Source: Thermodesulfobacteriota bacterium (GTDB lineage Bacteria > Desulfobacterota > GWC2-55-46). From it: 64,000 nt of DNA. Within the stretch, counting starts at the first letter, position 1. Every line of letters begins with the position of its first letter. Location of the stretch: contig CP129479.1 in NCBI GenBank assembly GCA_030583865.1, positions 1,476,744 to 1,540,743 on the forward strand, in the 5' to 3' direction. The notes under the pieces were generated by a model. That model did not search any database. It was not told the origin of the DNA and saw nothing but the letters and a program-made list of their open reading frames with translations. This document shows positions 1 to 64,000 of the stretch, piece by piece. A program made the translations under genes and the position numbers.

Positions 1-53
1 TGGCAATCCGTCCGTGGATTGCCTGGCATGGTGTTTTTCAACACCCTGTCAGA
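1..53 (+). repeat. repeat family A (two-hairpin PATE-like element), 3' part, truncated by window edge
   Basis: tggcaatccgtccgtggattgc...gtgtttttcaacaccctg matches 35448-35500 and revcomp of 55081-55130. Confidence 0.8.
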
Positions 54-261
54 GCGTGTTGGCGACCTTCTGGAGCACCTCCATGAAAGCGGCGAGGCCG
101 CTTACCGGGATGACCACCGTGCTCCGCCTGTCGTTGGAGAGCTCGGCTACCTGCAGGAACCTGCCGCCTTCGTTCTCCTTCAGGTCCACGAACAGGGTCT
201 TGTTCTCTATATGCAATTTCTCGCTGGAAAGGACCTTGCTTTTTGCGCCTTCCCTTTTCAT
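49..261 (-). CDS. PUR-alpha-like (DUF3276-type) small nucleic-acid-binding protein
   Basis: 71-aa [73 protein letters not shown]. The F-x-DLKEN-x-GGRFL ... RRS-x-VIP-x-GL-x-F pattern matches bacterial Pur-like repeat proteins. Start ATG overlaps the leuD stop (ATGA). Stop codon lies inside repeat family A copy. Confidence 0.45.
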
Positions 262-752
262 ACAAACCCCCTCTTTCTTATCGACTCCATGAGCCCGCCG
301 GCCTGTATAAGCTCCTGCATGAACGGAGGCACCGGCCTGGCCGTGAAGCTCTTCCCCTTGGTGAGGTTTACGATGGAGCCGGTCGAGACGTCTATCTCGA
401 GTTCGTCCCCGTCGTCCGTGGCTCCGTATACCTCGTCGGATTCGAGTATCGTAAGCCCCATGTTGAACGAGTTCCTGTAGAAAATCCTGGCGAAGCTCTT
501 GGCGATTACGCAGGCAACCCCCGCGGCCTTTATTGCGATGGGCGCGTGCTCCCTTGACGAGCCGCACCCGAAGTTCTTGTCAGCGAGAATTATGTCCCCT
601 GGCCGCACCTTCGAGGCGAACGAGGGGTCCTCGTCCTCCATGCAGTGCTTCGCGAGCTCCGCCGGATCGGATGTGTTGAGGTATCTCGCGGGTATTATCT
701 TGTCAGTGTCTATATCGGCTCCGTACTTCCAGACCCTGCCCTTAAGCTTCAT
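258..752 (-). CDS. leuD: 3-isopropylmalate dehydratase small subunit (type 2, short form)
   Basis: 164 aa; [10 protein letters not shown] motif; aconitase swivel domain; adjacent to leuC/leuA. Confidence 0.9.
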
Positions 753-809
753 CTGCTCACCTCTGCGTAAAAAAATTTGTTTTCAGTGCCGCCTCGCGGC
801 ACTCCTGTC

Positions 810-1454
810 CTATGCCCGCCTGGCGGTTACAAGCTGCAATGACCTGCTTGCGAGAAAGACGCGCCTGAAGTCCCTGAAGCCCAGGCTTGAGAGTAGAGAT
901 TGTATATCGGTCCTCACCCATGCCCTGGCCGGCTCGCCTTCGAAAAATGTAAAGACCAGGGACTGCAAAAAACCCGCGGGCCCCTCGGCCCTGTGGAAAT
1001 CGAGTATGGAGAGCTTCCCGCCTGATTTAAGCACCCTCCCGGCCTCGAAGAGTATTCCCCTGAGCGCCTCGGGCCTGGCCTCGTGGAGGCCCATGGAGGC
1101 CATTACCCTGTCAAAAGAGCCGCCGGCGAACGGAAGCTCCGCCGCATCCCCCCTTACGAGCCCTATCCCGAGCCTTTCGTCCCCTGCCTTTTCGCGGGCG
1201 GCCTTGAGCATCCCCTCGGAAACGTCCAGCGCGAATACGCAAGCGCCGCGCCTGGCTGCCATGAGGGACAATGTCGCGGTGCCCGAGAATATCTCAAGCA
1301 CCTTCTGCCCGCCTCTAACGTCGGCCTCGTCAAGGGTCCTGGCCCTCAAGCGTGCCTCGCCGCCGAAGGGAATGGCCGCGAGCCTTACCCCGAGGTCGTA
1401 AAGCGGGGCAAGCCAATCGTACAGGTAATAATGCGGGGGGCGGGGCTTTTTCAT
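810..1454 (-). CDS. class I SAM-dependent methyltransferase (UbiE/Methyltransf_11-like)
   Basis: 214 aa; motif I VLEIFSGTATLSL and acidic LDVSEGML; inserted between leuC and leuD. Confidence 0.7.
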   Translation of the reverse strand: MKKPRPPHYYLYDWLAPLYDLGVRLAAIPFGGEARLRARTLDEADVRGGQKVLEIFSGTATLSLMAARRGACVFALDVSEGMLKAAREKAGDERLGIGLVRGDAAELPFAGGSFDRVMASMGLHEARPEALRGILFEAGRVLKSGGKLSILDFHRAEGPAGFLQSLVFTFFEGEPARAWVRTDIQSLLSSLGFRDFRRVFLASRSLQLVTARRA

Positions 1455-1484
1455 GGCGGTCTCGCGAGGCCCGGCCCTCCGGGC

Positions 1485-2753
1485 CTACTTCGATACCTCG
1501 TCCGGGTGGGCTATCCTCCCCTTTACGGCCGTTGCAGCGGCGACGGCCGGGTTCGCAAGATAGACCTCGCTCTTGGGGTCGCCCATCCTGCCCACGAAGT
1601 TCCTGTTCGTGGTCGCGAGCGCCCTCTCACCGGCGGCCAGTATGCCCATGTGGCCCCCAAGGCAGGGGCCGCAGGTGGGCGGGCTTATGACGGCACCGGC
1701 CTTGAGGAATATGTCGAAGTAGCCGAGGCGCATGGCTTCGTTGTAGATGAACGGGGTCGCCGGTATTACTATGAGCCGTACGTATTTCGCGACCTTCTGC
1801 CCCTTCAATATCCTGGCAGCGACCTTGAGGTCCTCAAGCCTGCCGTTCGTGCACGAGCCGATTATGACCTGGTCTATGGTTATGCCCTTGAGCTCCGATA
1901 CCTTTTTCGTGTTCTCCGGCAGGTGCGGGCAGGCGACGGTCGGCTCTATTCCAGAGCAGTCGTACTCCTTCACCTCGGCATAGGTGGCGCCTGGGTCGCT
2001 CGAATAGAATTTGTACGGCCTCTCGGCCCTGCCGTTCACATATTCCTCCGTGACAGCGTCAGGGGCTATTATGCCGCTCTTTGCGCCCGCTTCGATGGCC
2101 ATGTTGCACATGGCCATCCTCGAGTCCATGGAGAGCTTCTCTATGGCCCTGCCCGTGAACTCCATTGCCCTGTAGAGCGCGCCGTCCACGCCTATGTCGC
2201 CGATTACGCGGAGGATGAGGTCCTTGCCGCTGACCCACTTGTTGAGCTTCCCTTCGAAGACGAACTTGATGGACTCCGGCACCTTGAACCACACCTCGCC
2301 GGTTATCATGGCCGCGGCAAGGTCGGTCGAGCCGACGCCAGTCGAAAAGGCCCCGAGCGCGCCGTAGGTGCAGGTATGTGAGTCCGCGCCTATGACGACG
2401 TCGCCCGGCACGACTATCCCCTTCTCCGGAAGGAGCGCGTGCTCGACGCCAACGTCGCCGCCCTCGAAGTAATATTTCAGCCTCTGCTCTTTCGCGAACT
2501 CGCGGAGTATCTTGACCTGGGCCGCGGATTTTATGTCCTTGTTAGGCGTGAAGTGGTCCGGGACAAGGACGACCTTGTTCCTGTTGAAGACCTTCTTCGC
2601 GCCGATCTTCCTGAACTCGCTTATCGCGATGGGCGCGGTTATGTCGTTCCCGAGCGCGATGTCCACCCTGGCGTTTATGAGCTCGCCGGGCGCGACTTCC
2701 TTCAGCCCGGCGTGCTTCGCAAGGATCTTTTCCGTGATCGTCATCTGCCTCAT
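1485..2753 (-). CDS. leuC: 3-isopropylmalate dehydratase large subunit (type 2, archaeal-like ~420 aa form)
   Basis: Aconitase family; [14 protein letters not shown]-terminus; Cys ligands GSCTNGR and [11 protein letters not shown] extends to 2816, but start chosen at ATG 2753 with GGAGAGG upstream (2744 also possible). Confidence 0.85.
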
Positions 2754-2836
2754 GCTCTTCAAAAACCTCTCCTGGAATGTGATAAAACCCTTGCGGGCTG
2801 GAAACTCTATATGCACGCCTGCTGGAAAAGGACTTC

Positions 2837-2905
2837 TGGGGGAAACTTTCTGTAGAAAGGTTCCCCCAGAACCCCTGACTTTTAGTTCCTGAGAAGACCC
2901 CCAAG
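2837..2905. repeat. palindromic repeat family C copy 1
   Basis: gggggaaactttctgtagaaaggttccccc + agttcctgagaagaccccca; related to 29797-29900. Confidence 0.6.
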
Positions 2906-2922
2906 GCCTTTCAGCAGTCCTC

Positions 2923-4464
2923 CTAAAGCACAGGTGTGTCGCGCTTCTCCTTCTTCATGTGCTCGAGCCTGTTGAGCGCGTTTATGTAGGCCTTGGCGCT
3001 CGCGACAATTATGTCGGTGTGGGAGCCCTGGCCGAGCACGATGTGCCCGCCCTCCTGCACCCTCACGGAGACCTCTCCCTGCGCGTCGGTGCCGCCCGTG
3101 ATGGCGTTTACCGAGTATTTGAGGAGCCTGCTCTTCGTGCCGGTAAGCGAGGCTATGGTGTTGTAGGCCGCGTCCACCGGCCCGTCTCCTGTGCCTGTTC
3201 CGCTTTCGGTCCTGCCGTCGACCTCCATCTCGACCTCGGCCCTGGGGGGAGTATCGGTCCCGCTCTGCACCTTGAGCTTGACGAGCCTGTACCTGTCAGG
3301 CACCTCGACCCTCAGCACCTCGTCCTGCACTATGGCCTCGAGGTCCTCGTCGAAGACCTCCTTTTTGAGGTCGGCGAGCCGTTTGAAGGTCTCGAAGGCC
3401 CTCTCGAGGTTCTCCTGCGAAAGGTCGTAGCCCATCTCCGAGAGCCTCGTCTTGAAGGCGTGGCGGCCGGAATGCTTGCCGAGGACCAGCTTCGAGCGGG
3501 ATATGCCGACAGACTCGGGCCGCATTATCTCGTAGGTGGACTTGTCCTTGAGGAGGCCGTCCTGGTGTATGCCGGACTCGTGCGCAAAGGCGTTGTCGCC
3601 TACTATGGCCTTGTTTGGCTGCACCATTATGCCGGTTATGCCGCTTACGAGCCTGCTCGCGGGGAATATCTGCTCCGTTGTGATGCCGGTCTCGAGGCCG
3701 AGGACGTCCTTCCTCGTCCTGAGTATCATGACTATCTCTTCGAGGGAGGCGTTACCGGCCCTCTCGCCTATGCCGTTTATGGTGCACTCTACCTGCCTCG
3801 CGCCGTTCACGACCGCGGCAAGGGAGTTAGCAACCGCCAATCCCAGGTCGTTATGGCAATGAACGGATATTACCGCCCTGTCGATGTTCCTTACGTTGTC
3901 GCGTATGCCCTTTATGAGCGCGCCGAACTGGTCCGGGAGCGCATAGCCGACTGTGTCGGGGATATTAACGGTCCCGGCGCCTGCCTCGATAACGGCTTCT
4001 ATCATCTCGTAAAGGTATGCGGGCTCGGTCCTCGAAGCGTCCATTGCCGAAAACTCGACGTCGTCGACGTGGCCACGCGCCCTCTTGACCATCTCGACCG
4101 CCCTCTCGAGGGCCTCGCTCCGGGTGAGCCTGAACTGGTGCTTCAGGTGTATCTCGGAGGTCGAGATGAAGGTGTGTATCCTGGACCTGGCCGCGCCCTT
4201 TAGCGCGCCCGCCGCGGCGTCTATGTCCTCTGGCTTGCACCTGGCGAGGCTGCATATGACCGGGCCCTCGACCTCGAGCGCGATCCTCCTGACCGAGTCG
4301 AAATCGCCCGGCGAGCTGAAGGCGAAACCCGCCTCTATGACGTCGACCCCGAGCTTCGTAAGCTGCCTTGCTACGGCTATCTTCTCCTCGACGTTCATCG
4401 AGGCGCCCGGCGACTGCTCGCCGTCCCGGAGCGTCGTATCGAATATCCTGACCCTGTTGTCCAT
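2923..4464 (-). CDS. leuA: 2-isopropylmalate synthase
   Basis: 513 aa; [15 protein letters not shown]-terminus; [14 protein letters not shown]; C-terminal LeuA allosteric domain. Confidence 0.92.
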
Positions 4465-4474
4465 TACTGCGTCC

Positions 4475-5281
4475 CTATCCCTTTGACCCGGCTTCCTTCG
4501 TTTCCTTCCTGTCCCTTGCAGGGGCCTTGAGCGAAACCTTCCTCCGCTTGTCCACTATCGTCGTTATGGGCCCGGACAGCATATATCCCAGGCTCAGTAT
4601 GAATAGCATCACGGGCGGGTTGGCTGCCACGACAATGAGGAGAAATATTATCCCTACCAGAAGCCTGAAAGGCATCCTCTGCGAGGGGCTCAGCTCCTTG
4701 AAGCTGTAGTAATGCACGTTGCTTATCATGAGGAACGCGAGCGTGTACACGAGTACGAGTATGGTCACGTGCCTTACGGCCTCGTCGCCCCTGCCAAGGT
4801 GGAAGAACATGAGGACCGTGGACGCGACGAGCACCGCCGCCGCGGGAATCGGGAGCCCGTTGAAACGCTTGCTCTCGACCGTCGTCACCTGCACGTTGAA
4901 CCGGGCGAGCCGGAGCGCGCCGCATACGACGTACAGGAACGCCGCGAGCCAGCCGTACCTCCCGAAGGGCCGCAAGGCCCACGTGAATATGAGGACCGCC
5001 GGCGCCAGGCCGAAGGCGATGAGGTCTGAGAGGGAGTCGTATTCCACCCCGAACTTGCTGCTGCCCCCGGTAAGCCTGGCGACCCTGCCGTCAAGCCCGT
5101 CGAGTATCGCCGAGATGATGATGGCTATGGCCGCGTACTCGTACTTGCCGTCGAACGAGGCTATGATGGCGTAAAAGCCCCCGAAAAGGCTCGCCGAGGT
5201 GATGAGGTTCGGAAGGAGATACACCCCCCTCTTGACCTTTTTCTTTTCGCCGCTATCCAGGTTTATTTCGTTATCAAGCAT
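4475..5281 (-). CDS. pssA: CDP-diacylglycerol--serine O-phosphatidyltransferase
   Basis: 268 aa multi-TM; CDP-alcohol phosphatidyltransferase motif DGLDGRVARLTG...D...D. Confidence 0.85.
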   Translation of the reverse strand: MLDNEINLDSGEKKKVKRGVYLLPNLITSASLFGGFYAIIASFDGKYEYAAIAIIISAILDGLDGRVARLTGGSSKFGVEYDSLSDLIAFGLAPAVLIFTWALRPFGRYGWLAAFLYVVCGALRLARFNVQVTTVESKRFNGLPIPAAAVLVASTVLMFFHLGRGDEAVRHVTILVLVYTLAFLMISNVHYYSFKELSPSQRMPFRLLVGIIFLLIVVAANPPVMLFILSLGYMLSGPITTIVDKRRKVSLKAPARDRKETKEAGSKG

Positions 5282-5915
5282 CCCATCTTCCTATTATTGA
5301 AGAACCTGCCCTGACCCTGTCCCCAACCTTCACGTTCGGAGACGCTCCGGCCGGGAGATATACGTCCACCCGCGAGCCGAACCGTATCATTCCGAACCTC
5401 TCGCCCTTGCCGTAGCTCATGCCCTGCCTTGCGTAGCAGACTATCCTCCTCGCAACGAGGCCGGCTATCTGGTTGAAGGCGAACCTCCTGCCGCCCTGGT
5501 CCTCCATTATGACGGCGTTCTGCTCGTTCATGAGCGAGGCCTTGTCCAGGGAGGCGTTGAAGAACCTGCCGGGGTTGTATATGACGTCCACTACCCTGCC
5601 CGGGGCAGGCACCCTGTTCACGTGGACGTTAAAGACGTTCATGAATATGCAGATGCGGAGCGCGTCGGCCTTGAGGAACTTATCGTCCTTTATCCGCTCG
5701 ACCTTTATCACCCTGCCGTCCGCGGGGCTGACTATCGCATTGGTGTCAGTCGGGATTTCCCTTTCGGGGTCCCTGAAAAACGAGACCACGAATACGGCAA
5801 GCGGCACGAAGATCGCCTCAAGCCAGCGGAGCCCCGCCATCCATACCACGATTATACAAAAAAAAGACGCCAGGATAAAGGGATAACCTTCCCTGGCAAC
5901 CGGAATCCTTGCCAA
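5274..5915 (-). CDS. psd: phosphatidylserine decarboxylase proenzyme (short archaeal-type Psd)
   Basis: 213 aa; PSD family with FGSRVD self-cleavage (G-S) site; overlaps pssA by 8 nt. Confidence 0.8.
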   Translation of the reverse strand: MARIPVAREGYPFILASFFCIIVVWMAGLRWLEAIFVPLAVFVVSFFRDPEREIPTDTNAIVSPADGRVIKVERIKDDKFLKADALRICIFMNVFNVHVNRVPAPGRVVDVIYNPGRFFNASLDKASLMNEQNAVIMEDQGGRRFAFNQIAGLVARRIVCYARQGMSYGKGERFGMIRFGSRVDVYLPAGASPNVKVGDRVRAGSSIIGRWDA

Positions 5916-5944
5916 TCATACCTCCTGCAACTCCCCCTGTAATA

Positions 5945-5979
5945 CGATAATACCCTCCCGTATGGGGAGGGTATTATCG
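5945..5979. other. perfect 15-bp-stem hairpin between psd start and ilvC stop
   Basis: cgataataccctccc-gtatg-gggagggtattatcg; no flanking T tract. Confidence 0.5.
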
Positions 5980-6011
5980 GCAAAGAGCGGGGGGCTCTCT
6001 TCTGAAAGACC

Positions 6012-7046
<1,035 letters not shown>

Positions 7047-7090
7047 CTAGTTTTCGCAATCCGTATAGTCGCTTTACGCTTTTAGCTTAT

Positions 7091-7232
7091 GGCAACCTCT
7101 AAAAATCAGAAATTTTTCCTGCAATCAAGGAAGGGCGGGAATAAAAAGCGGAGCATATATGTGAATATGTGAGCATTTTTATTCACGCCCTGACGCAGAG
7201 TCCGGGTAAAATAGCAATTTTTAGAGGTTGCC
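7091..7232 (+). mobile_element. MITE family B copy 1 (16-bp TIR GGCAACCTCTAAAAAT ... ATTTTTAGAGGTTGCC)
   Basis: Perfect 16-bp terminal inverted repeats; flanked by TTAT/TTAT; between ilvC start and ilvN stop. Confidence 0.85.
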
Positions 7233-7718
7233 TTATCTCTGCTTGGGGCTCCGGGCCATTGCCACCCTTCCGGTCCGGACGATCTCCTTTATGCCGAATG
7301 GGCGGAGTAGCTCGGTAATGGCCCGTATCTTCTCCTCGTCCCCGGTTATCTCTATCGTGTAGGTCCGGGAGCTTACGTCAACGACCTTGGCCCTGAATAT
7401 GTCGACTATCGAGAGTATCTCGGCCCTGGTCTCGGCGTTGAGGTTCACCTTTATGAGGGCGAGCTCCCGCTCGATATGCTCCTCGCCGGTGAAGTCGTAT
7501 ACCTTGATGACGTTCACGAGCTTGTTCAATTGCTTGTTTATCTGCTCGAGGACTTTGTCGTCGCCGCTCGTGACGATGGTCATCCGGGATATCTTCGGGT
7601 CGAAGGTCTCGGCCACCGAGAGGCTCTCGATATTGAAGCCCCGCCCGGAGAAAAGTCCCGATATGCGCGATAGCACGCCGAACTCGTTGGTTACAAGGAC
7701 CGATATCGTATGACGCAC
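7233..7718 (-). CDS. ilvN: acetolactate synthase small (regulatory) subunit
   Basis: 161 aa; ACT domain ISVLVTNEFGVLSRISGLFSGRGFNIESL. Confidence 0.9.
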   Translation of the reverse strand: MRHTISVLVTNEFGVLSRISGLFSGRGFNIESLSVAETFDPKISRMTIVTSGDDKVLEQINKQLNKLVNVIKVYDFTGEEHIERELALIKVNLNAETRAEILSIVDIFRAKVVDVSSRTYTIEITGDEEKIRAITELLRPFGIKEIVRTGRVAMARSPKQR

Positions 7719-7734
7719 GCGTTGGACCTCCCAA

Positions 7735-9429
7735 TCAGACCAGAAGCATCTTGTTCAACGGCTGCCCGGCGGGGACCATGGGGTAGACGCACTCGAACTG
7801 GTCCACCCTGAAGTCCATCAAAACCGGCCTGTCCTTCACTGCCAGTGCCTTCTCCAGCACCGTCCCGACCTCTCCGGGCTTTGTCGCCCGGAGGCCGACC
7901 GCCCCGTAGGCCTCCGCCAGCTTCACGAAGTCCGGCGCGACCGAGATGCAGGTGTGGGAGTACCTCTTCTGGAAGAAGAGCTCCTGCCATTGCCTGACCA
8001 TGCCGAGGACCATGTTGTTGAGTATCACTACCTTTACCGGGAGCTTGTACTGCACGGCAGTGGCGAGCTCCTGGATGTTCATCTGGAGCGAGCCGTCGCC
8101 CGCTATGTCAACGACGGTCTTCTCAGGAAACGCTATCTGCGCGCCGATCGCGGCCGGGAAGCCGAAGCCCATCGTGCCGAGGCCGCCGGAAGTAAGGAAG
8201 GTCCGGGCCTTGTCGTATTTGAAGAACTGGGCCGCCCACATCTGGTTCTGCCCGACCTCGGTGGTTATTATGGCGTCACCGCCCGTAAGCTCGTAGAGCT
8301 TCTCTATGACGAACTGTGGCTTTATCTTGCCCTTCGGGTCCTGCTTGTACGAGAGCCTGTGGCTTCCGCTCCACCCCTCGACCTCGTCCCTCCAGGGCTG
8401 TATTCCTTTTTTGAACTCCTTTGCCGGGGGGCAGGCCTTCAAGAGGTCCTTCAGGACCGTCCTCACGTCGCCGACAATGGGGATATCGACCTTGACGTTC
8501 TTGCTTATCGAGGTCGGGTCTATGTCTATGTGGACGATGCCTGCATACGGCGCGAACTCGTCTATCTTTCCCGTGACCCTGTCGTCGAACCTCGCGCCCA
8601 CGGCGATGAGACAGTCGGTATTCATTACCGCCATGTTGGCGGCGTAGGTGCCGTGCATGCCGAGCATGCCCATGAACAGCGGGTGCGTGCCCGGGAACGC
8701 GCCGAGGCCCATGAGCGTCGTCGTAGTGGGTATGCCGAGCTTTTCGGAAAAGGCCTTCATCTCGGCCGAGGCATTCGAGAGGACCACCCCTCCCCCGGCG
8801 TATACGACCGGCCTCTTCGAGGAAAGTATCAGCTCAAGAGCCTTCCGTATCTGGCCCGGATGCCCCTTGTAGTTGGGCTGGTAGCTCTCTATAGCGGCCT
8901 TATCCGGGTACTTGTAATCCGGAAGCGTCGCGGTAAGAACGTCCTTCGGGATATCCACTAGCACCGGCCCCGGCCTTCCGGTCGTAGCTATGTAGAACGA
9001 TTCCTTTATTATCCTCGGGAGGTCCCTTATGTCCTTGACGAGGTAATTGTGCTTGGTGCACGGCCTGGTGATGCCGACGATGTCCGCCTCCTGGAAGGCG
9101 TCGTTCCCGATCAGGGGCGTCGGCACCTGCCCGGTGAAGACGACCATGGGTATGGAGTCCATGTAGGCGGTGGCAATGCCGGTTACGGTGTTGGTCGCGC
9201 CAGGGCCGGAGGTCACGACCACGACCCCGGGCTTGCCCAGTGCCCTTGCGTAGCCGTCTGCCATGTGCACGGCGCCCTGCTCGTGCCTTACGAGTATGTG
9301 CCGGAGGGGGCTGTCGTAAAGGGCGTCGTAGATGGGCAGTACCGCGCCGCCCGGGAAACCGAATATGGTGTCCACGCCCTCCTTCAGGAGGCATTCGATG
9401 AATATCTCAGCGCCGTTCTTCCTGTTCAT
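7735..9429 (-). CDS. ilvB: acetolactate synthase large subunit
   Basis: 564 aa; ThDP enzyme; [14 protein letters not shown] motif. Confidence 0.92.
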
Positions 9430-9465
9430 GACAATATATTTCCCGTCTGGAATTTCGGTTTGGGC

Positions 9466-11127
9466 CTAAGCCTTGAGTACCGCCCCCGTATAGGCCGATG
9501 TGACCGACTTGGCATACCTTGCAAGCCAGCCGTCCTTTATCTTGGGGGACGGCGTCTTCCATGCCTGCCTCCTCGCCAGAAGCTCCTTGTCAGGCACCTT
9601 GAGCTCCATCTTCCTCGCGGGGATATCAAGCTCGATTGTGTCGCCGTCCTTTACGAGCGCTATGGGCCCGCCCTCTGCAGCTTCCGGCGAGATGTGGCCT
9701 ATGCAAGGGCCCCTGGTGCCTCCTGAGAACCTGCCGTCGGTTATTAGCGCCACGGTTTCGCCCATCCCCATGCCCATGAGGGCCGCCGTCGGCGCGAGCA
9801 TCTCCCTCATGCCCGGGCCTCCCTTGGGCCCCTCGTATCTTATGACTATCACGCTACCAGCCTTGATGTCGCGGCCTACTATCGCCTTCATCGCGGCCTC
9901 TTCGGAATCGAAGACGCGGGCAGTGCCGGTGAAGCGCATCATCTTTTCGCTTACGCCGGACTGCTTTACCACGGCCCCGAACGGCGCCAGGTTACCCTTG
10001 AGCACCGCTATGCCGCCTTCCTTGTGGTAGGCCTCGGAAAGGGGCTTGATGACGCGCTCGTCGACGTAGTCGACGCCGTCTATTATCGCCTTTATCCTTT
10101 TCCCGGAGACCGTCGGGTTGTCCTTTATGAGGTCCTTGAGCCTCAAAAGGAGCGCGCCTATGCCGCCGCCCCAATGAAGGTCCTCCATGTAATACTCGCC
10201 CACGGGCTCAAGCGATGTTATGTGCGGGGTCGTGAGGCTCAGGTCGTTAAACACATCCAGCGGGAGCTTCACACCGGCCTCGTGCGCTATGGCAAGGAGG
10301 TGGAGTACCGTATTGGACGAGCCGCCGAGCGCGAGGTCCGCCCTGATGGCGTTCTCGAAGGCAGCCCTTGTCATTATCTTCCGCGGGGTGACGTTCTTCC
10401 TTACGAGCTCTACCGCGCGCACGCCGCTGTCGAAGGCTATACGGCGCTTTTCAGCCGACGCGGCGAGCGCGGTGCCGCAGAAAGGGAGGCTCATGCCCAT
10501 GACCTCGGTAAGACAGCTCATGGTATTCGCGGTGTAGAGGCCCTGGCAGGAGCCGGCGCCTGGGCAGGCCCCGGTCTCGCAGGCGTTAAGCTCTTCTTTT
10601 GTTATCTCGCCCGCCCGGAAACGGCCCATTGCCTCGAAGGTGTTCCTTATGAACGAGGTCTTCCTGCCCCTGTACCTTCCGGTGAGCATTGGCCCGGCGG
10701 TGACGACTATCGTCGGGATATCGAGGCGCGCAGCGCCCATGAGCATCCCGGGCGTTATCTTGTCGCAGTTCGTAAGGAGTATGAGGCCGTCAAAGGCGTG
10801 GGCCTCCGCCACGCTCTCGATGGTATCGGCGATGAGCTCCCTCGACGGAAGGGAATAATGCATGCCCCTGTGCCCCATTGCTATGCCGTCGCATATGCCG
10901 GGGAGCCCGAAGAACATGGGGTAGCCGCCTCCGGTGTGGACGCCCTTCTCAATGAACCTTTCGAGGTCCCTCATGCCGATGTGGCCGGGTATGAGGTCGG
11001 AAAAGCTCGTGGCCACGCCGATGAAGGGCTTCTTCATCTCGCCGGTGGGTATGCCTGTCGCGTAAAGGAGGGCCCTGGAAGGGACCCTATCAAGTCCTTT
11101 CTTTATCCTGTCACTTCTATTCGGCAT
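9466..11127 (-). CDS. ilvD: dihydroxy-acid dehydratase
   Basis: 553 aa; IlvD/EDD family; CDKITPG and GTCTGMYTANTM-like Fe-S ligand region. Confidence 0.92.
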
Positions 11128-11139
11128 CTACGGCTGCGG

Positions 11140-11370
11140 CTACGCCCCCTTCTCCTCGGCGAAATCGGAAACCCTCTTCTCCATCTCGTCCTTCAATGCG
11201 AGCTTCAACTTCTTGAGCCTCATCTTCTCCATAGTCTCGTCTGCCGTGAGCCTCGGTTTTTTTTCGAGTTTTGCGACCTTGTTCTCATAGTCCTGATGGC
11301 TCTTGTAGATCTTCCTGAATCCATCGTCCTCTTCGAGAAGCTTTTTCAGAATCTCTTCGCGTCTCTCCAT
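11140..11370 (-). CDS. DUF465 (YdcH-like) family small protein
   Basis: 76 aa coiled-coil protein; HQDYENKVAKLEKKPRLTADE...LKKLKLALKDEM matches DUF465 pattern; immediately upstream of ilvD. Confidence 0.5.
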   Translation of the reverse strand: MERREEILKKLLEEDDGFRKIYKSHQDYENKVAKLEKKPRLTADETMEKMRLKKLKLALKDEMEKRVSDFAEEKGA

Positions 11371-11713
11371 TCAAGCCTCCCTTCCACTTTGAGGTCCCTG
11401 TTCCGGGTCTCCGGCATTTCCCCCTTGCAGGAAACAGGCTCACGACGTTAATAAAAAGTGCTTGTTTTTCAAGGACAAAGCTAATTTTTATAATATCGCA
11501 ACCCGGAGAGCTTGTCAATTTGTTACCAAACCGGCTTTTTTCGGCCTGTTATGGCGGGAAAAATGATTTCTTATAACGCATTCCAGCGCCCAAGTCCATA
11601 AAAAACCCGGCATTAGAATGGAAAAAACGGGGTTTTGGCTGAATCTGGAATATTGTACAGGCTGGAAAAAGCGGTTTTTTTGCGGGGACATGAGTCCCCT
11701 TCACGTTATCCTG

Positions 11714-12436
11714 TTAGCGACCGCTTTTAAGCTCTGCTTCGGATTTCCGGAGGTATATCGGGACGAGCTCCGCCGGAGAGACGGCCTCCGCCGCGTGCTC
11801 GAAAGCCAGGAGCCCTACGTTAGAAGCCCTTATGTGCCAAAGGTGGGGCAAGGCCGCGTACGCGTCCCTGAGCGCCTCGACGAGCATTTCCATGTAAACG
11901 GAAAGGCCGCTCCCCAGGAATACGACTTCCCCCTCAAGCCCCCTCCCCCTTATTTCCCCTATGAGGGCCTCGGGCCGCATCGCCGAATCGGGCATGACCG
12001 CCCTGGGGCGGCCTGACATGGTATCGTAAAGGGCGGTGTATACCTCGCCCTTTCTGGCGTCGAGCACCGGGCAGACCATCCTTGCGGAATAAGGGATGTT
12101 CATGGCGAGCGAGGCGAGGGTCGAAACACCGGCTATCTTTTTCCCCTGCGGCCACGCGAGCCCCTTTAGGGCCGATATGCCGATGCGGAGGCCAGTGAAT
12201 GAGCCCGGGCCGACATCAATGGCGAAGAGGTCTACTTCGTCGAGCCCGCACCCGGCGCTCTCAAGGTGCGCTTCAAGGGACTTAAGGAGCCAGCTGGAAT
12301 GGGTCCCCGCGTCCCCGACGGTCCATTCGGAGATGAGCTTTCTATCTTCGAGGAGGGCTATCGAGCCTGACCGGGACGAGGTATCGATTGAAAGTATCTT
12401 CAGGCAACCTCTAAAAATTAGATAATTTTCCCGCAA
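11714..12436 (-). CDS. tsaB: tRNA threonylcarbamoyladenosine biosynthesis protein TsaB (YeaZ)
   Basis: KILSIDTSSRSGSIALL and VGPGSFTGLRIGIS motifs. The annotated ATG start (12434-12436) lies inside the MITE copy at 12403-12545, so the true start is uncertain. Confidence 0.7.
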   Translation of the reverse strand: MRENYLIFRGCLKILSIDTSSRSGSIALLEDRKLISEWTVGDAGTHSSWLLKSLEAHLESAGCGLDEVDLFAIDVGPGSFTGLRIGISALKGLAWPQGKKIAGVSTLASLAMNIPYSARMVCPVLDARKGEVYTALYDTMSGRPRAVMPDSAMRPEALIGEIRGRGLEGEVVFLGSGLSVYMEMLVEALRDAYAALPHLWHIRASNVGLLAFEHAAEAVSPAELVPIYLRKSEAELKSGR

Positions 12437-12545
12437 TCAAGAAAGGGCGGAAATAAAAAGCGGAGCATATATGTGAATATGTGAGCATTTTTATTCACGT
12501 AACCTACGCAGAGTCCGGGGAAAAGGTCAATTTTCAGAGGTTGCC
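12403..12545 (+). mobile_element. MITE family B copy 2
   Basis: Same termini (1 mismatch); internal segment aaaaagcggagcatatatgtgaatatgtgagcatttttattcacg identical to copy 1; flanked by TTCA/TTCA. Confidence 0.85.
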
Positions 12546-12553
12546 TTCAATGC

Positions 12554-13855
12554 CTATCCGAATATTCGGAAAAGGTCGTTATAGGTCACAAGGAGCATGA
12601 GCATGATGAGGAGCGCTATGCCAACCTGCTGGGCCGCGGTCATGAACTTTTCGCTCAAGGGCTTGCCTTTTACGGCCTCCATTCCGAAAAATACGAGGTG
12701 GCCGCCGTCAAGGACCGGTATGGGGAAAAGGTTTATTATGCCGAGCTGGAGGCTCAGGAAGGCCATGAGCGACAGGAGTTCGGCTATGCCCGACTCGGCG
12801 GCCTGGCCGGCCACCTGCGCTATCATTATGGGCCCGCCGAGCGTCTTAAGCGAGTAGTCGCCGACAATGAGCCCCTTTACGACCACGAAGAGCTTGTAGG
12901 TCATGTCGACCCCCGAGGCAATACCCCTCTGGATTGACTCGATAAAGCCGTATTGCCTCGTGACCTGCTCCTCCTGCCTGGAGATGCCGATTAGCCAGGC
13001 CTTGGCATCTTCGTTGTAGACAGGGGTTATCTCGAAGGAAAGCTCTTCGCCTCCCCTCGCCACTTTTATGACCTTCTTGTCGCCGCTTTTGTGTATCGCG
13101 CTTTCAAGCTCGGCCCAATGGTTTATGGGCGTGCCGTTTATGGAGAGTATCCTGTCGCCAGGCGTAAGCCCGGCGTCCTTTGCGGGGAATCCCGGGGCGA
13201 CCCCGCCGATTACCGGGTCCATCGGCGGGAACATCCCGCCGTAGCCAGCGCCGGTCGCCTCTGAGACGGCCGGCACAAGCGTCGTCTCATGGCGGGAGCC
13301 GTCCCTTATGAAGCCGACCTTGAGCTCCTTCCCGGGGCTCATGGCGAGGCCCATGAGGAGCTCCTCCCAGTTCCCGGTCTCGCTGCCCGAGACAGAGACG
13401 ATGGTATCTCCCCTTTTTATGCCGGCCCTGTCAGCAGGCTCATTGGGAGCCACGTACCCCACCTCGGCGGGCCTTTCGAGATAGACCGGGACCTGTATGC
13501 CTATCATGAATATAAGCGGCATGAGGACGGCTGCGAGGACCAGGTTCATGGCAGGCCCGGCGGCCACGATGGACGCCCTTTTCCAGAGGGGCTTGTGGGT
13601 GAACGACCTCATCCGGAGCTCTTCGGTTATCTCCTCGCCGGGCGCTTCCCCGACCATCTTTACATAGCCGCCGAGGGGCAGAAGCGAAATCCTGTACTCG
13701 GTCTCTCCCCTCTGGATGCCGACAAGCTTCGGGCCGAAACCCAGGGAAAACTTCTCGACCCCCACTCCGCTGGCTTTAGCGGCGAGGAAATGCCCGAGCT
13801 CGTGGATGAATATCAGTATGCCGAGGACGATTATGAAGGATATTATCGTTGTCAT
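12554..13855 (-). CDS. rseP: RIP metalloprotease RseP (site-2 protease)
   Basis: 433 aa; HELGHF zinc motif; PDZ domains; multi-TM. Confidence 0.88.
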   Translation of the reverse strand: MTTIISFIIVLGILIFIHELGHFLAAKASGVGVEKFSLGFGPKLVGIQRGETEYRISLLPLGGYVKMVGEAPGEEITEELRMRSFTHKPLWKRASIVAAGPAMNLVLAAVLMPLIFMIGIQVPVYLERPAEVGYVAPNEPADRAGIKRGDTIVSVSGSETGNWEELLMGLAMSPGKELKVGFIRDGSRHETTLVPAVSEATGAGYGGMFPPMDPVIGGVAPGFPAKDAGLTPGDRILSINGTPINHWAELESAIHKSGDKKVIKVARGGEELSFEITPVYNEDAKAWLIGISRQEEQVTRQYGFIESIQRGIASGVDMTYKLFVVVKGLIVGDYSLKTLGGPIMIAQVAGQAAESGIAELLSLMAFLSLQLGIINLFPIPVLDGGHLVFFGMEAVKGKPLSEKFMTAAQQVGIALLIMLMLLVTYNDLFRIFG

Positions 13856-13896
13856 TTCCTATCTCAATTCAAGCGTGATTTTGGCGTAAATTTCTG

Positions 13897-13998
13897 GCAG
13901 CCCCTAAAAATCAGAGATCTTCACCCGAATCAAGGAAGGTCGGGGTTATTCCCGGCCTGACGCAGAGTCGGGGAAAAGATCAATTCTTAGAAGTTGCA
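13897..13998. mobile_element. MITE family B copy 3 (shorter, degenerate)
   Basis: ggcagcccctaaaaatcag ... caattcttagaagttgc; shares gcctgacgcagagtcgggg core with copy 1. Confidence 0.55.
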
Positions 13999-14033
13999 TT
14001 TATTATACAATAAATTGCCGGCCAGTGTCGCGC

Positions 14034-15188
14034 TCATGCGGAAGCGGCAGCCGACCTGGCGAGCACCCTCGCCTCCCGGTCGGCCTCCAGGACGTCCTCG
14101 ATCGACTCCGGCTCCTTCGATCGGTGCGCCCCGAGCACCTCGCAGATGATCCGTGATATGCCGGTAAAGGGGATCCTGCCCTCGAGGAAAAGCCCTACCG
14201 CGACCTCGTCAGCCGCGTTTAGCGCGGCAGGTGCGGTGCCGCCGGTCCTGAGCGCCTCGTAAGCGAGCCCCAGGCACGGGAACCTCTCCGGCTCCGGCGC
14301 GCTGAACTCGAGGGAAAGGCGGCTGAAATCCAGCGGCTCGGTCCCTGAAGCTATCCTTTCAGGGTACGCAAGGGCGTACGAGATGGGCGAGCGCATGTCC
14401 GGGGCGCTCATCTGGGACATTACCGAGCCGTCGATATACTCGACCATCGAGTGTACTATCGACTGGGGGTGTATTACAACCGATATCTTCTCAGGCGGCA
14501 GGCCGAACAGCCACCTGGCCTCGATGACCTCGAACCCCTTGTTCACGAGCGTGGAGGAGTCTATAGTGACCTTCCTGCCCATCTTCCATTTCGGGTGCTT
14601 CAATGCCTCTTCAGGCCCCATCCTTTCGAGCTCGGGAAGCGGGGTCTTGAGGAACGGCCCGCCGGAGGCCGTGAGAATTATCCTCTTTATGTCCTCTTTC
14701 CTGTGCCCAAGGAGCGACTGGAAGACCGCCGAATGCTCGCTGTCTACGGGCAGTATATTGACGCCCCGCTTCGCGGCCTCTTCCATTACGAGCCTGCCGG
14801 CAAGCACGAGCGATTCCTTGTTGGCGAGCGCTATGTCCTTACCGGCCCTTACGGCGGCGATCGTCGGGAGGAGCCCGGATGCTCCCGATATGGCGGCTAC
14901 CGTCATGTCCACGCCCTCGAAGGCGGCGGCCCTCATGGCGGCGGCGAGTCCGGCCTCAACAGCGACCGGAACTGAAAGCGAGTTCCTCAAGGCCACTGCC
15001 GCATCCTCGCTCTCTACCGAGACGAAAACGGGCCTGAACTCTTCAATCTGCTCCTTGAGGAGCGCGATATTCCGGCCCGCGGCCATTGAGACCACCCTGA
15101 ACCTCTCCGGGTGCGAGCGCACCACCTGGAGGGTGTTCGTCCCTATGGACCCGGTAGAGCCGAGTATGGAAATCCCCTTTCGTTTCAT
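14034..15188 (-). CDS. dxr: 1-deoxy-D-xylulose 5-phosphate reductoisomerase
   Basis: 384 aa; ILGSTGSIGTNTL NADPH motif. Confidence 0.92.
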   Translation of the reverse strand: MKRKGISILGSTGSIGTNTLQVVRSHPERFRVVSMAAGRNIALLKEQIEEFRPVFVSVESEDAAVALRNSLSVPVAVEAGLAAAMRAAAFEGVDMTVAAISGASGLLPTIAAVRAGKDIALANKESLVLAGRLVMEEAAKRGVNILPVDSEHSAVFQSLLGHRKEDIKRIILTASGGPFLKTPLPELERMGPEEALKHPKWKMGRKVTIDSSTLVNKGFEVIEARWLFGLPPEKISVVIHPQSIVHSMVEYIDGSVMSQMSAPDMRSPISYALAYPERIASGTEPLDFSRLSLEFSAPEPERFPCLGLAYEALRTGGTAPAALNAADEVAVGLFLEGRIPFTGISRIICEVLGAHRSKEPESIEDVLEADREARVLARSAAASA

Positions 15189-16000
15189 GTGTGCATGGCC
15201 CTGATGGTCAGGTAAAAATAAACGAACGGGATATTGAAAATCAGGCTGTCTATCCTGTCGAGCATCCCCCCGTGGCCTGGTATGATAGCGCCCGAGTCCT
15301 TAACCCCGGCGCTCCTCTTCAGGACCGACTCGGCGAGGTCGCCCGCTATGGCTATAAGGCCTATGCCTGCCGATAGCGCGAATATATCCAGGTAATCCGG
15401 CCCAAGCCCGGCCAGACGGGCGAAGACGAAACCCGTAATGACGCCACCGGCAATGCCCCCTATCGCGCCCTCAACGGTCTTTTTCGGGCTTATCTCCGGA
15501 GAGAGCTTGTGCCTGCCGAGCGTCTTCCCGACGGACAGGGCAAAGGTGTCGTTCGCCCAGACCACCACGAGGAGGAAAAGGAGCCACCACTCGCCCTGGT
15601 GAAGCTCCCTGAGCGGGGTGATAAAAGAAATGGGCAGGGCTATGTACAAGAGGCCGAGCGCCTTGTGCGCCGTATCCAGGGAGGAATCGCCGAGAGGGCG
15701 GCCGGATACCATCGAATGGAAAAAGAAGAGGAATACGAGGGTGATGAGGGCCGGGGCCAGGAAGACCGGCCCGAGAAAATAGACGGCAAGTACGATTATT
15801 ACGCCGGATGCGACGCCGAGCCGGTCGAAGACCCTGTCTTTAGCGTCCACCCGGGCGAGCGCGTTGAACTCGGAAAAGGCAAGCGCGGCGATTACGGCAG
15901 AGACCGCGAGTATCCAGTAAGGGCCGGCGTAAAGGACTATCGCGACGATAATCGGGATAAGTACGGCCCCGGTTGCTACCCTTTTCAGACTCCCCTCCAA
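15185..16000 (-). CDS. cdsA: phosphatidate cytidylyltransferase
   Basis: 271 aa multi-TM; C-terminal CTP_transf_1 signature SVLKRSAGVKDSGAIIPGHGGMLDRIDS. Confidence 0.85.
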   Translation of the reverse strand: MEGSLKRVATGAVLIPIIVAIVLYAGPYWILAVSAVIAALAFSEFNALARVDAKDRVFDRLGVASGVIIVLAVYFLGPVFLAPALITLVFLFFFHSMVSGRPLGDSSLDTAHKALGLLYIALPISFITPLRELHQGEWWLLFLLVVVWANDTFALSVGKTLGRHKLSPEISPKKTVEGAIGGIAGGVITGFVFARLAGLGPDYLDIFALSAGIGLIAIAGDLAESVLKRSAGVKDSGAIIPGHGGMLDRIDSLIFNIPFVYFYLTIRAMHT

Positions 16001-16018
16001 TCGGAAATGCGCGCCCGG

Positions 16019-16768
16019 CTACCTTCTGGCGGCCGCGCCCACTTCCTTTTCCTTCACCAGGCCGAACCTGCGCTCCCGCTTCCGGTAATCCCCTATGGCG
16101 GCCTCCAGGTGCTCTTTCGTGAAATCGGGCCAGAGCACGTCTGATATGTATATCTCGGTGTAAGCGAGCTGCCAGAGGAGGAAGTTGGATATCCTCATCT
16201 CGCCGCTGGTCCTTATTAGGAGGTCAGGGTCGGGGATGCCGGCGGTGTAGAGGTTCGACTGGACCGTCTCGTCCGTCACGTCGGACGGCATGAGGCTTCC
16301 CTCGTAGACCTGCATGGCGATTTTCCTTGCGGCCCGGGTTATCTCCTCGCGTCCGCTGTAGCTCAAGGCGAGCTGGAGCCCCATGCCCGTATTGCCCCTA
16401 GTATTCTCCTCAAGGTCGGATATAACGGCCCTAACCCCGGCCGGGAGGTCCTCGACGCAGCCGATGGCCCTGAAACGGATGTTGTTCTCAATGAGGCTTT
16501 TCTTCTCGCCCTTCAAGTGGGTCTCGAGGAACTTCATGAGCATTTGGACCTCGCGGGCTGGCCTGTTCCAGTTCTCCTTCGAAAAGGTGTACAGGGTCAG
16601 GTAACGGACGCCCATCTCCCGGCAGTGGCGGACGGTCTCCCTCGCCGCCTCCACGCCCTTACGGTGGCCGTTTATCCTGTTGAGGAGCCTCTTACGCGCC
16701 CACCTTCCGTTGCCGTCCATTATGACGGCTATGTGCCTGGGGAGATTGTCCCTGGGAATTTCGCTCAT
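16019..16768 (-). CDS. uppS: isoprenyl transferase (undecaprenyl diphosphate synthase)
   Basis: 249 aa; HIAVIMDGNGRWA and YTFSKENWNRP motifs. Confidence 0.92.
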   Translation of the reverse strand: MSEIPRDNLPRHIAVIMDGNGRWARKRLLNRINGHRKGVEAARETVRHCREMGVRYLTLYTFSKENWNRPAREVQMLMKFLETHLKGEKKSLIENNIRFRAIGCVEDLPAGVRAVISDLEENTRGNTGMGLQLALSYSGREEITRAARKIAMQVYEGSLMPSDVTDETVQSNLYTAGIPDPDLLIRTSGEMRISNFLLWQLAYTEIYISDVLWPDFTKEHLEAAIGDYRKRERRFGLVKEKEVGAAARR

Positions 16769-16824
16769 AGGGAAATGCGAAGCCTTCTTTTCATGTGGGG
16801 TCGAAGAGGCCTGAGGGAGGGCGG

Positions 16825-17382
16825 CTATACCTCCATTATCTCGGCCTCTTTCTGGACGACCATCTCGTCTATCCTGTGTATCTGCCTGTCGGTCACGTCC
16901 TGCACTTCCTTCTGGAACTTCTTAAGGTCGTCTTCCGAGATGGCCTTGTCCTTTTCCAGCTTCTTGAGGCCCTCGTTGGCGTCCCTCCTTACGTTCCGCA
17001 CGGCTATCTTGCATTCCTCGGCGTACTTTTTGGCGAGCTTTACGAGGTCCTTCCTCCTCTCCTCCGTAAGCGGCGGGATGTTTATCCTTATGAGCTTGCC
17101 GTCGCTCGAGGGCGTAAGCCCGAGGTCCGAGGTCATTATGGCCTTCTCGATGGCGTGGAGCTGCGAGATGTCCCAGGGCTGTATGGTGATGGTCCTGCTC
17201 TCGGGGACCGAGAGGGTCGCTATCTGCTTGATGGGCGTGGGCGTGCCGTAATAATCGACCTTCACGTGGTCGAGTATCGCAAGCGATGCCCGGCCGGTGC
17301 GAAGCCCGCCGAGCTCGTGCGTGAGCGCCTCGAGGGCCTTTTCGGTCCGTTTCTTCAAATCGGAAAATATCTCTTCCTTCAT
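16825..17382 (-). CDS. frr: ribosome recycling factor
   Basis: 185 aa; RRF family. Confidence 0.92.
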
Positions 17383-17453
17383 CTCCTGCTCCGTTAAATC
17401 GGGATTAGCTTCTTTATTCCGCGCGAGCAGCGCTCAGAGGCTCCGGGCCTCTT

Positions 17454-18176
17454 TCAGGAAACGAGCGTGCCGATACGCTCGCCCTTTACTATCCTGACGA
17501 GGTTCCCGTGCTCCTTTATGCTGAATACGATTATAGGCAGGCTATTGTCCATGCAGAGGGAAATGGCCGTCGAGTCCATGACTTTCAAGCCGTCCTTGAG
17601 GACGTCTATGAACTTGAGGCTCTCGTACTTGACCGCGTCCTTCTCCTTCATCGGGTCCCTGTCGTAGACGCCGTCGACCTTGGTGCCCTTGAGGATCACG
17701 TCGGCGTGTATCTCCATTGCCCGGAGCGACGCGGCGGTGTCGGTAGTGAAGTACGGGTTTCCGGTGCCGGCAGCGAAGATTATGACCCTGCCTTTCTCGA
17801 GGTGGCGCACAGCGCGCCTCCGAATGTAGGGCTCGGCAAGCTCCTTCATCTCGATCGCCGATATGACCCGCGTAAAGACGCCGTTCTTCTCGAGCGCGTC
17901 CTGGAGCATGAGGGAGTTTATGACTGTCGCGAGCATGCCGACGTAGTCGGCGGTAGCCCTGTCCATGCCCTTGGCGCTCGCGGACACCCCCCTGAAGATA
18001 TTTCCGCCCCCGATGACCACGGCCACCTGGACCCCGAGGTTATGCACGTCCTTTATCTCCTGGGCTATGGAGTTTATGACGGACGTGTCGACCCCGAACT
18101 CCTTGCTTCCCATCAGGGCCTCGCCCGAGAGCTTCAGGAGTATCCTGTTATATTTGTATTCTGGCATGTCGCGCAC
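17454..18176 (-). CDS. pyrH: UMP kinase
   Basis: 240 aa; [10 protein letters not shown] and [10 protein letters not shown] motifs. Confidence 0.92.
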
Positions 18177-18207
18177 GGAAAGGCCGTCCGGCCTAAAGGT
18201 GAGATAT

Positions 18208-18242
18208 GCAAAAAGGAGCGGGGGGCCTGGCCCTCCCGCTCC
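18208..18242 (-). terminator. intrinsic terminator/attenuator between tsf and pyrH
   Basis: Minus strand GC-rich hairpin ggagcgggagggccaggccccccgctcc followed by TTTTT. Confidence 0.55.
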
Positions 18243-18248
18243 CGGTTT

Positions 18249-18896
18249 TTACTTCTGCGCGGCCGCCACCTCGGCGGCGAAGTCGGACTGCTTCTTCTCG
18301 AGCCCCTCGCCTACCTTGAACCTGGCAAACCTTCTTATCGATATGTTCTCGCCGAGCTTCGCGATGTTCTCTATCACGACCTGCTCGATTGTCTTTTCCG
18401 GCTCTTTCACGAACGGCTGCTCAAGGAGGCAGACTTCCTTCAGGAACTTCTCGACCTTCCCGTCCACCATCTTGGCCACAACGTGTTCGGGCTTCCCTGA
18501 CTCCTTTGCCTGGGCCTCGTATATACGCCTCTCGCTCTCTATCACCTCGGCCGGGACTTCCTTCCTGCTTACGTAGGACGGGCTCATCGCCGCTATGTGG
18601 AGCGCTATCTCGCGGACCAAGGCGCTGAAGCCGTCAGTCTTGGCCACGAAATCGGTCTCGCAGTTCACTTCAAGGAGGACGCCCACCTTGCCCCCGCCGT
18701 GGATATAGCTACCTATTATGCCTTCGGTCGCGGCCCTGGCCGCTTTCTTCTCAGCCGCCGCAAGGCCCTTCTTGCGGAGAAACTCTACCGCAGCCGCCAC
18801 GTCGCCCTTGGTCTCGGCAAGGGCCTTCTTGCAGTCCATGAAGCCGGCCCCGGTCTTCTCCCTGAGTTCCTTTACTGCTCCCGCGGAAATCTCCAT
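18249..18896 (-). CDS. tsf: elongation factor Ts (short form)
   Basis: 215 aa; [22 protein letters not shown]-like N-terminus. Confidence 0.9.
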
Positions 18897-18931
18897 TATC
18901 CGAAAAACCCCCTGGTATTATTATCTGCGGC

Positions 18932-19732
18932 TCAGCCCTGTGCCGTTCCCTCGGCGCCCGCTCCGGCCTGGGGGGCCGGGATTGGCGCCTCAGCACCCGC
19001 TTCAGCCTTCACGGCCTTCTTGTCGGCCTTGGCCTGGAGCGCTTCCTCGTATACGGCCTTGCCTTCGAGGCAGGCGTCGGCCATGGAGGCGGAGAAGAGC
19101 TTTATGGCCCTTATGGCGTCGTCATTTCCGGGTATCACGTAGTCGACCTCGTCCGGGTCGCAGTTCGTGTCCACGATGGCCACGACCTTGATGCCCAGCC
19201 TGTTTGCTTCCTTGATGGCTATGGACTCTTTCTTGGAGTCGATTATGAAAAGGACGTCAGGCACCTTGTCGAGGTTCTTAACGCCGCCCAGGTATTTCTC
19301 GAGCCTTTCCCTCTCCCTCCTGAGGAGCAGGAGCTCTTTTTTGGTCGCCGAGGCGAAATCCGGGTTTGTCTCGAGGGTATCGAGCTCCTTCAATCTGTTT
19401 ATGGACTTCTTGACGGTGGCGAAGTTGGTGAGGAACCCGCCTATCCACCTGTTGTTTATGTACCCCATCCCGGCCCTTGAAGCCTCTTCCAGTATCGCGT
19501 TCTGGGCCTGTTTCTTGGTGCCGACAAAGAGGACCCTGCCGCCCTTGGAGGCGGAGTTCCTGATGTAGTCGTATGCTTCCTTGAAGAGCTTGACGGTCTG
19601 CTGAAGGTCGATGATGTAGATGCCGTTCCTGGCCCCGTAGATGTAGGTTTTCATCTTCGGGTTCCACCTCTTGGTCTGGTGCCCGAAGTGGACGCCTGAT
19701 TCCAGAAGCTGTTTCATTGAAAGATAAGCCAT
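18932..19732 (-). CDS. rpsB: 30S ribosomal protein S2
   Basis: Starts [20 protein letters not shown] with GGAGGA Shine-Dalgarno. The longer ORF to 19867 is an Arg-rich upstream artefact. Confidence 0.92.
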
Positions 19733-19838
19733 TTGCGATTCTCCTCCCTTTCGGTTTTTTTCCTCCGCGGCGCATGGGACCGGAACCCTGGAAGGGCACC
19801 GCCGGTCCTGGATCTCCGCGTGCGTAGTTAATCGAAGA

Positions 19839-19867
19839 TATTTAGCACAATGATGCGGTTGTTGCAA
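19839..19867 (-). promoter_or_regulatory. sigma70-like promoter for rpsB-tsf (TTGCAA-17-TAAATA)
   Basis: Minus strand cTTGCAAcaaccgcatcattgtgcTAAATAtcttcg ~100 nt upstream of rpsB ATG. Confidence 0.5.
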
Positions 19868-19920
19868 GAAGAAAAAGGCTTTCGCATGCCTTGTGAGGGG
19901 CGGGAATATGCGAAAGCCGC
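19866..19920 (-). terminator. intrinsic terminator downstream of lipoprotein gene
   Basis: Minus strand 11-bp stem ggctttcgcat/atgcgaaagcc followed by TTTTTCTTCTT. Confidence 0.6.
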
Positions 19921-19981
19921 TGAGAATTATTGAACTTTATGAAAAAAGACGCAAGAGAAACGATTGACCAAGGACAGCCCG

Positions 19982-20629
19982 CTATTCGCCAGTCCGCCAG
20001 GCTATCTCGCCCCTGCCCATAACCCCGGTCACCACGAGCTTCAACGTGCCGTCTGCACCTGGCAGCTCCGTGCCTTCCTCGGAATATCTCGGGAATTGGA
20101 CACTATAAGCCCTGCTCCAGAGGTCGAAATACGGGAAGAACTCCCTTATGAAAGCCTCTGTGCCCTCGACCCTGGAAATGGAGATCGGCCTCGCGCGGTT
20201 ACCGCTCCCGTCCTCGAGATAGACCTGCCAGACCGAGTCCCTGCGGTCGAAGTCGTTAACGGCCGCGTCAGGCGTATAGGCCGTAAAGAAGACCTCGTTA
20301 TACTTCTCGGCCTGTTCAAGCTCCCGGGCAAGTAGCGCTTCCTCGCGCTCCGGGCCGAGCGCGTAGCTTTCGCCGTACTTCCTTATGTAGGCCCTTCTGA
20401 ACTCCTCGCTCTTGTAAGTGGCGTTCAGGTAAAGCCTTGATTCGAGCTTCTCGTGCAGCCTGACCCCGCCTGACCAGCGGTCCAGCACCTTATGGTAGGG
20501 CGGCTCAGGGGCCGGACCCTTTGCGCAGCCCTGAAAAAAAATCGCCGAGAGGGCCAGCAGGCAAAGGACCGCTGAAAACACCCTGCCTCCCCGCCTGGCT
20601 ATTCCCTGTTTGAGAACGCGCGTTAGCAT
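19982..20629 (-). CDS. hypothetical lipoprotein
   Basis: 215 aa; signal peptide with lipobox FFQGC; no recognised domain. Confidence 0.5.
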   Translation of the reverse strand: MLTRVLKQGIARRGGRVFSAVLCLLALSAIFFQGCAKGPAPEPPYHKVLDRWSGGVRLHEKLESRLYLNATYKSEEFRRAYIRKYGESYALGPEREEALLARELEQAEKYNEVFFTAYTPDAAVNDFDRRDSVWQVYLEDGSGNRARPISISRVEGTEAFIREFFPYFDLWSRAYSVQFPRYSEEGTELPGADGTLKLVVTGVMGRGEIAWRTGE

Positions 20630-20643
20630 ACCCGTGGGCCGTC

Positions 20644-21498
20644 CTATTCCGCAAGCCTGATGCCGAGGTTTATAAGCCTGCTGCTGTGCTCAAGTCCGTA
20701 CCTGTAGGTCGTACGGAGCTTATATGGCGCGTCGATATAGGAGCCTCCCCTGGCCACGCGCCAAATACCGTGCTCCGGTCCGTAGGGGTTCTGCCTGGGG
20801 CTAGCCTGGTAGAAATCGAAATCGAAGTAGTCTTCGGCCCACTCGGCCGCGTTCCCGGACATGCCGTAGAGCCCGAGCGAGTTGGGCTTACCGGACTTGA
20901 CGGGGCCAAGCTTATCGCTGTTGTCGCTGAAGAGGGCGTAGTCGCCAAGCTCCGCCTCGTTATTGGTCCCTGACCAGACCATCTTCTTTCCGCGTTCCCG
21001 GGCGGCATACTCCCACTCCGCCTCGGTCGGGAGGCGGTAATACCCTCCGACCAGGTCGTTGAGCTTCTTTAGGAAGTCCTGCACGACCGAAAAACTTACG
21101 TACACGACAGGAGCCTTGGGGTCGACGGCCATGAGCCTGTTATATTTCTGTATCGGCGAATACCCCATCACCAGCTCAAAGAGCTCCTGTGTCACTTCTG
21201 TATCGGCCAGGTAGTAATCGTCCAGGCAGACCTCGTGGACCGGCCTTTCGTCCTCATCGCCGTTCCCGACGAAGTCCCCCATTTCGAAGCAGCCGCCTTT
21301 TATGTACACCATCTCGATAAGCGGCTCCACGTCCTCCTTCGTGACGACCTTCTCAGCCGGTTTTTCAAGCTGCAGGTGGTCGTCGATCCCGAGGTCATCG
21401 TCCTTCATGTTCATTGGGGGGTCCTGGGCCAGAGCGCCGGAGCCTGCCATCATAAAAACGAGCGTGAGTGTAACGGCCAGGTTCTTGAATTTCTTCAT
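20644..21498 (-). CDS. formylglycine-generating enzyme (FGE-sulfatase/SUMF1-like) family protein, secreted
   Basis: 284 aa; signal peptide; YRLPTEAEWEYAAR and GNAAEW motifs of the FGE-sulfatase domain. Confidence 0.75.
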   Translation of the reverse strand: MKKFKNLAVTLTLVFMMAGSGALAQDPPMNMKDDDLGIDDHLQLEKPAEKVVTKEDVEPLIEMVYIKGGCFEMGDFVGNGDEDERPVHEVCLDDYYLADTEVTQELFELVMGYSPIQKYNRLMAVDPKAPVVYVSFSVVQDFLKKLNDLVGGYYRLPTEAEWEYAARERGKKMVWSGTNNEAELGDYALFSDNSDKLGPVKSGKPNSLGLYGMSGNAAEWAEDYFDFDFYQASPRQNPYGPEHGIWRVARGGSYIDAPYKLRTTYRYGLEHSSRLINLGIRLAE

Positions 21499-21596
21499 CT
21501 CTTTCCTGCCTCCTTCCTTTTCCGTCCTCTAACGAGGACGTCAGACCAAAAAGACGATTGAAGGACGCCCGTTAATTCGGACCGCCCCGGAGCCGT

Positions 21597-23003
21597 TCAT
21601 TTAAAAAGCGCGAGCTGGGGCGCCTGGGCGCTCAGTACGTCGACCGGGTATCTGCCGGTGAAGCATGCGTCGCAAAAGCTCCCGCCGGCCTCGCGCACGG
21701 CCTGGTACAGGCCTTCGACGCTGAGATAACCGAGCGTATCGGACGTTATATAGCGGGTTATCTCCTCCACGCCCTGGGCCGCCGCGATAAGCTCGTCCCG
21801 CCTCGGCGTGTCAATGCCGTAGTAGCAGGGGCATATGGTCGGCGGCGAGCTTATCCTCATGTGGACCTCTTTCGCGCCGGCGGCCCTTATCATCTTTATT
21901 ATTTTCCTGCTCGTGGTGCCGCGGACGATGGAATCGTCTATGACGACCACCCTTTTGCCGCTTATTATGTCGCTTATCGCGTTGAGCTTTATCTTCACGC
22001 CGAAGTGGCGTATCGAGTCCTTGGGTTCTATGAATGTGCGGCCCACGTAATGGTTCCTCACGATGCCCTTGTCAAAGGGTATGCCGGAGGCCTCGGCATA
22101 CCCTATCGCGGCAGGGACGCCGGAGTCAGGCACCGGCACGACCACGTCCGCCTCGACCGGGTGCTCCATTGCGAGCCTCGCGCCGAGTTTTTTCCTGACC
22201 GCGTGCACATTGGCCCCGAATATCTTCGAGTCGGGCCTTGCGAAATATATGAACTCGAAGACGCAAGGGGTGTACTTGACAGCGGGAAACGGCTTGTAGG
22301 ACGCTATGCCGCTTCCGTCTATGACGACTATCTCGCCTGGCTCTATTTCCCTGACGTACTCGGCCTCTATGAGGTCGAAGGCGCAGGTCTCGGACGCCAC
22401 GACCCACGCGCCCTTGAGCCTGCCGAGCGATAGTGGCCGGAAGCCATGCGGGTCCCTTGCCGCTATCATGGCCTTCTCCGTGAGGAAAAGGAGCGAATAC
22501 GAGCCGAGCACCCTCCTAAGCGAGGCGGTTATCCTGTCCACGAGCGAGTTCTCCTTGCTGGAGGCCAGGAGGTGGACGATTATCTCGGTGTCCATCGAGG
22601 ACTGGAAGATGGAGCCGTAGGCCTCGAACTCGGCCCTGAGTATCTGCGCGTTTACGATGTTGCCGTTATGGGCGACCGCTATCCCGCCCCTCGAATACTC
22701 GACGACAAAAGGCTGCGCGTTCCTTATATGGGACTCTCCGGTGGTCGAATAACGGACGTGCCCTATGGCGGAGCTGCCGTGGAGGCGCTCGATGTCGGCC
22801 TCGGTAAAGACGTCGGCAACGAGGCCCATTCCCTTGTGCGAATATATCCGCTCGCCGTCGGTCGATGCTATGCCGGAGCTCTCCTGCCCCCTGTGCTGGA
22901 GCGAGTAGAGGCCGAGATACGCGAGATTGGCGGCCTCGGGGTGTCCGTAGATGCCGAAGACCCCGCACTCGTCGTTGAACCTGTCTTTTCTGAAAGGGCT
23001 CAT
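21597..23003 (-). CDS. purF: amidophosphoribosyltransferase
   Basis: 468 aa; MCGVFGIYG Ntn start after propeptide; C-terminal Fe-S cysteines. Confidence 0.92.
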
Positions 23004-23018
23004 CAGTAAACCGGAACC

Positions 23019-25226
23019 TTATCTGGAACCCATGTATTTTTCAAACGCGCCGGACCAGGCGTCCCTGACCCTGTCCAGGCCTATATCGATGAATCTTCCT
23101 ATTTTGAGGGACGTCCCGCCGACCCTGCCTATCACCCTGAACGGGGCCCCGGCCTTTTCCGCTATGGCCTTCATTTCATCGAGGTCGTCTTCCGCAAGGC
23201 TTATTACTATCCTCGACTGGGCCTCGCCGAACAGCGCGTCGTCGGCCCTGAGCCCCCCAGCTTCCATCTCGACCGCCGCGCCGACCGGCCCGTCCGGGTT
23301 AAGGCACGCCTCGGCAAGGGCGACAGCGAGGCCGCCGTCCGAGACGTCGTGCGCGGAGGATATTATACCAGCCCTGATGCCCTTCAAACAAGCATCATGG
23401 ACCGACTTCTCAAGGGCAAGGTCCAGCGCCGGCGGGGTCCCTTTCTCCATGCCGTGGACCGAATAGAGGTATTCGCTCCCGCCGAGGCCCGGCCCGTCAT
23501 TGCCGAGGAGCCCTATTAGGCCGCCCTCTGAAAGGAACCACTGCCTCGTGTGGCAGGCCGCCTTTTCTATAAGCCCCACCATGCCTATGGCCGGGGTGGG
23601 CTGTACGGAAACCCCCGACGTCTCGTTATATAGGCTTACGTTGCCGCTCACTACGGGTATGCCGAGCGCGAGGCACGCCTCTTTTATGCCCTCTATGGCC
23701 TCTTTTATCTGCCACATGACCTCGGGCCTTTCCGGGTTCCCGAAGTTCAGGCAATCGGTTAGGGCCATGGGCCGCGCGCCGCTCGAGACGAGGTTCCGCG
23801 CGGCTTCGGCTACCGCGAGCCTCCCCCCTGCCCTCGGGTCGAGGTAGCAGTACCGGGAATTGCAGTCCGCGGTCAGGGCCAGCGCCTTGTCCGTCCCCTT
23901 TATCCTTACGACGGCCGAATCAGACCCGGGCAGGACGACCGTATCCGTCCTCACCATGTGGTCGAACTGGCGGTATATCCACTGCTTGCTCGCGATATTG
24001 AGGGATGAGAGAAGCTTTATGAGCGCCGCGTTATAATCGCCCGGCTCAGGGACCGACGACATATCGAGCGAATTGAGCCCGTCCTGCCAGGCCGGACGCT
24101 TCGAGGGCCTGTCGTATACGGGCGCGTCGTCGGTAAGGAACGGTACAGGTATCTCGGCGACCGTCTTCCCGCACTCCGTTATCCTTATTACGTTCCCATC
24201 GAATACCCTGCCTATGACCTCGCAATCGAGGTCCCATTTGCTGAATATTTCCTTTACCTTGTCCTCGACGCCCTTCCGGACGACCATGAGCATCCTCTCC
24301 TGCGACTCGGAGAGCATTATCTCGTAAGGGGTCATACCCTCTTCGCGCCTGGGGACCCTGTCCATGTCGAGCTCTATCCCGACCCCTCCCCTGGATGCCA
24401 TCTCGACGCTCGACGAAGTGAGCCCCGCGGCTCCCATGTCCTGTATGCCTACGACGTAATCGGTCCTGAACAGTTCGAGGCAGGCCTCAAGGAGGAGCTT
24501 CTCGGCGAACGGGTCGCCGACCTGGACCGTGGGCCTCCTCTCCTCGCCGCCCTCGCCGAAGACGTCTGAGGCCATTGTAGCGCCGTGTATGCCGTCCCTG
24601 CCGGTCTTGCTGCCAACGTACATGACGGGGTTGCCTGCGCCCGAGGCCTTGCCCCTGAATATCCGGTCCTTTTTCACGACCCCGGCGGTCATGACGTTCA
24701 CGAGGCAGTTGCCGTTGTACGAGGGGTTGAAGCTCACCTCTCCGCCGACTGTCGGGACCCCGATGCAGTTCCCGTACCCGGCTATGCCGGAGACTACCCC
24801 GTCGACGAGGAACCTCGTCCTCGGGTTGTCCGGTGCGCCGAAACGAAGGAGGTTCAAAGAGGCAACGGGCCTTGCGCCCATCGTGAATATGTCCCTCAAT
24901 ATGCCGCCGACGCCGGTAGCCGCGCCCTGGTAGGGCTCTATGAAAGAAGGGTGGTTGTGGCTTTCCATCTTGAAGGCCACGGCGAGCCCGTCGCCTATGT
25001 CGACAATCCCGGCGTTCTCGCCCGGGCCCTGCAGCACGAACTCGCCCTTTGTCGAAAAGCCTTTCAAATGCCTCCTCGATGACTTGTATGAGCAGTGCTC
25101 GCTCCACATGACCGAGAATATGCCGAGCTCCAGGAGGTTCGGCTCCCTCCCGAGGGAGGCCACTATCCTCTGGTACTCGTCCGGGGCGAGCCCGTGTTCC
25201 TTTACCGTTTCTTCAGTTATCCTCAT
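23019..25226 (-). CDS. purL: phosphoribosylformylglycinamidine synthase subunit PurL
   Basis: 735 aa; AIR synthase-related duplicated domains. Confidence 0.92.
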
Positions 25227-25230
25227 TTCC

Positions 25231-26325
25231 CTATTCCGCCGGGATGGTGTATATCCACCCGCGCTTGTCCTCTATCTCTCCGTACTGGAGGCCTGTTATA
25301 TGGTCGTAGATTCTCTTCGATAGCGGGCCGGTCTCGCCGCGGTTGATGGTGATTGACGCGCCCTGGTGGTGTATCTCGCCTACGGGCGATATGACGGCTG
25401 CCGTGCCTGTGCCGAAGGCCTCTTTCAAGCTCCCCTTTTCAGAGGCTGCGAAGACCTCGTCTATTGAGATCTTCCGCTCCGAGACCTTAAGGCCCCAGTC
25501 CCGCGCGATAGCCATGACCGAGTCGCGGGTTACGCCAGCGAGCACCGAGCCGCCGAGGGCCGGGGTCACGAGCTCGTCTTCGAGGAGGAAGAACATGTTC
25601 ATGGTGCCGACTTCCTCTATGTATTTTTTCTCGACCGCGTCGAGCCACAATACCTGCGTAAAGCCCTTTTTCTTGGCCTCCTCCGCTGGCAAAAGGCTTG
25701 CCGCGTAGTTCGCCGGGGTCTTGGCCTCTCCGAGCCCGCCCCTTACGGCACGGACATACTCCCCGGGAGTGGTGAGCTTGACCGGGTTTATCCCCTCTTT
25801 ATAGTACGCGCCCACGGGGGAGGTTATGATGAGGAACTTGTATGTGTCGGAGACTTTAACGCCGAGATAGTTGTCGGTGGCGAATATGAACGGCCTTATA
25901 TATAGCGCGCAGCCTCTTTTCGGCGGCACCCAGCCCCTGTCAGTCCGTATAAGCGTGTGAAGGCCCGCGATGAAGTCCTGATAGGAAACCGGTGGTATGC
26001 AGAGCCTCTTAGAGGAACGGAGCATCCTTTCATGGTATTTCTCGGGCCTGAATATGTTTATGGAGCCGTTAGGGGCGCCAAAAGCCTTGAGCCCCTCGAA
26101 AATGGCCTGCCCGTAGTGGAGTGTGGTGAGCGCCGGGGAGACCTCGATATTGCCGAAGGGGACGACTGCCGGGGGGCCCCACATGCCGTCACTGAAGTCC
26201 ATTGAGAGCATGTGGTCGGAAAAGACGGTGCCGAAGACCGGGTTTTCGAGGATGCCGGGGGTGAGCCTGCTCTCCTTGACCCTCCTTACCTCGACATTTT
26301 TCAGGAACGGCATATTATTGGACAT
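25231..26325 (-). CDS. ilvE: branched-chain amino acid aminotransferase
   Basis: Class IV PLP aminotransferase; starts MSNNMPF. The 40 upstream ORF codons are unlikely to be coding. Confidence 0.85.
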
Positions 26326-26521
26326 TTTCCCTTGCGAGGAGTGCGGCTCCCTTCGGAAACCCGGATTTTTCAAAGGGGTTTCTCCGCACAGGGGCCGAAA
26401 AACGAGCTTTCTCCGGATATCCGGAGAAAAATTAAAATAACCCAAAAAAGGGCAAATGACAAGAGCGAAAAGAGGCGTGGAATCGTATTTAGAGGGGCTG
26501 GCCAGGCGGGAGAGCGCCGGC

Positions 26522-26995
26522 TCAGGCGCCCTGGCTCGAAGGGAGCCTCGCTATCATCTCCATTGCTTTTCTGATGATATCCTTCTCGTCCTTGAACCTC
26601 ATCATGCCGGCAGCCTCGCCTATCGGGACCCACCTGCACTCGTCGACCTCCTCGTCGTGGTCCTCGACCCTGCCTGACGTATACTCCATGAGGAAGAAAT
26701 ACACTATCTTGAATATCCTCCTGGTCTCCGCGCCCTCCTTCAATGTAAAGAAATACTCGATATGCCCTATCTTCTCGATTATCCTGCCGTCAAGGCCAGT
26801 CTCTTCCCTCACCTCCCGGTGCGCGGTCCTGGCGAGGTTCTCGCCTTTTTCAGCCGTGCCCTTGGGAAGCCCCCAGACCTTGCCGCCGCGTACGGAAATG
26901 AGCGCGATCTCGACCGTCCCTTCGCTTTTTCTTCTGAAGATAACGCCGCCCGCCGAAATCTGGCGCTCCGCCACGTGCCCCTCCGATACGGTCAA
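26522..26995 (-). CDS. NUDIX hydrolase
   Basis: 157 aa; Nudix box GX5EX7REVREETGL. Confidence 0.8.
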   Translation of the reverse strand: MTVSEGHVAERQISAGGVIFRRKSEGTVEIALISVRGGKVWGLPKGTAEKGENLARTAHREVREETGLDGRIIEKIGHIEYFFTLKEGAETRRIFKIVYFFLMEYTSGRVEDHDEEVDECRWVPIGEAAGMMRFKDEKDIIRKAMEMIARLPSSQGA

Positions 26996-27092
26996 TCAAT
27001 CTCCAAGGGTCGAATTCCCCGCCGCTTGCGGCGCGGCTAAAAGACACCCCCGGTGCTTGCAGCGGAGTAGTCCTTTACGCACGCTTTCCCGC

Positions 27093-28007
27093 TCAGCAAT
27101 GCCCTTCTATCCTGTGCAGCCCCTCTTTGCGCGCGGTCTCAACCGCTTCGTCCAGTTCCGTTCCCGTGGTCCTTCTCGACAGACGCCTGTCTTCAAAGGC
27201 CCTGTATACAGGCCTGTACTGGCCCATGATGTTTACATAGGTGTCCGCGGATACGTCCTCGGACAGGAAGCGCATTACCTCCTCCGTGCCGGCAAGGCCG
27301 TCCGGCAGGACCAGGTGCCTTACGATGAGGCCCCGGCGGGCGATATTATCCAGCCCGGTCTCAAGGTCTCCGACCTGCCGGTGCATCTCCATAACCGCCT
27401 CCCTGGCCTTCGAAAAATATCCGTGTACGCCTGAAAGCTCGAGGCCCATCCGGTCGGAGCCATACTTGATGTCCGGCATGTATATATCGAATACGCCTTC
27501 AAGCAGCCGCAGCGCATCGACCGAGTCATAGCCGCCCGAGTTGTAGACGAGCGGCACCTCGAGGCCGTTCTCAATCGCAAGGGGAAGGCTTTCGGCAATA
27601 TGCGGCGCCTGGTGGGTCGGGGTGACGAGGTTTATGTTATGGCAGCCTTCTCTCTGGAGGCGGAGCATCATTGAGGCGAGCCCCTCGGAAGTCACTTCCC
27701 TCCCGTCTCCGGAGCGGCTTATCTCATGGTTCTGGCAGAAGACGCACTTAAGATTGCAGTACGAAAGGAATATCGTGCCGCTGCCGTATCGGCCCGAAAG
27801 CGGCGGCTCCTCCCCGAAGTGCGCGATGGCAGCGGAAACTTGCGGAAGCGCGCCGGAACGGCAGACGCCGGTCTCCCCGTCAAGGCGTCGTGCGCCGCAT
27901 CTCAAGGGGCAAAGCCTGCACGGAGATAGCATGGCCCTGAGCCCCCGTATCCTCTCAAAGAGCTCGCCGGTCTCGTAAAGCCTTATGTAGCCCGGACGGA
28001 AACCCAT
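27093..28007 (-). CDS. radical SAM protein, PflX/COG1313-like (PFL-activase homologue)
   Basis: 304 aa; CNLKCVFCQN CxxxCxxC motif; N-terminal CxxCxxxC...C cluster. Confidence 0.72.
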   Translation of the reverse strand: MGFRPGYIRLYETGELFERIRGLRAMLSPCRLCPLRCGARRLDGETGVCRSGALPQVSAAIAHFGEEPPLSGRYGSGTIFLSYCNLKCVFCQNHEISRSGDGREVTSEGLASMMLRLQREGCHNINLVTPTHQAPHIAESLPLAIENGLEVPLVYNSGGYDSVDALRLLEGVFDIYMPDIKYGSDRMGLELSGVHGYFSKAREAVMEMHRQVGDLETGLDNIARRGLIVRHLVLPDGLAGTEEVMRFLSEDVSADTYVNIMGQYRPVYRAFEDRRLSRRTTGTELDEAVETARKEGLHRIEGHC

Positions 28008-28112
28008 ACACGGACATTATATCAGGAACGGCTCCCCGGCAGGAACGGAAATCGGTCCTGCCGTACGGGCAATTGCCGTACGCTTCAGCGTAAGTCCCTA
28101 AGCGCGGGGATG

Positions 28113-28502
28113 TCAGAGAGTGGGCTTCCTGCCCCCGGACTGCTCTTCGAGCTCGGTCTGGCACTTGAGGCAGTGCTCGGCGTAAGGCATGGCCTTGAGC
28201 CTCTCGTCCCCTATCTCGGCCCCGCACCTGCTGCAAGCGCCGTACGTGCCCTCGTCCAGCTTCCGTAGGGCCACTTCCATCCTCTCGAGCTCCTGCCGCC
28301 TAAGGTCCGAGACCGAAAGGCCGAGGTCTTCGACAAGGTCAAGGACCGACAGCTCCTCGAGGTCGTGAGGTATGTCGAACTGGTCGCTGTAGTCCTTCCC
28401 GAATTTCCTGAATATCTCTTCCCTCAGCTCGTTCCACACCTTGCGCTTCCTGTCGAGGATGAGCTTTTTATGCCCTGCCTTGTGGTTGTCGTTCCGGTTC
28501 AT
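28113..28502 (-). CDS. DksA/TraR-family C4 zinc-finger protein
   Basis: 129 aa; coiled-coil plus CSRCGAEI...CLKC zinc finger. Confidence 0.7.
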   Translation of the reverse strand: MNRNDNHKAGHKKLILDRKRKVWNELREEIFRKFGKDYSDQFDIPHDLEELSVLDLVEDLGLSVSDLRRQELERMEVALRKLDEGTYGACSRCGAEIGDERLKAMPYAEHCLKCQTELEEQSGGRKPTL

Positions 28503-28529
28503 CGGCTGAGACCTCCTTTATAGGCCTTA

Positions 28530-29738
28530 TCAGCATACCGGGTGCTCGCCCCTGGCCAGCTCTTCGGTAAACGAAGGTATCCGCAAAAGGAACTCGTCGA
28601 TTATCTTCCTCACTCCCTTTTCGTAACGGTCCCTGCCGGCCCTGCCGTCGGGTATCACCTGCACAAAGACCTGCTTCGGCTCGTCTATTGGCCTCCCGAT
28701 CTCGCTCAGGAGCCAGACGGATACCTCCTTGACGCCATTGACGCTCTTGTATATCTCGGAAGCCATGAGGTGCGACAGTATCGAGTATATCTTCCCCACG
28801 TGGCTTACCGGATTTTTTCCGGCTGCCGCCTCGGTGCCCATCGGGCGGTTGAGGGAAATGACCCCGTTTACGCGGTTCCCTCTCCCCACCTGGCCCGAGT
28901 CCGCGTCCTCGGCGGAGGTGCCGAGAAGCGTGAGGTATACGCCCCTGGTGCCCTGTCCTTTCATGTCGAGAGAATTGAGGTTGAGAGTGATTTCAGAAAA
29001 CGGGAAACCCGACAGGAAGTCCCTGATCGCGGTATGCATCTCCTTTTTCTTTTTGAAGTAGGCAGCCTCGCTCTGTATAAGACCCGCCAAAAGCGGGCAG
29101 GCGACCGTCAAATCGAGCTCGCTTCCAGTCCTTACGCCCATCACCTTCACGTCCGAGCCTGCCTCGGGGAAACGAAGCTTAAAGGCCTCGGAATTTATGA
29201 AGCGCTCGGTGGCCAGGACCGCGCGCTCGGCGGTGGTAAGCGGCGCGTATCCCGCCGCAGCGGAAGTGTCGTTCGCGACCCTCACCCTGCCGCGCCTCTC
29301 GAATATCCCTGCAAGCTCCTCGGAGCCCGGCTGCAGTACGACCCTGACCTTAAGGTGCTCTTGAGGGTCAACGTGCGGGAGGTTCTCGGCTACCCAGGAA
29401 CGGACTGTCCGCTTGACGATATCCTCGACCGGGACGCGTGAGTCGCCAATCCCGTAAGAGGCCCTGTCGCCGACGATTAGCTCCATTGGCTTCAAAACCT
29501 TTCCGCTGCCGAAGCCCTTTTCCACCTGCCCTGCCACGAGCAGGCCCTTGTCGATGTTATGATGGAGGACGGCGCCGAATCTTTCCATGTATTCGCGGCT
29601 CAAGGCAACCGAAATCCTATCCATGACAGCGTCGCAGATGGAGTCGGGGTGCCCGGTCCCCTTCCTCTCGACTATCTCCACGGCCTGCTCGGAAACGGCC
29701 ATGTTAGTAGAGACCTCGACGGTCTTCTGCATTGTCAC
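28530..29738 (-). CDS. S-adenosylmethionine synthetase, archaeal type (PF01941 family)
   Basis: 402 aa; near-collinear with Methanocaldococcus MAT: EIVERKGTGHPDSICD, VANDTS, YLTLLGTSAE, GRGNRVNG, GKNPVSHVGKIY. Confidence 0.8.
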   Translation of the reverse strand: MTMQKTVEVSTNMAVSEQAVEIVERKGTGHPDSICDAVMDRISVALSREYMERFGAVLHHNIDKGLLVAGQVEKGFGSGKVLKPMELIVGDRASYGIGDSRVPVEDIVKRTVRSWVAENLPHVDPQEHLKVRVVLQPGSEELAGIFERRGRVRVANDTSAAAGYAPLTTAERAVLATERFINSEAFKLRFPEAGSDVKVMGVRTGSELDLTVACPLLAGLIQSEAAYFKKKKEMHTAIRDFLSGFPFSEITLNLNSLDMKGQGTRGVYLTLLGTSAEDADSGQVGRGNRVNGVISLNRPMGTEAAAGKNPVSHVGKIYSILSHLMASEIYKSVNGVKEVSVWLLSEIGRPIDEPKQVFVQVIPDGRAGRDRYEKGVRKIIDEFLLRIPSFTEELARGEHPVC

Positions 29739-29796
29739 CCGGTCCCCGTTGAATTAGGCCGAAAAGGCGAGCCGGCAGGTTACTGAAAAGCCCCCT

Positions 29797-29900
29797 TTGG
29801 GGGAAACTTTCTATAGAAAGTTTCCCCCCACCCCCCCTTCAAAGATTAGTTGTTCCTGAGATGACCCCCATGAATGGGGGTCATCTCAGGAACAACTAAA
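29797..29900. repeat. palindromic repeat family C copy 2
   Basis: Perfect palindrome ggaaactttctatagaaagtttcc (29802-29825) flanked by C/G runs; perfect 24-bp-stem hairpin tagttgttcctgagatgaccccca / tgggggtcatctcaggaacaacta (29848-29898). Sits in the 5' region of the archaeal-type MAT gene. Confidence 0.7.
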
Positions 29901-30039
29901 AACTTTTGGAGAGAGGTTAGGTCCAATGGATGCGAACGTGATACATGAGGCTATTCGCCTCCTGAGCCCTATGAGCATCCAATGGCTCTAGAACCTTTTT
30001 ATAAAAAGGTCCTCTCAAGGGTTTTATGCACCTGCAGCT

Positions 30040-30651
30040 TCACTTTTTCGGCTTCTTCGAGTACCTTTCCATCTTGCTGTATATGCAGCCGCAGTATTTC
30101 TGCCTGTAGAGGCCGAGGGCCCTGGAGGCGTCGATTCCATCCTGCCAGAAGGCCCTGAAATCCTCATAAAGGAAGAGTATGCCGTACTTTCCGGCTAATT
30201 CAATGCCTGCGCTCCTTATGGCCCCGTGGTCCTGGTACCTGCTGTAGAGAAGAGAGGATGTGAAGACGGGAAACCCGAGCGAGCTCGCGGCCCGCGCCGT
30301 AGCCTCAAGCCTCAGGTAATAGCAGTATTCGCACCTCTTCCCCGTTTGCGGGAAACCTGGGCCAGCGTGCTCTTTCATGCCCTTGAGGAACGTTGAGGGC
30401 CTGTATTCCTCGTCATAGATGACGTTCAGGGAGAGGTGGCGGGCAAGCTCCTTTGCTGCGGCAATCCTTTTCCTGAATTCCGAAAGGGGGTGGATGTTCG
30501 GGTTATGGAAGAAACCTGTGACCTCGGCCTTGCCGTCAAGGAGTGATTTTAGCGGCATGATGGAGCATGGGCCGCAGCAGATGTGCGCAAGCACTACCGC
30601 ATTGCCGCCGCCTATCGCAGGTAGGTCCTTTATGGATATGGCCTCTTTCAT
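30040..30651 (-). CDS. queH: epoxyqueuosine reductase QueH (DUF208)
   Basis: 203 aa; HICCGPCS motif and C-terminal CxxC. Confidence 0.75.
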   Translation of the reverse strand: MKEAISIKDLPAIGGGNAVVLAHICCGPCSIMPLKSLLDGKAEVTGFFHNPNIHPLSEFRKRIAAAKELARHLSLNVIYDEEYRPSTFLKGMKEHAGPGFPQTGKRCEYCYYLRLEATARAASSLGFPVFTSSLLYSRYQDHGAIRSAGIELAGKYGILFLYEDFRAFWQDGIDASRALGLYRQKYCGCIYSKMERYSKKPKK

Positions 30652-30731
30652 TGGAGACCCGTTGTTTTGGATTTGGAATTGGCGTACTTTCGTGTACGCC
30701 GGAGTGTGCAGATGGATTTTTCAGCAGCCTG

Positions 30732-31763
30732 TTAAAACAGCCCGTCATGCTTCCCCGCGCTCGCCGTCTTCCTGTAGGGCCTTCCCAGGTGCGCGTACGC
30801 GAGCTCCGTAGCGACCCTGCCCCTGGGGGTCCTGTTGAGATACCCCTCCTGCAGGAGGTAGGGCTCGTGGAGGTCCTCGATGGCGTCCTTCTCTTCATGG
30901 AGCGCGGATGCAAGCGCCTCTATGCCCACCGGCCCTCCGCCGAACTTGTCTATTATGGTGAGGAGCATCCTCCTGTCCATCTTGTCGAACCCTTTCGAGT
31001 CTATCTCGAGCATGGAGAGCGCGCCTGAGGCGACGTCCCTTGTTATGACGCCCTTTGCCTTGACCTGGGCAAAGTCCCTCACCCGCCGCAAGAGCCGGTT
31101 CGCCACCCTCGGGGTACCCCTCGACCTCCCGGCTATCTCCTCCGCGCCGTCGTCGGTTATCTCGACATCGAGTATGGAGGCCGAGCGCGCGACTATGGTC
31201 TTGAGCTCGGAAGCGGCATAGAAATCGAACCTCAGCATCACGCCGAACCTGTCCCTCAGGGGCGAGGTAAGGAGCCCGGCCCTGGTAGTCGCGCCGATGA
31301 GGGTGAACTTCGGAAGCTCTATCTTCACCGACCTCGCCGAAGGCCCCTGGCCTATCAGGATATCTATGTGGTAGTCCTCCATTGCCGGGTACAGTATCTC
31401 CTCGACGGCCGGGGTAAGCCTGTGTATCTCGTCTATGAAGAAGACGTCCCTGTCCTCGATGTTGGTGAGCATGGCCGCAAGGTCGCCCGCCTTGTCTATG
31501 ACAGGGCCCGAGGAGGCCTTTATCTGGCTCCCGAGCTCGTTGGCGATTATCATTGCCATCGTGGTCTTGCCGAGCCCCGGGGGGCCGTAGAAAAGCACAT
31601 GGTCGAGCGCCTCTCCCCTGCCCTTCGCGGCCTGTATGAAGACCTTGAGGTTCTCCTTGAGCTTCTCCTGCCCTATGAAGTCGTCCAGGAGCCTGGGCCG
31701 GAGCGTAGCCTCTAACTCGTCTTCTTTAAGCTTCGCGGGCGTTATCTCGCGCTCGTCTTCCAT
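30732..31763 (-). CDS. ruvB: Holliday junction branch migration ATPase RuvB
   Basis: 343 aa; Walker [10 protein letters not shown]. Confidence 0.93.
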
Positions 31764-31767
31764 TCGT

Positions 31768-32379
31768 TCATGTCCTTGTCTTTGAAATGAGCCTGAGCGA
31801 TTCCTTCAATACCTCTTCGAAGGCAGGCTCGTCGCCGAGCGAGCGGGCCGCCTTCTTTGCCGCCTCCTCGGCGGGCACGCTCCTGTAGCCGAGGTTCTCG
31901 AGGGCAGACACAACGTCGCTTACGAGCGGGTCCTTGCCGGACGCGGGCTCTTCCTGAGGCGCGCCCTTGAAGGATATTGAGCCTATCTTGTCCTTAAGCT
32001 CCAGGATGAGCCTCTCGGACGATTTTGCCCCGATACCCGGGATTGAGCCGAGCCGCGCCTTGTCCGACGAGCCTATGGCCTGTATGAGGTCGCCTACCGC
32101 GACACCTGAGAGGATGTTCCGGGCAAGCTTCGGACCCACGCCCGAGACGCTTATCAGGAGCTGGAAGACCTCCTTCTCCTCCTGGGTAAGAAACCCGTAC
32201 AGCTGTATGGCGTCCTCCCTCAAATGGGTATGGACCCGGAGGCTTACTGTCTCGCCGTTTTGAGGGAGGGTGTAGAAAGTGGACAGCGGGATGAAGACCT
32301 CGTAGCCCACCCCGCCGGTCTCGACGACCACCGATTCGGTCGTCTTGTGTATTATGCGCCCTTTTATGCTGGCGATCAT
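31768..32379 (-). CDS. ruvA: Holliday junction DNA helicase RuvA
   Basis: 203 aa; MIASIKG...GVGYEV start. Confidence 0.9.
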
Positions 32380-32906
32380 ATGGTGCGCCTGGAGGGTAAA
32401 ACTGCGGCCTCCCCTTTTATGCGGAGGCTGGAAGAATGGCTGTTAAGGTGGCAGATGGCGAGGGCTAGGGCGTCGGTCGCATCATTTTTTCCTGCGATAA
32501 GCCCGGTCTTGAGGAGAAGCCCCACCATCTTCTGCACGTCTTCCTTTGCGGCCCTGCCGTTTCCGGTCACGGCCTGCTTGACCGAGGCAGGGGAATACTC
32601 GTAGACCGGTATGCCGAACTCGGCGACGGTGACGAGCAGGGCCCCCCTCGCCTGCCCGAGCGTAATGGCGCTCCTCGCGTTCTTCGCGTAAAAGACCGAT
32701 TCGAGCGAAACGGCTTCGGGCCTGAACTCTTTTATTATCTCCCGTAGCCTCGTGGATATGCAGAGGAGCCTGGCGGAAAGCGGAAGCCCGCCACCGGGAG
32801 ATATGTCCCCGTGGCAGACGCGGACGAGCGCATTGCCCTTTCTCTCCACTATTCCGTATCCTGTAGAGACGCTTCCGGGGTCGATTCCCAGGACCATAGT
32901 TTTCAC
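32376..32906 (-). CDS. ruvC: crossover junction endodeoxyribonuclease RuvC
   Basis: 176 aa; LGIDPGS...GYG; overlaps ruvA start by 4 nt. Confidence 0.9.
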   Translation of the reverse strand: MKTMVLGIDPGSVSTGYGIVERKGNALVRVCHGDISPGGGLPLSARLLCISTRLREIIKEFRPEAVSLESVFYAKNARSAITLGQARGALLVTVAEFGIPVYEYSPASVKQAVTGNGRAAKEDVQKMVGLLLKTGLIAGKNDATDALALAICHLNSHSSSLRIKGEAAVLPSRRTI

Positions 32907-32921
32907 CTTGAAGGCTGCTAT

Positions 32922-33674
32922 TTAGGAGGCGATGCTCGACATCTCCTCAGGCGGGATGTCGAAGTTGGCGTACACGGACTGGACGTCGTCCAGGTCCTCC
33001 AGCTCCTCAAGGAGGTTAAGCACCTGCCTGGCGGACTTGCCCTCGACCCTAACCGTGGTCTTCGGCACCATCGCTATGTCGGAATGCGAATAGCGGACCT
33101 CGGCCTGGTCAAAAGCCGTTTTGACCCTGGCGTATTCAGTGGGCTCGGTATACACCTCGAAGACCCTGTCGTCCTGGTTAGTAACGACGTCCTCGGCCCC
33201 GGCCTCGAGCGCGGCCTCCATGAGCTTTTCTTCAGTGATCGAGCCCATGTCGAATGTGAAGACGCCCCTTTTTTCAAACATGTACGCGACCGAGCCGCTC
33301 TGGCCCAGGCTTCCCCCGAAACGCGAGAACGCGTGCCTCACCTCGGAAGCGGTCCTGTTCCTGTTGTCGGTCATGAAGTTCACTATGACGGCGACCCCGC
33401 CGGGCCCGTAGCCCTCGTAGACGCCTTCTTCGTAGACGACGTTTTCGAGCTCGCCCGCACCCTTCTTTATGGCCCTGTCTATATTGTCGGCAGGAAGGTT
33501 CTCTGCCTTGGCCTTCTCGACCGCGAGCCTGAGCCTGGGGTTCCCCGCCGGGTCGCTCCCGCTCTTGGCCGCTACCATGATCTCCTTCACGAGTTTCGTG
33601 AAGACCTTGCCCTTCTTCGCGTCAGACTTGGCCTTCTTGTGCTTGATGTTGGCCCATTTGGAATGCCCTGCCAT
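32922..33674 (-). CDS. yebC: YebC/PmpR family DNA-binding transcriptional regulator
   Basis: MAGHSKWANIKHKKA start. Confidence 0.88.
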   Translation of the reverse strand: MAGHSKWANIKHKKAKSDAKKGKVFTKLVKEIMVAAKSGSDPAGNPRLRLAVEKAKAENLPADNIDRAIKKGAGELENVVYEEGVYEGYGPGGVAVIVNFMTDNRNRTASEVRHAFSRFGGSLGQSGSVAYMFEKRGVFTFDMGSITEEKLMEAALEAGAEDVVTNQDDRVFEVYTEPTEYARVKTAFDQAEVRYSHSDIAMVPKTTVRVEGKSARQVLNLLEELEDLDDVQSVYANFDIPPEEMSSIAS

Positions 33675-33879
33675 TGAACCACCCCGTTGAGACTTTTTCT
33701 TAGGAACATAGAAACACACGATTCATAACACAAAACGGCCTGCTTTTCAATTTACAATCTGAAGGGGCGAGCCGTATCCAGGTCCGGGAGCGGGGCGCTC
33801 AGGTTCCTTATGTTATACTAAAAATAGGATTCGACGGCTCCCATATCTGAGCACTGCGGCAAAAAGCCGGAAAAGGAGC

Positions 33880-35337
33880 GTGTTTATGGACCATGCCGAC
33901 CGACACGGAACAGAGGGAGAGCTGGAGAGGCTCAGAAGGCGGGTAAGGGAGTTGGAAAAAAAAGAGGCCGAGCACAGGCGGAGCCTCGAAGAAAACCCCG
34001 CCACCATAGAGGCCCTTATGGGGTATATACCGGAGGGCATCATAATAGCCTCCGCGCCTGACGAGACCGTGAGGATGGCAAGCAGGGAGGCGCTACGCAT
34101 GTCGGGGAACGGCGGGGAAAGCATCGAGGGGCTAAAGCTCAAGGACCTTGCCGGCAAGTGCCCGGTCTACCATCCGGACGGCAGGAAGCTCAAGGAGGAG
34201 GAAAACCCGCTTTTCATCGCTCTCCGGGAAGGCCGGGTCATAAGCGACATGGAGTTCACGCTCCGGAGGCCCGACGGGAGCGAGATATTCGTCCTCGCCA
34301 ACGCCGGCCCGGTCTTCGATAAATCCGGTAAGCTCCTGGGCGCGATAGTCTCATGGAGGGACATAACCGCTAGGAGGAGGGCCGAGCAGGCCGTCTTAAG
34401 GGAACGGGGGCTCCTTAAAAGGGTGCTTGCCATATTGCCCGTGGGCGTGTGGATACTGGACGGTAGCGGCAACATCGTGGAGGGGAACGAGGAGGGACAG
34501 AGGATCTGGGGCGGCATAAAGCAGGTCGGCATCGAGGGCTACGGCGAGTACAAGGCATGGTGGGCGGAAAACGGCAAGCCCATCCCGTCGCACGAATGGG
34601 CGGGCGCAAGGGCCATTGAAAGGGGCGAGACCTCCGTAAGCGAAGAGGTGGAGATCGAGGGCTTCGACGGGGCGCGCCGGTTCATAATCAATTCGGCTGT
34701 GCCGCTCACCGATGAAAAGGGCGGGATAACCGGCGCGGTCACGGTAAACCAGGATATAACGGCGAGGAAGCTCGGCGAAAGGATGCTCGCCGAGGCCCAG
34801 CGTACGGCAAGGCTCGGGAACTGGATATGGGAGCCTGAAAGGGACCAGATATGCGGCTCGAGCGAGGCGTACAGGATATTCGGCCTCCGGGAAGGTCAGC
34901 CCATGAACATGGAGGAGTTCATAAAGATGGTGCATCCGAACGACAGGGAGGCACTCAACAACGCCATAAGTGACGCGCTCGCCGGAGGCGGCGGGTACGA
35001 GTTCGACTTCAGGGTGGAGGTCAGGGGCGAGACTAAATACGTCCAGGCCATCGGCAGGACCGAGTTTCGTAACGGAAAACCGGTGGCCGTAAGGGGCACG
35101 GTCCAGGACATTACGGAACGGAAGAGGACGGAAAACGAGCTGAGGGAGGCGCTCGCCCGCATAAAGACCCTTAGCGGCCTCATACCCATCTGCGCGAACT
35201 GCAAGAGGATCAGGGACGACAGGGGCTACTGGATGAGAATAGAAAAATATATAGAAGACCGCTCCACCGCCGAATTCACGCACAGCCTCTGCCCGGACTG
35301 CGAAAAACGGCTTTACGAAGATGACAAGGCTGCCTGA
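33880..35337 (+). CDS. signalling protein with three PAS/PAC domains and a C-terminal Cys4 zinc-ribbon-like tail (no kinase or GGDEF output)
   Basis: 485 aa; three PAS S-box repeats each ending with DIT(A/E)RK; tail IPICANCKRIRDDRGYWMRIEKYIEDRSTAEFTHSLCPDCEKRLY. One of only two plus-strand genes. Confidence 0.7.
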   Translation: MFMDHADRHGTEGELERLRRRVRELEKKEAEHRRSLEENPATIEALMGYIPEGIIIASAPDETVRMASREALRMSGNGGESIEGLKLKDLAGKCPVYHPDGRKLKEEENPLFIALREGRVISDMEFTLRRPDGSEIFVLANAGPVFDKSGKLLGAIVSWRDITARRRAEQAVLRERGLLKRVLAILPVGVWILDGSGNIVEGNEEGQRIWGGIKQVGIEGYGEYKAWWAENGKPIPSHEWAGARAIERGETSVSEEVEIEGFDGARRFIINSAVPLTDEKGGITGAVTVNQDITARKLGERMLAEAQRTARLGNWIWEPERDQICGSSEAYRIFGLREGQPMNMEEFIKMVHPNDREALNNAISDALAGGGGYEFDFRVEVRGETKYVQAIGRTEFRNGKPVAVRGTVQDITERKRTENELREALARIKTLSGLIPICANCKRIRDDRGYWMRIEKYIEDRSTAEFTHSLCPDCEKRLYEDDKAA

Positions 35338-35340
35338 TCG

Positions 35341-35500
35341 GCCTATCAGGACGTTGAAAAAGTCTTTCCTGGACTTTTTCAACCACGGCCTGGCCGGAAT
35401 GAATCCGTCCAAGCCTCATAAATTGCTCGACATTTTCAGCCATTGCAATTTGGCAATCCATCCGTGGATTGCTTAGCAGGGTGTTTTTCAACACCCTGCT
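35341..35500 (+). repeat. repeat family A, full copy (hairpin 1 at 35353-35383, hairpin 2 at 35475-35500)
   Basis: ~90% identical to revcomp of 55078-55245. Terminal hairpins gttgaaaaagtc..ggactttttcaac and agcagggtgtttttcaacaccctgct. Lies between convergent stop codons. Confidence 0.85.
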
Positions 35501-36908
35501 ACCCCCTTTTCCACCCGGAAGGGGCGCTCCCCGGCCCCTTTATGCCCAGCTCGCGCATCTTGAGGAGGAGCGTATTCCTGTGGATCTTGAGCGCCCTCGC
35601 CGTTTCAGCCCTGTTCCAGTTGGCCTTGTCCAGCGCGCCTTTTATGTAGCGCCTCTCGAAGGCCTTGACCGCTTCCTTGAAATCCAGCGTCATCTCCTTT
35701 CCCGGAGCCGCCTCGTCCGCTAGCGCCGGCATGCCCATCGGCAGGTCGTCGGCCCTTATGAGACCCCCCTCGGGCGCGAGCACCACGAGCCTTTCCAGGA
35801 GGTTTTCAAGCTCCCTGATGTTCCCGGGCCACCCGTAATCCATGAACGCCCTTATGACCTCCGGATGGACCCCCTCCACCCTCTTGCCGCACTTCTTGGA
35901 GAGCTTTTCGAGGAAATGCTCGACGAGCAAAGGCACGTCCTCCTTCCTCTCCCTCAAGGGCGGGAGCTCTATGGGCACAACCTTGAGCCTGTAGAAGAGG
36001 TCTTCCCTGAAGCGGCCCGCCGAGACCTCGTCCTCAAGGCGCGCATTCGACGCCGCTATCACCCTTATGTCGATCGTGATGGAAGAATTCGAGCCGACCC
36101 TTTCGAAGGACCTCTCCTGCAGCACCCTTAGGAGCTTTATCTGGAGGTGCATGGGTAGCGTCGATACCTCGTCAAGGAAGAGCGTGCCAGTGTCGGAGTG
36201 CTCGAACTTCCCGATCTTCCTCTGGTGCGCCCCGGTGAAAGCCCCCCTCTCGTGCCCGAAGAGCTCGCTTTCCATGAGCTCTGATGGCACCGCCCCGCAG
36301 TTCACGGCCACGAAGGGCTTCTCCCTCCTGTCGCTCATGAAATGAATGGCCCTTGCGACGAGCTCCTTGCCGGTGCCGCTCTCGCCCGTTATGAGCACCC
36401 CTGACGAGGTCCTGCTCACCGCCTGCATGAGCCCGAAAACCTTCCGCATCGCGGGCGACCTGCTTATCATCTCGCCGTTCAGGTACCTGAGGCCGTTCCG
36501 CTCGTTAAGCTCTTCCTTGAGGAACTCGATTTCGCTCTTGAGCTTAAGCCCTTCGGACAGCCTCGATAGTGTGGCAAGGAGCTCATCCCCGTCAAAGGGC
36601 TTGGCTATGTAGTCGTAGGCGCCTTTCCTGAGGGAGGATACCGCCTGCTCGGCGCTGTCGAGGGCGGAGAGCATTACGACCTCGATCGAGCCGTCGAGCT
36701 CCTTCAACCGCCCGAGCGTTTCAAGCCCGTCCATGCCCGGCAGCTTAAGATCCAGGAGCACTATTTCCACCGGCCTCGAACGTGCCAGAGAGAGGGCCTC
36801 ATGGCCGGTCCGGGCCTTCAGGACCTCATAGCTCTCCCTGAGGAGTATCTCGAGCGCGCCCGTTACGAAATCGTCGTCGTCCACTACGAGGACAAGTGGT
36901 TTTCTCAT
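35499..36908 (-). CDS. sigma-54-dependent response regulator (NtrC family: REC-AAA+-HTH)
   Basis: VLVVDDD receiver; GESGTGKE Walker A; GAFTGA sigma54-contact motif; C-terminal HTH. Stop codon lies in terminal hairpin of repeat A copy. Confidence 0.85.
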   Translation of the reverse strand: MRKPLVLVVDDDDFVTGALEILLRESYEVLKARTGHEALSLARSRPVEIVLLDLKLPGMDGLETLGRLKELDGSIEVVMLSALDSAEQAVSSLRKGAYDYIAKPFDGDELLATLSRLSEGLKLKSEIEFLKEELNERNGLRYLNGEMISRSPAMRKVFGLMQAVSRTSSGVLITGESGTGKELVARAIHFMSDRREKPFVAVNCGAVPSELMESELFGHERGAFTGAHQRKIGKFEHSDTGTLFLDEVSTLPMHLQIKLLRVLQERSFERVGSNSSITIDIRVIAASNARLEDEVSAGRFREDLFYRLKVVPIELPPLRERKEDVPLLVEHFLEKLSKKCGKRVEGVHPEVIRAFMDYGWPGNIRELENLLERLVVLAPEGGLIRADDLPMGMPALADEAAPGKEMTLDFKEAVKAFERRYIKGALDKANWNRAETARALKIHRNTLLLKMRELGIKGPGSAPSGWKRG

Positions 36909-37085
36909 GCAAGCTACCGCCGCCTGTTTTCTGAGGAGTCGCGCCATTTGCCCTGACCATTCACAAAAAATGTATTAATGAACCAATAGTAACATCTTGT
37001 GACTGAATGTCAAGGCAAAATACATTTTTAATTTAAACTGACAGGCCCAGGGCGAGATGAGTGTTTCCGGTTGTTGGAGGGCTTT

Positions 37086-38462
37086 TTATGCCAGATCTGC
37101 TGAAGCGTCTTCGTTCTCTATCCCATAACTCCTGATTTTTCTATAAAGATGACTCCTTTCTATGCCTATGGCCTCGGCGGTCCGGGCGATGTTCCCCCCG
37201 AACTCCTTGAGTTTCCTTGAGATGAATTCCTTTTCAAAGTCCTTCCTGGCCTCCTTGAGGAGATCGCTCCTGGAGATGAAGCCAGGCTGGACGGACTGGG
37301 AACCTTTGATATACGCAGGGAGGTCGCCGGACGTTATCGTATGGGAATGGGTCATTATGACGAGCCTCTCCATGAGGTTCTTAAGCTCCCGGACGTTCCC
37401 CGGCCAGTCGTACGAATAAAGCATCTCCCTGGCCTCGGGGCTTACGGAGAGGACTTCCCTTGCCGTCTCCCGCGCGAACTCCTTGAGGAAATGCTCCATC
37501 AAAAGGGGTATGTCTTCCCTCCTCTCCCTCAAGGGCGGGACATGGAACGGTATCACGTTGAGCCTGTAATAGAGGTCTTCCCTGAACCTCCCTCTTGCGA
37601 CCTCCTCGCTCAGGTTCTTGTTGGTGGCGGCGATCACCCTGGTATCGACCGTGATGAGCTCGGTCCCCCCCACCCTCTCAAAGCTCTTCTCCTGGAGGAC
37701 GCGGAGTATCTTGGCCTGTGTCCTGAGGCTCATGTCCCCTATCTCGTCCAGGAATATGGTGCCCTTGTCGGCCAGGTCGAACTTGCCCTTTTTCTGGGCC
37801 AGTGCGTTCGTGAACGCGCCCTTCTCATGCCCGAAGAGCTCGCTCTCGATAAGCTCTTCGGGAATTGCCGCGCAGTTGACCTCGATGAAAGGCCTTCCCG
37901 ACCTGGTCGAGAGGAGGTGTATGTTCCTTGCGACAAGCTCCTTGCCGGTGCCGTTGTCACCGGTTATGAGTACCCATGAATTGGACGGGGCCGCCTTCCT
38001 TATATCGGCCTTGAGCGACTGTATGGCCTGGGAGCCGCCTATTATCTCGAACCTGGCGCCGACCTTCTGCCTGAGGTTGCTGTTCTCCTCGGTAAGCCTC
38101 TTCTGCTCTATGGCGTGCTCGACCGTAAGGGTGACCTTTTCGAGCGAGAGCGGCTTTTCGATGAAGTCGTAGGCCCCGAGCTTGGTCGTCCTTACGGCCG
38201 TGTCTATGTTGGCGTGCCCGGATATCATTATGACCGGCAGGCCCGGGTGCCTTGATTTAATCTCCTTCAGGGCCTCGACCCCGTCCATGCCCGGGAGCCA
38301 GATGTCCAGGAGCACGGCGTCGGGCTGCCTGACCTCGAGTTTCTTAAGCCCCTCCTCGGCGCTACCGGCGGTAACGACCTCGTGCCCCTCGTCCTTGAGG
38401 ACGCCTAGGAGCGCTTCCCTTATCTCTTTTTCGTCGTCGATTACCAGGACTGTCGTCTTCAT
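37086..38462 (-). CDS. ntrX: sigma-54-type response regulator, NtrX-like
   Basis: 458 aa; REC + AAA+ (GDNGTGKE, GAFTNA variant) + HTH; 4-nt overlap with upstream kinase. Confidence 0.78.
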   Translation of the reverse strand: MKTTVLVIDDEKEIREALLGVLKDEGHEVVTAGSAEEGLKKLEVRQPDAVLLDIWLPGMDGVEALKEIKSRHPGLPVIMISGHANIDTAVRTTKLGAYDFIEKPLSLEKVTLTVEHAIEQKRLTEENSNLRQKVGARFEIIGGSQAIQSLKADIRKAAPSNSWVLITGDNGTGKELVARNIHLLSTRSGRPFIEVNCAAIPEELIESELFGHEKGAFTNALAQKKGKFDLADKGTIFLDEIGDMSLRTQAKILRVLQEKSFERVGGTELITVDTRVIAATNKNLSEEVARGRFREDLYYRLNVIPFHVPPLRERREDIPLLMEHFLKEFARETAREVLSVSPEAREMLYSYDWPGNVRELKNLMERLVIMTHSHTITSGDLPAYIKGSQSVQPGFISRSDLLKEARKDFEKEFISRKLKEFGGNIARTAEAIGIERSHLYRKIRSYGIENEDASADLA

Positions 38463-40693
38463 ATGGTCACGGTCTTTACGGGAAGCTCGATTACGAACCG
38501 GGTGCCCCTGGGCTGGTTGTCCCTTACCCTTATGTACCCGTTGTGGTCGGCTATTATGTTGCTCGTGATGGCAAGCCCCAGCCCCGTGCCGGTCTTCTTG
38601 GTGGAGAAGTACGGCTCGAAGAGCTTCTGCTTGGCCTCCGTGGGGATGCCCGGGCCGGTGTCTATGACCTCGAGCCTGGCGAGCTGCAGCTCCGGCATAT
38701 AGGCCGTCTCGATGCGGACAGCTCCGCCCTCGTCGCCGACCGCGGCTATGGCGTTGTCCATCAGGTTAATAAGTACCCTTTTTATCTGGTCCCTGTCAAT
38801 ATCAAGGACCGGCAGGCGGTCGTCGAGCGAAGACTCGAAGCTTATCGCCCTCTGCCCTGGCTTGTAAAGCGTCATGACCTCGCGTACGACCTCGTTCAGG
38901 TCGTTAGGGCTGGGGTTGGCGGCGGGCATCCGCGCGAAGCTCGAGAACTCGTTTACGAGGGCCTTCAATTCATCTACCTGCTTTATTATGGTCATGGTGC
39001 ACTCGTCGAAAACGGTATCGTCCTCCGGGAACCTGTCCAGGTACTTCTTGCGGAGCCTCTGCGCCGAAAGCTTTATGGGGGTGAGCGGGTTCTTGATCTC
39101 GTGGGCGATCCTCCTCGCCACCTCTTTCCAGGCCGACATCCTCTGGGTCTTTACGAGATGGGTAAGGTCGTCGAGGACCGCGACCATGCCGAGGTAGTTG
39201 CCGGAGTCGTCCTTCAGGGCGTTGAGGTTGGCAAGCACGGTCATTACCTTGCCGTCCACCTCGACCCTCATCTGCTTCTCCATCGATTCGAGCCCCATCT
39301 CGCTCATGGCGCGTATCATCTCCCGGAGCACCTCCCTGTCCTCCTCCCGGAGCACTTCCCTGTAGTTCCTCCCTATGATGTTCTCCTCGCCGGCCCCGAG
39401 CATCTGGGCGGCCACCCGGTTTATGGAGACTATCTTTCCGGACTTGTCGATGGAGATTACACCTGCCGGGACGTTCCCGAGGACTATTTCTATGTACCTC
39501 CTCCTCTGGTCGAGCTCCATGTTGGTGCGCCTGAGGTCCAGGTTCGCGGCCTCTATCTTGTATTTGCCTGTCCTCAGGTCCTCGGTCATCCTGTTGAAGG
39601 ACTTGACCAGCAGGCCTATCTCGTCGTCGGACTCGACGTTTATCCTGTAGTCGAGGTTGCCGCTCGCCACGGCATGGGTCCCTTCAGCAAGCTCGTGTAT
39701 GGGGACGGTAAGCTCCTTCGCTAGATACCGCCCTATCCAGATGGAAAAGAAGACAATGAAGAGGGTTATTATGAGAAGAATGGTGAAATAGCTCGCCTTC
39801 ACGGGGTACTTGAGGAGCTTAAGCTGCTTGTAGCCCTCAAAGGCCGCGGATATCTCCTTCATCTTGTCCATGAGGCTTCGCGGGACATAGTAGCTCACGG
39901 CCACTACCCCGGAAGGATGGCCGCCGACCGAGGGCGGAAGCGGCGCGACAGCCCTTACCACGTCGCCCACCTTGAGGGTCTGGATATAGCTGGACGCCTC
40001 TCCCGAGAGCGCCTTCCGGACGGCATCCTCGTCGGTGTCGGGGACCATGTTCCTTGTTATCTTGTCGGCAACGGTGTAAAGCTCCCTCTTCCCGTCCGAA
40101 GTGAAGACCTCGACCGTGGAGAGGTCCCACTCGACCATCTTCCGCCTTATGAAGTCCTCCCTGGCATCGGACTCGGCGCTCCCGGCCCCGATGGAGTCGG
40201 CAAGGGCCCTCGACGCCGCCTCGACCCTGTCGTGCATGTCCTTATAGTAGTTCTGGGCGAGCTCCATCGACTCCTGGAGAGAGTCCTCGACCTTTATGCC
40301 GAACCACCCGTCAATCGACCTGTTGATGAAGCCTATGACTATCACGAAAAGGAGGACCGTCGGCACTATTGAGAGGGCCACGAACGACGTGACGAGCTTG
40401 GTCCTGAGCTTCGAGCCCATGACCTGCCGCTTCCGTTCCATGAAAAGTTTTACGGTGTTGCGGAGTATCAGGAATACGAGGAGTATAAGGAGTATGATGT
40501 TGATGTTTATGAGGCCGAAGATGAGTATGTTGGTGGCGATCGGCACGTCCCCGCTCAAGGCCGAGAGGTGCGACTCCACAAGGGTGAGGATTATTATCGC
40601 CGGGACGACGAGGAAGATAAGGAAAAGCTCTCTACGGCGCCTTTTGCTTTCGGCGTCGGACTTCTGAGAGTCTATATTACGGGTTTCGCTCAT
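38459..40693 (-). CDS. ntrY: sensor histidine kinase, NtrY-like (TM-HAMP-PAS-HisKA-HATPase)
   Basis: 744 aa; N-terminal multi-TM; H-box AHEIKNPLTPI; G1/G2 boxes. Confidence 0.78.
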   Translation of the reverse strand: MSETRNIDSQKSDAESKRRRRELFLIFLVVPAIIILTLVESHLSALSGDVPIATNILIFGLININIILLILLVFLILRNTVKLFMERKRQVMGSKLRTKLVTSFVALSIVPTVLLFVIVIGFINRSIDGWFGIKVEDSLQESMELAQNYYKDMHDRVEAASRALADSIGAGSAESDAREDFIRRKMVEWDLSTVEVFTSDGKRELYTVADKITRNMVPDTDEDAVRKALSGEASSYIQTLKVGDVVRAVAPLPPSVGGHPSGVVAVSYYVPRSLMDKMKEISAAFEGYKQLKLLKYPVKASYFTILLIITLFIVFFSIWIGRYLAKELTVPIHELAEGTHAVASGNLDYRINVESDDEIGLLVKSFNRMTEDLRTGKYKIEAANLDLRRTNMELDQRRRYIEIVLGNVPAGVISIDKSGKIVSINRVAAQMLGAGEENIIGRNYREVLREEDREVLREMIRAMSEMGLESMEKQMRVEVDGKVMTVLANLNALKDDSGNYLGMVAVLDDLTHLVKTQRMSAWKEVARRIAHEIKNPLTPIKLSAQRLRKKYLDRFPEDDTVFDECTMTIIKQVDELKALVNEFSSFARMPAANPSPNDLNEVVREVMTLYKPGQRAISFESSLDDRLPVLDIDRDQIKRVLINLMDNAIAAVGDEGGAVRIETAYMPELQLARLEVIDTGPGIPTEAKQKLFEPYFSTKKTGTGLGLAITSNIIADHNGYIRVRDNQPRGTRFVIELPVKTVTI

Positions 40694-40699
40694 CTCTTG

Positions 40700-41245
40700 T
40701 CAGGCCGTAAAGGCATGCACGTGCCAGTCGGTCTCGAAGTTCAGGAATTTAAGGAAGAAGAATATGTAGTTGAGGAGGAACGGCAGCTCGACCGGGTCCA
40801 TTGCCGCCTTTATCCGGAGCTCGTAGAGGCTCCCCGGGATAAGGTGCGCGGGGGCCACTATCACTCCGGAACAGGCGGCCATGACCCTTTTCATCTCTTC
40901 GAAGTCCCTGGTCCGCACCGTCTTGTCCCCCTGCTCGTCAAGTACCACCTCGTACTCGTTCCGGAGGCTGTCGTACCTTACCGTATGCCTGAACTCCCAC
41001 CTGCCCACTTTTTCGTCGGGCAGGAACCTGTTGACTTTCCTGAGCTCGATTATGAAGTTGAACGAGGTAGGAAGGCCGCTCCTTACAGCCTCCTCGATGT
41101 TCTTGCTGAACGCGTCCTTGACCTTGAATGACACGGTAAGCGGGGGCCTTGAGACCTCCAGGCCGGTTATGAGGGGCGTTTCGGCAAGGAGGCTGGCCGG
41201 GAAGACCCATACCGCGAATACAAGAACCAATATGAGTTTTTTCAT
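40700..41245 (-). CDS. DUF4390-like secreted protein
   Basis: 181 aa with signal peptide; immediately upstream of the NtrY-like kinase, as is typical for DUF4390. Confidence 0.45.
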   Translation of the reverse strand: MKKLILVLVFAVWVFPASLLAETPLITGLEVSRPPLTVSFKVKDAFSKNIEEAVRSGLPTSFNFIIELRKVNRFLPDEKVGRWEFRHTVRYDSLRNEYEVVLDEQGDKTVRTRDFEEMKRVMAACSGVIVAPAHLIPGSLYELRIKAAMDPVELPFLLNYIFFFLKFLNFETDWHVHAFTA

Positions 41246-41439
41246 GGAAGTATTCGGCTTTGCTGCTTTTTATAATGTGGAAATTAATTCCTTTCAGGAA
41301 GAAGAACCCGAATCTTGCCCTGGTTCTCCGGCCTGAAAAGAATGATACCGGATTCCATTATCAAAAGCAATGACAGCGGCCCTGGCAAAGAGGGATGAGC
41401 GCATGACGAGTAGCCCCGCCGTTTGAGGGACTGACTAAA

Positions 41440-41580
41440 GGCAATCTCTAAAAATCAACCTTTTACCCGGATTCCGTTCAGACGTGGATGAAAATGCACA
41501 CATATTTATCATGCATGTATGCATCGATTTTTATTCCCGGCCTTTATTGCGGGAAGAATCTCAAATTATCAGAGGTTGCT
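41440..41580. mobile_element. MITE family B copy 4 (diverged)
   Basis: ggcaatctctaaaaatcaa ... aattatcagaggttgct termini; different internal sequence. Confidence 0.55.
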
Positions 41581-41654
41581 TAAACATACCTGATTTTGAA
41601 CGGGGTTTATGGCAGAGACTTTTGCGGGATTTTTGGCCTGGTCGGCTAAGGTAC

Positions 41655-41960
41655 TTACTTCTTGGAGATTCGGGACATTCCAGCCTTGATTATTTCCCTC
41701 CTGACCCTTTTCTTGAACTCCGCCTCGTCGACTTTGTACTTGAATACCTTTTTGCCGTTTATGAAAACGGTCGGTATTTCGCCCTTGTAACGCCGGAGGA
41801 GGTCTTCGCTAGAGTCTATGCCGACCTCCTTGAACTCAAAAGGCAGCTCACTGCTTGCCCTGCCTATGATGCTCCGGGCGTCCTTGCAAAGGGCGCAGCC
41901 GTCAATGGCGCAGAGCGCGCAATCCTCGAGTGCATAAAGCTCAACTGTAGGCTTGGTCAT
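41655..41960 (-). CDS. glutaredoxin-like thioredoxin-fold protein with duplicated CxxC
   Basis: 101 aa; EDCALCAIDGCALC tandem CALC motifs; IPTVFINGK glutaredoxin signature. Confidence 0.6.
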   Translation of the reverse strand: MTKPTVELYALEDCALCAIDGCALCKDARSIIGRASSELPFEFKEVGIDSSEDLLRRYKGEIPTVFINGKKVFKYKVDEAEFKKRVRREIIKAGMSRISKK

Positions 41961-41983
41961 GGCACGGCGCTAAGGGGTCGAAA

Positions 41984-42721
41984 TCAGCTTATGCTGGGTA
42001 TTACGCTGTTTATGTACCCGGCTATGATACCAAGTGAGTTGGTAAATATCAAGAGCCCAGTTAATATGAGGAAGACGCCGGTCACTATCGAAACTGTCCT
42101 CATGTGCCTCTTGAGCCGGTTGAAATGCCTGAGAAAGGTGTTGATGCCCAGGGAAGTGAGGAGGAACGGTATTGCCAGCCCCGCCGAATAGGCTATGAAG
42201 AGGATGATACCCGACCAAGGGCTCTCGGTCGTCGCGGCCACGGCGAATATCGCGGAGAGTATGGGCCCTATGCAGGGCGTCCAGCCCGCGGCAAAGCCTA
42301 TCCCCACGAGGAACGATCCGAGGAGCCCCGCCGGCTTCTCGCGGAAGAAATGAAGGCGCTTGTCCCTCTGCAGTATGCTGAAGTTGATGATCCCTATGAT
42401 ATGTATGCCGAGGAGTATTATTACCAGGCCGCCTATCTTCCGGATTATGTCCTGGTATTCCATGAAGACGTTCCCGAGGAGCTGCGCGGAAGAACCCAGT
42501 ATGACCACGAAAACGGTCGAGAAGCCGAGGATGAACATGAGGGAGTTGAAGAGTATTACCTTCTTGAGCTTCTTCTCTTCCCCGCCCTCTCCCGTAAGCT
42601 CCTCGAAAGAGATGCCAGTCACGAAGGATATGTAGGACGGCACGAGCGGCAGCACGCACGGGGAGATGAAGGAGAGTATCCCCCCCATGAACGCAAGCGG
42701 TATGGAAACCTCGGTGGTCAT
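41984..42721 (-). CDS. ccdA: cytochrome c-type biogenesis protein CcdA (DsbD-family thiol transporter)
   Basis: 245 aa; TM cysteines in SFISPCVLPL and GWTPCIGP. Confidence 0.85.
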   Translation of the reverse strand: MTTEVSIPLAFMGGILSFISPCVLPLVPSYISFVTGISFEELTGEGGEEKKLKKVILFNSLMFILGFSTVFVVILGSSAQLLGNVFMEYQDIIRKIGGLVIILLGIHIIGIINFSILQRDKRLHFFREKPAGLLGSFLVGIGFAAGWTPCIGPILSAIFAVAATTESPWSGIILFIAYSAGLAIPFLLTSLGINTFLRHFNRLKRHMRTVSIVTGVFLILTGLLIFTNSLGIIAGYINSVIPSIS

Positions 42722-42750
42722 ATATATTCGCCGGATGAAATGCCTTGTAA

Positions 42751-43347
42751 CTACTTGGCGGGGTATCCGCCTTTCTCCCTGGGCCCGAACTGTACGAGCT
42801 CCATCAGCATCCTGGTTGACGAGGGCTCGGTCCAGTCCCTGGGGCCCCTCACCTTCTCGGCGATGACGCCGTTCTGGTCGATGATGAAGGTCTCTGGCAC
42901 GCCGGTGGTCTTGTATATTTCCTTTATCTTTCCCTTCCTGTCATGCAGGACCGGGAAGGTCAGGTCGTATTTTTCGACGAATTTTCGGACGTTCTCTGGG
43001 CTGTCGTTGTCAATGCTCACAGCCACTATGACGAAAGGGAAAGAGGCGAGGTTGTCGGAGAGCACCTGCATTGACGGCATCTCCTCCTCGCAGGGCTTGC
43101 ACCACGTCGCCCAGAAGTTGAGGAAGATGGCCTTGCCCTTGAAGTCGCTCAGCTTGTGGGTCTTTCCGGAGAGGTCCGGGAGCTCGAAGTCGATCATCTC
43201 CGTGTTCGCGACCACCGGCTCGAATTTCTCCCGCTGCCCGAAGATGAATATGAGCGCCACCGCCGCGACCACGGCCAGTATTATCCCGGCCAGCGCTATT
43301 GCTGGGAGCCCTTTCTCGTTATCCTCTGCGTTCGTCTTTACGCTCAT
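42751..43347 (-). CDS. resA: thiol-disulfide oxidoreductase ResA/TlpA family
   Basis: 198 aa; N-terminal TM; WATWCKPC thioredoxin motif. Confidence 0.85.
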   Translation of the reverse strand: MSVKTNAEDNEKGLPAIALAGIILAVVAAVALIFIFGQREKFEPVVANTEMIDFELPDLSGKTHKLSDFKGKAIFLNFWATWCKPCEEEMPSMQVLSDNLASFPFVIVAVSIDNDSPENVRKFVEKYDLTFPVLHDRKGKIKEIYKTTGVPETFIIDQNGVIAEKVRGPRDWTEPSSTRMLMELVQFGPREKGGYPAK

Positions 43348-43378
43348 CTCGCACCCGTATTGTTTTATTCCGCCATCC

Positions 43379-44266
43379 CTACGCGTAGGCGTGGAGGCCT
43401 GGGAGTATGAAGCTCACGCCCCAGTAGAGAAAAACCACTGCCGCGAAGCCGAGTATCGAGAGGTACGCGGCCCTCTTGCCCCTCCATCCCCTCGTGACAC
43501 GAGCGTGGAGATATGCTGCGTATATGAACCAGGTTATGAGCGACCACGTCTCCTTGGGGTCCCAGCTCCAGTAGCCGCCCCAGGCGTAGTTGGCCCATAT
43601 GGCGCCGGATACGATCCCCACCGCGAGGAACGGGAACCCCCAGGCAATGGCGCGATAGCTCATCTCATCCAGCACCTTCGAGTCGGGAATGGCTTCGAGG
43701 AGCCTTACTCTCTGCTGCCGGCTTTCGTACCTGTTCTTCAGGAGGTAAAGGATGGCAAGCCCGAAAGATATTGCGAAGGCCGCGTACCCGATGAAGGTAG
43801 TGACCACGTGGAAGTCAAGCCAGCCTATGGCGTAATTCTGGAGGTCCCATTTCGAAAGCAGGCTCGTCATCCATTTCCACTTGCTCTGAAGAGCCGGGTT
43901 GAGCGGCTCGACGTCCTTGAACCTGTAAGGCAGGAGCGAGGCCGCCAGCATGGCAAGCGACACTATGGACATCACTATCGCGCCGATGGCCTTGAACTTG
44001 TACCTGTACTCCATCAGGAGATAGCCGGCGTTGGTCGCCCATACAAAGAGCACCATCGACTCCCAGAGGTTCGAGAACGGTCCGTGACCCGACTCGCCCG
44101 CGCGGCTTATGAGGACCATGGTGGTGGCGCCCAGGGCGATGAAGGCCAGAGCCGTGGCTATCTGCCCCAGCCATTTCTTCCTGAATACCCAAAAGCCCGC
44201 GTACGCAGTCGTCGTGAGTATGTAAAAAATGAACGCGAACGTGAAAAAGACAAGAGAAAGTATCAT
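43379..44266 (-). CDS. ccsA: cytochrome c biogenesis protein CcsA/ResC (system II haem handling)
   Basis: 295 aa; WGGYWSWDPKETWS tryptophan-rich (WWD) motif. Confidence 0.9.
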   Translation of the reverse strand: MILSLVFFTFAFIFYILTTTAYAGFWVFRKKWLGQIATALAFIALGATTMVLISRAGESGHGPFSNLWESMVLFVWATNAGYLLMEYRYKFKAIGAIVMSIVSLAMLAASLLPYRFKDVEPLNPALQSKWKWMTSLLSKWDLQNYAIGWLDFHVVTTFIGYAAFAISFGLAILYLLKNRYESRQQRVRLLEAIPDSKVLDEMSYRAIAWGFPFLAVGIVSGAIWANYAWGGYWSWDPKETWSLITWFIYAAYLHARVTRGWRGKRAAYLSILGFAAVVFLYWGVSFILPGLHAYA

Positions 44267-44286
44267 CTTCTCCCCCTAACGGCCTC

Positions 44287-45702
44287 TCATTTGGAAGACA
44301 CCGCTCCGGTTATCTCCCTTATATCGCGCTCGAACGCGAAGGTGTTCTTGTTTATGGTGCCGCCGATCTTCATCTCGGTGGACTGACCGCTGCCCTTTAT
44401 GTGGATCCAGACCCTCCTGTGGTATATGAAGAAGGCCATTATGAAACCGATTCCCATGACCGCGGAGCCTATCCAGACCACGTTGGTGCCGGGGTCTTTG
44501 CTGTACTGCAGGCCCGAGAACCAGGCCCCCTTGTGGCCGGTGTAGACGAAGTCATGGTCGGAGTCGGGTATGGCCGGGAATATCCCCGGGTAGTTCATGA
44601 AAAGCCATGGCGAGGATATGAGCTTCTCTCCTTCGTACACCTCTATCTTTATGGCAGGGTTGTTCGGGTTTTCTGATTTTGAATAGACGAAGTTATTCTC
44701 CTCGTCATAGGCGAAGTCGGCCGTGTACCCTACGAGCTTTACGGAATATTTGCTGTTAGGAACGTCCGTGAGGTCGTTCCATTTGGCGGGAAACGATATG
44801 CCTGACCCTTCCTCAGCCTTGCGCCTGAAGGTCAGCTGCGCCTCCTCGAGCTTGTTCCAGGAGAGGCCGTAGTTCGACTGGTAGAACTTCAGCCCCTTGT
44901 AGTCGAGGGGCTCGTTCACCCATATCTGCTTCTGCATCACTTCCTTGCCGTCCTCGATTATGGTGAGAACCGAGTTGTACTGCCTGATGTGACCAGAATC
45001 ATAATAGTCTATCCAGAACTTGTCGAGCCTGAGCATGAAGGGCTCGTTGCTGAACTTAACGGTGTTGCCGACGTTCATGAATATGGAGTCCCTGTAACCG
45101 TATACGCTTCCGAGAAGCGCCCCGAGGAGTATGAGGAGGAGGCTTATGTGTGTCATATCGGAGCCGAGCCTGCCGATCCTCCCCTTCCACGCGTATATGA
45201 AAAACTCGTCCCCGCCCCCTGAGCTGACTGTGCCGAACCTCTTTTTCCTGAGGACCTGAAGGAGCCTGTCCCTCACGGCCTCCGGGCTCGCGCCTATGCT
45301 CAGGGTCTCGTGGTGCGCGAACTTCTCGATGAGCTTCGGGTCGAAACGCTCCTGCTTGTGGTCAAGGAGCGACCTCCACTTGGGCGGGAACCTCTCGAGG
45401 GTGCAGACGACGATGTTGACGGCCAGGAATACTATCAGCCCCCTGAACCACCACGAGTAATACATGTTGTCGAGGTTGGTGTAGATGATCAGGTTGCCCC
45501 AGGTCTCGCCGAACTCGGCGATGTACTTCTCCGCCTGGGCGTTCTGCTCGATGGCGGTGCCGAAAATCGAGGTGACCGCCAGCGCGATGAGTATGAAGAT
45601 AGTTAGCTTGAGGGAGTTCAGAAAGGCCCAGATACCGGAGCCAAGGGCCCTGTACCACCTGGCGTCCATGCCTTCCGCCGCCTCCTTTGCTTTCTCTGCC
45701 AT
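44287..45702 (-). CDS. resB: cytochrome c biogenesis protein ResB/CcsB
   Basis: 471 aa; ResB family topology (N-terminal TMs, large periplasmic domain, C-terminal TM). Confidence 0.85.
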   Translation of the reverse strand: MAEKAKEAAEGMDARWYRALGSGIWAFLNSLKLTIFILIALAVTSIFGTAIEQNAQAEKYIAEFGETWGNLIIYTNLDNMYYSWWFRGLIVFLAVNIVVCTLERFPPKWRSLLDHKQERFDPKLIEKFAHHETLSIGASPEAVRDRLLQVLRKKRFGTVSSGGGDEFFIYAWKGRIGRLGSDMTHISLLLILLGALLGSVYGYRDSIFMNVGNTVKFSNEPFMLRLDKFWIDYYDSGHIRQYNSVLTIIEDGKEVMQKQIWVNEPLDYKGLKFYQSNYGLSWNKLEEAQLTFRRKAEEGSGISFPAKWNDLTDVPNSKYSVKLVGYTADFAYDEENNFVYSKSENPNNPAIKIEVYEGEKLISSPWLFMNYPGIFPAIPDSDHDFVYTGHKGAWFSGLQYSKDPGTNVVWIGSAVMGIGFIMAFFIYHRRVWIHIKGSGQSTEMKIGGTINKNTFAFERDIREITGAVSSK

Positions 45703-45722
45703 CTCGGAACCTGCTTCCCTGT

Positions 45723-46319
45723 TTATTTATTTGTGAGCGCGGAGAGGTACTCTGCGGCGGCCTTGCCCACCTGGCTTTCGGGGTTGAGGACGGTGGCCTT
45801 CTCCCACGCGGCCTTTGCGCCCTCCATGTCACCCAGGCCGTACGCGAGTATGAAGCCTTTCGTGAGCCATATCCTCTGGTGGTACGGGTTCTTCTTTATC
45901 CCATCCTCTATGTAGGTAAGGCCTTCGGCGGACTTGCCCATGTAATGGAGAGATATCCCGAGGCCGTTGTAGACGTCGGTCTCTCCGGAACCCATATCGA
46001 CCACTCTCTTGTAGTATGTTGACGCCTGCTCGAACTGCCTGGCCTCGAAGTAGGCGTCGGCTAGCCTCCACATGATGTCCGGGCTGCCGGGGCTCTCCTT
46101 CAGCCTGCTCTCCAGGTCCGCTATGAGCATCGTATTCCCGGGAGGGTGCGGCTGCTGTGCGCCGGTCTGCGCGGCCGAGTTCGCTTGCTGCGGCGGGCTG
46201 GGTGCTTCGTCCCTGGAGCAGCCGCCAAGGGCGATGACGGAGGCTATCGCCACCGCGGCCGCTCCCGTTAATATATTTCTTCTTCTCAAGGGTGCCTCCT
46301 TAAAGAGGATTTCAATCAA
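45723..46319 (-). CDS. TPR-repeat lipoprotein
   Basis: 198 aa; RRRNIL + LGGC lipobox; TPR repeats. Confidence 0.55.
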   Translation of the reverse strand: MIEILFKEAPLRRRNILTGAAAVAIASVIALGGCSRDEAPSPPQQANSAAQTGAQQPHPPGNTMLIADLESRLKESPGSPDIMWRLADAYFEARQFEQASTYYKRVVDMGSGETDVYNGLGISLHYMGKSAEGLTYIEDGIKKNPYHQRIWLTKGFILAYGLGDMEGAKAAWEKATVLNPESQVGKAAAEYLSALTNK

Positions 46320-46789
46320 TGCGGACCTGAATGACTCAAATGGCCGAACCTTTCGTCCACGGCCTTCCTGATGGCCGCCGCGTCCAAGCCCTGCCTGTGG
46401 AGGTCGCGCGCCATGAGGGCCTCGTATATGCAGATGTCGCAGTATACGGCGTGCTCGTCGACGAAACAGGTCAAGAGGCTCTTATGGCCGAAATGCCTCT
46501 CGCAGTCGCAGTAGCAGTAAAGGCTGTCTATTATCTCGGGTATCTCCCTGGCGGCCTGGTACGCCTCCGCCGATAAGCCGGTGAACCTGGCCGGGTCGAG
46601 CGTGGGCCGGGTCTCGCCTCCCCTCAGGCTGTCCGCGGTTCCGGTACCCTTGCCAGAATCGCATGACGCGAGGCCGAGCATGACGAGGGTTACCAGGGCG
46701 AGGACTATCCCGCCTCTTGAGCCGCTGTTTGCCATAAGCCGGTCTGTTGCTGTCCAGGGAAGATTTCGGGACGATTTAAGCAGGTTCAA
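46316..46789 (-). CDS. PCYCGC-motif (PF13798-like) lipoprotein
   Basis: 157 aa; lipobox GLASC; Cys/His cluster LYCYCDCERHFGH...LTCF...HAVYCDICIYE. Confidence 0.5.
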   Translation of the reverse strand: MNLLKSSRNLPWTATDRLMANSGSRGGIVLALVTLVMLGLASCDSGKGTGTADSLRGGETRPTLDPARFTGLSAEAYQAAREIPEIIDSLYCYCDCERHFGHKSLLTCFVDEHAVYCDICIYEALMARDLHRQGLDAAAIRKAVDERFGHLSHSGPH

Positions 46790-46853
46790 TATAGCAAAAC
46801 ACGATTAAAAAAGCATTAACTTTCTATTAGGAAATAACCCGTTGAGCAGGGCT

Positions 46854-47699
46854 TCAGCTCCTGGTCTTGCCGGAGTAGTAGGCGACCCTGGTGGACTTCT
46901 CCTCTTCGCCCCAGAGTATGCATTTGGTGGGGCACCTCTTGACGGACTCGTCCGTCTGGGGCGCGAGCGAGTAGTCGACGACCGCGAGGTTGTTCTTCAT
47001 GGCTATGCCGCCGGGGACGCTGCAGTCCTTTACGCAGAGGCCGCAGGCCACGCAGGCCACCTTGCAGACCTTCCTCGCGTAGGCGCCCTTATCGAGGTTC
47101 TTGCAGTAGACGAAGAGCTTCCTGTCCTCCGGGTGCATCTCTATTATGTCCCTTGGGCAGGCCCTCGCGCAGGCCCCGCACCCGACGCACTTGTCGTAGA
47201 AGACGACCGGAAGCCCGTTGTCGTTCATGGCCATCGCGTCGAACTTGCACGCGGCCACGCACTCGCCGAGCCCGAGGCAGCCATAGGTGCAGGACTTGTC
47301 GCCGCCCGTGAGGTGCGAGGCCGTGCAGGTGCCCTCGCCCCTGTACTCGGCCCGCCTTTCGGCCTCGGCGTTCCCGCCCCTGCAGAGCACGACCGCCAGC
47401 ATCCTCTTCATGCTCCCGGCCTCGACGCCGAGGATCCCGGCGAGCTCCGCGGCGGTATCGTTCCCGCCGGCAACGCAGGCCGTGGGTAGCGCTTCGCCCT
47501 TCATGAGGGCCTCGGCGAACATCCTGCAGCCTGGGTAGCCGCAGCCGCCGCAGTTGGTGTTTGGGAGCGCTGCCGAGATGGCCTCTACCCTGGGGTCCTC
47601 CTCGACCTTGAGCTTCCTGTCGGCGTAGACGAGGAAGACCGCCATGACGGCGCCGATTGCGCCCATGCTGACGGCTGATATCACGAGAGTCTCAAGCAT
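46854..47699 (-). CDS. rnfB: Rnf electron transport complex subunit B
   Basis: 281 aa; N-terminal TM; CGGCGYPGC; multiple 4Fe-4S ferredoxin motifs. Confidence 0.85.
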   Translation of the reverse strand: MLETLVISAVSMGAIGAVMAVFLVYADRKLKVEEDPRVEAISAALPNTNCGGCGYPGCRMFAEALMKGEALPTACVAGGNDTAAELAGILGVEAGSMKRMLAVVLCRGGNAEAERRAEYRGEGTCTASHLTGGDKSCTYGCLGLGECVAACKFDAMAMNDNGLPVVFYDKCVGCGACARACPRDIIEMHPEDRKLFVYCKNLDKGAYARKVCKVACVACGLCVKDCSVPGGIAMKNNLAVVDYSLAPQTDESVKRCPTKCILWGEEEKSTRVAYYSGKTRS

Positions 47700-47708
47700 T
47701 GTCCTGCA

Positions 47709-48287
47709 CTAACCCCTTATGAGGCCGGCGAAGCCCATGAAGGCCAGCGCCAGCATCCCGGCGACGATGAAGGTTATGGGCGCGCCCTTGAAGTGCGAGG
47801 GAACGTCCGCGAACTCGAGCTCCTCCCTTATGCCGGACATCATCACTATGGCGAGGGTAAAGCCCACCCCGGTGGCGAACCCGAAGACTATCGATTCGAG
47901 GTAGTTGTAGTCCCTGAGGACCATGAATAGCGCAAGCCCCAGTATCGCGCAGTTCGTGGTTATGAGCGGGAGGAATATGCCCAGCGCGCGGTAAAGGGAC
48001 GGGCTCGCCTTTCTCACGTACATCTCCACGAGCTGCACGAGGGAGGCGATTATGATTATGAAGGTAACGTACTGCAGGAACGGCACGTTGAACCTTAAGA
48101 GCACGTGGTGGTATATGGGCCAGGTCGCGGCTGCGGTCAGGGTCATGACGAACGTGGTCGCAAGGCCCATGTTGACCGCGTTCTCGGTCTTGTTCGAGAC
48201 GCCTATGAACGGGCATATGCCCAGGAAATAGGCGAGCACGAAGTTGTTTACGATGGAAGCCGATATGAATATCAGTATCAGTTCCAA
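47709..48287 (-). CDS. rnfA: Rnf complex subunit A
   Basis: 192 aa; 6-TM RnfA/NqrE family. Confidence 0.9.
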   Translation of the reverse strand: MELILIFISASIVNNFVLAYFLGICPFIGVSNKTENAVNMGLATTFVMTLTAAATWPIYHHVLLRFNVPFLQYVTFIIIIASLVQLVEMYVRKASPSLYRALGIFLPLITTNCAILGLALFMVLRDYNYLESIVFGFATGVGFTLAIVMMSGIREELEFADVPSHFKGAPITFIVAGMLALAFMGFAGLIRG

Positions 48288-48296
48288 GCTGTCTCC

Positions 48297-48938
48297 TTAG
48301 TGCGAGGCCGGCTCAGCCGCCCCGGCCTCCCTTGCTGCCTTCCTGCTCGACATCCAGCCCACGAGCGCGACAAGCGCCCCGAGGACGAGGAAAGCACCCG
48401 CAGGGAGTATCATTATTATCCAGGGCTCGAACCACGAGCCGAGGAGCTTAAAGCCGAAGACGCTCCCGAACCCCAGCACCTCGCGGATTACGCCCATGAG
48501 CGTGAGGCTCATGGTGAACCCCAGGCCTATGCCGAGCGTGTCCATCGCGGTAGGGATGAGCGGGTTCTTCTGCGCAAAGGCCTCGGCCCTTCCGAGTATG
48601 ATGCAGTTCGCGACTATGAGCGGTATGTACGGCCCGAGCGCCTTTGAGATGGCCGGGAAGACCGCCGCGAGGAATATGTCCGTCACGGTCACGAGGGTCG
48701 CTATGACGACAACGTACGCCGGTATCCTCACCTTTGCCGATATGGTCCTCCTTATGAGGGATACGACCATGTTTGAGGTGAAGAGGACGAAAAGGGTCGC
48801 AAGGCCCATGGAAAGGCCGTTTATCGCGGAGTTCGAGACAGCTAGCGCAGGGCAGAGCCCGAGGAGCAGCCTGAAAGGCGCAATATCCTGCCAGAGGCCC
48901 TTCTTGAACTCGTAAAAGAGGCTCCTATCTTGCCGCAT
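48297..48938 (-). CDS. rnfE: Rnf complex subunit E
   Basis: 213 aa; RnfE/NqrD family. Confidence 0.9.
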   Translation of the reverse strand: MRQDRSLFYEFKKGLWQDIAPFRLLLGLCPALAVSNSAINGLSMGLATLFVLFTSNMVVSLIRRTISAKVRIPAYVVVIATLVTVTDIFLAAVFPAISKALGPYIPLIVANCIILGRAEAFAQKNPLIPTAMDTLGIGLGFTMSLTLMGVIREVLGFGSVFGFKLLGSWFEPWIIMILPAGAFLVLGALVALVGWMSSRKAAREAGAAEPASH

Positions 48939-49560
48939 CCTGCCCCTCCACGGCCCGGGCCGGGCGAGGCCCGTCCTCGACCTTCATCATCTCACCGCGC
49001 GGGAAGTTGGCGACCACCTTCTCCACGGCCCTGTTTATGTTCTTTATTACCGCCTCGGACGATATCGTCGCGCCGGTGATGGCCTGTATCTGGTTCGGCT
49101 TCTCGGGTTTCCTGAACTTTATGTACTCTATCCTGGGCTTCACTTCGAGTCCCTTGAACTGGTCCTTGAACGACTCGTCCCGTATCCTGTCGCCGAGGCC
49201 CGGCGTTTCGAGCTGGTCAAGAACCTCTATGCCCTTTAGCTTCAGATAGTCGAGGTCGAGGCCCACCATGAGGCCTATATTGGCGGAAAAGCCGTTTCCG
49301 TCGGCCTTGAAAGCCAGGCCGACTGGCTCCCCGTTTTCGTTTATGCCCTTGTAGACGATAAGCTTCTCCTGCCCGACGGTCTTCTCGACCTTTACGAAAT
49401 CCCTTGCCTCGGGAAGGACATAGAAGACCGATTCCCTGAGCTCCTTCTCCTTATTCGCCTTGATCATCGGGTCAGCCGCCGTAAAGACGCCCGACAGGAC
49501 GGCCCCGGAAAGGGCTCCGATGATTATGAGGTTGAGGAACATTTTTTTAACGCCGTTCAA
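48925..49560 (-). CDS. rnfG: Rnf complex subunit G (FMN-binding)
   Basis: 211 aa; N-terminal TM; ITGATISS FMN attachment motif. Confidence 0.85.
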   Translation of the reverse strand: MNGVKKMFLNLIIIGALSGAVLSGVFTAADPMIKANKEKELRESVFYVLPEARDFVKVEKTVGQEKLIVYKGINENGEPVGLAFKADGNGFSANIGLMVGLDLDYLKLKGIEVLDQLETPGLGDRIRDESFKDQFKGLEVKPRIEYIKFRKPEKPNQIQAITGATISSEAVIKNINRAVEKVVANFPRGEMMKVEDGPRPARAVEGQDAAR

Positions 49561-49585
49561 ATAAAGCCTCCAGTATGCGGGGCTG

Positions 49586-50638
49586 TCAGCCCTTACCCGC
49601 CTTTACCGCGCCGAATACCCTGGGCCTCGTGTGCTTGTTGAGAAGCGGCACAAAGGCGTTCATGAATAGTATCGAATACATGACCCCCTCGGGAAGTCCG
49701 CCGAATATCCTTATGACCACCGCCATTATCCCGGCAACTATGACGAATATCCACTGGCCGAGCGATGTCGTCGGAGAGGTCACCATGTCGGTCACCATGA
49801 ACCATGCCCCGAGCATCGCGCCGCCGGCAAAAAGATGGAAGAGCGGGTTCGGGTACTTGGCCGGGTCTACGAGCCAGAATATGGCCGAGAAGGCGGCTAT
49901 GGTGCCGAGATAGCCAAGGGGGAGCTTCCAGTTTATATATCCCTTGTACCTCAGGTACAGGCCGCCTATTATTATTGCCAGGGCCGAGGTCTCGCCGAGC
50001 GAGCCAGCCGTGTTGCCGAGGAACATGTCCAGGAGGTTGAAATCCATGTCGCCCTCGAACTTCCAGAGCCCTATCGGGGTCGCGGCGGTCACCGCGTCCA
50101 CGGCCTTTTCCACCGTCCTCGGCTCCACCCATGTCGTCGTAAGGACCGGGTAGGTCGCCATGAGGAACGCCCTCCCGAGGAGCGCCGGGTTGAATATGTT
50201 GTAGCCGAGGCCGCCGAATAGCTCCTTCCCCACCCCTATGGCGAAAAGGGACCCGAGCACCGCGCCGTAGACCGGGAAGCCGGCGGGAAGGGTCATGGCG
50301 AGGAGCATGCCGGTTATGACCGCGCTGCCGTCGTGTATCTTTACGGGCTTCCTCCGTATCCTCTGGAAGGCGTATTCGGTAGCGAGGCACGAGGCCACGC
50401 AGACTATTATGAGAAGGAGGGCCCTCCACCCGAAGAAATAGACGCTTGCCGCGGTCGCGGGCATGAGGGCCATGACGACCGTGTGCATTATCTTAGGTAT
50501 GCTCTCCTCGGCCATGAAGTGCGGCGAAGTGGATACAATGAGCTTCGCGGCGGCGGCCGGGGCCTCTGCAACGGCCGATTCCCTGACCTCGGGCTTGCCT
50601 ATCGCGCTATCAGGCGTATTCGTCGTCTTCTGGTCCAT
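49586..50638 (-). CDS. rnfD: Rnf complex subunit D
   Basis: 350 aa; RnfD/NqrB family multi-TM. Confidence 0.9.
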   Translation of the reverse strand: MDQKTTNTPDSAIGKPEVRESAVAEAPAAAAKLIVSTSPHFMAEESIPKIMHTVVMALMPATAASVYFFGWRALLLIIVCVASCLATEYAFQRIRRKPVKIHDGSAVITGMLLAMTLPAGFPVYGAVLGSLFAIGVGKELFGGLGYNIFNPALLGRAFLMATYPVLTTTWVEPRTVEKAVDAVTAATPIGLWKFEGDMDFNLLDMFLGNTAGSLGETSALAIIIGGLYLRYKGYINWKLPLGYLGTIAAFSAIFWLVDPAKYPNPLFHLFAGGAMLGAWFMVTDMVTSPTTSLGQWIFVIVAGIMAVVIRIFGGLPEGVMYSILFMNAFVPLLNKHTRPRVFGAVKAGKG

Positions 50639-50685
50639 ATCCTCTGTTGCCCTTTATGATTCCGCACCGGAGCGAGCCGGAGTGC

Positions 50686-52026
50686 TCACTTCGCGCCCTG
50701 GGCCTTGCGGGCCTCCTGGCGGAGCCTGAGCTTCCCGACCCGTATCCACTGTATCAGGGGCCTTTTCGCGGGGCACACGTAAGAGCAGCAGCCGCACTCT
50801 ATGCAGCTAAGGCCGTCAAGGGCGCTGAACTCGGCGGTCATCTGAAGCTTTCCGTAATCCCCAAGCCTGTAGGGCATGAGGCCCATAGGGCAGACCTCCA
50901 CGCAGCTGGCGCACTTTATGCAGGGCTCGTACGGCTTCGACCTTATCTCGTCGGCGGAGATGACAGTGATGCCGGTCGTTCCCTTCGTGACCGGCACCGC
51001 GAGAGTCGATTGCGAATTTCCCATCATGGGCCCGCCGTTAAGGACCTCTAGCTCTTTCCCGACGAGCCCGCCGCACTGCGCGATAACCTCCTCGAAGAGG
51101 GTACCCACGCGGACCTTGAGGTTCTTCGGCTCCCTTACGCCGTTCCCGCTTATGGTGACCACCCTCTCGAAGAGGGGCTTCCCCCAGTTGAGGGCCTCGA
51201 ATACGGCGACCGCCGTGCCCACGTTATTTACGAGGACCCCGACGTCGAACGGGAGCTTCCCCGGGGGCACTTTCCTACCCACGGCGGCCGATATCAGCAT
51301 CTTCTCGGCACCCTGCGGGTACTTGGCCTCGAGGACGATTATCTTTATCTCAGGGGAGCCGGATACCGCCTTTGCAAGGGCCTCAATCGCGTCAGGCTTA
51401 TTCTCCTCAATGCCTATGAAGCCCTTTGACGCGCCCGAGGCCCTCATGAGGGCCTTGAGCCCCCAGACCACCTTTTCCGGCTCCTCGGCCATTATCCTGT
51501 GGTCTGCCGTAAGGAACGGCTCGCATTCGCAGCCGTTAAGTATGACCGTATCCACGGCCCTACCCTTAGGGGGCGCGAGCTTGACCGATGAAGGGAAGGC
51601 CGCCCCTCCCATGCCGACTATCCCGGCCTCCCTTATGGCCTGGCGCACGGCCTCAGGCTGGAGCGTTCCGACGTCAACGCCTTTGGTGCCAGTGCCCCAC
51701 TCCCTTCTCAAGCCGTCGCCCTCGATTATGACAGAGGCGCACCTGTAGCCGTTGGGGTGGTTTGCAAGCTCGATATCCTTCACTTTTCCGGAGATGCTCG
51801 CGTGGACCGGGGCGGAGACGAAGGCCTTGACGTCGGCTATCTTCTGTCCTTCCTGGACAGACTCGCCCTTCTTGACAAGGGGCTCGCAGGGCGTTCCGGC
51901 GTGCTGCTGCAGCGGTATGACTACCGTCCTGGGCAGGGCAGCCGGCTCGACCCTCTTGCCGGAAGTAAGCTCTTTATAATAAGAGGGATGGATCCCTCTT
52001 TCAAACGTCCTGTGTCCCATTCTCAA
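50686..52026 (-). CDS. rnfC: Rnf complex subunit C
   Basis: 446 aa; NADH-binding GMGGAAFP; two C-terminal 4Fe-4S motifs CIKCASCVEVCP / CIECGCCSYVCP. Confidence 0.9.
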   Translation of the reverse strand: MRMGHRTFERGIHPSYYKELTSGKRVEPAALPRTVVIPLQQHAGTPCEPLVKKGESVQEGQKIADVKAFVSAPVHASISGKVKDIELANHPNGYRCASVIIEGDGLRREWGTGTKGVDVGTLQPEAVRQAIREAGIVGMGGAAFPSSVKLAPPKGRAVDTVILNGCECEPFLTADHRIMAEEPEKVVWGLKALMRASGASKGFIGIEENKPDAIEALAKAVSGSPEIKIIVLEAKYPQGAEKMLISAAVGRKVPPGKLPFDVGVLVNNVGTAVAVFEALNWGKPLFERVVTISGNGVREPKNLKVRVGTLFEEVIAQCGGLVGKELEVLNGGPMMGNSQSTLAVPVTKGTTGITVISADEIRSKPYEPCIKCASCVEVCPMGLMPYRLGDYGKLQMTAEFSALDGLSCIECGCCSYVCPAKRPLIQWIRVGKLRLRQEARKAQGAK

Positions 52027-52039
52027 ATTGGTCCCACAG

Positions 52040-52066
52040 ATTCTAATATTTGCCTTGCGAGGTCAA
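52040..52066 (-). promoter_or_regulatory. candidate sigma70 promoter for rnfC operon (TTGACC-15-TAGAAT)
   Basis: Minus strand cTTGACCtcgcaaggcaaatatTAGAATctgtggg just upstream of rnfC ATG; leaves a very short 5'UTR, so tentative. Confidence 0.3.
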
Positions 52067-52401
52067 GATAATTAGAGCTCAGGATCCGGGACCATCCCCC
52101 CAGTGCCGTCCCTGCTCGACCAACTCACAATAAAAAAACCGTCACGGCACCGCATCCAGCAATCGTAAATGCTGAATGTTTGGCCCAGACGGTCGGCAAG
52201 CGCACTGTTATTCCCGCTCCCCGGTGGTTGCCCACCTTGATTCCGTCAGTTACGGGAAAATTTTATGGGGAATTTATTAGAAACATCTTAATCCAGGACC
52301 GCGGGCCTTGTCAAGGATTAATCGAATTGAAATCCCGGTGCGGAAGCCTTTCCGGCGTACCCTGCCAAAGCGCAGGGGACATTGCAAATTGCCCGGCGCG
52401 C

Positions 52402-53088
52402 CTATTCATCCCCCCTGAATAGCCACACAATAAGGGACGCCGCGGCCATGATGAGCCCGGCGCCGACGAGCAAAACGCTCAAAGCAGTCATGGGTAAAAC
52501 CGATTGGGCTGCCCCCGCCTCTCCGAGCGCCGTCGTCCGCAGGCCCGCTATGATGAGCGATAGAGGATAGAAGAAGCTCCCGGTCCCGAGCAAGGCCGCT
52601 GCCAGGGCCCTGGCCCATGAACTTACCGGAACCCAGGCCAGCATCAGGGATATGCTTATCGTGAGCACGCCGAGGCCCATCGCGTGGACATGGGCACTTG
52701 CGAGCAGTTCATGCGCGGCCCTCATATCGCGGCTCTCGCCTGAATCGGAATGCGCATCCTCGTGTCCGCCATGCATTTCATGCCCGGCGTGGGCGTCCAT
52801 TCCGTCCGGCACGGACATGCCGCTGCCTTCATGCCCGTGAAGGCCGCCCTCAATGTGCGAGTGTCCGTTCCCCTGCCTTGCGCCGTGCGCCCCATGCCCT
52901 CCCCCGCTGCTCAATACGAACTTCTCCGCGATGGAGGCCTTTTCGGCAAGACCGAGCTCCGTGTGTATGTCTTCGTGGTAGACCGTAATGTAGACCGCCC
53001 AGAAGACCCCGAAGACCACGCACGAAAGCCCGAGCAAAAGACCTATCCCCACAACCTTCAGTTCACGTCCCGCCTCTTTTTTCTTCAT
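52402..53088 (-). CDS. His-rich 4-TM membrane protein (putative metal-binding)
   Basis: 228 aa; ~70-aa loop with 18 His (HGAHGARQGNGHSHIEGGLHGHEGSG...HAGHEMHGGHEDAH); start overlaps htrA stop by 1 nt. Confidence 0.5.
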   Translation of the reverse strand: MKKKEAGRELKVVGIGLLLGLSCVVFGVFWAVYITVYHEDIHTELGLAEKASIAEKFVLSSGGGHGAHGARQGNGHSHIEGGLHGHEGSGMSVPDGMDAHAGHEMHGGHEDAHSDSGESRDMRAAHELLASAHVHAMGLGVLTISISLMLAWVPVSSWARALAAALLGTGSFFYPLSLIIAGLRTTALGEAGAAQSVLPMTALSVLLVGAGLIMAAASLIVWLFRGDE

Positions 53089-54161
53089 CAGTAATTCCTC
53101 GGCATCTCTTCAAGTTCGACCTTGATGACGACTGCTTTATTGCCCCTCAGGACCCTTACGGAAACCGTTTCACCAGGCCTGAATTGGTCTACCGCATGGT
53201 TGAGCTCGTCCATCGAGCTTACAGGTTTTCCGTTTACCCCGGTTATGAGGTCCCCGCCGGAAGCTATTATGATATTGCCGATACGCATGGTGCCGGTCGA
53301 GCCCCTGATCCCTGCCTTGTGGGCCGGGCTTCCCCCGAATACGTCTGCAACGAGCACCCCGCTGGAGGGAAAGCCCATGATCCCGGCGTCATATGCGTCG
53401 ATGGACTGGCCCGCTATGCCGAGCCACGGCCTCGACACGTAACCCTTCTCGACAAGCGATGGGACCGCCTTTTTAACCGTGTCCACGGGTATGGCGAAAC
53501 CTATGCCTATGGACCCGTTCACAGGACTGAAGATGGCGGTATTCAGGCCTATCATCCGGCCCTGGCTGTCGAGGAGCGGCCCGCCCGAGTTCCCGGGGTT
53601 TATCGCCGCGTCGGTCTGTATGATGCCGCTCATCAGCCTGCCGTTACGGGCCCGCATGGTCCGCCCGAGCGAGCTTACGATCCCGACGGTCAGCGTCTTT
53701 TCGAGCCCGAAGGGGCTCCCGATGGCGAGCGCCTTCTGGCCGACCCTGAGCGCCGATGAATCCCCGAGCCTTATGGGCTTGAGCTTCGACTGGGGGGCCT
53801 TTATGGCTATGACCGCAAGGTCGTCACCGGCGTCGACTCCTACGACCTCCGCCCTGTGCCTCGAGCCGTCGAACAGCGTGACCTCGAGGCTCCTAGCGCC
53901 CTCTATGACGTGGTAGTTCGTCACTATGTGGCCCCGCCTGTCGATTATCACCCCGGAGCCAGAGCCTGTTGCCGAAATTGGATTATAGAAGAAGTCGTAG
54001 GATATCGTCGTAGTTATGATGTTAACGACCGAGGAGCCGGCCTCGTCATAGATGCGTATGTTCATCTCCTCGTCGCTTGGAAAGACCGCAGGCGGGAGGG
54101 AAATAAAGGCAAATGCGAACGCGAGGAAAAAAACGAGAAAGGTTTTCGTGCGACCGGTCAT
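53088..54161 (-). CDS. htrA: HtrA/DegP-family serine protease with PDZ domain
   Basis: Starts MTGRTKTFLVFFLAFAF (signal); catalytic TNYHVI, DLAVI, GNSGGPL; C-terminal PDZ; ATGA overlap with GT2 stop. The longer ORF to 54701 is Arg-rich artefact. Confidence 0.85.
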   Translation of the reverse strand: MTGRTKTFLVFFLAFAFAFISLPPAVFPSDEEMNIRIYDEAGSSVVNIITTTISYDFFYNPISATGSGSGVIIDRRGHIVTNYHVIEGARSLEVTLFDGSRHRAEVVGVDAGDDLAVIAIKAPQSKLKPIRLGDSSALRVGQKALAIGSPFGLEKTLTVGIVSSLGRTMRARNGRLMSGIIQTDAAINPGNSGGPLLDSQGRMIGLNTAIFSPVNGSIGIGFAIPVDTVKKAVPSLVEKGYVSRPWLGIAGQSIDAYDAGIMGFPSSGVLVADVFGGSPAHKAGIRGSTGTMRIGNIIIASGGDLITGVNGKPVSSMDELNHAVDQFRPGETVSVRVLRGNKAVVIKVELEEMPRNY

Positions 54162-54880
54162 CTCAGCAGGTTGAACTTGACTATGTGCCAGAACGCGGCC
54201 ACTCCGTCCTTCCAGTTTATCTTCTTCCCCTCGTCGTAGGTGCGGCCCGCGTACGAAACGGAAGTCTCGTATATCTGGCATTTTTTCTTGGCGACCTTTG
54301 CCGTTATCTCGGGCTCGAAGCCGAACCTGTCGGACTCGATCCTTATGCCCTTCAGGACCTCGGTCCTGAAGGCCTTGTATCCGGTCTCCATGTCCGTAAG
54401 GTTCAGGTTCGTGAGCATGTTGGAGAAGAAGGTGAGTACCTTGTTCCCGACCGAGTGCCAGAAAAAGAGGACCCTGTGGGACTCGCCGCCTATGAACCTT
54501 GAGCCGTATACCACGTCGGCCTTGCCGTCGAAAATGGGCTGGAGGAGTTTTGGATAGTCCCTTGGGTCGTACTCGAAATCCGCGTCCTGGATGATGGTTA
54601 TGTCGCCGGTAACATGGGCGAAACCGGTCCTCAAGGCCGCGCCCTTCCCCTGGTTCCTTTCGTGCATGAGGAGCCTCAATTTCACTCCCTTTTCGTTCCA
54701 ACCCGCCTCTATGCCTTTGAGGACGTCCCTGGTGCCGTCCCTCGAGAAGTCGTCCACTATGACAAGCTCGCCGGGTATCCCGGTGTCAATCACCCTTTTT
54801 ATGACCTTGGAGACGTACTCCCTCTCGTTGTAGACAGGCATTACTATCGATACGCTCATCTTTTCAGTCGGCATAACCAA
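54158..54880 (-). CDS. family 2 glycosyltransferase (DPM1-like)
   Basis: SVSIVMPVYNE, DDFSRDGT and QDADFEYD motifs; true start may be M8 (54859). Confidence 0.8.
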   Translation of the reverse strand: MVMPTEKMSVSIVMPVYNEREYVSKVIKRVIDTGIPGELVIVDDFSRDGTRDVLKGIEAGWNEKGVKLRLLMHERNQGKGAALRTGFAHVTGDITIIQDADFEYDPRDYPKLLQPIFDGKADVVYGSRFIGGESHRVLFFWHSVGNKVLTFFSNMLTNLNLTDMETGYKAFRTEVLKGIRIESDRFGFEPEITAKVAKKKCQIYETSVSYAGRTYDEGKKINWKDGVAAFWHIVKFNLLR

Positions 54881-55077
54881 TGACTCCCGGCCTTACTTGG
54901 CTTTCGCAAGGCCCGCCTATCAAGACAGGCGGGCCTTGTGAACTTATACAATAAAAGCGCGCTGAAATCCACTCCTCTGCCTCGCCAACGAATTATTGGA
55001 TATTGCCGCCTGAACTGGTATAATCGACCCGCTCCGCCTGATGCGCGTTTTTCAGATATGGGCCGCCGGAAGTTTCT

Positions 55078-55245
55078 TTTAGCAGGGTGTTGAAAAAACA
55101 CCCTGCTAAGCAATCCACGGATGGATTGCCAAATTGCGAAGACTATCCAGGTCGAGCAATTTGTAAGGCTTGGACGGATTCATTCCGGCCAAGCCGTGGT
55201 TGAAAAAGTCCAGGAAGGACTTTTTCAACATCCTGTTAGAGGAAA
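55078..55245 (-). repeat. repeat family A, full copy in inverted orientation
   Basis: Reverse complement matches 35341-35500; 50 bp upstream of the cytochrome c start. Confidence 0.85.
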
Positions 55246-55285
55246 TCCTGACGGCCCATTTAAAATCCATAAACGAGAGGTGCAG

Positions 55286-56413
55286 ATGAAGGCAAGACAA
55301 TCTTTTATCCTGCTTGCATTTTTGCTGGCGGGGCCGCTTACGTCCGAGGTTGCGTTCGCGGAGAGCAAGTTCATGAAGAGCTTCAGGACGAGCTACGAGC
55401 AGAACAGGTTCGACGCCCTGGGGTTTCTCGTCAAGACCAACAAGGACATAATACCCGGCGAGATACGCTCCCTCCTGGACGAGGCCAGGGCTGCCGAGGG
55501 GTTTGAAAAGAAGATGGCGATCCTTGACCTCGCGGCCACGATGGCGACCATGTACGGCGAGTGGCACGGCCAGGACGGGTTCATTGGCGAGATAGAAGCC
55601 ATGCAGAAAGAGGAGATGGGAAAAGAGGAGGAGAGAAAGGCCGAGCTGGAGAAATGGAAAAAATACGAGGCCTTTCCGGGCAACTTGCTCATGAGGGAAA
55701 AAGCCGAGGCAGCCGGCATGGCGCCAGTCATCTTCCCCCATTGGGTCCACAGGATCAACTTCGAATGCAAGGCCTGCCACCCCGCGCCCTTTGAGATGAA
55801 AAAGACCGGCTCAATAGGCATGACGGAGATATTCGGCGGCGGCCTTTGCGGGAAGTGCCATAACGGCACGACAGCGTTCAGCGCCGCCGAGGACTGCGAA
55901 AGATGCCACAGCGTGGGCACGCCGGGCGAGGCCCATCTCCTGGACCCGAAAAAAGCCTACGTCTCGAAGCTCAAAGAGACCTCTGAACGGCTCGGGACAG
56001 GGCTGAATCTCGACCTCCTCCCGGGCAAGGCCCTGCCTTACGACAGGTTCGGCAACATAGACTGGGGCCTCCTGGGGAAGGCCAGAAAACCGATAAAATC
56101 GATTGAGGGGGCCCCTGCCGATAAAGCGGACGAGACGAGGGACAACGAAATACTCTTCGAGTCTCCCATGCCCTACGTGAACAACGTCGTCTTCAGCCAC
56201 AAGACCCATTCGGAAAGGGTCGTGTGCTCGTCCTGCCACCAGTCTTTCTTCAAGGACCAGCTCGGCGCCAATACCGCCAGCATGAAGGACATGGCCGAAG
56301 GCGCCTCCTGCGGCGCGTGCCATCAGAAGGTGGCCTTCAAGTTCGCCGACTGCAACCGCTGCCATTCCAGGCCCGTGGCCGAGGACGCCGGTGGAGCGCT
56401 TAAGAGGAAGTAG
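55286..56413 (+). CDS. secreted multihaem (six CxxCH) c-type cytochrome
   Basis: Starts MKARQSFILLAFLLAGPLTSEVAFA (signal) after GAGAGG RBS; haem motifs CKACH, CGKCH, CERCH, CSSCH, CGACH, CNRCH. The upstream ORF extension to 55121 is encoded by repeat A copy C. Confidence 0.8.
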   Translation: MKARQSFILLAFLLAGPLTSEVAFAESKFMKSFRTSYEQNRFDALGFLVKTNKDIIPGEIRSLLDEARAAEGFEKKMAILDLAATMATMYGEWHGQDGFIGEIEAMQKEEMGKEEERKAELEKWKKYEAFPGNLLMREKAEAAGMAPVIFPHWVHRINFECKACHPAPFEMKKTGSIGMTEIFGGGLCGKCHNGTTAFSAAEDCERCHSVGTPGEAHLLDPKKAYVSKLKETSERLGTGLNLDLLPGKALPYDRFGNIDWGLLGKARKPIKSIEGAPADKADETRDNEILFESPMPYVNNVVFSHKTHSERVVCSSCHQSFFKDQLGANTASMKDMAEGASCGACHQKVAFKFADCNRCHSRPVAEDAGGALKRK

Positions 56414-56422
56414 GGGCCGAGC

Positions 56423-57577
56423 TTACCGTGTGACGGGGACGGGATGCGAGTTTTTCGACGCGGACGCGGGGCCTTTCAGCACCTCCGTGTAGACATCGAG
56501 TGTGCTCGAGGCTATGGAGTCCCAATCGAACGCGCTCTCGATAAGGGCGGCGTATTTCCGCCTTTCAGGCTCGAAGCCGCCTTGCATCGCGATTGAAAGC
56601 GCCCTTGCGAGGGCGGCCCGGTCTCCTGGCTTGAAGTAGACCTCTTTGCTTAACGGAAACTCCCTGTGCGCCGGGATGTCGCTTACGAGCGAAGGGAGAC
56701 CGTAGCTCAGCGCTTCGAGAAGGGCTATTGGAAGGCCCTCGTGATACGAGGGGAGCACGAAGCAGGAGGCGTTCGAGAAAAGCTCGGAAAGGGCCTCGCC
56801 AGTCTGGAAGCCCGTTAGGACAACCCCTTCGGTTTCGCCCGCCTTTTTCCTGACGAACCTGCTGTACTCTGTCTCATGGTCCGCGTCGCCGGCTATCACG
56901 AGCTTGTGGCCGGGCGCTTTCAACGCGGAATAAGCGGCGATGAGGTCGTGAATGCCCTTCTCCTCGACGAACCTGCAGGCGGTGAATATGTATTTTCCCG
57001 GCAGCAGGCCGAAGCGCTTGAGCGCCGCCCCGGGAGGTAAAGGCTTTTTCACCGTAACGCCGTTCGGTATGAGAAAAGAATCCCTGCCGTAAAGCTCCCT
57101 CAGGTCTTCCCTTATCCCGTTTGATATGGCTATAACGGCGTCGCTTGCGAGCACCCCGTTTTTTTCCCCGCGCCGGAGCACCTCTCTCGCGGCCCTCCCC
57201 CATTTGGCGCGTTTGTAGTCAGGGCCGTGATGTGTCATGACGACCTTGAGCCCCAGAGTTTTAGCCGCAGGGGCAAGGAGCGCAGGGCCGATGCCGTGGA
57301 TATGCAGTATATCGGGCTTAAGCCTCCTCGCCTGGAAAAGGCCGAGCAGGGTGTGCGTTATGGCCTCGAAGGACTTCTTCCTCGGGCACCAGAGGTGCGC
57401 GAATTTCACGCCGCGCCACTCGCCATTCCTTTTTCCGGGCGGGATGTAAGGGGCCCTCGTGATGACGGTAATATCGCACCCGAGCTTTGCAAGCCTCGGA
57501 TAAAGCTCTTCGCAGTGCCTTTCAACCCCGCCCTGCACGCCGGGAAAGCCCCGCGTTCCAAGGACGACTATTCTCAA
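56423..57577 (-). CDS. family 4 glycosyltransferase
   Basis: GT4 fold; start placed at TTG (LRIVVLGTRG) with GGAAGGA RBS to avoid 29-nt overlap with downstream-strand neighbour; alternative ATG at 57637. Confidence 0.72.
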   Translation of the reverse strand: MRIVVLGTRGFPGVQGGVERHCEELYPRLAKLGCDITVITRAPYIPPGKRNGEWRGVKFAHLWCPRKKSFEAITHTLLGLFQARRLKPDILHIHGIGPALLAPAAKTLGLKVVMTHHGPDYKRAKWGRAAREVLRRGEKNGVLASDAVIAISNGIREDLRELYGRDSFLIPNGVTVKKPLPPGAALKRFGLLPGKYIFTACRFVEEKGIHDLIAAYSALKAPGHKLVIAGDADHETEYSRFVRKKAGETEGVVLTGFQTGEALSELFSNASCFVLPSYHEGLPIALLEALSYGLPSLVSDIPAHREFPLSKEVYFKPGDRAALARALSIAMQGGFEPERRKYAALIESAFDWDSIASSTLDVYTEVLKGPASASKNSHPVPVTR

Positions 57578-57608
57578 AGTGGATTCTTCCTTCCGGGAAC
57601 TCAGCGCT

Positions 57609-58595
57609 TCAGCAGCCGAGGCAGGGTTTTCTGCCAAGGAGGGTCTTCATCTTGTTCCTTGCAACCCACGCGAGCGGCTTACTTATGTACTTCTTCATCA
57701 CAGGCGCCGCGGTCCCTATCATCCAGCAGTTTTTGGGGCAACTTCCGACCTTTTCACGGAGCGCCCTGGCCCTCTCGCCCTTCCATATGGAATCGAAATC
57801 GTCGGTTGCGAGGTTCCCCATGCTCCCGGCCCACACGTCTTTTTCCATCCCGTTGCACGGAAGGACCTCGCCAAAAGGATCGACGAAGAAGTTCTCGGTG
57901 CCGGCCTCGCAGGGCAGAAGCCTCGGCCTGCCTTTTATATAGTTCATGAGGCCGTAGTTGAAATACGCCCTGAACCAGTCCTTGACCCTTCCGGATGAAA
58001 GGAGCTCGCATATAAGCTCCTCGAAGCACGCGAGCGCCTCCTTTTCCTTCCTTATCGCGTTATCGTACTTATGGAAATAATCCGAATTATGGACAACGGC
58101 TGTCGCGAATTCAAGACCCATCGCCTTTGCGAGCTCGTAGAGCTCTATCATGTCCCGGGCGTTCCTGTCGGAGACGGTTATGCCGAAGCCTATGTCCTTG
58201 ACATTCATCCTGTGCAGCGCAAGCAGCGTCCGGAGGCCCCTGTCAAAGCCGTCCTTCAGGCCCCGGAGCTCGTCGTTGGCGGCAGGGAGGCCCTCGATAC
58301 TGATCCTCACCCCTATGCCCGGGTTATGCCTCGCCACTGCAAGGACCTTTTCCGTAAAGTACCCGTTCGTGCTTATGACCACCCTCTTCGCTTTTTTCCT
58401 GAGGACTGAGACTATCTCGCCTATATCGTCCCGCAGAAAGGGCTCGCCGCCCGTGATGTTGCAGAAGGCTAGCGGCGGTAGTTTCTCAAGTACCCGAGCC
58501 TTTATCTCCTCCCTGGGCTTTGTGGGGTATTCCCAGGTATTGCACATGTGGCAGCGGGCGTTGCACCTGTATGTCACGATTACCGAAGCGTCCAA
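57609..58595 (-). CDS. radical SAM protein with C-terminal SPASM domain
   Basis: 328 aa; CNARCHMC CxxxCxxC; C-terminal Cys-rich SPASM region (CEAG...PCNG...CPKNC). Confidence 0.8.
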   Translation of the reverse strand: MDASVIVTYRCNARCHMCNTWEYPTKPREEIKARVLEKLPPLAFCNITGGEPFLRDDIGEIVSVLRKKAKRVVISTNGYFTEKVLAVARHNPGIGVRISIEGLPAANDELRGLKDGFDRGLRTLLALHRMNVKDIGFGITVSDRNARDMIELYELAKAMGLEFATAVVHNSDYFHKYDNAIRKEKEALACFEELICELLSSGRVKDWFRAYFNYGLMNYIKGRPRLLPCEAGTENFFVDPFGEVLPCNGMEKDVWAGSMGNLATDDFDSIWKGERARALREKVGSCPKNCWMIGTAAPVMKKYISKPLAWVARNKMKTLLGRKPCLGC

Positions 58596-59258
58596 TTACC
58601 GTTTCTCCTGTCTGTTTTTTTTCACGGTAGACCAGACCAGCGTAAATGTCAGTGTCAGCCCGAAAAGCCTGTTCCGTATTATCCTGTAATCACTCAGCCC
58701 TGCGCCATGTGCGCAATTGTCCAGGTCGCGCCCGCTCAAAAGATGCATATAGGCGCCAGTCGCCCAGCGCTTCCCGATTTTTTCGAGGAAAAAATCGAAT
58801 TGGTCTTTTCTCAGCCAGTGCAGAAATGGCACCTTCGTGTGAGTCTCGACGGGGAAATACCTGTTCGGGGTCGTTATCAAGCCTTTTTTAGCCACTCGCG
58901 CCAGCTCCTTCAAAAAAAGCCGCTGCGCCTCAGGCCCTCCGACGTGCTCAATAACTGCGTTCGAATGAACTATGTCGAATTCATGGTCATTGAAAGGGAA
59001 TCCGCCGCCTTCATAGCTGAAAGCCCTTATATGCGGGTATCTTTTCCGGAAAATAGAAATATCTCCCAATCCTAAAGCGGTGATATTCTCCGGATAGGGA
59101 TAATGCTTAACAAGGAAGTTATCGACTTCCGAATACTCGCGGTTGGCAACGCCAACCTCGAGGAGCTTGTCCTTTGGCGAGGCCCCTAATACCTCGATAA
59201 TCTGCCCAAGCTTATTGAGCCTCGACCTGTATCTTGTCTTATCGATAAACCCTTTCAT
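58596..59258 (-). CDS. class I SAM-dependent methyltransferase
   Basis: 220 aa; LEVGVAN motif-I-like and FDIVHSNAVIEHV. Confidence 0.65.
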   Translation of the reverse strand: MKGFIDKTRYRSRLNKLGQIIEVLGASPKDKLLEVGVANREYSEVDNFLVKHYPYPENITALGLGDISIFRKRYPHIRAFSYEGGGFPFNDHEFDIVHSNAVIEHVGGPEAQRLFLKELARVAKKGLITTPNRYFPVETHTKVPFLHWLRKDQFDFFLEKIGKRWATGAYMHLLSGRDLDNCAHGAGLSDYRIIRNRLFGLTLTFTLVWSTVKKNRQEKR

Positions 59259-59270
59259 TTCCTCTCCCGC

Positions 59271-60512
59271 TCAGGCGCGCTTCATCTTGTTCTTTTTTAT
59301 TGCGTCTTCATAAATGGCAATAAGCCCCTTGTAATGGACCTCGTGGTTGAACTCGGCCTCGACCAGCGCCCTTGCATTTCTGCCGAGCCTCTCGACGAGC
59401 GCCCGGTCCGAGGCGAGCATCAATATCTTTTCCCTGAGGTCCTTCGCGTTCCCGGGCTCGAAGAGCAGCCCTGTCTCATTATCCCTTACAAGCTCAGGTA
59501 TGCCGCCGATGCGTGCGCCGACAACGGGTCTGCCTGCGGCAAAAGCCTCCAATGCGGTCCTCCCGAAGGCCTCATACCATTCCGACGGCAATATAGCAAA
59601 CATTGCCTCCGAAATCTTTCCTATAAGGGCCGGTTTTTCAAGATGGCTGAATATCCGTATGTTGGAAATTTTTTCAGATTTTATTTTTTCAAGGAGCTCA
59701 TTTTTTTGCGGGCCGTCGCCTACTATATGGAGCTCGAGCTCGATGCCCTTGAATGCCTCACAAAGCGTGATCAGGCCCTTTTCATGAGAAAGCCGCCCGA
59801 AATAAATGGCAGCAGGTGGCCCGTCCCTGAAAGGTGCCGGTTCTCGATAATCGTCCAAATCGACGATATTTGGCAATATTGCGATATCACCCACAAAGCC
59901 CATTTCTTCCAATTTGCTTTTAAGAAAGCGGCTGGTAGCGATGAACACATCAACTTCCCGATATATTCTCATCAACCTATGGAGCGTCATTTCCGAGGCC
60001 ACGAGGAGGCTGTTGGCGAAAGAACCTTTGTGGCATCTGTTAATGGCTGCCCTGTAGAAGCGCCCGCCCTTGCAGTCCTCACAGACTCGTCCGTTGGAGA
60101 GCATGGCGTACGACGGACAGACGAGCTTATAGTCCCTTAATGACATGACGACAGGAAGGCCCCTCCTTTTGAACTCGTCTATTATCGATGGCGACAGCTG
60201 GTGTGCGATGTTGTTGAGGTGGACTATATCGACGGGATACTCATCGAGGAGTTTCGAGACCATTCTTTTGGCCTCGAACGAGTAAAGGAGCCGCCCGGCG
60301 GCCTTCAGCCGTCCGGCAAAGGAAATTTTTCCGGCATAGTCCACGTTAGAGACAAAAAACCTGGAGAATTCGCTCTCGATGTTAGAGGGGTGGTCCATCG
60401 AGAAATAAGCGACCCTATGGCCTTTTTTTTCAAGCAGCCTGGCTGTCTCGAACATCGAGACCTCGGCCCCTCCCCTCGGGTAAAGGAATTTATTGGCAAA
60501 AAGTACGTTCAT
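59271..60512 (-). CDS. family 4 glycosyltransferase
   Basis: Starts MNVLFANKFLYPRGGAE; C-terminal EWYEAFGRTALEAFAAGRPVV E-x7-E motif. Confidence 0.8.
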   Translation of the reverse strand: MNVLFANKFLYPRGGAEVSMFETARLLEKKGHRVAYFSMDHPSNIESEFSRFFVSNVDYAGKISFAGRLKAAGRLLYSFEAKRMVSKLLDEYPVDIVHLNNIAHQLSPSIIDEFKRRGLPVVMSLRDYKLVCPSYAMLSNGRVCEDCKGGRFYRAAINRCHKGSFANSLLVASEMTLHRLMRIYREVDVFIATSRFLKSKLEEMGFVGDIAILPNIVDLDDYREPAPFRDGPPAAIYFGRLSHEKGLITLCEAFKGIELELHIVGDGPQKNELLEKIKSEKISNIRIFSHLEKPALIGKISEAMFAILPSEWYEAFGRTALEAFAAGRPVVGARIGGIPELVRDNETGLLFEPGNAKDLREKILMLASDRALVERLGRNARALVEAEFNHEVHYKGLIAIYEDAIKKNKMKRA

Positions 60513-60554
60513 GGCGAATGTAATCAAATACCTTTCTTGGCTTGTTGATGACAA

Positions 60555-61832
60555 TTAATAGGCGGCATATCCCGGCGTAACGGCCCTCTTGATCCTCCTA
60601 TGAAAAGCATAAGCCATTGCCGCGACGGTTATTGTCTCCGAGAGCACTATCGCCTCGGCCGCCCCTGTTGCGCCACGCGCCATGACAAGCGGGGGGCCGA
60701 GTGCGAAGATGGCGATGACCCCGAGCATTGTCATGAGGTTGTGTAGCCTTTGACGTCCTGCCGCTGAAAAAGCGTTCCCGTACCCATACCTGAGATAGAC
60801 CAGGGGGACCAGCCAGACGATGACCCGGAATATGCCCACGCTCTCCTCATACTGGTTGCCGAAAAGAAGCATCACGAGACCGGAACCCCAGACAGTGCCA
60901 AGAACTCCGATAGGCGTCCCGATGGATATCATTATCATCTTCAGTCTTTTATGCGAAGCGAAGAAGGCTTCCCTGTCCTTTACGAAATGCTCGGAAAGGG
61001 CCGGGTAAAAGGCCGTCGGTATGAGGTATCCGGCGCTGCACGCGGCAAGTATTATCCTGTAAGGGGCCGAAAAAAGACCGACCTCGTAGGAGGACATGAA
61101 GAACTGGAGCAGCAGCACCGGCATGAATATGTAGAGAAGGAAGAAGCCGCCGGAGACGGTGAAATAAACGGACTCCCTGATATGATGGAGCCAGAGGCGG
61201 GGGCTGAAAACGGGCCTTACACGGACGCCCGTTATGCGCTTCAACATCAAGATGAGGGCAACTGACCCGCACAGGAACGAAAGGGACGAAAGGAGCGCGG
61301 CCAGGGCGGTGTCCGCCTGGTCGTCGACTAAGACAAGGATGGATGCCAGGAACACGCCGGAAGTTATGAAGCTCCCGACGGCGATGAACTTGAACTTTTC
61401 GAGGCCCTTGAGCACCCAGTCCGGATAGAAAGAGTTCGTGAGTAGATAGAGTCCGGAAAAAACGAAGACGAGCCTTGTCTCTGGCTGCATATCCATTATG
61501 AAAAGCGTCCCTGAATAAACCGAGAAGAAAAAAATCCCGCTCATCATCCTCAGGGTGATTAGCGGGTTCGCGATGGATTCAGCCTCGCATTTCCTCCTGG
61601 CGATCTCCCTTATACCGTACATCCCGATGCCTATGTCGACCATAACCCACAGGTAGAGGGTGATTATCTGGGCGACCGAGAAAACGCCGAAATTGGAGAC
61701 GCCGAGCACCCGCGCGAGATGGACGTTTGTTATGAAGATGACGCCTTTTGCGGCCCCTTCGCCAAGAAGAGACCAGAAGAAATTCGAGGCGACCCTCTTT
61801 TTCGAGAAAAAAGACATTAGCCAGGATACCAT
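60555..61832 (-). CDS. wzx: polysaccharide/oligosaccharide flippase (Wzx, MOP superfamily)
   Basis: 425 aa; ~12 TM; Wzx-like. Confidence 0.7.
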   Translation of the reverse strand: MVSWLMSFFSKKRVASNFFWSLLGEGAAKGVIFITNVHLARVLGVSNFGVFSVAQIITLYLWVMVDIGIGMYGIREIARRKCEAESIANPLITLRMMSGIFFFSVYSGTLFIMDMQPETRLVFVFSGLYLLTNSFYPDWVLKGLEKFKFIAVGSFITSGVFLASILVLVDDQADTALAALLSSLSFLCGSVALILMLKRITGVRVRPVFSPRLWLHHIRESVYFTVSGGFFLLYIFMPVLLLQFFMSSYEVGLFSAPYRIILAACSAGYLIPTAFYPALSEHFVKDREAFFASHKRLKMIMISIGTPIGVLGTVWGSGLVMLLFGNQYEESVGIFRVIVWLVPLVYLRYGYGNAFSAAGRQRLHNLMTMLGVIAIFALGPPLVMARGATGAAEAIVLSETITVAAMAYAFHRRIKRAVTPGYAAY

Positions 61833-61984
61833 CGCGCGCGCCTTTACGAAACCGAAAAGGCCGCAAAGAGCGATGGGACGAACTCCGAGAGCGACGACGA
61901 GACCACTACCGCGCGCTTTGGCCCGGCTTTCTTATCTAAATGCTCAGGTGTATGGAGACCATGTGCCGCAGTGTTTTCCCCCGC

Positions 61985-62045
61985 CTCCGCCTTGCGCACC
62001 CTCGCCATGGGAAGCTTATTCGCAAAAAATATATTCATGGCAAAG
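61985..62045 (-). pseudogene. fragment resembling the 5' end and first ~15 codons of the GT4 gene at 59271-60512
   Basis: MNIFFANKLP... versus MNVLFANKFLYP...; ~75% nt identity over ~48 bp including upstream ttattcgcaaaaa. Confidence 0.3.
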
Positions 62046-62067
62046 ACCAAATACCCTTCCTGCCCTG

Positions 62068-63897
62068 CTACCGGATGGCAGAGGCACACCTTTCCTCCCG
62101 GTACTTATTGATTTCCGAATCGAACAGGGACTCTGCCTGCCCTGAAAAGTTTTTACCCCAGGTAAGCATGTTTTTCAATGGATATCTTGCGACTATCGAG
62201 GGGGAATGGTCGTTTATGAGCTTCCATCTCATCCGCTCCTCCTTCATATCAATCTTCCAGTCGTCGTCCCTGTGGAGCATCACCCCGAACCTTTTTCCGT
62301 TCTTCTCCGCAACCTTCTTGAACGCGTCCACGTAGAACCCGATATTCGCGCTTACGGGGGGGTAGGTCTCGCAGATTATGGCGTCTATGTGCGGCGATGC
62401 CGCCATTTTTTCCAGGTCTACCCCCCGCTGCATCCCCCACGCGCCCCATTTGTGCGTGGACGGCACGGTGAAGCCCTTTTCCGCTATACCCTCGTAGGGG
62501 AGGCTCCACTGGTGGAGGCCGAAATAGATAACGCCCCTCCACTCGGGATTCTTCTCATTCACCTTGTTCGCCATAGCCGCCACCTGGTCTATCCACGACG
62601 ACTGGAAGAGGCCCGTCGTGAATTCATGCCAGTGCCTCCACACGCCTTCGGCCCTCGGAAGCTCGCTGAAGGACTGGCCCGGACGGACCACCTCGGGGAC
62701 GTTATAGCCCGGGAAATACCCGGTCAGCCCGCCGCCGTTCCCAACCATCTCGGGCCTGTGCACAGGGAATTTGTCGACGAGCCTGCCGTCGAACGTCACG
62801 TTATTCCTCCTGCAGTATTCTTTCCAGGCCTCCAGCACCGCGGGGCTGTATGTTGCGTTATTCCAGTAGTCGAACCTGTTGTTGTTTCCCCTGTCCATTT
62901 CACCGAAATAGACGAGGACGTCTTCATTGAAGAAAAACCCGCTGAGGAGTCCTTTGAACGGCTCAAGGTATCTCTTCTCGTATTCCCCGAGGAAATCGGA
63001 AACAGCCTCACGGTTCAGGACATCGAAAAGCGGCCTCCCGTTCGTCTCGGCAGGGACTATCGTGCCGTCATTGAGCATCCTGTGAGCCTGGTATTCAGGG
63101 GTAATCTCAATGAACGCCCTTATCCTCTCGGGAAGCCTCCACGAGGTAGCCCAGAGCTCAATGCCGTACGCCCTGGCGCGCCCGGCGATCTCGCGGTGGA
63201 CCCTGAGGTCGTCCGTTGAGTAGAAGAGCGTCTCGTACTCGATGCCGTCGACCCGCCCGCTCAATTCCCTGAATATCCCGTCAGCTTCTTCAACCGTGCT
63301 TATGGCGCCGTATCTGCTGCTGTAATAGGTGCTCAATGACTGGACAAGGAGATATGCGCCGCATTCGCCGGGAGTGCCGGCCCCGCTGCCCCCGATTCCG
63401 TCCGTACGGGCCCTGTGCAGCGTCTTGGCAAACCGCCCCTCGCCGGTCTCAATCACAGCCACGTGAGGCTCTATGCTCTTGAGGACGCCCGCTCCGAATA
63501 CGCTGTCCCCGACATGGAAGCCCTCGCGCTCGCCTGTCTCTATATTCAGGAAAAAAGCGTTCCCCTGGCCGGTATCGCTCACTGAAGTGCCTATGAGCTC
63601 GATACCGCGGATTGGTATCTGTCCTTTTTTCTCATAGGCTGCGAAACTTTCAGCGCCGGCATCGATCATGGCGGAGGGGGACACGTCGAAGTCGACCTCC
63701 GTCATGGCGAGCCGGGCTTTAGCGGCGATTTCATGCTGTGCCTGTTTTGGAGCTGAAACGCCGCCTGCCTTCCATCCATGTGCGCCGGCAGCGTGGAAGG
63801 CGTCTTTCCGCGCCATTGTTATCCCCACGGTCAGGAAGAAAACGGCGAATATCAGGAAAATGCCTGCAAGTATGTTTTTCGATGGCGCTGACCGCAT
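62068..63897 (-). CDS. large membrane-anchored exported hypothetical protein (polysaccharide cluster)
   Basis: 609 aa; N-terminal TM; no recognised catalytic motif. Confidence 0.45.
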   Translation of the reverse strand: MRSAPSKNILAGIFLIFAVFFLTVGITMARKDAFHAAGAHGWKAGGVSAPKQAQHEIAAKARLAMTEVDFDVSPSAMIDAGAESFAAYEKKGQIPIRGIELIGTSVSDTGQGNAFFLNIETGEREGFHVGDSVFGAGVLKSIEPHVAVIETGEGRFAKTLHRARTDGIGGSGAGTPGECGAYLLVQSLSTYYSSRYGAISTVEEADGIFRELSGRVDGIEYETLFYSTDDLRVHREIAGRARAYGIELWATSWRLPERIRAFIEITPEYQAHRMLNDGTIVPAETNGRPLFDVLNREAVSDFLGEYEKRYLEPFKGLLSGFFFNEDVLVYFGEMDRGNNNRFDYWNNATYSPAVLEAWKEYCRRNNVTFDGRLVDKFPVHRPEMVGNGGGLTGYFPGYNVPEVVRPGQSFSELPRAEGVWRHWHEFTTGLFQSSWIDQVAAMANKVNEKNPEWRGVIYFGLHQWSLPYEGIAEKGFTVPSTHKWGAWGMQRGVDLEKMAASPHIDAIICETYPPVSANIGFYVDAFKKVAEKNGKRFGVMLHRDDDWKIDMKEERMRWKLINDHSPSIVARYPLKNMLTWGKNFSGQAESLFDSEINKYREERCASAIR

Positions 63898-64000
63898 CCG
63901 GCTAGCCTCCCTTATCCAGAACGGCTCGTATTTGTAATAAGTATATACCGGGAGCGCTGGCCCGGGATATTATGTGGATTGTTCAAGGCAACCTCGGAAA

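Follow-up and report, generated by a model that had tools for sequence, protein, structure and literature searches.

Many REP sequences are found no more than 15 nt away from a stop codon and affect the stability and translation of the mRNA. Like the repeat described here, Repeat A, the REP/BIME/REPIN sequences of enterobacteria and pseudomonads are palindromes outside genes that cluster at 3' ends. REPs, however, carry a GTAG/GTGG head, show neither a pair of terminal inverted repeats (TIRs) nor a target duplication and are associated with RAYT tyrosine transposases, whereas Repeat A has both TIRs and duplications. The Tourist MITEs of plants belong to the PIF/Harbinger superfamily, eukaryotic relatives of IS5. 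On the reading favored below they share with Repeat A that they are non-autonomous, IS5-related DDE derivatives and duplicate a TAA/TTA-type target, but they are eukaryotic, produce a 3-bp duplication and are unrelated to the stop codons of compact genes. The Correia/NEMIS elements of Neisseria and the RUP elements of pneumococcus are, like Repeat A, short, non-coding, TIR-bounded, TA-containing, mostly intergenic and stably folding. Those MITEs can affect neighbouring transcripts (PMC2229807). They duplicate TA (2 bp) and are linked to IS630-type transposases, whereas Repeat A shows a 4-bp duplication and IS5-family partners. IS5 itself is known to duplicate YTAR (PMC5009759), and the IS5 family (IS5 group, NF033581) and its MITE derivatives have a 15-nt TIR and a 4-bp YTAR-type duplication in common with Repeat A. 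Repeat A differs from these insertion sequences (ISs) and MITEs in that it has no transposase gene, measures 152 nt and shows a target relaxed to CTAA/CTAT, and in that five local hairpins make up its body where a single long foldback joining the two ends would be usual. No partner IS of Repeat A was seen in the window or the MAG loci.

The 64-kb window, by which we mean the whole stretch of DNA analysed, contains three copies of Repeat A; together with three Desulfobacterota MAGs and related metagenome contigs it yields 35 full copies. Copy 2, with a putative MITE core of 152 nt (35347–35498, + strand; CAGGACGTTGAAAAAG...TTTTTCAACACCCTG), aligns with the 34 other copies and is 90% complementary over 146 nt to the copy at 55094–55239. 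It lies between two convergent genes. On the + strand, a PAS-domain protein gene (33880–35337; ORF and Pfam) ends, as the initial annotation had placed it, just before the element: its TGA (35335–35337) is separated by 5 nt from a CTAT (35343–35346) and by 9 nt from the core (35347), and thus lies outside the target duplication, untouched by the insertion. On the opposite strand lies the gene of a sigma-54-dependent response regulator of 482 aa (35499–36947, - strand; Pfam Response_reg, Sigma54_activat and HTH_8), and here the insertion target is the stop codon. The regulator stop TAG (cta at 35499–35501) directly adjoins the last core base (35498) and is indeed part of the terminal hairpin, as had been proposed from the letters, since in the minimum free energy (MFE) fold CTA 35499–35501 pairs with TAG 35474–35476. 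Copy 1 is cut by the window start, which leaves its right-hand 48 nt (1–48, + strand; 92% identity to 35451–35498); it is an old, degenerate copy whose full form was recovered from contigs L029–L034. Its base 48 adjoins the stop TGA (tca at 49–51) of a PurA-like (PUR family) gene of 70 aa (49–261, - strand; Pfam PF04845), likewise in agreement with the initial annotation. The convergent setting claimed there for both copies, however, holds for copy 2 only: copy 1 sits inside a leu operon upstream of leuB, with the co-directional order purA-like then leuB. Copy 3 (55079–55239 including duplications, - strand; core 55083–55235) touches no stop codon and lies between the starts of divergent genes, a GT2 glycosyltransferase (-, 54880) and a multihaem cytochrome (+, 55286).

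Loci in close relatives that lack the element show where the two stop codons come from. At the regulator locus, contig L156 (regulator 86% identical) reads GGGGA-TAG-GCC-TCA with one copy of the 4-mer (GATAGGCC on the regulator strand), compared with GGGGG-TAG, the element and then ATAG-GCCGA-TCA in the window allele; L155 (regulator 93% identical) is empty too. Orthologues of the regulator (P0002, P0003; homologue search) are encoded in these empty-site loci. In L156 the regulator ends GWKRG-TAG, at the same place as the window gene and without the element, and the PAS gene stop is 3 nt from the regulator stop. At the PurA-like locus, contigs L166–L168 (97% identical) are likewise empty and read ...AAC ACC CTG TAA GG, where the filled site reads ...AAC ACG CTC TGA, the element (CAGGG...CCTG) and then ATAA. 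Here, all 16 PurA-like orthologues measure 70–71 aa in the same C-terminal register, and the element-free orthologues P0122–P0124 terminate in VANTL as does the window gene. The comparison of orthologues that had been suggested as a check for truncated C-termini thus finds identical C-termini without the element at both genes (GWKRG and VANTL), the first of the two observations named there as refuting. Since stop position and C-terminus are the same at the empty loci, the stops are native and belong to the duplicated target, outside the element itself, and the initial idea of the element edge serving as a stop codon was mistaken for both window genes.

The flanks of the element bear the marks of a duplicated 4-bp target. 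Copy 2 is bounded by CTAT (35343–35346, + strand), of which the empty site in L156 holds a single copy, and by CTAC (35499–35502, + strand), whose first three bases are the native regulator TAG read on the - strand; with CTAT/CTAC this target departs from strict YTAR. The right duplicate of copy 1 (49–52, + strand) now reads TCAG, probably from TTAG at the time of insertion, and includes the PurA-like stop (49–51), while in L029 the other duplicate still presents TAA. Copy 3 has a perfect 4-bp duplication, CTAA...CTAA on the - strand, that is TTAG at 55079–55082 and 55236–55239 on the + strand. Across the family, targets are mostly CTAA or CTAT, the latter one base off YTAR. In 13 of 34 copies the same 4-mer stands on both sides (shuffles give 8.2; P = 0.016), and the variable fourth flank base matches in 20 of 34 (13.1, P = 0.005). 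For the superfamily, the logo of 121 left flanks reads Y (99), T (98), A (86), R (101). A duplication of TA only, of the IS630-like kind, was rejected: the copied segment extends to the bases on either side of TA, and the full-length partners, which carry identical 4-mers, are of the IS5 type. We also considered CTA as part of the element, since it pairs with the inner TAG in hairpin 5 and seems to co-vary; the empty sites rule this out for the window copies, and in the TATC subfamily it may still apply. In a subfamily of 6 among the 35 copies, the right flank begins with A whatever the left flank, and this base covaries with the inner hairpin-5 arm, for which simple duplication gives no explanation.

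The nature of the element is indicated by its ends. The terminal repeat CAGGRTGTTGAAAAA also bounds full-length IS5-family ISs in metagenomes and on a Thiolapillus plasmid, namely L047 (1331 bp, flanks TTAA/TTAA), L098 (1318 bp, CTAG/CTAG), L099 (1347 bp, with hairpin 1 at its left end and the left 40 nt in common with Repeat A) and an IS with the same ends on Thiolapillus brandeum pTBH10 (TTAG/TTAG). The transposases of L047, L098 and L099 combine DUF772 and DDE_Tnp_1 (PF05598, PF01609) and score 256–274 bits against NF033581 'IS5 family transposase' (cut-off 140); the nearest named relative in annotated records is ISAzs10-like, with a transposase 62% identical. We therefore regard Repeat A as a non-autonomous MITE derived from an IS5-family DDE transposase element, its overlap with stop codons arising from a YTAR-type target and its duplication, a reading to which we assign a probability of about 0.9. 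The element was presumably moved by such an IS5-family transposase. When the window and the MAG loci were searched by tblastn with the partner transposase, no transposase bounded by these ends came up, autonomous partners being seen only in other metagenome contigs and on the Thiolapillus plasmid, and mobilisation in this host is thus something we infer. In the proposed mechanism, the transposase of the element type with the TIR CAGGNTGTTGAAAAA would cut a 4-bp target of the YTAR class (here mostly CTAA/CTAT) and duplicate it on both sides. YTAR offers TAA or TAG on both strands, so that a stop codon after a suitable base is itself a target; duplication of this target would leave any gene that runs into the insert with its own stop and its exact C-terminus. 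Insertions at stops would be harmless and persist, those inside genes would be purged by selection, and for this reason copies would seem to sit exactly on stops. The site-specific insertion suggested in the initial annotation is thereby retained in substance, except that the specificity lies in the 4-bp sequence (CTAA/CTAT, YTAR class) with its stops on both strands and not in gene 3' ends.

The coincidence with stop codons exceeds chance. At 15 of 34 independent insertions (44%) the flanking 4-mer holds precisely the stop of an inward-reading ORF of 100 codons or more, compared with an expected share of about 13% under even use of non-disruptive YTAR sites (binomial P about 8e-6; P = 0.03 with the 9 most credible genes only), the null relying on rough, ORF-derived gene calls within a single window of 64 kb. 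Five of the 15 are Pfam-confirmed full-length genes (RsmH, PanB, M24 peptidase, HlyD, UvrA), at least one ORF is spurious (L017, 545 codons) and the others are in part unverified. The stop is found in the left flank in 6 cases and in the right flank in 9, i.e. without orientation bias. In the superfamily, a stop occurs at offset -3 in 31 of 112 left ends, compared with about 0.3 per other offset, with the limitation that open frames entering the element always close at -3 or +8, which inflates both spikes. Purifying selection, and not an additional targeting preference, probably accounts for the excess over this rough null. In the literature searched, no earlier account of a MITE whose target duplication coincides with a stop codon came up, which does not prove that there is none.

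Apart from its ends, Repeat A is characterized by its fold. The 15-nt terminal inverted repeats (CAGGRTGTTGAAAAA) are conserved across the 35 copies, the left end reading CAGGAYGTTGAAAAA and the right end, reverse-complemented, CAGGGTGTTGAAAAA. Hairpin 1 (GTTGAAAAAGTC / GACTTTTTCAAC; 35353–35383, + strand; MFE fold) is built from the inward portion of the left terminal repeat, with 95.9% of cells paired over the 35 copies. Hairpin 4 (GGCAATCCA tccg TGGATTGCT; 35452–35473, + strand; fold and alignment) is the most conserved part of the family, with 6 of 9 pairs invariant, and served as the pattern for finding further copies; two Rhodoferax matches to this 22-mer (L010, L015) were set aside because the rest of the element is absent. 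Hairpin 5 (35474–35501, + strand; MFE fold) is formed by the inner arm TAGCAGGGTGTT, a loop and the right terminal repeat AACACCCTG together with CTA of the target duplication; the right end is thus a palindrome of an inner TIR-like arm and the true TIR, and one stem position shows the compensatory pair types GC (19), CG (11) and UA (2). The predicted MFE is -70 kcal/mol on one strand (z = -7.7) and -78 kcal/mol on the other (z = -8.0), and 94% of cells are paired over the 35 copies. The five hairpins, the last of which pairs with the stop codon, are maintained through compensatory changes: 44 double-sided compensatory cells are observed compared with 17 in shuffles, none of 500 shuffles being as high, in a count that tallies sequences and not events, so that a few changes in master copies could produce it. 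Other subfamilies retain a string of hairpins while the sequences differ.

The alternatives have to account for the same ends, flanks and folds. That the element was inserted into gene 3' ends, so that native C-termini were lost and translation now stops at its edge (ccctgcta / ccctgtca), would fit the closure of two of the three inward frames within 11 nt of either end (TAR in the flank; TGA in GTTGAAAA at +8), and a histidine kinase with a complete HATPase_c domain (L041) does enter the element and ends ...LSGC at the +8 TGA. Against this stand the orthologues of both window genes, which end at the same codon without the element, the constant length of the 16 PurA-like proteins, and RsmH and PanB at other insertions, which fit their Pfam models to the last residue. 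As judged from the aligned empty sites, such element-supplied stops are refuted for the two window genes, and as a general account they are very improbable. The hairpins at both ends and the near-constant tetranucleotide at the left could also suggest a REP/BIME-like or IS200/IS605-type element (PATE), which a tyrosine HUH transposase would recognise by its subterminal hairpins, mobilise in single-stranded form and insert next to a fixed CTAA without duplication, the right CTA then being part of the element; the co-variation of the first right-flank base with an internal base in 6 of 35 copies is what a guide/cleavage-site pairing would give. The ends, however, are true inverted repeats over 15 nt, the full-length elements that share them carry genes for DDE transposases of the IS5 family and not for HUH enzymes, and matching but differing 4-mers at these ISs (TTAA, CTAG, TTAG) indicate duplication instead of a fixed end, as do the fourth flank base copied from left to right and the one 4-mer copy in empty site L156. 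We thus give the HUH mechanism hardly any weight. Equally remote is the possibility that Repeat A represents a gene for a structured non-coding RNA, or a cis-regulatory RNA, that happens to recur. The strong predicted structure and some covariation are in line with it, but both strands fold equally well, the element occurs in either orientation relative to neighbouring genes, and target duplications and empty sites reveal mobility. A strand test counted 54 G-T and 36 A-C mismatches, which gives no clear G-U versus A-C asymmetry. Rfam 15 gave no match, either at the gathering score for the window or at E <= 1 for 35300–35540, and none in eight loci of related subfamilies.

A less remote, though still doubtful, explanation is that the element is kept at gene ends for an action of its hairpins on the host transcript, as a bidirectional read-through barrier, a 3'-end shield against exonucleases or, since the last hairpin pairs with the stop codon, a brake on translation termination, much as reported for REP sequences. 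It could draw on the very stable folds on both strands, the pairing and compensatory cells, the hairpin strings of different sequence in other subfamilies and the stop-codon enrichment above the rough target-availability null. In addition, REPs situated no more than about 15 nt from a stop codon reportedly lower translation (Liang, Rudd and Deutscher, 2015). On the other hand, terminator-like sites (G+C-rich stem and U run) were found on neither strand in 35100–35750 and 54850–55450, a promoter scan of the element gave no hit, there is no Rfam match, the mismatch counts give no clear strand signal, and there is no orientation bias relative to the stop-hit gene. Moreover, a terminator would be harmful where copy 1 is located, upstream of leuB in the leu operon, copy 3 lies between divergent gene starts, the element is absent at both loci in close relatives, and the covariation may reflect few master-copy changes. 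The bidirectional terminator or mRNA-stabilising structure envisaged in the initial annotation thus finds no support and is not needed to explain the coincidence with stop codons. The maintained hairpins are nevertheless the one unexplained feature of Repeat A. It is conceivable, although we consider it unlikely, that the five hairpins and the terminal palindrome, composed of transposon end and host stop, are selected and not a relic, either for transposition or because they are retained for tuning termination or protecting the mRNA 3' end. If they served transposition, an IS5-type enzyme would be recognising structured DNA at the end of the element, a novelty for the IS5 family; if stop-locking copies were retained, this would amount to a REP-like domestication arising from a DDE transposon.

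Returning to the MITE reading, the position of Repeat A at stop codons is ordinary transposon behaviour and not a new use of a repeat; the repeat appears to be used as a stop because its 4-bp target is a stop-codon palindrome and is duplicated. For general biology only known transposon behaviour is thereby established, and the maintained hairpins are the sole part that could lead further. One IS5 lineage, with the ends CAGGATGTTGAAAAAG, has given rise to numerous distinct MITE families across metagenomes from soil, sediment and groundwater, and at least a quarter of the sampled left ends adjoin the stop of a long ORF. For annotation, genes beside these repeats should accordingly be called to the flanking TAA/TAG and not be treated as truncated. 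Short-read assemblies break at these repeats, exactly at gene ends (L170–L172).

In the window, the PAS-domain gene (33880-35337, + strand) ends with TGA at 35335-35337, the sigma-54 response regulator gene (35499-36947, - strand) with TAG (cta, 35499-35501) and the PurA-like gene encoding 70 aa (49-261, - strand) with TGA (tca, 49-51). Rechecking on the sequence confirmed all three stop positions as described in the initial annotation; the gene assignments are from Pfam. Repeat A is found at 1-48 (copy 1, partial, cut by the window start), 35347-35498 (copy 2) and 55083-55235 (copy 3, reverse orientation, between divergent gene starts). The convergent arrangement initially described for copies 1 and 2 holds for the PAS/regulator pair at copy 2 but not for copy 1, which lies in a row of co-directional genes (leuC, methyltransferase, leuD, purA-like, leuB), in the spacer separating the last two.

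Regulator orthologues with 93% (P0002) and 86% (P0003) identity are encoded on contigs in which the gene order is unchanged and Repeat A is absent. In L156, one such locus, the sequence of the empty allele is ...ggg tgg aag agg gga TAG gcc TCA..., where the PAS stop lies on the opposite strand, and the filled allele of the window has ...ggg tgg aaa agg ggg TAG/CAGGGTG...CGTCCTG/ATAG gccga TCA... (slashes, element boundaries). Hence, insertion was precise, converting a single (A/G)TAG into two, and the regulator ends with GWKRG* in both alleles. Three independent short-read assemblies with an identical regulator (L170-L172) have contig ends ~40 nt beyond the regulator stop, inside Repeat A, i.e. 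the element breaks assemblies precisely at gene ends. The regulator is one of two tandem paralogous sigma-54 response regulators (35499-36947 and 37086-38462, - strand; 70-74% DNA identity over 170-181 nt, spacing 1575 nt), the second of which adjoins an NtrY-type histidine kinase in relatives.

For the PurA-like locus, the remainder of copy 1 was taken from contigs encoding an identical PurA-like protein. In the P0122 lineage, whose PurA-like protein is 97% identical, the spacer is shorter by ~155 nt, with AAC ACC CTG TAA GG in the empty allele and AAC ACG CTC TGA/CAGGG...CATCCTG/ATAA in the filled one; both encode the C-terminus VANTL*, and all 16 PurA-like orthologues comprise 70-71 aa. The target of copy 1 was presumably CTAA at the native TAA stop, with the gene-side duplicate probably changing later from TAA to TGA while the stop was preserved; the other duplicate is still TAA in L029, one of the contigs from which copy 1 was completed. 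In the empty site of L166-L168 (~1700-1716; AAC ACC CTG TAA), AACACCCTG equals the terminal 9-mer of Repeat A and coincides exactly with the site filled in the window lineage, which may be coincidence or may hint at a preference for targets resembling the element end. Since the empty alleles share stop positions and C-termini with the filled ones, the stop codons of the regulator and PurA-like genes are native, contrary to the proposal that the Repeat A edge supplies them; the C-terminal truncation sought in orthologous loci without the element was likewise not found at either gene. Both stop codons are part of the duplicated target and lie outside the element proper.

Scanning the hairpin-4 sequence against one genome per species revealed 26 further Repeat A copies in three uncultivated Desulfobacterota MAGs. 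Alignment of the copies yields a core of 152 nt (CAGGATGTTGAAAAAG...TTTTTCAACACCCTG) with 15-nt inverted repeats (CAGGRTGTTGAAAAA) as ends, and CTAA, CTAT or a near variant is found directly outside both ends in almost all copies. Among 34 independent insertions, left and right 4-mers are identical in 13 (8.2 in shuffles, P = 0.016), and the fourth, variable base matches in 20 (13.1 in shuffles, P = 0.005). Abutting copies with a common flanking 4-mer occur in L147 (left flank) and L018 (right flank; ...GTTTTTCAACAGCCTG-CCAA-CAGGATGTTGAAAAAG...), as would follow from a later insertion using the YTAR duplicated by an earlier one as its target. Two Rhodoferax MAGs contain the exact hairpin-4 22-mer TGGCAATCCATCCGTGGATTGC (L010, 4014-4035; L015, 3987-4008), where it forms part of another, longer palindrome (CATTGCGAG...CTCGCAATG) located in or next to a gene; these matches were excluded as unrelated and may be due to chance, about 0.3 chance matches being expected for the scan.

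A metagenome scan with the left 19-mer of Repeat A returned at least 120 loci (L035-L154). Among the matches listed, the exact 19-mer CAGGATGTTGAAAAAGNCC begins many different short elements from soil, sediment and groundwater, very commonly ~125 nt or ~200 nt long (...GTCCGCCAGCTTTGTTCTCGC...GGCCTTTTTGAACATCCTG(...GTTTTTCAACAGCCTG)) with CTAG flanks; the superfamily with this end exceeds the sampled loci. Full-length insertion sequences in the same set also begin with it: L047 (1331 bp, flanked by TTAA on both sides), L098 (1318 bp, CTAG on both sides) and L099 (1347 bp, in which hairpin 1 is also present). Their proteins (360-366 aa, DUF772 and DDE_Tnp_1 domains) score far over the cut-off of NCBIfam NF033581 'IS5 family transposase', and a 77% identical transposase is encoded by an annotated insertion sequence on plasmid pTBH10 of Thiolapillus brandeum with the boundaries TTAG/CAGGGTGTTGAAAAA...TTTTCAACGGCCTG/TTAG. 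Over 121 left ends among the matches listed, the flank consensus is Y(99) T(98) A(86) R(101), the same pattern as the 5'-YTAR-3' duplicated by IS5 (PMC5009759). Neither the window nor the MAG fragments carrying Repeat A copies yielded a transposase. Given full-length IS5-family insertion sequences with the same end and the YTAR duplication, Repeat A is an IS5-type MITE, a class whose features and behavior it shares. It differs from IS630-type MITEs because its duplication comprises 4 bp and not TA, and from REP/RAYT elements because terminal inverted repeats and a duplication are present; it resembles neither intrinsic terminators nor known RNA families.

YTAR is a palindromic class with TAA or TAG on each strand, so that a stop codon next to a suitable base is a target in itself. 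Upon duplication each flank retains an intact 4-mer, and a gene that approaches the insert from either side preserves its own stop and last residue. In compact G+C-rich genomes, with convergent spacers down to 3 nt (L156), stop codons offer some of the few harmless insertion places. The stop-codon pattern is real and its explanation, an IS5-derived MITE, ordinary; a limited literature search found no prior account of the family or of stop-codon capture by IS5-type duplication.

In 15 of the 34 Repeat A insertions (6 on the left, 9 on the right), an inward ORF of at least 100 codons terminates precisely at the TAR within the flanking 4-mer. Five of these are complete, Pfam-confirmed genes (RsmH, PanB, M24 peptidase, HlyD-type protein, UvrA); the long ORFs at L017b and L129 were judged spurious by Pfam. 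Compared to a rough null of 13% (8/62 non-disruptive YTAR sites overlapping a stop codon, based on crude gene prediction for the window), the excess has P ~8e-6 with all 15 ORFs and P = 0.03 with only the nine most credible genes. Across the superfamily, among the matches listed, stops lie at offset -3 in 31 of 112 left ends and at +8 in 17, remaining offsets averaging ~0.3 stops each. The +8 class arises because TGA lies inside the terminal repeat (GTTGAAAA). Here the element can indeed supply a stop, as in the L041 histidine kinase, whose end ...LSGC* falls inside it, though not in the window genes. As open frames entering the element close at -3 or +8, spurious ORFs feed both spikes; the preference for -3 is significant but modest in the superfamily (31 vs 17, P = 0.03, among the matches listed) and in Repeat A (15 vs 4, P = 0.01). 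Selective loss of copies inserted into promoters or 5' regions probably accounts for the leftover excess.

On either strand Repeat A folds into five local hairpins (-70.3 and -77.8 kcal/mol; z = -7.7 and -8.0), the last predicted stem reaching into CTA 35499-35501. Across copies paired cells make up 94%, and double-sided compensatory cells number 44 vs 17 in shuffles (0/500 as high), counts that refer to sequences, not events, and may derive from few master-copy changes; one hairpin-5 stem position is G:C in 19, C:G in 11 and U:A in 2. This suggests that the hairpins are kept better than by drift alone. Other subfamilies (L117, L123, L148 and others) share the serial-hairpin plan with unrelated sequences. 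In 6 of 35 copies (L002, two copies; L009; L014; L019; L041:4823-4984), the right flank begins with A, paired to T of the inner arm and independent of the left flank; hereby, the hairpin-5 inner arm is TATCAGG, the right flank ATAG, ATAA or ACAG, and in L002 and L014 both flanks are mutually reverse complementary (AACTAT...ATAGTC). Simple 4-bp duplication does not account for this subfamily, which has either a different boundary or a palindrome under extension. These observations leave some scope for a function of the hairpins in transposition or host gene expression, which we nevertheless regard as improbable. Nothing supports the initially proposed role as a bidirectional terminator or mRNA stabilizer: scans of both strands (35100-35750 and 54850-55450) gave neither terminator-like nor promoter-like sites in the element, Rfam gave no match to Repeat A in the window, the copy 2 region or eight related-subfamily loci, G-T vs A-C mismatches show no clear strand asymmetry, orientation is unbiased, copy 1 lies within an operon and copy 3 between divergent starts, and in close relatives both loci are free of the element.

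The sole Rfam match within the window is a ZMP/ZTP riboswitch (RF01750, 52176-52263, - strand; 63.5 bits vs gathering score 39). A second, unrelated family of ~150 nt, Repeat B (7083-7234, 12395-12547, 13891-14000 and, reverse, 41435-41549), is bounded by terminal inverted repeats AAGGCAACCTCTAAAAAT...ATTTTTAGAGGTTGCCTT, with an internal deletion in one copy, and looks like another MITE. Moreover, a 31-nt hairpin (GGGGGAAACTTTCTATAGAAAGTTTCCCCC) occurs twice (29798-29828 and 2838-2868, 94% identity), and a perfect 26+26-nt palindrome (TTAGTTGTTCCTGAGATGACCCCCAT / ATGGGGGTCATCTCAGGAACAACTAA, 29846-29899) adjoins one of them shortly upstream of a gene start.

Follow-up and report, generated by a model that had tools for sequence, protein, structure and literature searches.

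Bacterial signalling censuses sort proteins by their output domain, and proteins with PAS, GAF or REC domains only are usually set aside. Among small Cys-containing domains, the ZAS anti-sigma domain (RsrA, ChrR; zf-HC2 PF13490) has the pattern (C/H)-x~25-H-x3-C-x2-C, is helical and acts by protein binding. In DksA/TraR (PF01258), which acts by binding RNA polymerase, a C4 metal site comes after a coiled coil, and the coiled coil of DksA is an intramolecular hairpin. Rubredoxins hold their ligands with the spacing C-x2-C-x29-C-P-x-C. A few halobacteria have response regulators with the output domain HalOD2, in which REC and a helical segment precede two conserved CXXC pairs 20-25 residues apart, a predicted Zn finger (Galperin et al. 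2018, PMC5847659). HalOD2 is predicted to bind DNA or RNA (PMC5847659).

The gene described here lies on the plus strand of the window, the whole 64,000-nucleotide stretch of DNA that was analysed. The 485-aa ORF beginning with GTG was found at 33880..35337 (+), exactly as in the preliminary description of this stretch. Judging from the sequence, ATG 33886 is likely the true start rather than GTG 33880, because it is preceded by AGGAG and its 483-aa product is identical to WKZ31697.1, a protein of a Thermodesulfobacteriota MAG labelled “PAS domain S-box protein”. The product started at GTG 33880 had no entry in the protein collection. The codon-position GC of 0.58/0.44/0.77 identifies a real gene, and the antisense ORF 34396..35412 (338 aa) is a shadow ORF. 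The features are as follows, with residues in 485-aa numbering:

33874..33878, plus strand: Shine-Dalgarno-like AGGAG, read from the sequence, 7 nt upstream of ATG 33886
33886..35337, plus strand: reading frame for the PAS-PAS-PAS-tail protein (483 aa, then stop; the ORF-finder entry begins at GTG 33880)
34030..34380, plus strand: PAS domain 1, residues 51-167 (Pfam PAS_4 1.4e-25, also PAS and PAS_9; TIGR00229)
34414..34764, plus strand: PAS domain 2, about residues 179-295, Trp-rich (Pfam PAS_8 at 179-213, PAS_10 at 255-294)
34858..35103, plus strand: PAS domain 3 of the PAS_3 type, residues 327-408 (Pfam PAS_3 8.6e-17)
35107..35190, plus strand: putative signalling-helix linker of 28 residues, starting at D410 of the DIT motif and stopping just short of the first Cys (AlphaFold2 helix, DIT distance)
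35191..35301, plus strand: Cys4-His core, C438-x2-C441-x26-H468-x2-C471-x2-C474, including K-R-I-R-D-D-R-G-Y-W (alignment invariants, conservation table)
35302..35334, plus strand: short C-terminal extension EKRLYEDDKAA, last predicted helix (AlphaFold2)

The PAS folds scored above their curated thresholds, with 90.1 bits for PAS_4 (cut-off 23.1), 61.6 for PAS_3 (25.6) and 32.4 for PAS_8 (21.8), and TIGR00229 reached 103.3 bits across three stretches of the protein. HisKA, HATPase, GGDEF, EAL, HD-GYP and HTH gave no match in the protein, neither with Pfam at E <= 10 nor with NCBIfam, and the kinase equivalogs of NCBIfam matched the PAS regions only, at scores far under their cut-offs. The protein is therefore no histidine kinase, which would require DHp and HATPase_c, and no coding space follows 3'. 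Without GGDEF, EAL, HD-GYP or HTH, it is neither a c-di-GMP enzyme nor a one-component transcription factor. It is best read as a soluble, cytoplasmic sensor of the one-component type. The three PAS units, the lack of a kinase, GGDEF/EAL or HTH module, and the picture of a compact sensor of an under-described type with a Cys4 tail as its sole non-PAS module, all claimed from the letters beforehand, were thus borne out by the Pfam-A and NCBIfam scans.

The preliminary description had also placed the gene divergently from yebC and next to a repeat at its 3' flank, and both were found. Its statement that this is one of two plus-strand genes stands insofar as there is a single other clear one (55121..56413), while the plus-strand ORF 41484-42191 is a doubtful case. 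The stop codon is separated by 161 nt from position 35499, where the sigma-54 activator gene, which is convergent, has its 3' end; the repeat element fills 146 of these nt, so that no room is left downstream for a kinase. This bears on the reading that the architecture is an artefact, in which a frameshift or faulty assembly would have cut short a histidine kinase. There are indeed histidine kinases with homologous PAS arrays, but the 161 nt before the convergent gene hold the repeat and no kinase remnants, and the identical tail closes no fewer than 34 independent orthologues or close relatives, which come from different assemblies. Orthologues of the full-length protein have 83-94% identity at full coverage, and those at 50-94% identity share the identical type of C-terminal ending, so a frameshift hiding a downstream kinase, which was looked for, was not found. 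Synteny around the gene is kept down to 50% identity and the tail is under purifying selection; the artefact is refuted by these observations and was rated as vanishingly improbable. A functional tie to the adjacent sigma-54 regulators was rejected as well, because the entire yebC-ruvCAB...NtrYX region is equally syntenic and the conserved order carries no specific signal.

The tail of the window protein reads CANC (438-441)-x29-CPDC (471-474) with an invariant His between the pairs. The Cys4 sequence is as quoted earlier, but the spacing given with it, x31, was corrected to x29 by residue count. Across all six frames of the window, the Cys4-His motif occurs once. The conserved unit exceeds the four Cys and comprises a helix, a G-x-x-P hinge, C-x2-C, K-K-I-R-D-D-x-G-Y-W and H-x2-C-x2-C. 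In the family alignments the four Cys are invariant and the His of H-x2-C-x2-C is near-invariant, and across phyla conservation reaches 94% for K5, 96% for R8, 97% for D10, 99% for G12 and W14, 95% for E18 and 93% for Y20. The family signature was defined as a C-terminal L-x-G-L-x-P-I-C-x2-C-K-[KR]-I-R-D-D-x-G-Y-W ... E-x-Y ... F-[ST]-H-x2-C-P-x-C, with 26 residues fixed from the second Cys to the His. The window protein has all of the invariants and nearly all of the near-invariants, deviating at position 24, where it has R instead of H, and at position 43, where it has E instead of P. Homologues were found at E ~1e-28, far beyond chance, when searching with the tail only, and the value for family members was 3.5e-28. 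The tail is a module of about 45-50 residues under obvious purifying selection.

A search with the tail profile recovered 24,510 representatives (clusters at 50% identity) at E <= 1e-3 and 20,169 at E <= 1e-10. The family spans more than ten bacterial phyla, and species-representative genomes from more than ten phyla yielded at least 593 tail loci. The tail is an abundant, very large family and no rare oddity. Plasmid or cultured-organism examples came down to a single match, a GAF...tail pseudogene disrupted by IS21. In 149 of the 150 best matches the span C-x2-C-x26-H-x2-C-x2-C measures exactly 37 residues, and in single-copy proteins among these best 150 of 24,510 the motif ends 1-63 residues from the C-terminus. 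In nearly all cases, family members have 7-31 residues beyond the last Cys.

When surveyed with Pfam in 111 representatives, proteins sharing the tail paired it with input domains only: PAS in 76, GAF in 15, REC in nine and HAMP in five, with CHASE, CHASE4, dCache, MASE6 and DUF4118 as further input modules. Kinase, cyclase and HTH domains were absent from the 25 most frequent of the 39 Pfam families in these representatives. The ten longest members (657-872 aa) carry only PAS, GAF, CHASE or Cache ahead of the tail, and proteins with two copies are tandem arrays of the form [REC-tail]x2, [MASE6-tail]x2 or [Reg_prop/Y_Y_Y-tail]x2. Since architectures were inspected in the best 150 of 24,510 family members, rarer fusions of the tail to classical output domains may exist. 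Short proteins of a coiled coil and a tail without any sensor domain also occur, several of which may be fragments, and at least one stand-alone tail protein seems to have been separated from a PAS gene by a frameshift.

The position of the tail in these proteins is that of an output. REC-tail proteins of 212-219 aa lie directly downstream of kinases with HisKA or HisKA_2 and HATPase at loci L014, L036 and L064, with gaps of -3 to 16 nt between the two genes. Among the 120 best homologues of the full-length protein, the tail is present in 45 and, as read from the listed Pfam domains, HisKA/HATPase in about 45 and GGDEF in about 18. The best BLASTP alignment with P0359, a Geobacter-type PAS histidine kinase, has 37% identity over 444 columns; the real similarity, highest in PAS domain 2, runs up to Q-D-I-T-E-R, and the roughly 40 aligned residues after it are nearly without identities. 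Read from these alignments, homologous PAS arrays bear the tail interchangeably with an HK or a GGDEF module. The linker, whose helix runs into the hinge T-L-S-G-L-I-P-I, gives a DIT-to-Cys1 distance of 28 residues in the window protein and its close orthologues and of 35 in a sister clade with seven more residues. Across 141 sequences this distance is 35 in 129, 28 in four and 42 in two, i.e., whole heptads, and the length of the linker is quantised accordingly. The REC-tail proteins after kinases, the exchange with HK and GGDEF on PAS arrays and the heptad-fixed linker place the tail in a C-terminal, output-type position, and it is tied to input modules only.

No model of Pfam-A (2025 copy) or NCBIfam 20.0 matched the tail, as an HMM search for a known domain revealed. 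At E <= 10, only short fragments below threshold appeared (Zn_ribbon_HMPTM, DUF3039, zf-C2HC5 and NMD3), with Zn_ribbon_HMPTM scoring 16.3 bits against a cut-off of 27, and ZAS, DksA/TraR, HNH, rubredoxin and double-zinc-ribbon models gave no match at this threshold. Among PDB sequences no relative was found, the best hit (E = 0.02) being a 25-residue stretch of 7yjw_A, “Membrane protein”, and a Foldseek search of the PDB with both predicted models returned nothing at E <= 0.001. A full-text literature search, with subscription journals outside its coverage, found no published description. The tail is apparently unnamed.

AlphaFold2 predicted the order long helix (pLDDT 87-90), knuckle, helix, loop, helix, with an alpha-helix of 15 residues between the Cys pairs, the second CxxC at a helix N-terminus and the last helix at residues 67-78 of the 80-residue model. 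The predicted fold and the clustering of the Cys are not firm because pLDDT is only 59-76 in the Cys-rich part. At this modest confidence, the helix between the Cys pairs does not support the “small zinc ribbon” suggested earlier, a fold in which both CxxC pairs would sit on beta-hairpin knuckles at the sides of a beta-sheet.

The reading tentatively preferred here, at slightly below an even chance, is that the tail is a metal-stabilised effector module that is driven via a dimeric coiled coil and acts by partner binding. A signal would be received by the three PAS domains, the last of which would pass it through its terminal D-I-T-E-R-K into a helix of fixed heptad phase. This helix would most likely form a parallel coiled coil in a dimer, an arrangement like that by which PAS domains drive histidine-kinase or GGDEF modules. 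It would stop at the G-x-x-P hinge and give way to a module of about 45 residues held by one metal ion, probably Zn, which would sit on the four Cys with the invariant His adjoining the site. This module would be the effector, or output, domain. A change in register or rotation of the coiled coil may then alter how the two tail copies present a strongly conserved surface made up of K-K/R-I-R-D-D-x-G-Y-W, E and Y. The partner would be encoded elsewhere in the genome and would most likely not be DNA but a protein or some small ligand. We infer metal binding from the four invariant Cys and the His in the sequence, and that the protein dimerises, that it binds a partner and what this partner is are inferred likewise. 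Fe instead of Zn is possible, because the CxxC-x29-CPxC spacing equals that of rubredoxin.

The same residues could instead form a redox- or metal-responsive centre, be it an Fe(Cys)4 site as in rubredoxin, an Fe-S cluster or a Zn-thiolate switch like those of Hsp33 or RsrA. The tail would then be an extra sensor and not an output, with signalling via the PAS domains or a change of oligomeric state. The four invariant Cys and near-invariant His, the rubredoxin-type spacing C-x2-C-x29-C-P-x-C and the predicted position of CPxC at a helix N-terminus, which resembles thiol-redox sites, are consistent with such a centre. So are the best-matching genomes, which are mostly those of anaerobes (Desulfobacterota, Nitrospirota, Anaerolineae, Acidobacteriota); however, this bias may stem from ranking by similarity to a Desulfobacterota query, and Verrucomicrobiota, Gemmatimonadota and Bacteroidota bear the tail likewise. 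With a redox centre, more than 20,000 protein clusters, including the kinase-adjacent REC-tail regulators, would have no output, and the strict heptad phasing is typical of a driven module rather than an independent sensor. In addition, hhalign gave a probability of 1.7% against four rubredoxin sequences, and the Pfam models Rubredoxin and zf-HC2 were unmatched. The redox centre is considered unlikely.

A partner protein and nucleic acid had both been offered beforehand as targets of the tail. A small zinc-finger nucleic-acid binder, which would make these proteins one-component transcription or RNA regulators, would suit the Zn-finger-like Cys4 pattern and the conserved K-K-I-R patch; dimeric display on a coiled coil would fit palindromic sites, and HalOD2 (PMC5847659) provides a conceptual precedent. 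The core is slightly acidic, however, with a mean net charge of -1.2 (range -6 to +3), and the basic K-K-I-R patch directly precedes an invariant D-D. About one in ten family members is membrane-anchored, with modules including MASE6, CHASE, dCache, HAMP and DUF4118, so some members are integral-membrane sensors. No DNA- or RNA-binding Pfam family matched the tail even at E <= 10, and the genes beside the tail loci revealed neither conserved targets nor divergent operons. Nucleic-acid binding is unlikely on this evidence and is the less likely of the two options; binding of a partner protein is plausible.

In the search for a partner, 442 neighbours of 71 tail loci were clustered by BLAST, and the 125 immediate ones were scanned with Pfam. 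The recurrent neighbours in the 71 loci were signalling proteins only (PAS 8, HATPase_c 7, HisKA 6), and no dedicated neighbour gene, conserved target gene or divergent operon was found among them. Because no dedicated neighbour recurs, a shared partner encoded elsewhere would fit. The lack of a conserved neighbour is equally expected for a domain without any partner. A B12-binding neighbour was rejected as a candidate, as it occurred three times and only one occurrence was homologous to the B12 protein beside P0017, a stand-alone tail protein. On long contigs, the tail proteins that stand alone had no common neighbour.

The tail might also have no signalling role of its own and merely secure the end of the coiled coil, as a metal-stapled cap or a dimerisation knot. 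In that case the proteins would be modulators with PAS, GAF or REC as their only active parts, for example in heteromers with kinases, and stand-alone PAS and REC proteins that act as modulators of this kind are a precedent. The very small size of the module and the absence of an apparent partner gene agree with a cap, but conservation such as the 99% of G12 and W14 is far above what a structural staple needs. A quantised linker, a tail exactly at the HK/GGDEF position of homologous PAS arrays and the existence of coiled-coil-and-tail proteins without a sensor, several of them perhaps fragments, likewise speak against it. A mere cap is quite improbable.

A bolder reading, which is regarded as improbable, would make this tiny metal-stapled domain the docking module for a signalling route that spans phyla and has gone unrecognised, by which many sensors converge on a single conserved cellular hub or a second-messenger-like ligand. 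The sensors feeding such a route, many per genome, would be PAS, GAF and REC proteins and membrane sensors with MASE6, CHASE or Cache. Such a route would add an output “currency” beside phosphotransfer and cyclic-nucleotide synthesis.

What has been taken as “nothing” at the end of these proteins is a sharply conserved Cys4-His module of 45-50 residues, and in tens of thousands of bacterial signalling proteins it is all that is not sensory. Once a partner or ligand is found for it, thousands of dead-end sensors would gain a downstream pathway, including many in sulfate reducers, Nitrospirota, Acidobacteriota and Bacteroidota. Being small and coupled in a modular way, it would then also be a candidate component of engineered sensors. 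The minimal gain is a curated domain model, ending annotation as “PAS domain S-box protein” only.

Compared by description, HalOD2 has CXXC pairs 20-25 residues apart and is limited to a few halobacteria, whereas the tail has a fixed spacing of 29 and occurs in many bacterial phyla. The ZAS domain resembles the tail in its similar ligand pattern (C-x26-H-x2-C-x2-C in the tail), largely helical prediction and CxxC at a helix start. The tail has x2 instead of x3 between His and Cys, an extra first CxxC knuckle and a C-terminal rather than N-terminal place, and identity with ZAS/zf-HC2 was rejected on the H-x2-C-x2-C spacing, the C-terminal position and the lack of a PF13490 match at E <= 10. With rubredoxin the ligand spacing is identical, but the 15-residue alpha-helix that AlphaFold2 places between the knuckles differs from the rubredoxin beta-sheet; given the hhalign value from the four sequences and an unmatched PF00301, homology was rejected and the likeness is a resemblance only. 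DksA/TraR shares the predicted succession of a coiled coil and a C4 site, yet PF01258 was unmatched, the Cys spacing is another one and the tail would follow an inter-subunit signalling helix instead of a hairpin. A parallel in arrangement exists with PAS-HisKA kinases and PAS-GGDEF cyclases. The tail differs from their outputs in matching no HisKA, HATPase or GGDEF model and in having about 45 residues, because of which it cannot be a kinase or cyclase. All three kinds of protein have the D-I-T-E-R-K exit motif and a heptad-phased helix, and their C-terminal modules share an equal position on homologous PAS arrays and an equal range of input domains.

The C-terminal Cys4-His tail of the three-PAS sensor is a domain family and not a local curiosity, and it represents a real, abundant, and uncharacterised module. 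Searched alone, the 66 C-terminal residues of the window protein found homologues with E down to 3.5e-28, in whose alignment L, G, P-I-C, C, R, H, C, and C were invariant. Run against 1.84 billion sequences representing clusters at 50% identity, the resulting profile had 24,510 protein matches at E <= 1e-3; of these, 20,169 also passed E <= 1e-10 and 3,712 passed E <= 1e-30. Among the best 150 of these 24,510, the C-x2-C-x26-H-x2-C-x2-C span measured exactly 37 residues in 149 and stopped 1-63 residues short of the C-terminus in single-copy proteins. The consensus reads T-L-S-G-L-[LI]-P-I-C-A-x-C-K-K-I-R-D-D-x-G-Y-W-x-Q-[IV]-E-x-Y-I-x-x-H-S-x-A-x-F-[ST]-H-G-[IL]-C-P-[DE]-C-x-[KR]-K-L-Y-P, with K5 (94%), R8 (96%), D10 (97%), G12 (99%), W14 (99%), E18 (95%), and Y20 (93%) conserved in the core, and every invariant position is kept in the window protein.

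When genomes were scanned with a pattern, one for each GTDB species, at least 593 tail loci were confirmed. The best 80 were hosted by Desulfobacterota/Thermodesulfobacteriota, Myxococcota, Acidobacteriota, Nitrospirota, Bacteroidota, Ignavibacteriae, Calditrichota, Verrucomicrobiota, Chloroflexota, Gemmatimonadota, Spirochaetota, Latescibacterota, Hydrogenedentes, and Gammaproteobacteria. Neither Pfam-A (copy with 2025 models) nor NCBIfam 20.0 has a model that matched the tail, and the tail had no relative among PDB sequences. Residues 16-41 of 7yjw_A ('Membrane protein'), W-I-P-I-C-L-V-C-K-I-R-E-E-K-G-T-Y-K-N-L-E-E, resemble its first half, a weak match (E = 0.02-0.09) without the second Cys pair that is probably due to chance. 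Tail proteins are named only 'PAS domain S-box protein', 'response regulator' or 'hypothetical protein' in their sources. The tail was not described in the full-text literature searched, although literature and database coverage was incomplete and a description may exist.

The window protein and its domains are located as follows.

33880..35337, + strand: PAS-PAS-PAS-tail ORF (ORF finder; 485 aa from GTG)
Residues 51-167, + strand: PAS unit 1 (Pfam and NCBIfam)
About residues 179-295 (34414-34764), + strand: PAS unit 2 (Pfam and NCBIfam)
Residues 327-408, + strand: PAS unit 3 (Pfam and NCBIfam)

The true start is probably ATG 33886, based on an AGGAG at 33874-33878, 7 nt upstream, and on the identity of the 483-aa product to NCBI WKZ31697.1 ('MAG: PAS domain S-box protein [Thermodesulfobacteriota bacterium]', from a 2.75 Mb contig); the GTG-started version had no entry in the protein collection searched. 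Codon-position GC of the ORF (0.58/0.44/0.77) matches the real genes of the window, and the inverted pattern of antisense ORF 34396..35412 marks a shadow ORF. ORF 41484-42191 (+) is atypical (0.56/0.39/0.52), unlike real genes and shadow ORFs alike.

Three PAS units followed by a Cys4 tail are present as the preliminary description had quoted them, and its reading that kinase, GGDEF/EAL, and HTH modules are absent agrees with the Pfam and NCBIfam scans, in which HisKA, HATPase, GGDEF, EAL, and HTH were not detected. Its CxxC-x31-CxxC spacing has to be corrected to 29 residues (C438-x2-C441-x29-C471-x2-C474). A truncated kinase, with the missing domain hidden downstream by a frameshift, is extremely improbable, as just 161 nt lie between the stop codon and the 3' end of the convergent gene (35499), 146 of which are a repeat element. 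PAS2 is of an unusually Trp-rich type (VGVWILD...YGEYKAWWAENGKPI...EWAGARA). It is far better conserved than PAS1 or PAS3 against a Geobacter-type kinase, which at the level of sequence suggests a specific, conserved PAS2 ligand.

Pfam scans of 111 tail-family representatives found only input modules before the tail, namely PAS (76), GAF (15), REC (9), and HAMP (5), with single cases of CHASE, CHASE4, dCache, DUF4118, MASE6, and Tll0287-like; an SBP_bac_3-PAS-tail architecture also occurs. The ten longest tail proteins (657-872 aa) are PAS, GAF, CHASE or Cache arrays with the tail last, and two-tail proteins repeat whole units in tandem ([REC-tail]x2, [MASE6-tail]x2, [Reg_prop/Y_Y_Y-tail]x2). 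Some members are membrane-anchored. No kinase, cyclase, phosphodiesterase or HTH domain occurred in any tail-bearing protein inspected.

The tail occupies the output position, where it interchanges with kinase and GGDEF modules. Among the best 120 full-length homologues of the window protein, 45 end in the tail, about 45 in HisKA/HATPase, and about 18 in GGDEF, as read from listed Pfam domains. The best alignment with P0359, an 801-aa Geobacter-type PAS kinase, gave 37% identity over 444 columns; clear similarity ends at the Q-D-I-T-E-R closing PAS3, and the ~40 further residues added by BLAST hold almost no identities. Coupling to kinases is direct at three loci (L014, L036, L064), where a 212-219-aa REC-tail protein comes -3 to 16 nt after a kinase with HisKA or HisKA_2 plus HATPase.

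The linker is quantised in heptads. Of 141 non-redundant cases, 129 place the first Cys 35 residues after the D of the D-I-T-E-R-K motif at the PAS exit, four place it 28 residues after, and two 42. The distance is 28 in the window protein and in orthologues close to it (83-94% identity) and 35 in the syntenic sister clade (about 50% identity), so the former lack exactly one heptad. Whole-heptad length classes are expected of a coiled-coil signalling helix that connects PAS to effector in a parallel dimer, as in PAS-HK and PAS-GGDEF proteins. AlphaFold2 predicted the linker segment as one long helix (pLDDT 87-90).

Regulators and repeats elsewhere in the window are located as follows.

35499-36947, - strand: orphan NtrC-type sigma-54 activator (REC, AAA+, HTH_8), convergent with the PAS-tail gene
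37086-40693, - strand: NtrX-like regulator, NtrY-like kinase, and DUF4390 gene, adjoining the activator
35343-35488, inverted copy 55094-55239, partial copy 1-48: repeat A, 146-nt intergenic, three copies in the window
7083-7234, 12395-12547, 13892-14000: second intergenic repeat family (D3-D5), about 105-150 nt, 62-91% identity, three copies
2838-2868 and 29798-29828: palindromic hairpin GGGGGAAACTTTCTATAGAAAGTTTCCCCC, two copies, 94% match
29846-29899: separate perfect palindrome with 26-nt arms, just downstream of the second hairpin copy

The noted divergence from yebC holds, the neighbour being yebC-ruvCAB, and this position, convergent with the NtrC-type regulator beside the NtrY/NtrX-like pair, is kept down to 50% identity. 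The sigma-54 activator/NtrX/NtrY/DUF4390 arrangement likewise persists in relatives whose PAS-tail protein is just about 50% identical. Because the whole region is collinear, the conserved position says nothing specific, and a functional link between these genes and the PAS-tail protein, although possible, has no support.

Repeat A does flank the gene on its 3' side, and one copy abuts each of the two clear plus-strand genes of the window. It forms three strong hairpins (RNA MFE -61 kcal/mol, z = -5.8), matches no Rfam family, and resembles a MITE or REP element in its behaviour. At the orthologous locus L091 only 16 nt separate the same two convergent genes, which identifies repeat A as an insertion in this genome. 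The start of cytochrome ORF 55121..56413 may be miscalled, since the inverted copy runs into the 5' end annotated for it.

Recurrent neighbours at 71 tail loci were signalling proteins only. Stand-alone coiled-coil-plus-tail proteins on long contigs had no neighbour in common, and one seems to have been split from a PAS gene by a frameshift. At L084 (CAZIUM010000016.1, 4401-6741), a 113-aa protein of this kind is translationally coupled to a B12-binding-domain protein (PF02607 and PF02310), whose stop it overlaps; next comes a 425-aa polytopic membrane protein without Pfam match. The sensor-tail architecture may occur here in split form, possibly responsive to light or cobalamin. The sole plasmid match, L090 (831-4138, Dongshaea marina NZ_CP028898.1), is probably a disrupted GAF-tail gene, as an IS21 transposase separates a tail remnant from a gene whose product has a GAF domain.

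In the best-supported account, which as a whole has slightly less than even chances, the three PAS domains would sense cytoplasmic cues and pass the signal along a dimeric coiled coil of fixed register. Two metal-stapled tails would then shift how their conserved K-[KR]-I-R-D-D-x-G-Y-W / E / Y surface is shown to a partner whose gene lies elsewhere. Dimerisation and partner binding are both presumed here. A protein or small-ligand partner is favoured over DNA, since the tail core is slightly acidic (mean net charge -1.2) and some members sit in the membrane; both properties argue against a nucleic-acid-binding zinc finger, which appears improbable. That these tails serve purely as a structural cap or dimerisation knot is about as improbable.

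Two AlphaFold2 runs of the tail (66 residues, 31 aligned sequences; 80 residues, 60 aligned sequences) reached mean pLDDT of 64 and 71, with just 59-76 in the Cys-rich part. Both predicted a hinge, then a short knuckle around the first CxxC, an alpha-helix over G-Y-W...E-x-Y-I, an F-T-H loop, and a final helix from C-P-D-C. We infer that the tail binds metal. It is unlikely that the tail is a redox- or Fe-active centre with the role of an additional sensor. Rubredoxin has the same ligand spacing as the tail. Homology was rejected at an hhalign probability of 1.7% against four rubredoxin sequences, and Pfam gave no match of the tail to its ZAS, DksA/TraR, or rubredoxin models. The ZAS anti-sigma domain and DksA/TraR are small metal-site modules like the tail in concept or ligand pattern, as is HalOD2 (PMC5847659), compared by its published description. 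PAS-HK and PAS-GGDEF proteins have transmitter or output modules that work as the tail does, yet the tail belongs to neither family. On these comparisons, the tail proteins are rated as sensors of the one- and two-component kinds whose effector domain appears undescribed.

Follow-up and report, generated by a model that had tools for sequence, protein, structure and literature searches.

The window analysed here, a stretch of 64,000 nucleotides, holds three copies of a short repeat with a hairpin at each end, and the question is what kind of element this repeat is and how it came to be dispersed. A first-pass annotation had described it as a dispersed, non-autonomous, structured mobile element; the many further copies and the filled/empty polymorphism reported below bear this out. 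The same annotation had likened it to an IS200/IS605-derived PATE, a reading contradicted by terminal inverted repeats (TIRs), by a 4-bp direct duplication and by the IS5-family DDE transposases encoded on ISs with matching ends. Because TIRs, a 4-bp duplication and an empty site were found, together with the same TIR class on IS5-family ISs, we consider it highly probable that the element is a 152-153 bp non-coding MITE derived from the IS5 family, in which only the two IS ends have been kept.

Copies in the window

The three copies are located where the first-pass annotation had placed them and are, as it had noted, about 90% identical; we refined their limits to 1-48, 35347-35498 (plus strand) and 55083-55235 (minus strand), and refer to them as A, B and C. 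A conserved 21-mer occurs three times in the window, against 0.01 occurrences expected by chance, and a repeat search of the window recovered copies B and C as 146-nt arms with 90% complementarity. Copy A (1-48, plus strand), delimited by repeat comparison, is cut by the window edge and comprises the 3' part of the element, namely hairpins 4 and 5 and the 3' TIR. Its flank at 49-52 reads TCAG, where TCA is the TGA stop codon of a minus-strand gene that ends at 49.

Copy B (35347-35498, plus strand) is a full-length MITE of 152 bp, from CAGG to CCTG, as defined by repeat alignment and by the comparison of filled and empty sites. It lies between two convergent genes, one for a PAS-sensor (ending at 35337) and the other for a sigma-54 activator (ending at 35499). 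The filled/empty comparison also identified its target-site duplication, CTAT on the left (35343-35346) and CTAC on the right (35499-35502), both read on the plus strand. The TAG stop codon of the minus-strand activator gene (35499-35501) is located within the right duplication. Two candidate starts of the activator were tried in a search for an exact-protein match, and none was on record.

Copy C (55083-55235, minus strand), also full-length according to the repeat alignment, is 153 bp long and is found in a divergent intergenic region between a glycosyltransferase gene (start about 54880) and a multihaem cytochrome gene (start 55286). Its target-site duplications are identical: the one at the 3' end (55079-55082, minus strand) is CTAA in the element orientation, that is TTAG on the plus strand, and the one at the 5' end (55236-55239, minus strand) is again CTAA in the element orientation. 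Only chance frames of 51-85 codons run across the 152-153 bp of the element. Just outside copy C, a sigma-70-like promoter match (TGGATA-16-TATAAT with an extended TG; 54997-55024, plus strand) is directed through the copy toward the cytochrome gene. If this promoter is used, copy C would be a part of the 5' UTR of the cytochrome gene.

Terminal inverted repeats and hairpins

The element had been thought to have no terminal inverted repeat. This is wrong, as CAGGATGTTGAAAAAG at the 5' end matches CAGGGTGTTGAAAAAC, the reverse-complemented 3' end, and of the first 18 positions of the consensus, 16 are shared by the 5' end (TAACAGGATGTTGAAAAAG) and the reverse-complemented 3' end (TAGCAGGGTGTTGAAAAAC). 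In copy B, the alignment to the consensus places the 5' TIR (CAGGACGTTGAAAAAG), which resembles the transposase-proximal end of an IS, at 35347-35362, and the 3' TIR at 35483-35498, within hairpin 5 (both on the plus strand). The subterminal sequences GTCCTTCCTGGAC... and ...GGCAATCCATCCGTGGATTGC are specific to this MITE family.

Both terminal hairpins are present as the first-pass annotation had described them, and folding of both strands, which it had proposed, gave five consecutive hairpins on either strand, with energies of -68.9 and -77.7 kcal/mol and z-scores of -8.1 and -9.2 relative to dinucleotide shuffles. All five were located on the plus strand of copy B. Hairpin 1 (GTTGAAAAAGTC / GACTTTTTCAAC; 35353-35383), detected by folding and by the repeat search, is formed by the inner half of the 5' TIR and an inverted copy of that half inside the element. 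Hairpin 2 (GGCCTGG..CCAAGCC; 35387-35415), detected by folding and RNAalifold, shows compensatory replacement of GC by AU in the E14 subfamily. Hairpin 3 (AAATTGC..GCAATTT) extends over 35420-35451. Hairpin 4 (GGCAATCCA TCCG TGGATTGC; 35452-35472) is the most conserved segment of the element and the source of our search pattern. In hairpin 5 (TAGCAGGGTGTT TTTC AACACCCTGCTA; 35473-35501), the 3' TIR is paired with an internal mirror copy that includes TTAG, the mirror of the CTAA flank, and the stem extends into the right target duplication. RNAalifold retained all five hairpins, with compensatory changes at seven pairs, although a few events at the subfamily level account for this covariation. 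All five hairpins are inherent in the element DNA and would also fold in a read-through transcript of either strand; any role for them is speculation.

The apical loop of hairpin 3 is the stretch that the first-pass annotation had called a hypervariable centre of about 20 bp. This description was overstated for the centre as a whole, and holds for about eight positions of the loop, with a column identity of 50-70% among 30 copies. Most copies carry GACCTGGATAGTCTTC or GACTTTTTTAGTCTC in this loop, and copy B is a divergent variant. The idea of a structurally selected, guide-like hypervariable centre fails, as the stretch is an ordinary fast-evolving hairpin loop; likewise, we ruled out a guide-RNA-like reading because the centre is common to most copies.

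Copies in other genomes

A scan of one genome per species with the pattern GGCAATCCNTCCGTGGATTGC yielded 40 loci, of which about 36 are true copies in five Deltaproteobacteria-labelled MAGs: H5_GWC (GCA_015075075.1; at least 16 pattern loci), E14_metabat.bin.95 (E14; at least 18), WY3.bin34, NC_groundwater_1641 and NC_groundwater_1645. Three other pattern matches, in Rhodoferax and Verrucomicrobiales, look like chance. The search for further copies elsewhere that the first-pass annotation had suggested was thus productive: nhmmer run over the 40 loci found 54 matches, 32 of them near-full-length, in both orientations and in intergenic DNA, and some of the 8-kb loci contain two copies. Altogether, at least 50 copies of the element are present across the five uncultivated Deltaproteobacteria MAGs. 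Since the copies are only about 85-97% identical to the consensus, there is no sign of current activity.

At the gathering score, the only Rfam match in the window is a ZTP riboswitch away from the element, and at E<=10 the element itself gave only two chance miRNA matches of 13 bits. BLAST of the element against PLSDB plasmids returned no match, nor did the exact 5'-end pattern in IMG/VR viral contigs. With no match in Rfam, PLSDB or IMG/VR, the MITE family appears to be undescribed. The ZMP/ZTP riboswitch (52176-52263, minus strand; 63.5 bits vs a gathering score of 39) is directly downstream of a minus-strand ORF for a histidine-rich membrane protein (52402-53088) and upstream of another minus-strand ORF (50686-52026).

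A long variant of 246 bp was observed in locus L008 (186-431) and also in L005, L007, L010, L015, L025 (E14 MAG) and L016. In it, an insert of about 95 nt lies between hairpins 3 and 4 and opens with another stem similar to that of hairpin 4 (GCACAATCCA...TGGATTGTGGC). A deletion between the two similar stems could have produced the short form from the long variant.

Filled and empty sites

The PAS-sensor encoded upstream of copy B has orthologues with identities of 94, 92, 86, 84 and 82%, and the contigs with the 94, 92 and 86% relatives were compared at the copy B locus. At 94%, L045/L046 are filled, with contigs that end inside the element. Two relatives are empty. Where the window reads ...GGC CTAT (152 bp) CTAC CCC..., the empty relatives have a single CTAC or CTAT: ...GCC CTAC CCT... 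in GCA_019912665.1 (L047, with Logan contigs L048-50; PAS 86%) and ...GCC CTAT TCC... in H5_GWC (L051; PAS 92%). The PAS-sensor and sigma-54 activator genes also converge in L047 and L051, with a gap of only 16 and 5 bp, respectively. As the H5_GWC locus is empty, the insertion of copy B postdates the split from H5_GWC. The target tetranucleotide contains the TAG stop codon of the activator gene, which is intact after the insertion.

At copy B, CTAT and CTAC differ by a single later substitution, and the empty sites vary at this very position. The copy B site alone is compatible with a 2-, 3- or 4-bp duplication. For the cytochrome gene next to copy C we found four Logan contigs, all of which end inside the element, and no empty site was seen among them. 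Comparison of orthologous loci of H5_GWC and E14 gave clear presence/absence differences, in intergenic DNA too diverged (about 70%) for the junctions. Contigs that break inside the element are as expected for a repeat, and such elements fragment short-read assemblies of groundwater and sediment Deltaproteobacteria.

Target duplication

The flank profile of the copies is C-T-A-(A/T) on the 5' side and (C/A)-T-A-(A/G/T) on the 3' side, with an almost constant TA on either flank and, for both sides, a YTAR-like C/T-T-A-A/G/T profile. In a set of 70 TIR pairs flanked by xTAx, direct 4-bp repeats that are not palindromic were found 20 times, against 7.3 +/- 2.3 expected, and none of 5000 shuffles reached 20. 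Inverted 4-bp flanks were found in the same 70 pairs only twice, against 7.1 expected. Atypical direct flanks were also observed (GTAG/GTAG, ATAA/ATAA and TTCA/TTCA), and CTAT/CTAT is duplicated as well. We conclude that the target is a YTAR-like tetranucleotide that is duplicated over 4 bp, because direct flanks are enriched, because atypical pairs are direct and because ISs with the same TIR class have CTAG or TTAG flanks. The motif duplicated by IS5 is 5'-YTAR-3' (PMC5009759).

Against a direct 4-bp duplication, inverted flanks (CTAT/ATAG, TTAG/CTAA) are found in three MITE copies (L004 2648-2798 and 5580-5733, and L023 2628-2776) and in one IS (L130 655-1914). In the three MITE copies, the base beside the 3' TIR and the internal mirror arm of hairpin 5 change together.

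IS5-family relatives with the same ends

The TIR class of the element can be written as CAGG(A/G/C)TGTTGAAAAA, that is CAGG(A/G/C)TG(T/C)TGAAAAA (16 nt). We scanned metagenomes for the shared end motif CAGGNTGNTGAAAAAGTCC. Among the matches listed, the class abounds in environmental DNA and mostly belongs to other MITE families of 100-250 bp. The listed matches also include a 1319-bp IS (L094), which runs from CAGGCTGCTGAAAAAC... to ...CAGCAGCCTG between two CTAG flanks, a 1260-bp IS of the same TIR class (L130) and partial elements (L149, L152 and L085). Three identical IS copies of 1311 bp (L173-175) were found in one Nibricoccus MAG, with the flanks CTAG/CTAG, TTAG/TTAG and CTAG/CTAG, and L176/L177 are further autonomous elements with the same TIR. 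In L094, L130 and L173-177 the ends read CAGG(C/G)TGCTGAAAA(A/T)(C/G) on both sides. The 5' end of the MITE resembles the transposase-proximal IS end (...TGAAAAAGTCC), and its 3' end resembles the distal one (...GAAAAAC).

The transposases of L094 and L130 are 362 aa long and consist of DUF772 and DDE_Tnp_1 domains. They match the NCBIfam model NF033581, "IS5 family transposase", with 235 and 263 bits (cutoff 140), compared with 364 bits for InsH of E. coli IS5. Close homologues number in the thousands in public data, where NCBI names them IS5 family transposases, e.g. in Nibricoccus and Opitutaceae MAGs. The ISs of this TIR class come from other organisms and phyla, e.g. Verrucomicrobia. In about 330 kb of loci from the MITE-bearing MAGs, no autonomous IS with the subterminal sequence of the MITE family was found, and where TIRs in the MAG loci were paired at the spacing of an IS, they belonged to other MITE families only, not to an IS. 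We infer, rather than observe, trans-mobilisation by an IS5-family transposase in this lineage.

According to the proposed mechanism, an IS5-family DDE transposase supplied in trans would bind the 16-nt TIRs CAGG(A/G/C)TG(T/C)TGAAAAA and excise or copy the element, which would be inserted at a YTAR-like tetranucleotide (CTAA, CTAG, TTAG or CTAT); repair of the 4-bp staggered cut would then duplicate the target. The element has what the definition of a bacterial MITE names (PMC2229807; PMC10969869): it is non-coding and shorter than about 300 bp, has TIRs and a duplication seen by comparison of filled and empty sites, and exists in multiple dispersed copies. As to the IS5 group, its ends match those of ISs with an IS5-family DDE transposase, and its duplication is 4 bp long and YTAR-like. 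The TIR class CAGGxTGxTGAAAAA and the 4-bp YTAR duplication thus provide a clean link between this MITE and a widespread, unnamed clade of IS5-family ISs.

The same flanks could also be read in terms of an IS630/Tc1-mariner-type MITE with a 2-bp TA duplication and TIRs that begin one base further out (N-CAGG). The nearly invariant TA on both flanks and the empty site of copy B are compatible with such a duplication, and the three copies with CTAT...ATAG flanks and the IS L130 with TTAG...CTAA fit a TA followed by a complementary terminal base. However, non-palindromic direct 4-bp flanks are strongly enriched and inverted ones depleted, the IS copy L174 is flanked by TTAG/TTAG, the TTCA/TTCA flanks do not contain any TA, and the transposases of the matching ISs belong to the IS5 family and not to DDE_3/IS630. 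We therefore rejected the IS630-like TA duplication suggested by the TA flanks and the CTAT/ATAG copies, on the grounds of the IS5-family parents and the statistics of the direct 4-bp flanks, and regard this reading as very unlikely.

Insertion at stop codons

An ORF of 100 or more codons has its stop codon within the duplicated tetranucleotide in 15 of the 28 full-length copies, at the 5' side of the element in six cases and at the 3' side in nine. About half of the full-length copies are therefore placed exactly on the TAA or TAG stop of a gene. As a control, about 11% of the non-coding TA sites in CTA/TAG context in the same loci overlap such a stop, a rough value that depends on greedy ORF calls. 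YTAR holds TAA or TAG on one strand or the other, and the duplication restores the stop codon on the gene side; for this reason, insertions into stop codons are neutral. An insertion into a stop leaves a complete stop, which accounts for the many surviving copies that abut gene ends. The enrichment could result from selection, from target preference or from both. Neutral insertion at gene ends, made possible by a target that contains a stop codon and a duplication that restores it, may help explain the distribution of MITEs in compact genomes.

The position of the copies after genes also bears on the proposal that the element serves mainly as a functional RNA or regulatory module, i.e. an sRNA gene, a 3'-UTR stabiliser, a terminator or a protein-binding REP-like site, in which case the repeats would be a result of selected function and not of transposition. 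Its folding is very stable (z of -8 to -9), seven base pairs show compensatory changes, and half of the copies come immediately after stop codons. On the other hand, there is no Rfam match and no promoter- or terminator-like signal in or at the element, and the covariation stems from few subfamily-level events. Genes abut either end of the element (six its 5' end and nine its 3' end), so that no single RNA strand is favoured as the functional one. The TIRs, the duplication and the empty site show that the element spreads by transposition, and we give a primary RNA function a very small probability. A secondary, exapted RNA role of the IS5-derived MITE is possible. A specific form of it, with stop codons as safe-harbour sites and the symmetric five-hairpin body, co-transcribed in either orientation at the ends of genes, retained as a 3'-end RNA stabiliser or a convergent-gene insulator, is a tentative suggestion that we think is probably incorrect. 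For annotation in general, such elements give rise to spurious ORFs and could be taken for sRNAs or guide RNAs in naive scans.

Other repeats in the window and in the same MAGs

A second, unrelated MITE-like family of about 150 bp is present in the window at 7089-7235, 12401-12549 and 13894-14002, with a fragment at 41514-41580 (minus strand). Its TIRs are GGCAACCTCTAAAAAT...ATTTTTAGAGGTTGCC, and its flanks, TTAT/TTAT and TTCA/TTCA, suggest a 4-bp duplication in this family as well. In L011, a sequence related to this family adjoins the RNase P RNA gene.

The MAGs with copies of the window element also contain a MITE family of about 123 bp with near-perfect TIRs (CAGGCTGCTGAAAAAG) of the same class as those of the window element. 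Copies were located at L013 7249-7371, L023 4471-4593, L028 93-224, L032 6395-6516, L037 1168-1289 and L039 7317-7439, and often have an extra outer TIR copy at one end. In the window, this family is represented only by a lone TIR-like remnant (30716-30731, minus strand), and many more variants of its TIR class are found in metagenomes. In L032 (4257-4500), a truncated MITE of the CAGGCTGCTGAAAAAG class, about 75 bp long, comes 2 bp after a copy of the 152-153 bp element; here MITEs are clustered at one YTAR-rich spot upstream of accB/accC.

A G/C-capped palindrome, GGGGGAAACTTTCT(A/G)TAGAAAG(T/G)TTCCCCC, is found at two intergenic sites of the window (2822-2868 and 29783-29828). Beside the latter site there is a perfect palindrome of 26+26 nt (29846-29899).

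Comparison with known systems

PATEs (palindrome-associated transposable elements), to which the element had been likened, lack both TIRs and a target duplication and rely on a Y1 TnpA. An IS200/IS605-derived PATE would be moved as single-stranded DNA by a Y1 HUH TnpA that acts via subterminal hairpins, and would be inserted without duplication 3' of a fixed tetranucleotide. The window element is likewise short, non-coding and dispersed, with a different stable hairpin near each end, and a conserved CTA precedes its 5' end and also ends its 3' side, which taken alone could mimic the left and right cleavage motifs. However, it has a TIR that matches at 16 of 18 positions, as IS200/IS605 elements do not; hairpins 1 and 5 differ in sequence and are dissimilar in the same orientation, unlike what recognition by TnpA requires; its variable 4-bp flanks are duplicated directly (GTAG/GTAG, ATAA/ATAA, CTAT/CTAT and TTCA/TTCA); the full-length elements that were found to have these ends carry genes for IS5-family DDE transposases rather than for a HUH/Y1 TnpA or TnpB; and its copies lie beside genes in both orientations. 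With TIRs, a 4-bp duplication and DDE-transposase relatives, it differs from PATEs to such an extent that this origin is hardly credible. A REP/REPIN-type element mobilised by a RAYT, which a palindrome-rich extragenic repeat often located between convergent genes might call to mind, is just as implausible, as REPINs are doublets of one 20-40 nt palindrome without target duplication, whereas our element combines five distinct hairpins with TIRs and a 4-bp duplication, and its full-length relatives belong to the IS5 family.

IS5 of E. coli and the IS5 group of the IS5 family are among the closest known systems. IS5 encodes the transposase InsH and has a 16-bp TIR and a 4-bp YTAR target duplication. 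Like IS5, the full-length elements of the MITE's TIR class are 1.26-1.32 kb long and have 16-nt TIRs and 4-bp CTAG, TTAG or CTAA duplications, and like InsH, their single transposase matches NF033581 with its DUF772 and DDE_Tnp_1 domains. The IS5 TIR GGAAGG-TGC-GAATAAG and CAGGCTGCTGAAAAAG look alignable by eye with two 1-nt gaps, but the details differ, and identity between the matching transposases and InsH amounts to only about 28% over 130 residues. Unlike IS5, the window element lacks a transposase gene and is only about 152 bp long, and the hosts of the MITE are uncultivated Deltaproteobacteria-labelled MAGs.

Among bacterial MITEs, Correia/NEMIS of Neisseria, RUP of S. pneumoniae and Chunjie of Geobacter uraniireducens are likewise shorter than 200-250 bp and non-coding. 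They share with the window element the TIRs, the target duplication, a multi-copy and mostly intergenic distribution, strong folding and an inferred trans-mobilisation by an IS transposase, without any sequence similarity to it. Correia and RUP duplicate TA, and RUP has been linked to IS630, whereas the window element has the IS5-type 4-bp YTAR duplication. The window element represents a new family within an ordinary, familiar class and involves no new mechanism or system; what is unusual about it among bacterial MITEs is its five hairpins, with each TIR paired with an internal mirror copy.

Follow-up and report, generated by a model that had tools for sequence, protein, structure and literature searches.

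The locus analyzed here raises the question of what a radical SAM enzyme does among genes for the assembly and export of a polysaccharide, since radical SAM chemistry on sugars is, to our knowledge, almost solely a matter of antibiotic pathways. In the window, which is the whole stretch of 64,000 nucleotides that was analyzed, six co-oriented and tightly packed ORFs occupy positions 56423-63897 on the minus strand. In the direction of transcription, they encode a 609-aa protein, a Wzx flippase, the glycosyltransferase GT4b, a methyltransferase (MT), the radical SAM enzyme (rSAM), and the glycosyltransferase GT4a. Counted from GT4a onward, the junctions are a 29-nt overlap between GT4a and rSAM, followed by gaps of 0, 12, 0, and 235 nt. 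The first-pass annotation had described a co-oriented run of six genes with short gaps, and both the ORF coordinates and the identical gene order in an independent assembly (L001) agree with that description. The best explanation of these features is that the six genes form one operon building and exporting a surface glycan, the core of which is a mobile GT4b-rSAM-GT4a cassette. We assign a probability of roughly 65% to the reading that this conserved cassette carries out a radical step directed at a glycan.

A Wzx/Wzy-dependent locus consists of a priming phosphoglycosyltransferase, glycosyltransferases, a Wzx flippase, and a Wzy polymerase. According to Pfam, the window holds Wzx and two GT4 genes. 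The flippase of the Wzx/MOP family (60555..61832, minus strand, 425 aa) gave a Polysacc_synt match of 91.9 bits and a weak match to the MOP flippase model NF007773, and neither a priming transferase nor Wzy was identified among most of the large ORFs of the window. GT4a (56423..57637, minus strand) matches Glyco_transf_4 with 94 bits and Glycos_transf_1 with 90 bits and has a DUF1972-like N-domain. GT4b (59271..60554, minus strand) matches Glycos_transf_1 with 116.6 bits; its true start is likely the ATG at 60512, which gives 413 aa, the length of the gene call in L001. Four cysteines of GT4b, C146, C158, C161, and C174, are 98-100% conserved among 62 orthologues, and this Cys4 site might be that of a metal or Fe-S partner. 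Further along the strand, a GT2 gene resembling polyprenyl-phosphate glycosyltransferases of the AglJ/ArnC type (54158..54880, minus strand) matches Glycos_transf_2 with 114 bits and the AglJ model with 117 bits, below the cutoff of 325. L009 and L091 have copies of 95-97% identity at the corresponding position, so that the gene is a conserved neighbor in close relatives, and its membership in the pathway is uncertain.

The radical SAM enzyme (57609..58595, minus strand, 328 aa) was characterized using Pfam, an alignment of 19 sequences across phyla, and an AF2 model. The match to Radical_SAM (PF04055) reached 63.7 bits against a cutoff of 29.5, and in the alignment both the CX3CX2C motif (C11/C15/C18) and the GGE motif (G49-G50-E51) are invariant, which by sequence places the protein in the radical SAM superfamily. 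The match to SPASM (PF13186) reached 39.3 bits against a cutoff of 21.5. The complete SPASM motif reportedly comprises seven cysteines, CX9-15GX4C ... CX2CX5CX3C ... C. SPASM domains bind two auxiliary clusters (PMC13459092). In rSAM, only four C-terminal cysteines are invariant, namely C229, C247, C286, and C290; the first two are spaced as C229-X17-C247 with GX4C, the last pair (C286/C290) forms CX3C, and the SPASM CX2C pair and the flanking cysteines are absent throughout the 19-sequence alignment. The earlier label of an rSAM-SPASM enzyme agrees with the Pfam match, whereas a full SPASM domain was rejected, because 4 of roughly 7-8 SPASM cysteines are present.

A twitch domain is a truncated SPASM-like domain of a beta-hairpin and a helix, which holds one auxiliary cluster through three or four cysteines. 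Because just four C-terminal cysteines are invariant, rSAM appears twitch-like, and at most one auxiliary cluster is predicted. The AF2 model (pLDDT 86) shows a beta-hairpin at residues 235-245 followed by helices, and residues 221-287 align with the twitch domain of BtrN in a marginal profile alignment (33 bits). The model NF033640 for twitch-domain rSAM proteins gave 38.6 bits against a cutoff of 170, and none of the 25 NCBIfam models among the matches listed attained its cutoff. The top NCBIfam score belongs to the mycofactocin maturase model TIGR03962, with 61.8 bits against 265, where the MftC model aligns across nearly the full length of rSAM. In the Foldseek comparison, the peptide modifiers SkfB, anSME, and SuiB rank level with sugar modifiers; SpeY and AbmM are among the fold matches, and the highest structural TM-score was obtained for BlsE (TM 0.65/0.65, rmsd 5.3 Å).

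The family of rSAM is very conserved and has no curated name. Its members share 58-95% identity in the best 80 of 511 matching genomes, which span more than 20 phylum-level lineages, and one occurs in a MAG of the Asgard archaeon Hodarchaeota. Carriers of the cassette are anaerobes, including gut Bacteroidales, anammox bacteria, and Asgard archaea, and cultured carriers of the rSAM family include several Parabacteroides isolates and Thermosulfurimonas dismutans. The proteins are labeled "radical SAM protein" or miscalled as the heme synthase AhbD, and a literature search found no paper on the family. With a median identity of 64%, rSAM is the most conserved gene of the cassette, compared with 48% for GT4a and 46% for GT4b.

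The gene neighborhood was compared across 76 loci from other genomes, taken from the best 80 of the 511. GT4a lies directly downstream of rSAM in 72 of these 76 loci, and GT4b lies upstream on the same strand in 60; because both adjacencies recur in this way, the GT4b-rSAM-GT4a arrangement is beyond chance. The overlap between rSAM and GT4a is most often 4 nt elsewhere, compared with 29 nt in the window. A MOP flippase, a Wzy-like protein, or a priming phosphoglycosyltransferase is encoded within 10 kb in 54 of the 76 loci (best 80 of 511 genomes), and in 19 loci the gene immediately after GT4a encodes a WbaP-like phosphoglycosyltransferase. In Parabacteroides, the cassette closes a nonulosonic-acid capsule-type locus. 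Against the glycan-directed reading stands the observation that in Kiritimatiellia and Verrucomicrobia rSAM occurs alone, adjoining hydrogenase-maturation genes, as does the fact that neither a priming transferase nor Wzy was identified in the operon of the window. UDP-glucose dehydrogenase was found in just 9 of the 76 loci of the same sample, so that a uronic-acid substrate is not general.

More distant relatives of rSAM, with 36-40% identity, are fused to other enzymes: to a GT4a orthologue (P0132, 45% identity), to another GT4 (P0208), to a GT2 (P0161, P0251, and P0238), and to a methyltransferase (P0260). Since the genes overlap by 4 nt where they are separate, some of these fusions may be artefacts of gene calling. 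The earlier proposal that rSAM acts in glycan assembly rather than on a ribosomal peptide is supported by the fusions, by the synteny of the cassette in more than 20 phylum-level lineages, and by the flippase, Wzy, and priming-transferase genes nearby.

The gene between GT4b and rSAM is variable. In the window, it encodes a protein (58596..59258, minus strand, 220 aa) with a partial match to Methyltransf_11 (PF08241, 29.4 bits against a cutoff of 21.2); its homologues bear the annotation of class I methyltransferases, with the domain PF08241 or PF13649, and by its Rossmann-type domain MT is classified as a class I SAM-dependent methyltransferase. Its GC3 is low (0.59), and a homologue occupies this slot in just two other genomes (L025 and L047) among the best 80 of 511. 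Other loci have a different methyltransferase at this position, an acetyl-, acyl-, or sulfotransferase, or a B12-rSAM. MT is thus an exchangeable accessory tailoring enzyme in a variable slot outside the core of the cassette, and the glycan-tailoring enzymes in this slot count in support of the glycan role.

The 609-aa protein (62068..63897, minus strand) had no Pfam or NCBIfam match and belongs to a rare family with 54 matches. Its AF2 model (pLDDT 80.5, with the barrel above 90) consists of an N-terminal TM helix (8-35), a small beta domain (99-159), and a (beta/alpha)8 barrel (182-609), and the leading Foldseek matches were GH5 mannanases, Cwp19, and GH113 (E 1.6e-8; TM 0.54-0.58 on the target). 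In clan GH-A, which has a (beta/alpha)8 barrel, the acid/base Glu follows strand 4 in an NE motif and the nucleophile Glu follows strand 7. In this family, N324-E325 on the strand 320-324, with E325 in FFNED, is invariant, and E510 (ICETYP, strand 506-511) is at least 90% conserved, so that E325 and E510 are a candidate catalytic pair in the model. The protein represents a new family with a predicted glycoside-hydrolase-like barrel of the clan GH-A type. It had been taken for a large exported protein; the model and Foldseek correct the description to a membrane-anchored glycoside-hydrolase-like barrel. Immediately past the stop of this gene lies a relic of about 60 nt (61999..62060, minus strand), which DNA alignment identified as a copy of the ribosome-binding site and first codons of GT4b, and whose peptide MNIFFANK matches MNVLFANK of GT4b. 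This relic is the scar of a cassette rearrangement.

The substrate class was weighed against other readings of rSAM. Most SPASM and twitch enzymes are peptide or protein maturases, and rSAM might likewise mature a RiPP precursor, a glycoprotein acceptor, or a partner transferase, one candidate position being the Cys4 site of GT4b with its four near-invariant cysteines. The leading sequence and fold matches, which include the mycofactocin maturase model, AlbA, SkfB, anSME, and SuiB, point in this direction; however, the curated models score far under their cutoffs (MftC 62 against 265, AlbA 51 against 850), rSAM has just four C-terminal cysteines, and its fusion partners span the GT4 and GT2 folds, which is easier to reconcile with a sugar substrate common to them than with one particular protein as the target. 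A RiPP maturase system is made up of an adjacent precursor peptide gene and an RRE/PqqD-like domain or partner. As the first-pass annotation had noted, a precursor peptide was absent: within 4 kb, any given small ORF recurs in at most 2 of 72 loci, and the small ORFs of the window (at least 25 aa) gave no candidate whose core is rich in Cys or Gly. With a catalytic motif that begins as early as residue 11, rSAM has no space for an N-terminal RRE domain, and no RRE Pfam match occurred in the genes of the window that were searched. Because a conserved small ORF was not found within 4 kb, a role as a RiPP maturase is unlikely, and rSAM is taken to serve glycan assembly. The mycofactocin system was likewise rejected, since mftA, B, D, and E are absent from the window and from the 76 loci (best 80 of 511 genomes). 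An anSME binds two auxiliary clusters in a full SPASM domain and is paired with a Cys/Ser-type sulfatase. The first-pass annotation had named firm clustering with anSMEs or another well-defined non-glycan family as what would refute its reading, and this check did not refute it: no anSME model is among the 25 NCBIfam matches listed, and none of these attains its cutoff. The fold likeness to anSME is generic, and sulfatase-fold proteins occur in just 6 of the 76 loci (best 80 of 511 genomes), of which the one inspected lacks the CxPxR motif and carries a membrane domain at its N terminus. Overall, a peptide or protein maturase is improbable.

Synthesis of a membrane glycolipid, in which the GT4 enzymes glycosylate a diacylglycerol-type or ether lipid and rSAM modifies the lipid or its head-group sugar, would account for the operon of the window having no identified priming transferase or Wzy. 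Such head-group chemistry has a precedent in Cds (PMC13459092). Both GT4 proteins weakly match Mgs, Dgs, IagA/BgsA, and GlcN-PG synthase, but at 26-75 bits against cutoffs of 400-500, and most of the 76 loci have Wzx, Wzy, or a priming transferase; the slot enzymes are also typical of polysaccharide tailoring, which leaves the glycolipid route with a small share of the probability. A third alternative for rSAM, an enzyme of heme or cofactor synthesis like AhbD, NirJ, or MoaA that came to lie among glycan genes by chance, is suggested by the JGI name "Fe-coproporphyrin III synthase" on two homologues and by matches to the AhbD, NirJ, and MoaA models. These matches are confined to the N-terminal core (residues 7-162) and score far below the cutoffs (AhbD TIGR04545 61.1 against 500, NirJ TIGR04051 60.4 against 515, MoaA 42 against 284), so that an identity as AhbD or NirJ was rejected, and the adjacency to a glycosyltransferase in 72 of the 76 loci (best 80 of 511 genomes), together with the fusions, excludes chance placement; this origin is extremely improbable.

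For the glycan-directed reading, we infer the substrate, order of steps, and reaction type as follows, the substrate and reaction by analogy. A polyprenyl-PP-sugar would be made by a priming transferase encoded elsewhere, and the next sugar would be added by GT4a, a DUF1972/WchF-like GT4. Reductive cleavage of SAM by rSAM would yield the 5'-deoxyadenosyl radical, which would take H from a C-H bond of a sugar; this sugar would belong to the lipid-linked intermediate or, possibly, to a nucleotide-sugar donor. The electron would be handled by a single, fully Cys-ligated auxiliary [4Fe-4S] cluster. Such a cluster would make most likely either a two-electron oxidation of an alcohol to a carbonyl, as in BtrN, or a redox-neutral rearrangement; that the reaction is specifically an oxidation is doubtful. 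The first-pass annotation had given C-methylation or epimerization as examples of what the reaction might be; a Cys-dependent epimerization is less likely, because no spare invariant cysteine is available as H donor. The slot enzyme, here MT, would decorate the unit, GT4b would extend it, Wzx would flip it, and the membrane-anchored glycoside-hydrolase-like protein may process the polymer outside the cytoplasm.

If this is true, a surface-glycan modification invisible to standard annotation is shared by anaerobes throughout the tree, and this would bear on the capsule structures of gut Bacteroidales and on the reading of "ahbD-like" genes in metagenomes. With a conserved family, cultured carriers, and fixed neighbors, the rSAM reaction is directly testable by genetics and anaerobic enzymology, and the GT4b-rSAM-GT4a cassette is a good enzymology target.

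Among known systems, the SPASM maturases anSME, MftC, PqqE, AlbA, and SkfB resemble rSAM in the Pfam SPASM match and in their high fold ranks, but rSAM has no RRE, precursor peptide, or sulfatase and no MftA, MftB, or PqqA partner. Sugar remodeling on a lipid carrier has been described for the calditol synthase Cds, where a glycosyltransferase installs the sugar and a radical SAM enzyme remodels it (PMC13459092). Compared by this description, Cds differs from rSAM, as does HpnI/HpnJ, in that rSAM lies in polysaccharide loci and not in hopanoid or tetraether loci. In the HpnI/HpnJ cyclitol ether pathway, the sugar is installed by a glycosyltransferase and then remodeled on the lipid by HpnJ, a B12-binding rSAM. 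BlsE, the cytosylglucuronate decarboxylase of the blasticidin S pathway, likewise acts on a sugar ring and gives the top structural superposition; however, it shares 16% identity with rSAM and matches it in sequence only in the rSAM core (31.6 bits). BtrN, a 2-deoxy-scyllo-inosamine dehydrogenase, and the related twitch enzymes SpeY, HygY, and AbmM, which act on carbohydrates, are similar to rSAM in small size, in a C-terminal twitch-like domain, predicted in rSAM, with a Cys-X17-Cys hairpin and two further cysteines, and in a context of sugar metabolism; the last cysteine pair is CX2C in BtrN and CX3C here. The substrates of these known enzymes are soluble intermediates of aminoglycoside or nucleoside type, and their genes lie in antibiotic clusters, whereas members of the rSAM family are encoded in Wzx/Wzy-type surface-glycan loci, as part of a GT4-rSAM-GT4 cassette, in more than 20 phylum-level lineages. 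Tentatively, and at slightly less than even odds, rSAM would be the first radical SAM enzyme inside Wzx/Wzy-type repeat-unit assembly, where it would act between the steps of two dedicated GT4 enzymes and give a lipid-linked intermediate a new kind of sugar modification, as part of a horizontally mobile three-gene cassette that spans more than 20 phylum-level lineages.

The GT4-rSAM-GT4 arrangement in the window, in which a radical SAM protein (rSAM) stands between two GT4 glycosyltransferases, is a conserved, widespread and uncharacterised gene cassette. It lies within 56423-63897, where all six ORFs are on the minus strand with junctions of -29, 0, 12, 0 and 235 nt, in agreement with the co-oriented run with short gaps described in the first-pass annotation. 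Five of the labels given there are backed by Pfam: GT4a (56423..57637, 404 aa), rSAM-SPASM (57609..58595, 328 aa), a class I methyltransferase (58596..59258, 220 aa), GT4b (59271..60554, 427 aa as called) and a Wzx/MOP flippase (60555..61832, 425 aa). The sixth label found no such support, as the 609-aa protein (62068..63897) matches no Pfam or NCBIfam family. The true start of GT4b is probably the ATG at 60512, which gives 413 aa. The order of all six genes is reproduced on an independent assembly, L001. None of the rSAM, GT4a, GT4b and the 609-aa protein reaches a curated NCBIfam cutoff, and scans for promoters, terminators and the sigma-54 promoter pattern gave nothing above chance.

To analyse the gene neighbours, the fetched loci were searched with the window proteins, and all ORFs of 84 loci were clustered. 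Only two gene families, GT4a and GT4b, are co-conserved with the rSAM. Among the 76 loci from other genomes, GT4a is immediately 3' of the rSAM gene in 72, where a 4-nt overlap is the most frequent junction, and GT4b is on the same strand upstream of it in 60. Conservation is highest for the rSAM, whose median identity to the window protein is 64%, compared with 48% for GT4a and 46% for GT4b. A WbaP-like phosphoglycosyltransferase comes next after GT4a in 19 loci, and a MOP flippase, a Wzy/O-antigen-ligase-like protein or a priming transferase is found within 10 kb in 54 of the 76, many of the remainder being short contigs. In a capsule-type locus of Parabacteroides sp. ASD2025, which also has nonulosonic-acid genes and a flippase, the cassette comes last. 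Gene fusions are also seen among more distant relatives of the rSAM (36-40% identity): P0132 is joined to a GT4a orthologue (45% identical to GT4a), and others to a further GT4, to GT2 domains or to a methyltransferase. Some of these fusions could be products of single frameshifts, given the 4-nt overlap of the genes where they are separate.

GT4b carries four cysteines in its N-terminal domain (C146, C158, C161 and C174; C-X11-C-X2-C-X12-C), which are 98-100% conserved in 62 orthologues; GT4a has no conserved cysteine. The pattern suggests a putative Zn or Fe-S site in a GT4 that is invariably paired with a radical SAM protein. The tailoring genes around the cassette are highly varied, as shown by two Ca. 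Brocadia (anammox) loci, where it adjoins a carbamoyltransferase and an SxtJ-like gene, and by a Hodarchaeota MAG, where it adjoins a sulfotransferase, a Wzy-like gene and B12-rSAM genes. Three Kiritimatiellia/Verrucomicrobia loci (L006, L007 and L020) encode an rSAM 67% identical to that of the window with neither GT4; this lone gene is flanked by pta-ackA and the hydrogenase-maturation genes hypF-hypC-hypD, which the cassette model leaves unexplained.

About a third of the loci bearing GT4b have one or more genes between GT4b and the rSAM. The occupants of this slot include three methyltransferase families besides that of the window, a hexapeptide acetyltransferase, an Acyl_transf_3 protein, a sulfotransferase, B12-binding rSAM proteins and extra GT4 genes. 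The 220-aa methyltransferase is one such occupant, with a homologue in the same slot of two other genomes (L025 and L047), and is accessory, with no fixed place as a cassette partner. In the closest relatives, L009 and L091, the slot holds a B12-rSAM, the class I methyltransferase is missing, and Wzx is absent from its position in the window. Identity to the window in these two loci is 94-95% for the rSAM, 86-90% for GT4a and 95-97% for the GT2 protein, and 79% for the 609-aa protein of L091, whereas GT4b reaches 48-50%. The GC3 values of the methyltransferase (0.59) and GT4b (0.62) are low against those of their neighbours in the window (0.71-0.80). A relic of about 60 nt of the GT4b ribosome-binding site and first codons lies at ~61999-62060 on the minus strand, just past the stop of the 609-aa gene, where it encodes MNIFFANK, compared with MNVLFANK in GT4b; along about 50 nt, the two DNA sequences are about 80% identical. 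On sequence comparison with L009 and L091, 58596-61832 is a mosaic locus. The block from the rSAM start to the 609-aa gene was recently exchanged, because GT4b is divergent, the slot and Wzx differ in L009 and L091, the GC3 of the methyltransferase and GT4b is low, and the GT4b relic is present.

The catalytic CX3CX2C motif of the rSAM is formed by C11, C15 and C18. Beyond it, when 19 homologues from different phyla are aligned, the sole invariant cysteines are C229, C247, C286 and C290. C229-X17-C247 includes a GX4C element, for which AlphaFold predicts a beta-hairpin (pLDDT 86), and the SPASM motif lacks its CX2C part. Thus, the SPASM label stands as a Pfam match and falls short of the full cysteine set. 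SPASM domains bind two auxiliary clusters (PMC13459092). Because the four cysteines can hold one cluster, and because the family profile aligns residues 221-287 with the twitch domain of BtrN, the protein is read as twitch-like despite the Pfam match. Fold comparison returned only generic SPASM/twitch relatives (SkfB, anSME, SuiB, MoaA, AbmM and SpeY), and the top superposition was with BlsE, a sugar-nucleoside decarboxylase (TM 0.65).

Beside the gene content, cassette, fusions, cysteine pattern and folds established here, a reaction may be proposed in which the rSAM abstracts a hydrogen atom from a sugar carbon of an intermediate, either lipid-linked or nucleotide-linked, made and consumed by the two GT4 enzymes. 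All four non-catalytic invariant cysteines would be used for one auxiliary cluster, which would leave none as a hydrogen-atom donor; an oxidation of the BtrN/anSME type or a redox-neutral rearrangement would therefore be more likely than a cysteine-dependent epimerisation. The rSAM shows no signs of a methylase, having neither a B12 domain nor a second SAM site.

Three other roles are judged less likely: action on a protein or peptide, modification of a glycolipid head group, and synthesis of a heme or cofactor. Only ten residues precede the catalytic motif, so there is no space for a peptide-recognition domain. ORFs of 20-100 aa outside longer called ORFs and within 4 kb of the rSAM were clustered over 72 loci, and every cluster was limited to at most two closely related loci; the earlier observation of no precursor ORF nearby thus holds, and the window offers no candidate. 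The automatically annotated 81-aa gene at 61844-62089, between the 609-aa gene and Wzx, was rejected as a precursor because it is the GT4b 5'-end relic.

In curated NCBIfam models, the rSAM scores 62 bits against a cutoff of 265 for MftC, 61/500 for AhbD, 60/515 for NirJ and 51/850 for AlbA. Because no NCBIfam model comes near its cutoff, a firm grouping with anSME or another defined non-glycan family, which the first-pass annotation had said would redirect the function, is not seen. By its profile scores, the protein is outside every named family. The best 120 database matches (64-95% identity) are named just 'radical SAM protein', apart from P0077 and P0088, which carry the JGI name 'Fe-coproporphyrin III synthase' (AhbD). 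This name is contradicted by the AhbD score and is likely a misannotation, which could make 'ahbD' appear too common in surveys of metagenomes and viromes.

Relatives of the rSAM are present in 511 genomes in a scan of one genome per species. The best 80 (58-95% identity) include Thermodesulfobacteriota, Nitrospirota, Nitrospinota, anammox and other Planctomycetota, Verrucomicrobiota/Kiritimatiellia, Elusimicrobia, Spirochaetes, Ignavibacteria, Aminicenantes, Actinomycetota, Eubacteriales, Omnitrophota, Zixibacteria, WOR-3, Zeta- and Gammaproteobacteria, Bacteroidales (Parabacteroides, Alistipes, Muribaculaceae) and Thermosulfurimonas dismutans; the Hodarchaeota (Asgard) MAG has a copy at 69% identity. 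Only 241 representatives at 50% clustering score below E = 1e-30. No relative was found in IMG/VR, and thus no viral carriage was seen.

The model of the 609-aa protein combines an N-terminal TM helix and a disordered linker with a small beta domain and a confidently predicted (beta/alpha)8 barrel. The solved structures closest in fold belong to GH5 mannanases, the peptidoglycan hydrolase Cwp19 and GH113. N324-E325 is invariant in the family, on the strand 320-324, and E510 is nearly invariant, on the strand 506-511; in the model, the positions of E325 and E510 fit the acid/base and nucleophile of clan GH-A. The family is rare (54 matches, with no Pfam domain). A place as a conserved cassette member was rejected, as homologues beyond the close relatives occupy unrelated contexts. 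The protein is read as a predicted hydrolase that processes glycan in the periplasm and represents a new family; its role would be at the level of the operon, for which the hydrolases of other EPS systems are the comparison.

GT4a is followed on its 3' side by a c7-type cytochrome encoded in the opposite direction, a GT2 polyprenyl-phosphate glycosyltransferase-like gene and an HtrA protease. The cytochrome (55286-56413, plus strand) is a secreted multiheme protein containing a pair of c7-type triheme 'nanowire' domains (TIGR04257, 129 bits). It separates the glycan operon from the GT2 gene and occupies the same place in relatives at 87-91% identity. More than 500 nt of the mechanically called 537-aa HtrA/DegP ORF (53088-54880, minus strand) overlap the GT2 gene. 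The Arg/Gly-rich stretch formed by the first ~200 residues of this ORF is probably not translated, as the protease is called as 325 aa in relatives. Housekeeping functions account for the other large ORFs annotated in the window (leu/ilv, dxr, rseP, pur, rnf and cytochrome c biogenesis). Past the right end of the window, L001 continues (1-4468) with pilT/pilC-like genes, then pilS and a sigma-54 pilR-type regulator, and L091 has a complete pilB-pilT-pilC-pilS-pilR block (2237-9684) ending directly upstream of the operon. In both, the stretch from the regulator to the operon contains no pilin gene. A sigma-54 promoter consensus was not seen in the 230-bp gap. A ScmC/HprK-like identity for a neighbouring gene in L091 was dropped, the match being weak and not significant.

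In the literature search, which left most subscription journals outside, neither a paper on this rSAM family nor a radical SAM step in Wzx/Wzy-type repeat-unit assembly was found; the rSAM genes in Geobacter EPS papers and a viral AMG paper proved unrelated. By mode of action, the closest enzymes are the twitch radical SAM enzymes of the antibiotic (aminoglycoside and nucleoside) pathways, namely BtrN, SpeY, HygY, AbmM and BlsE.
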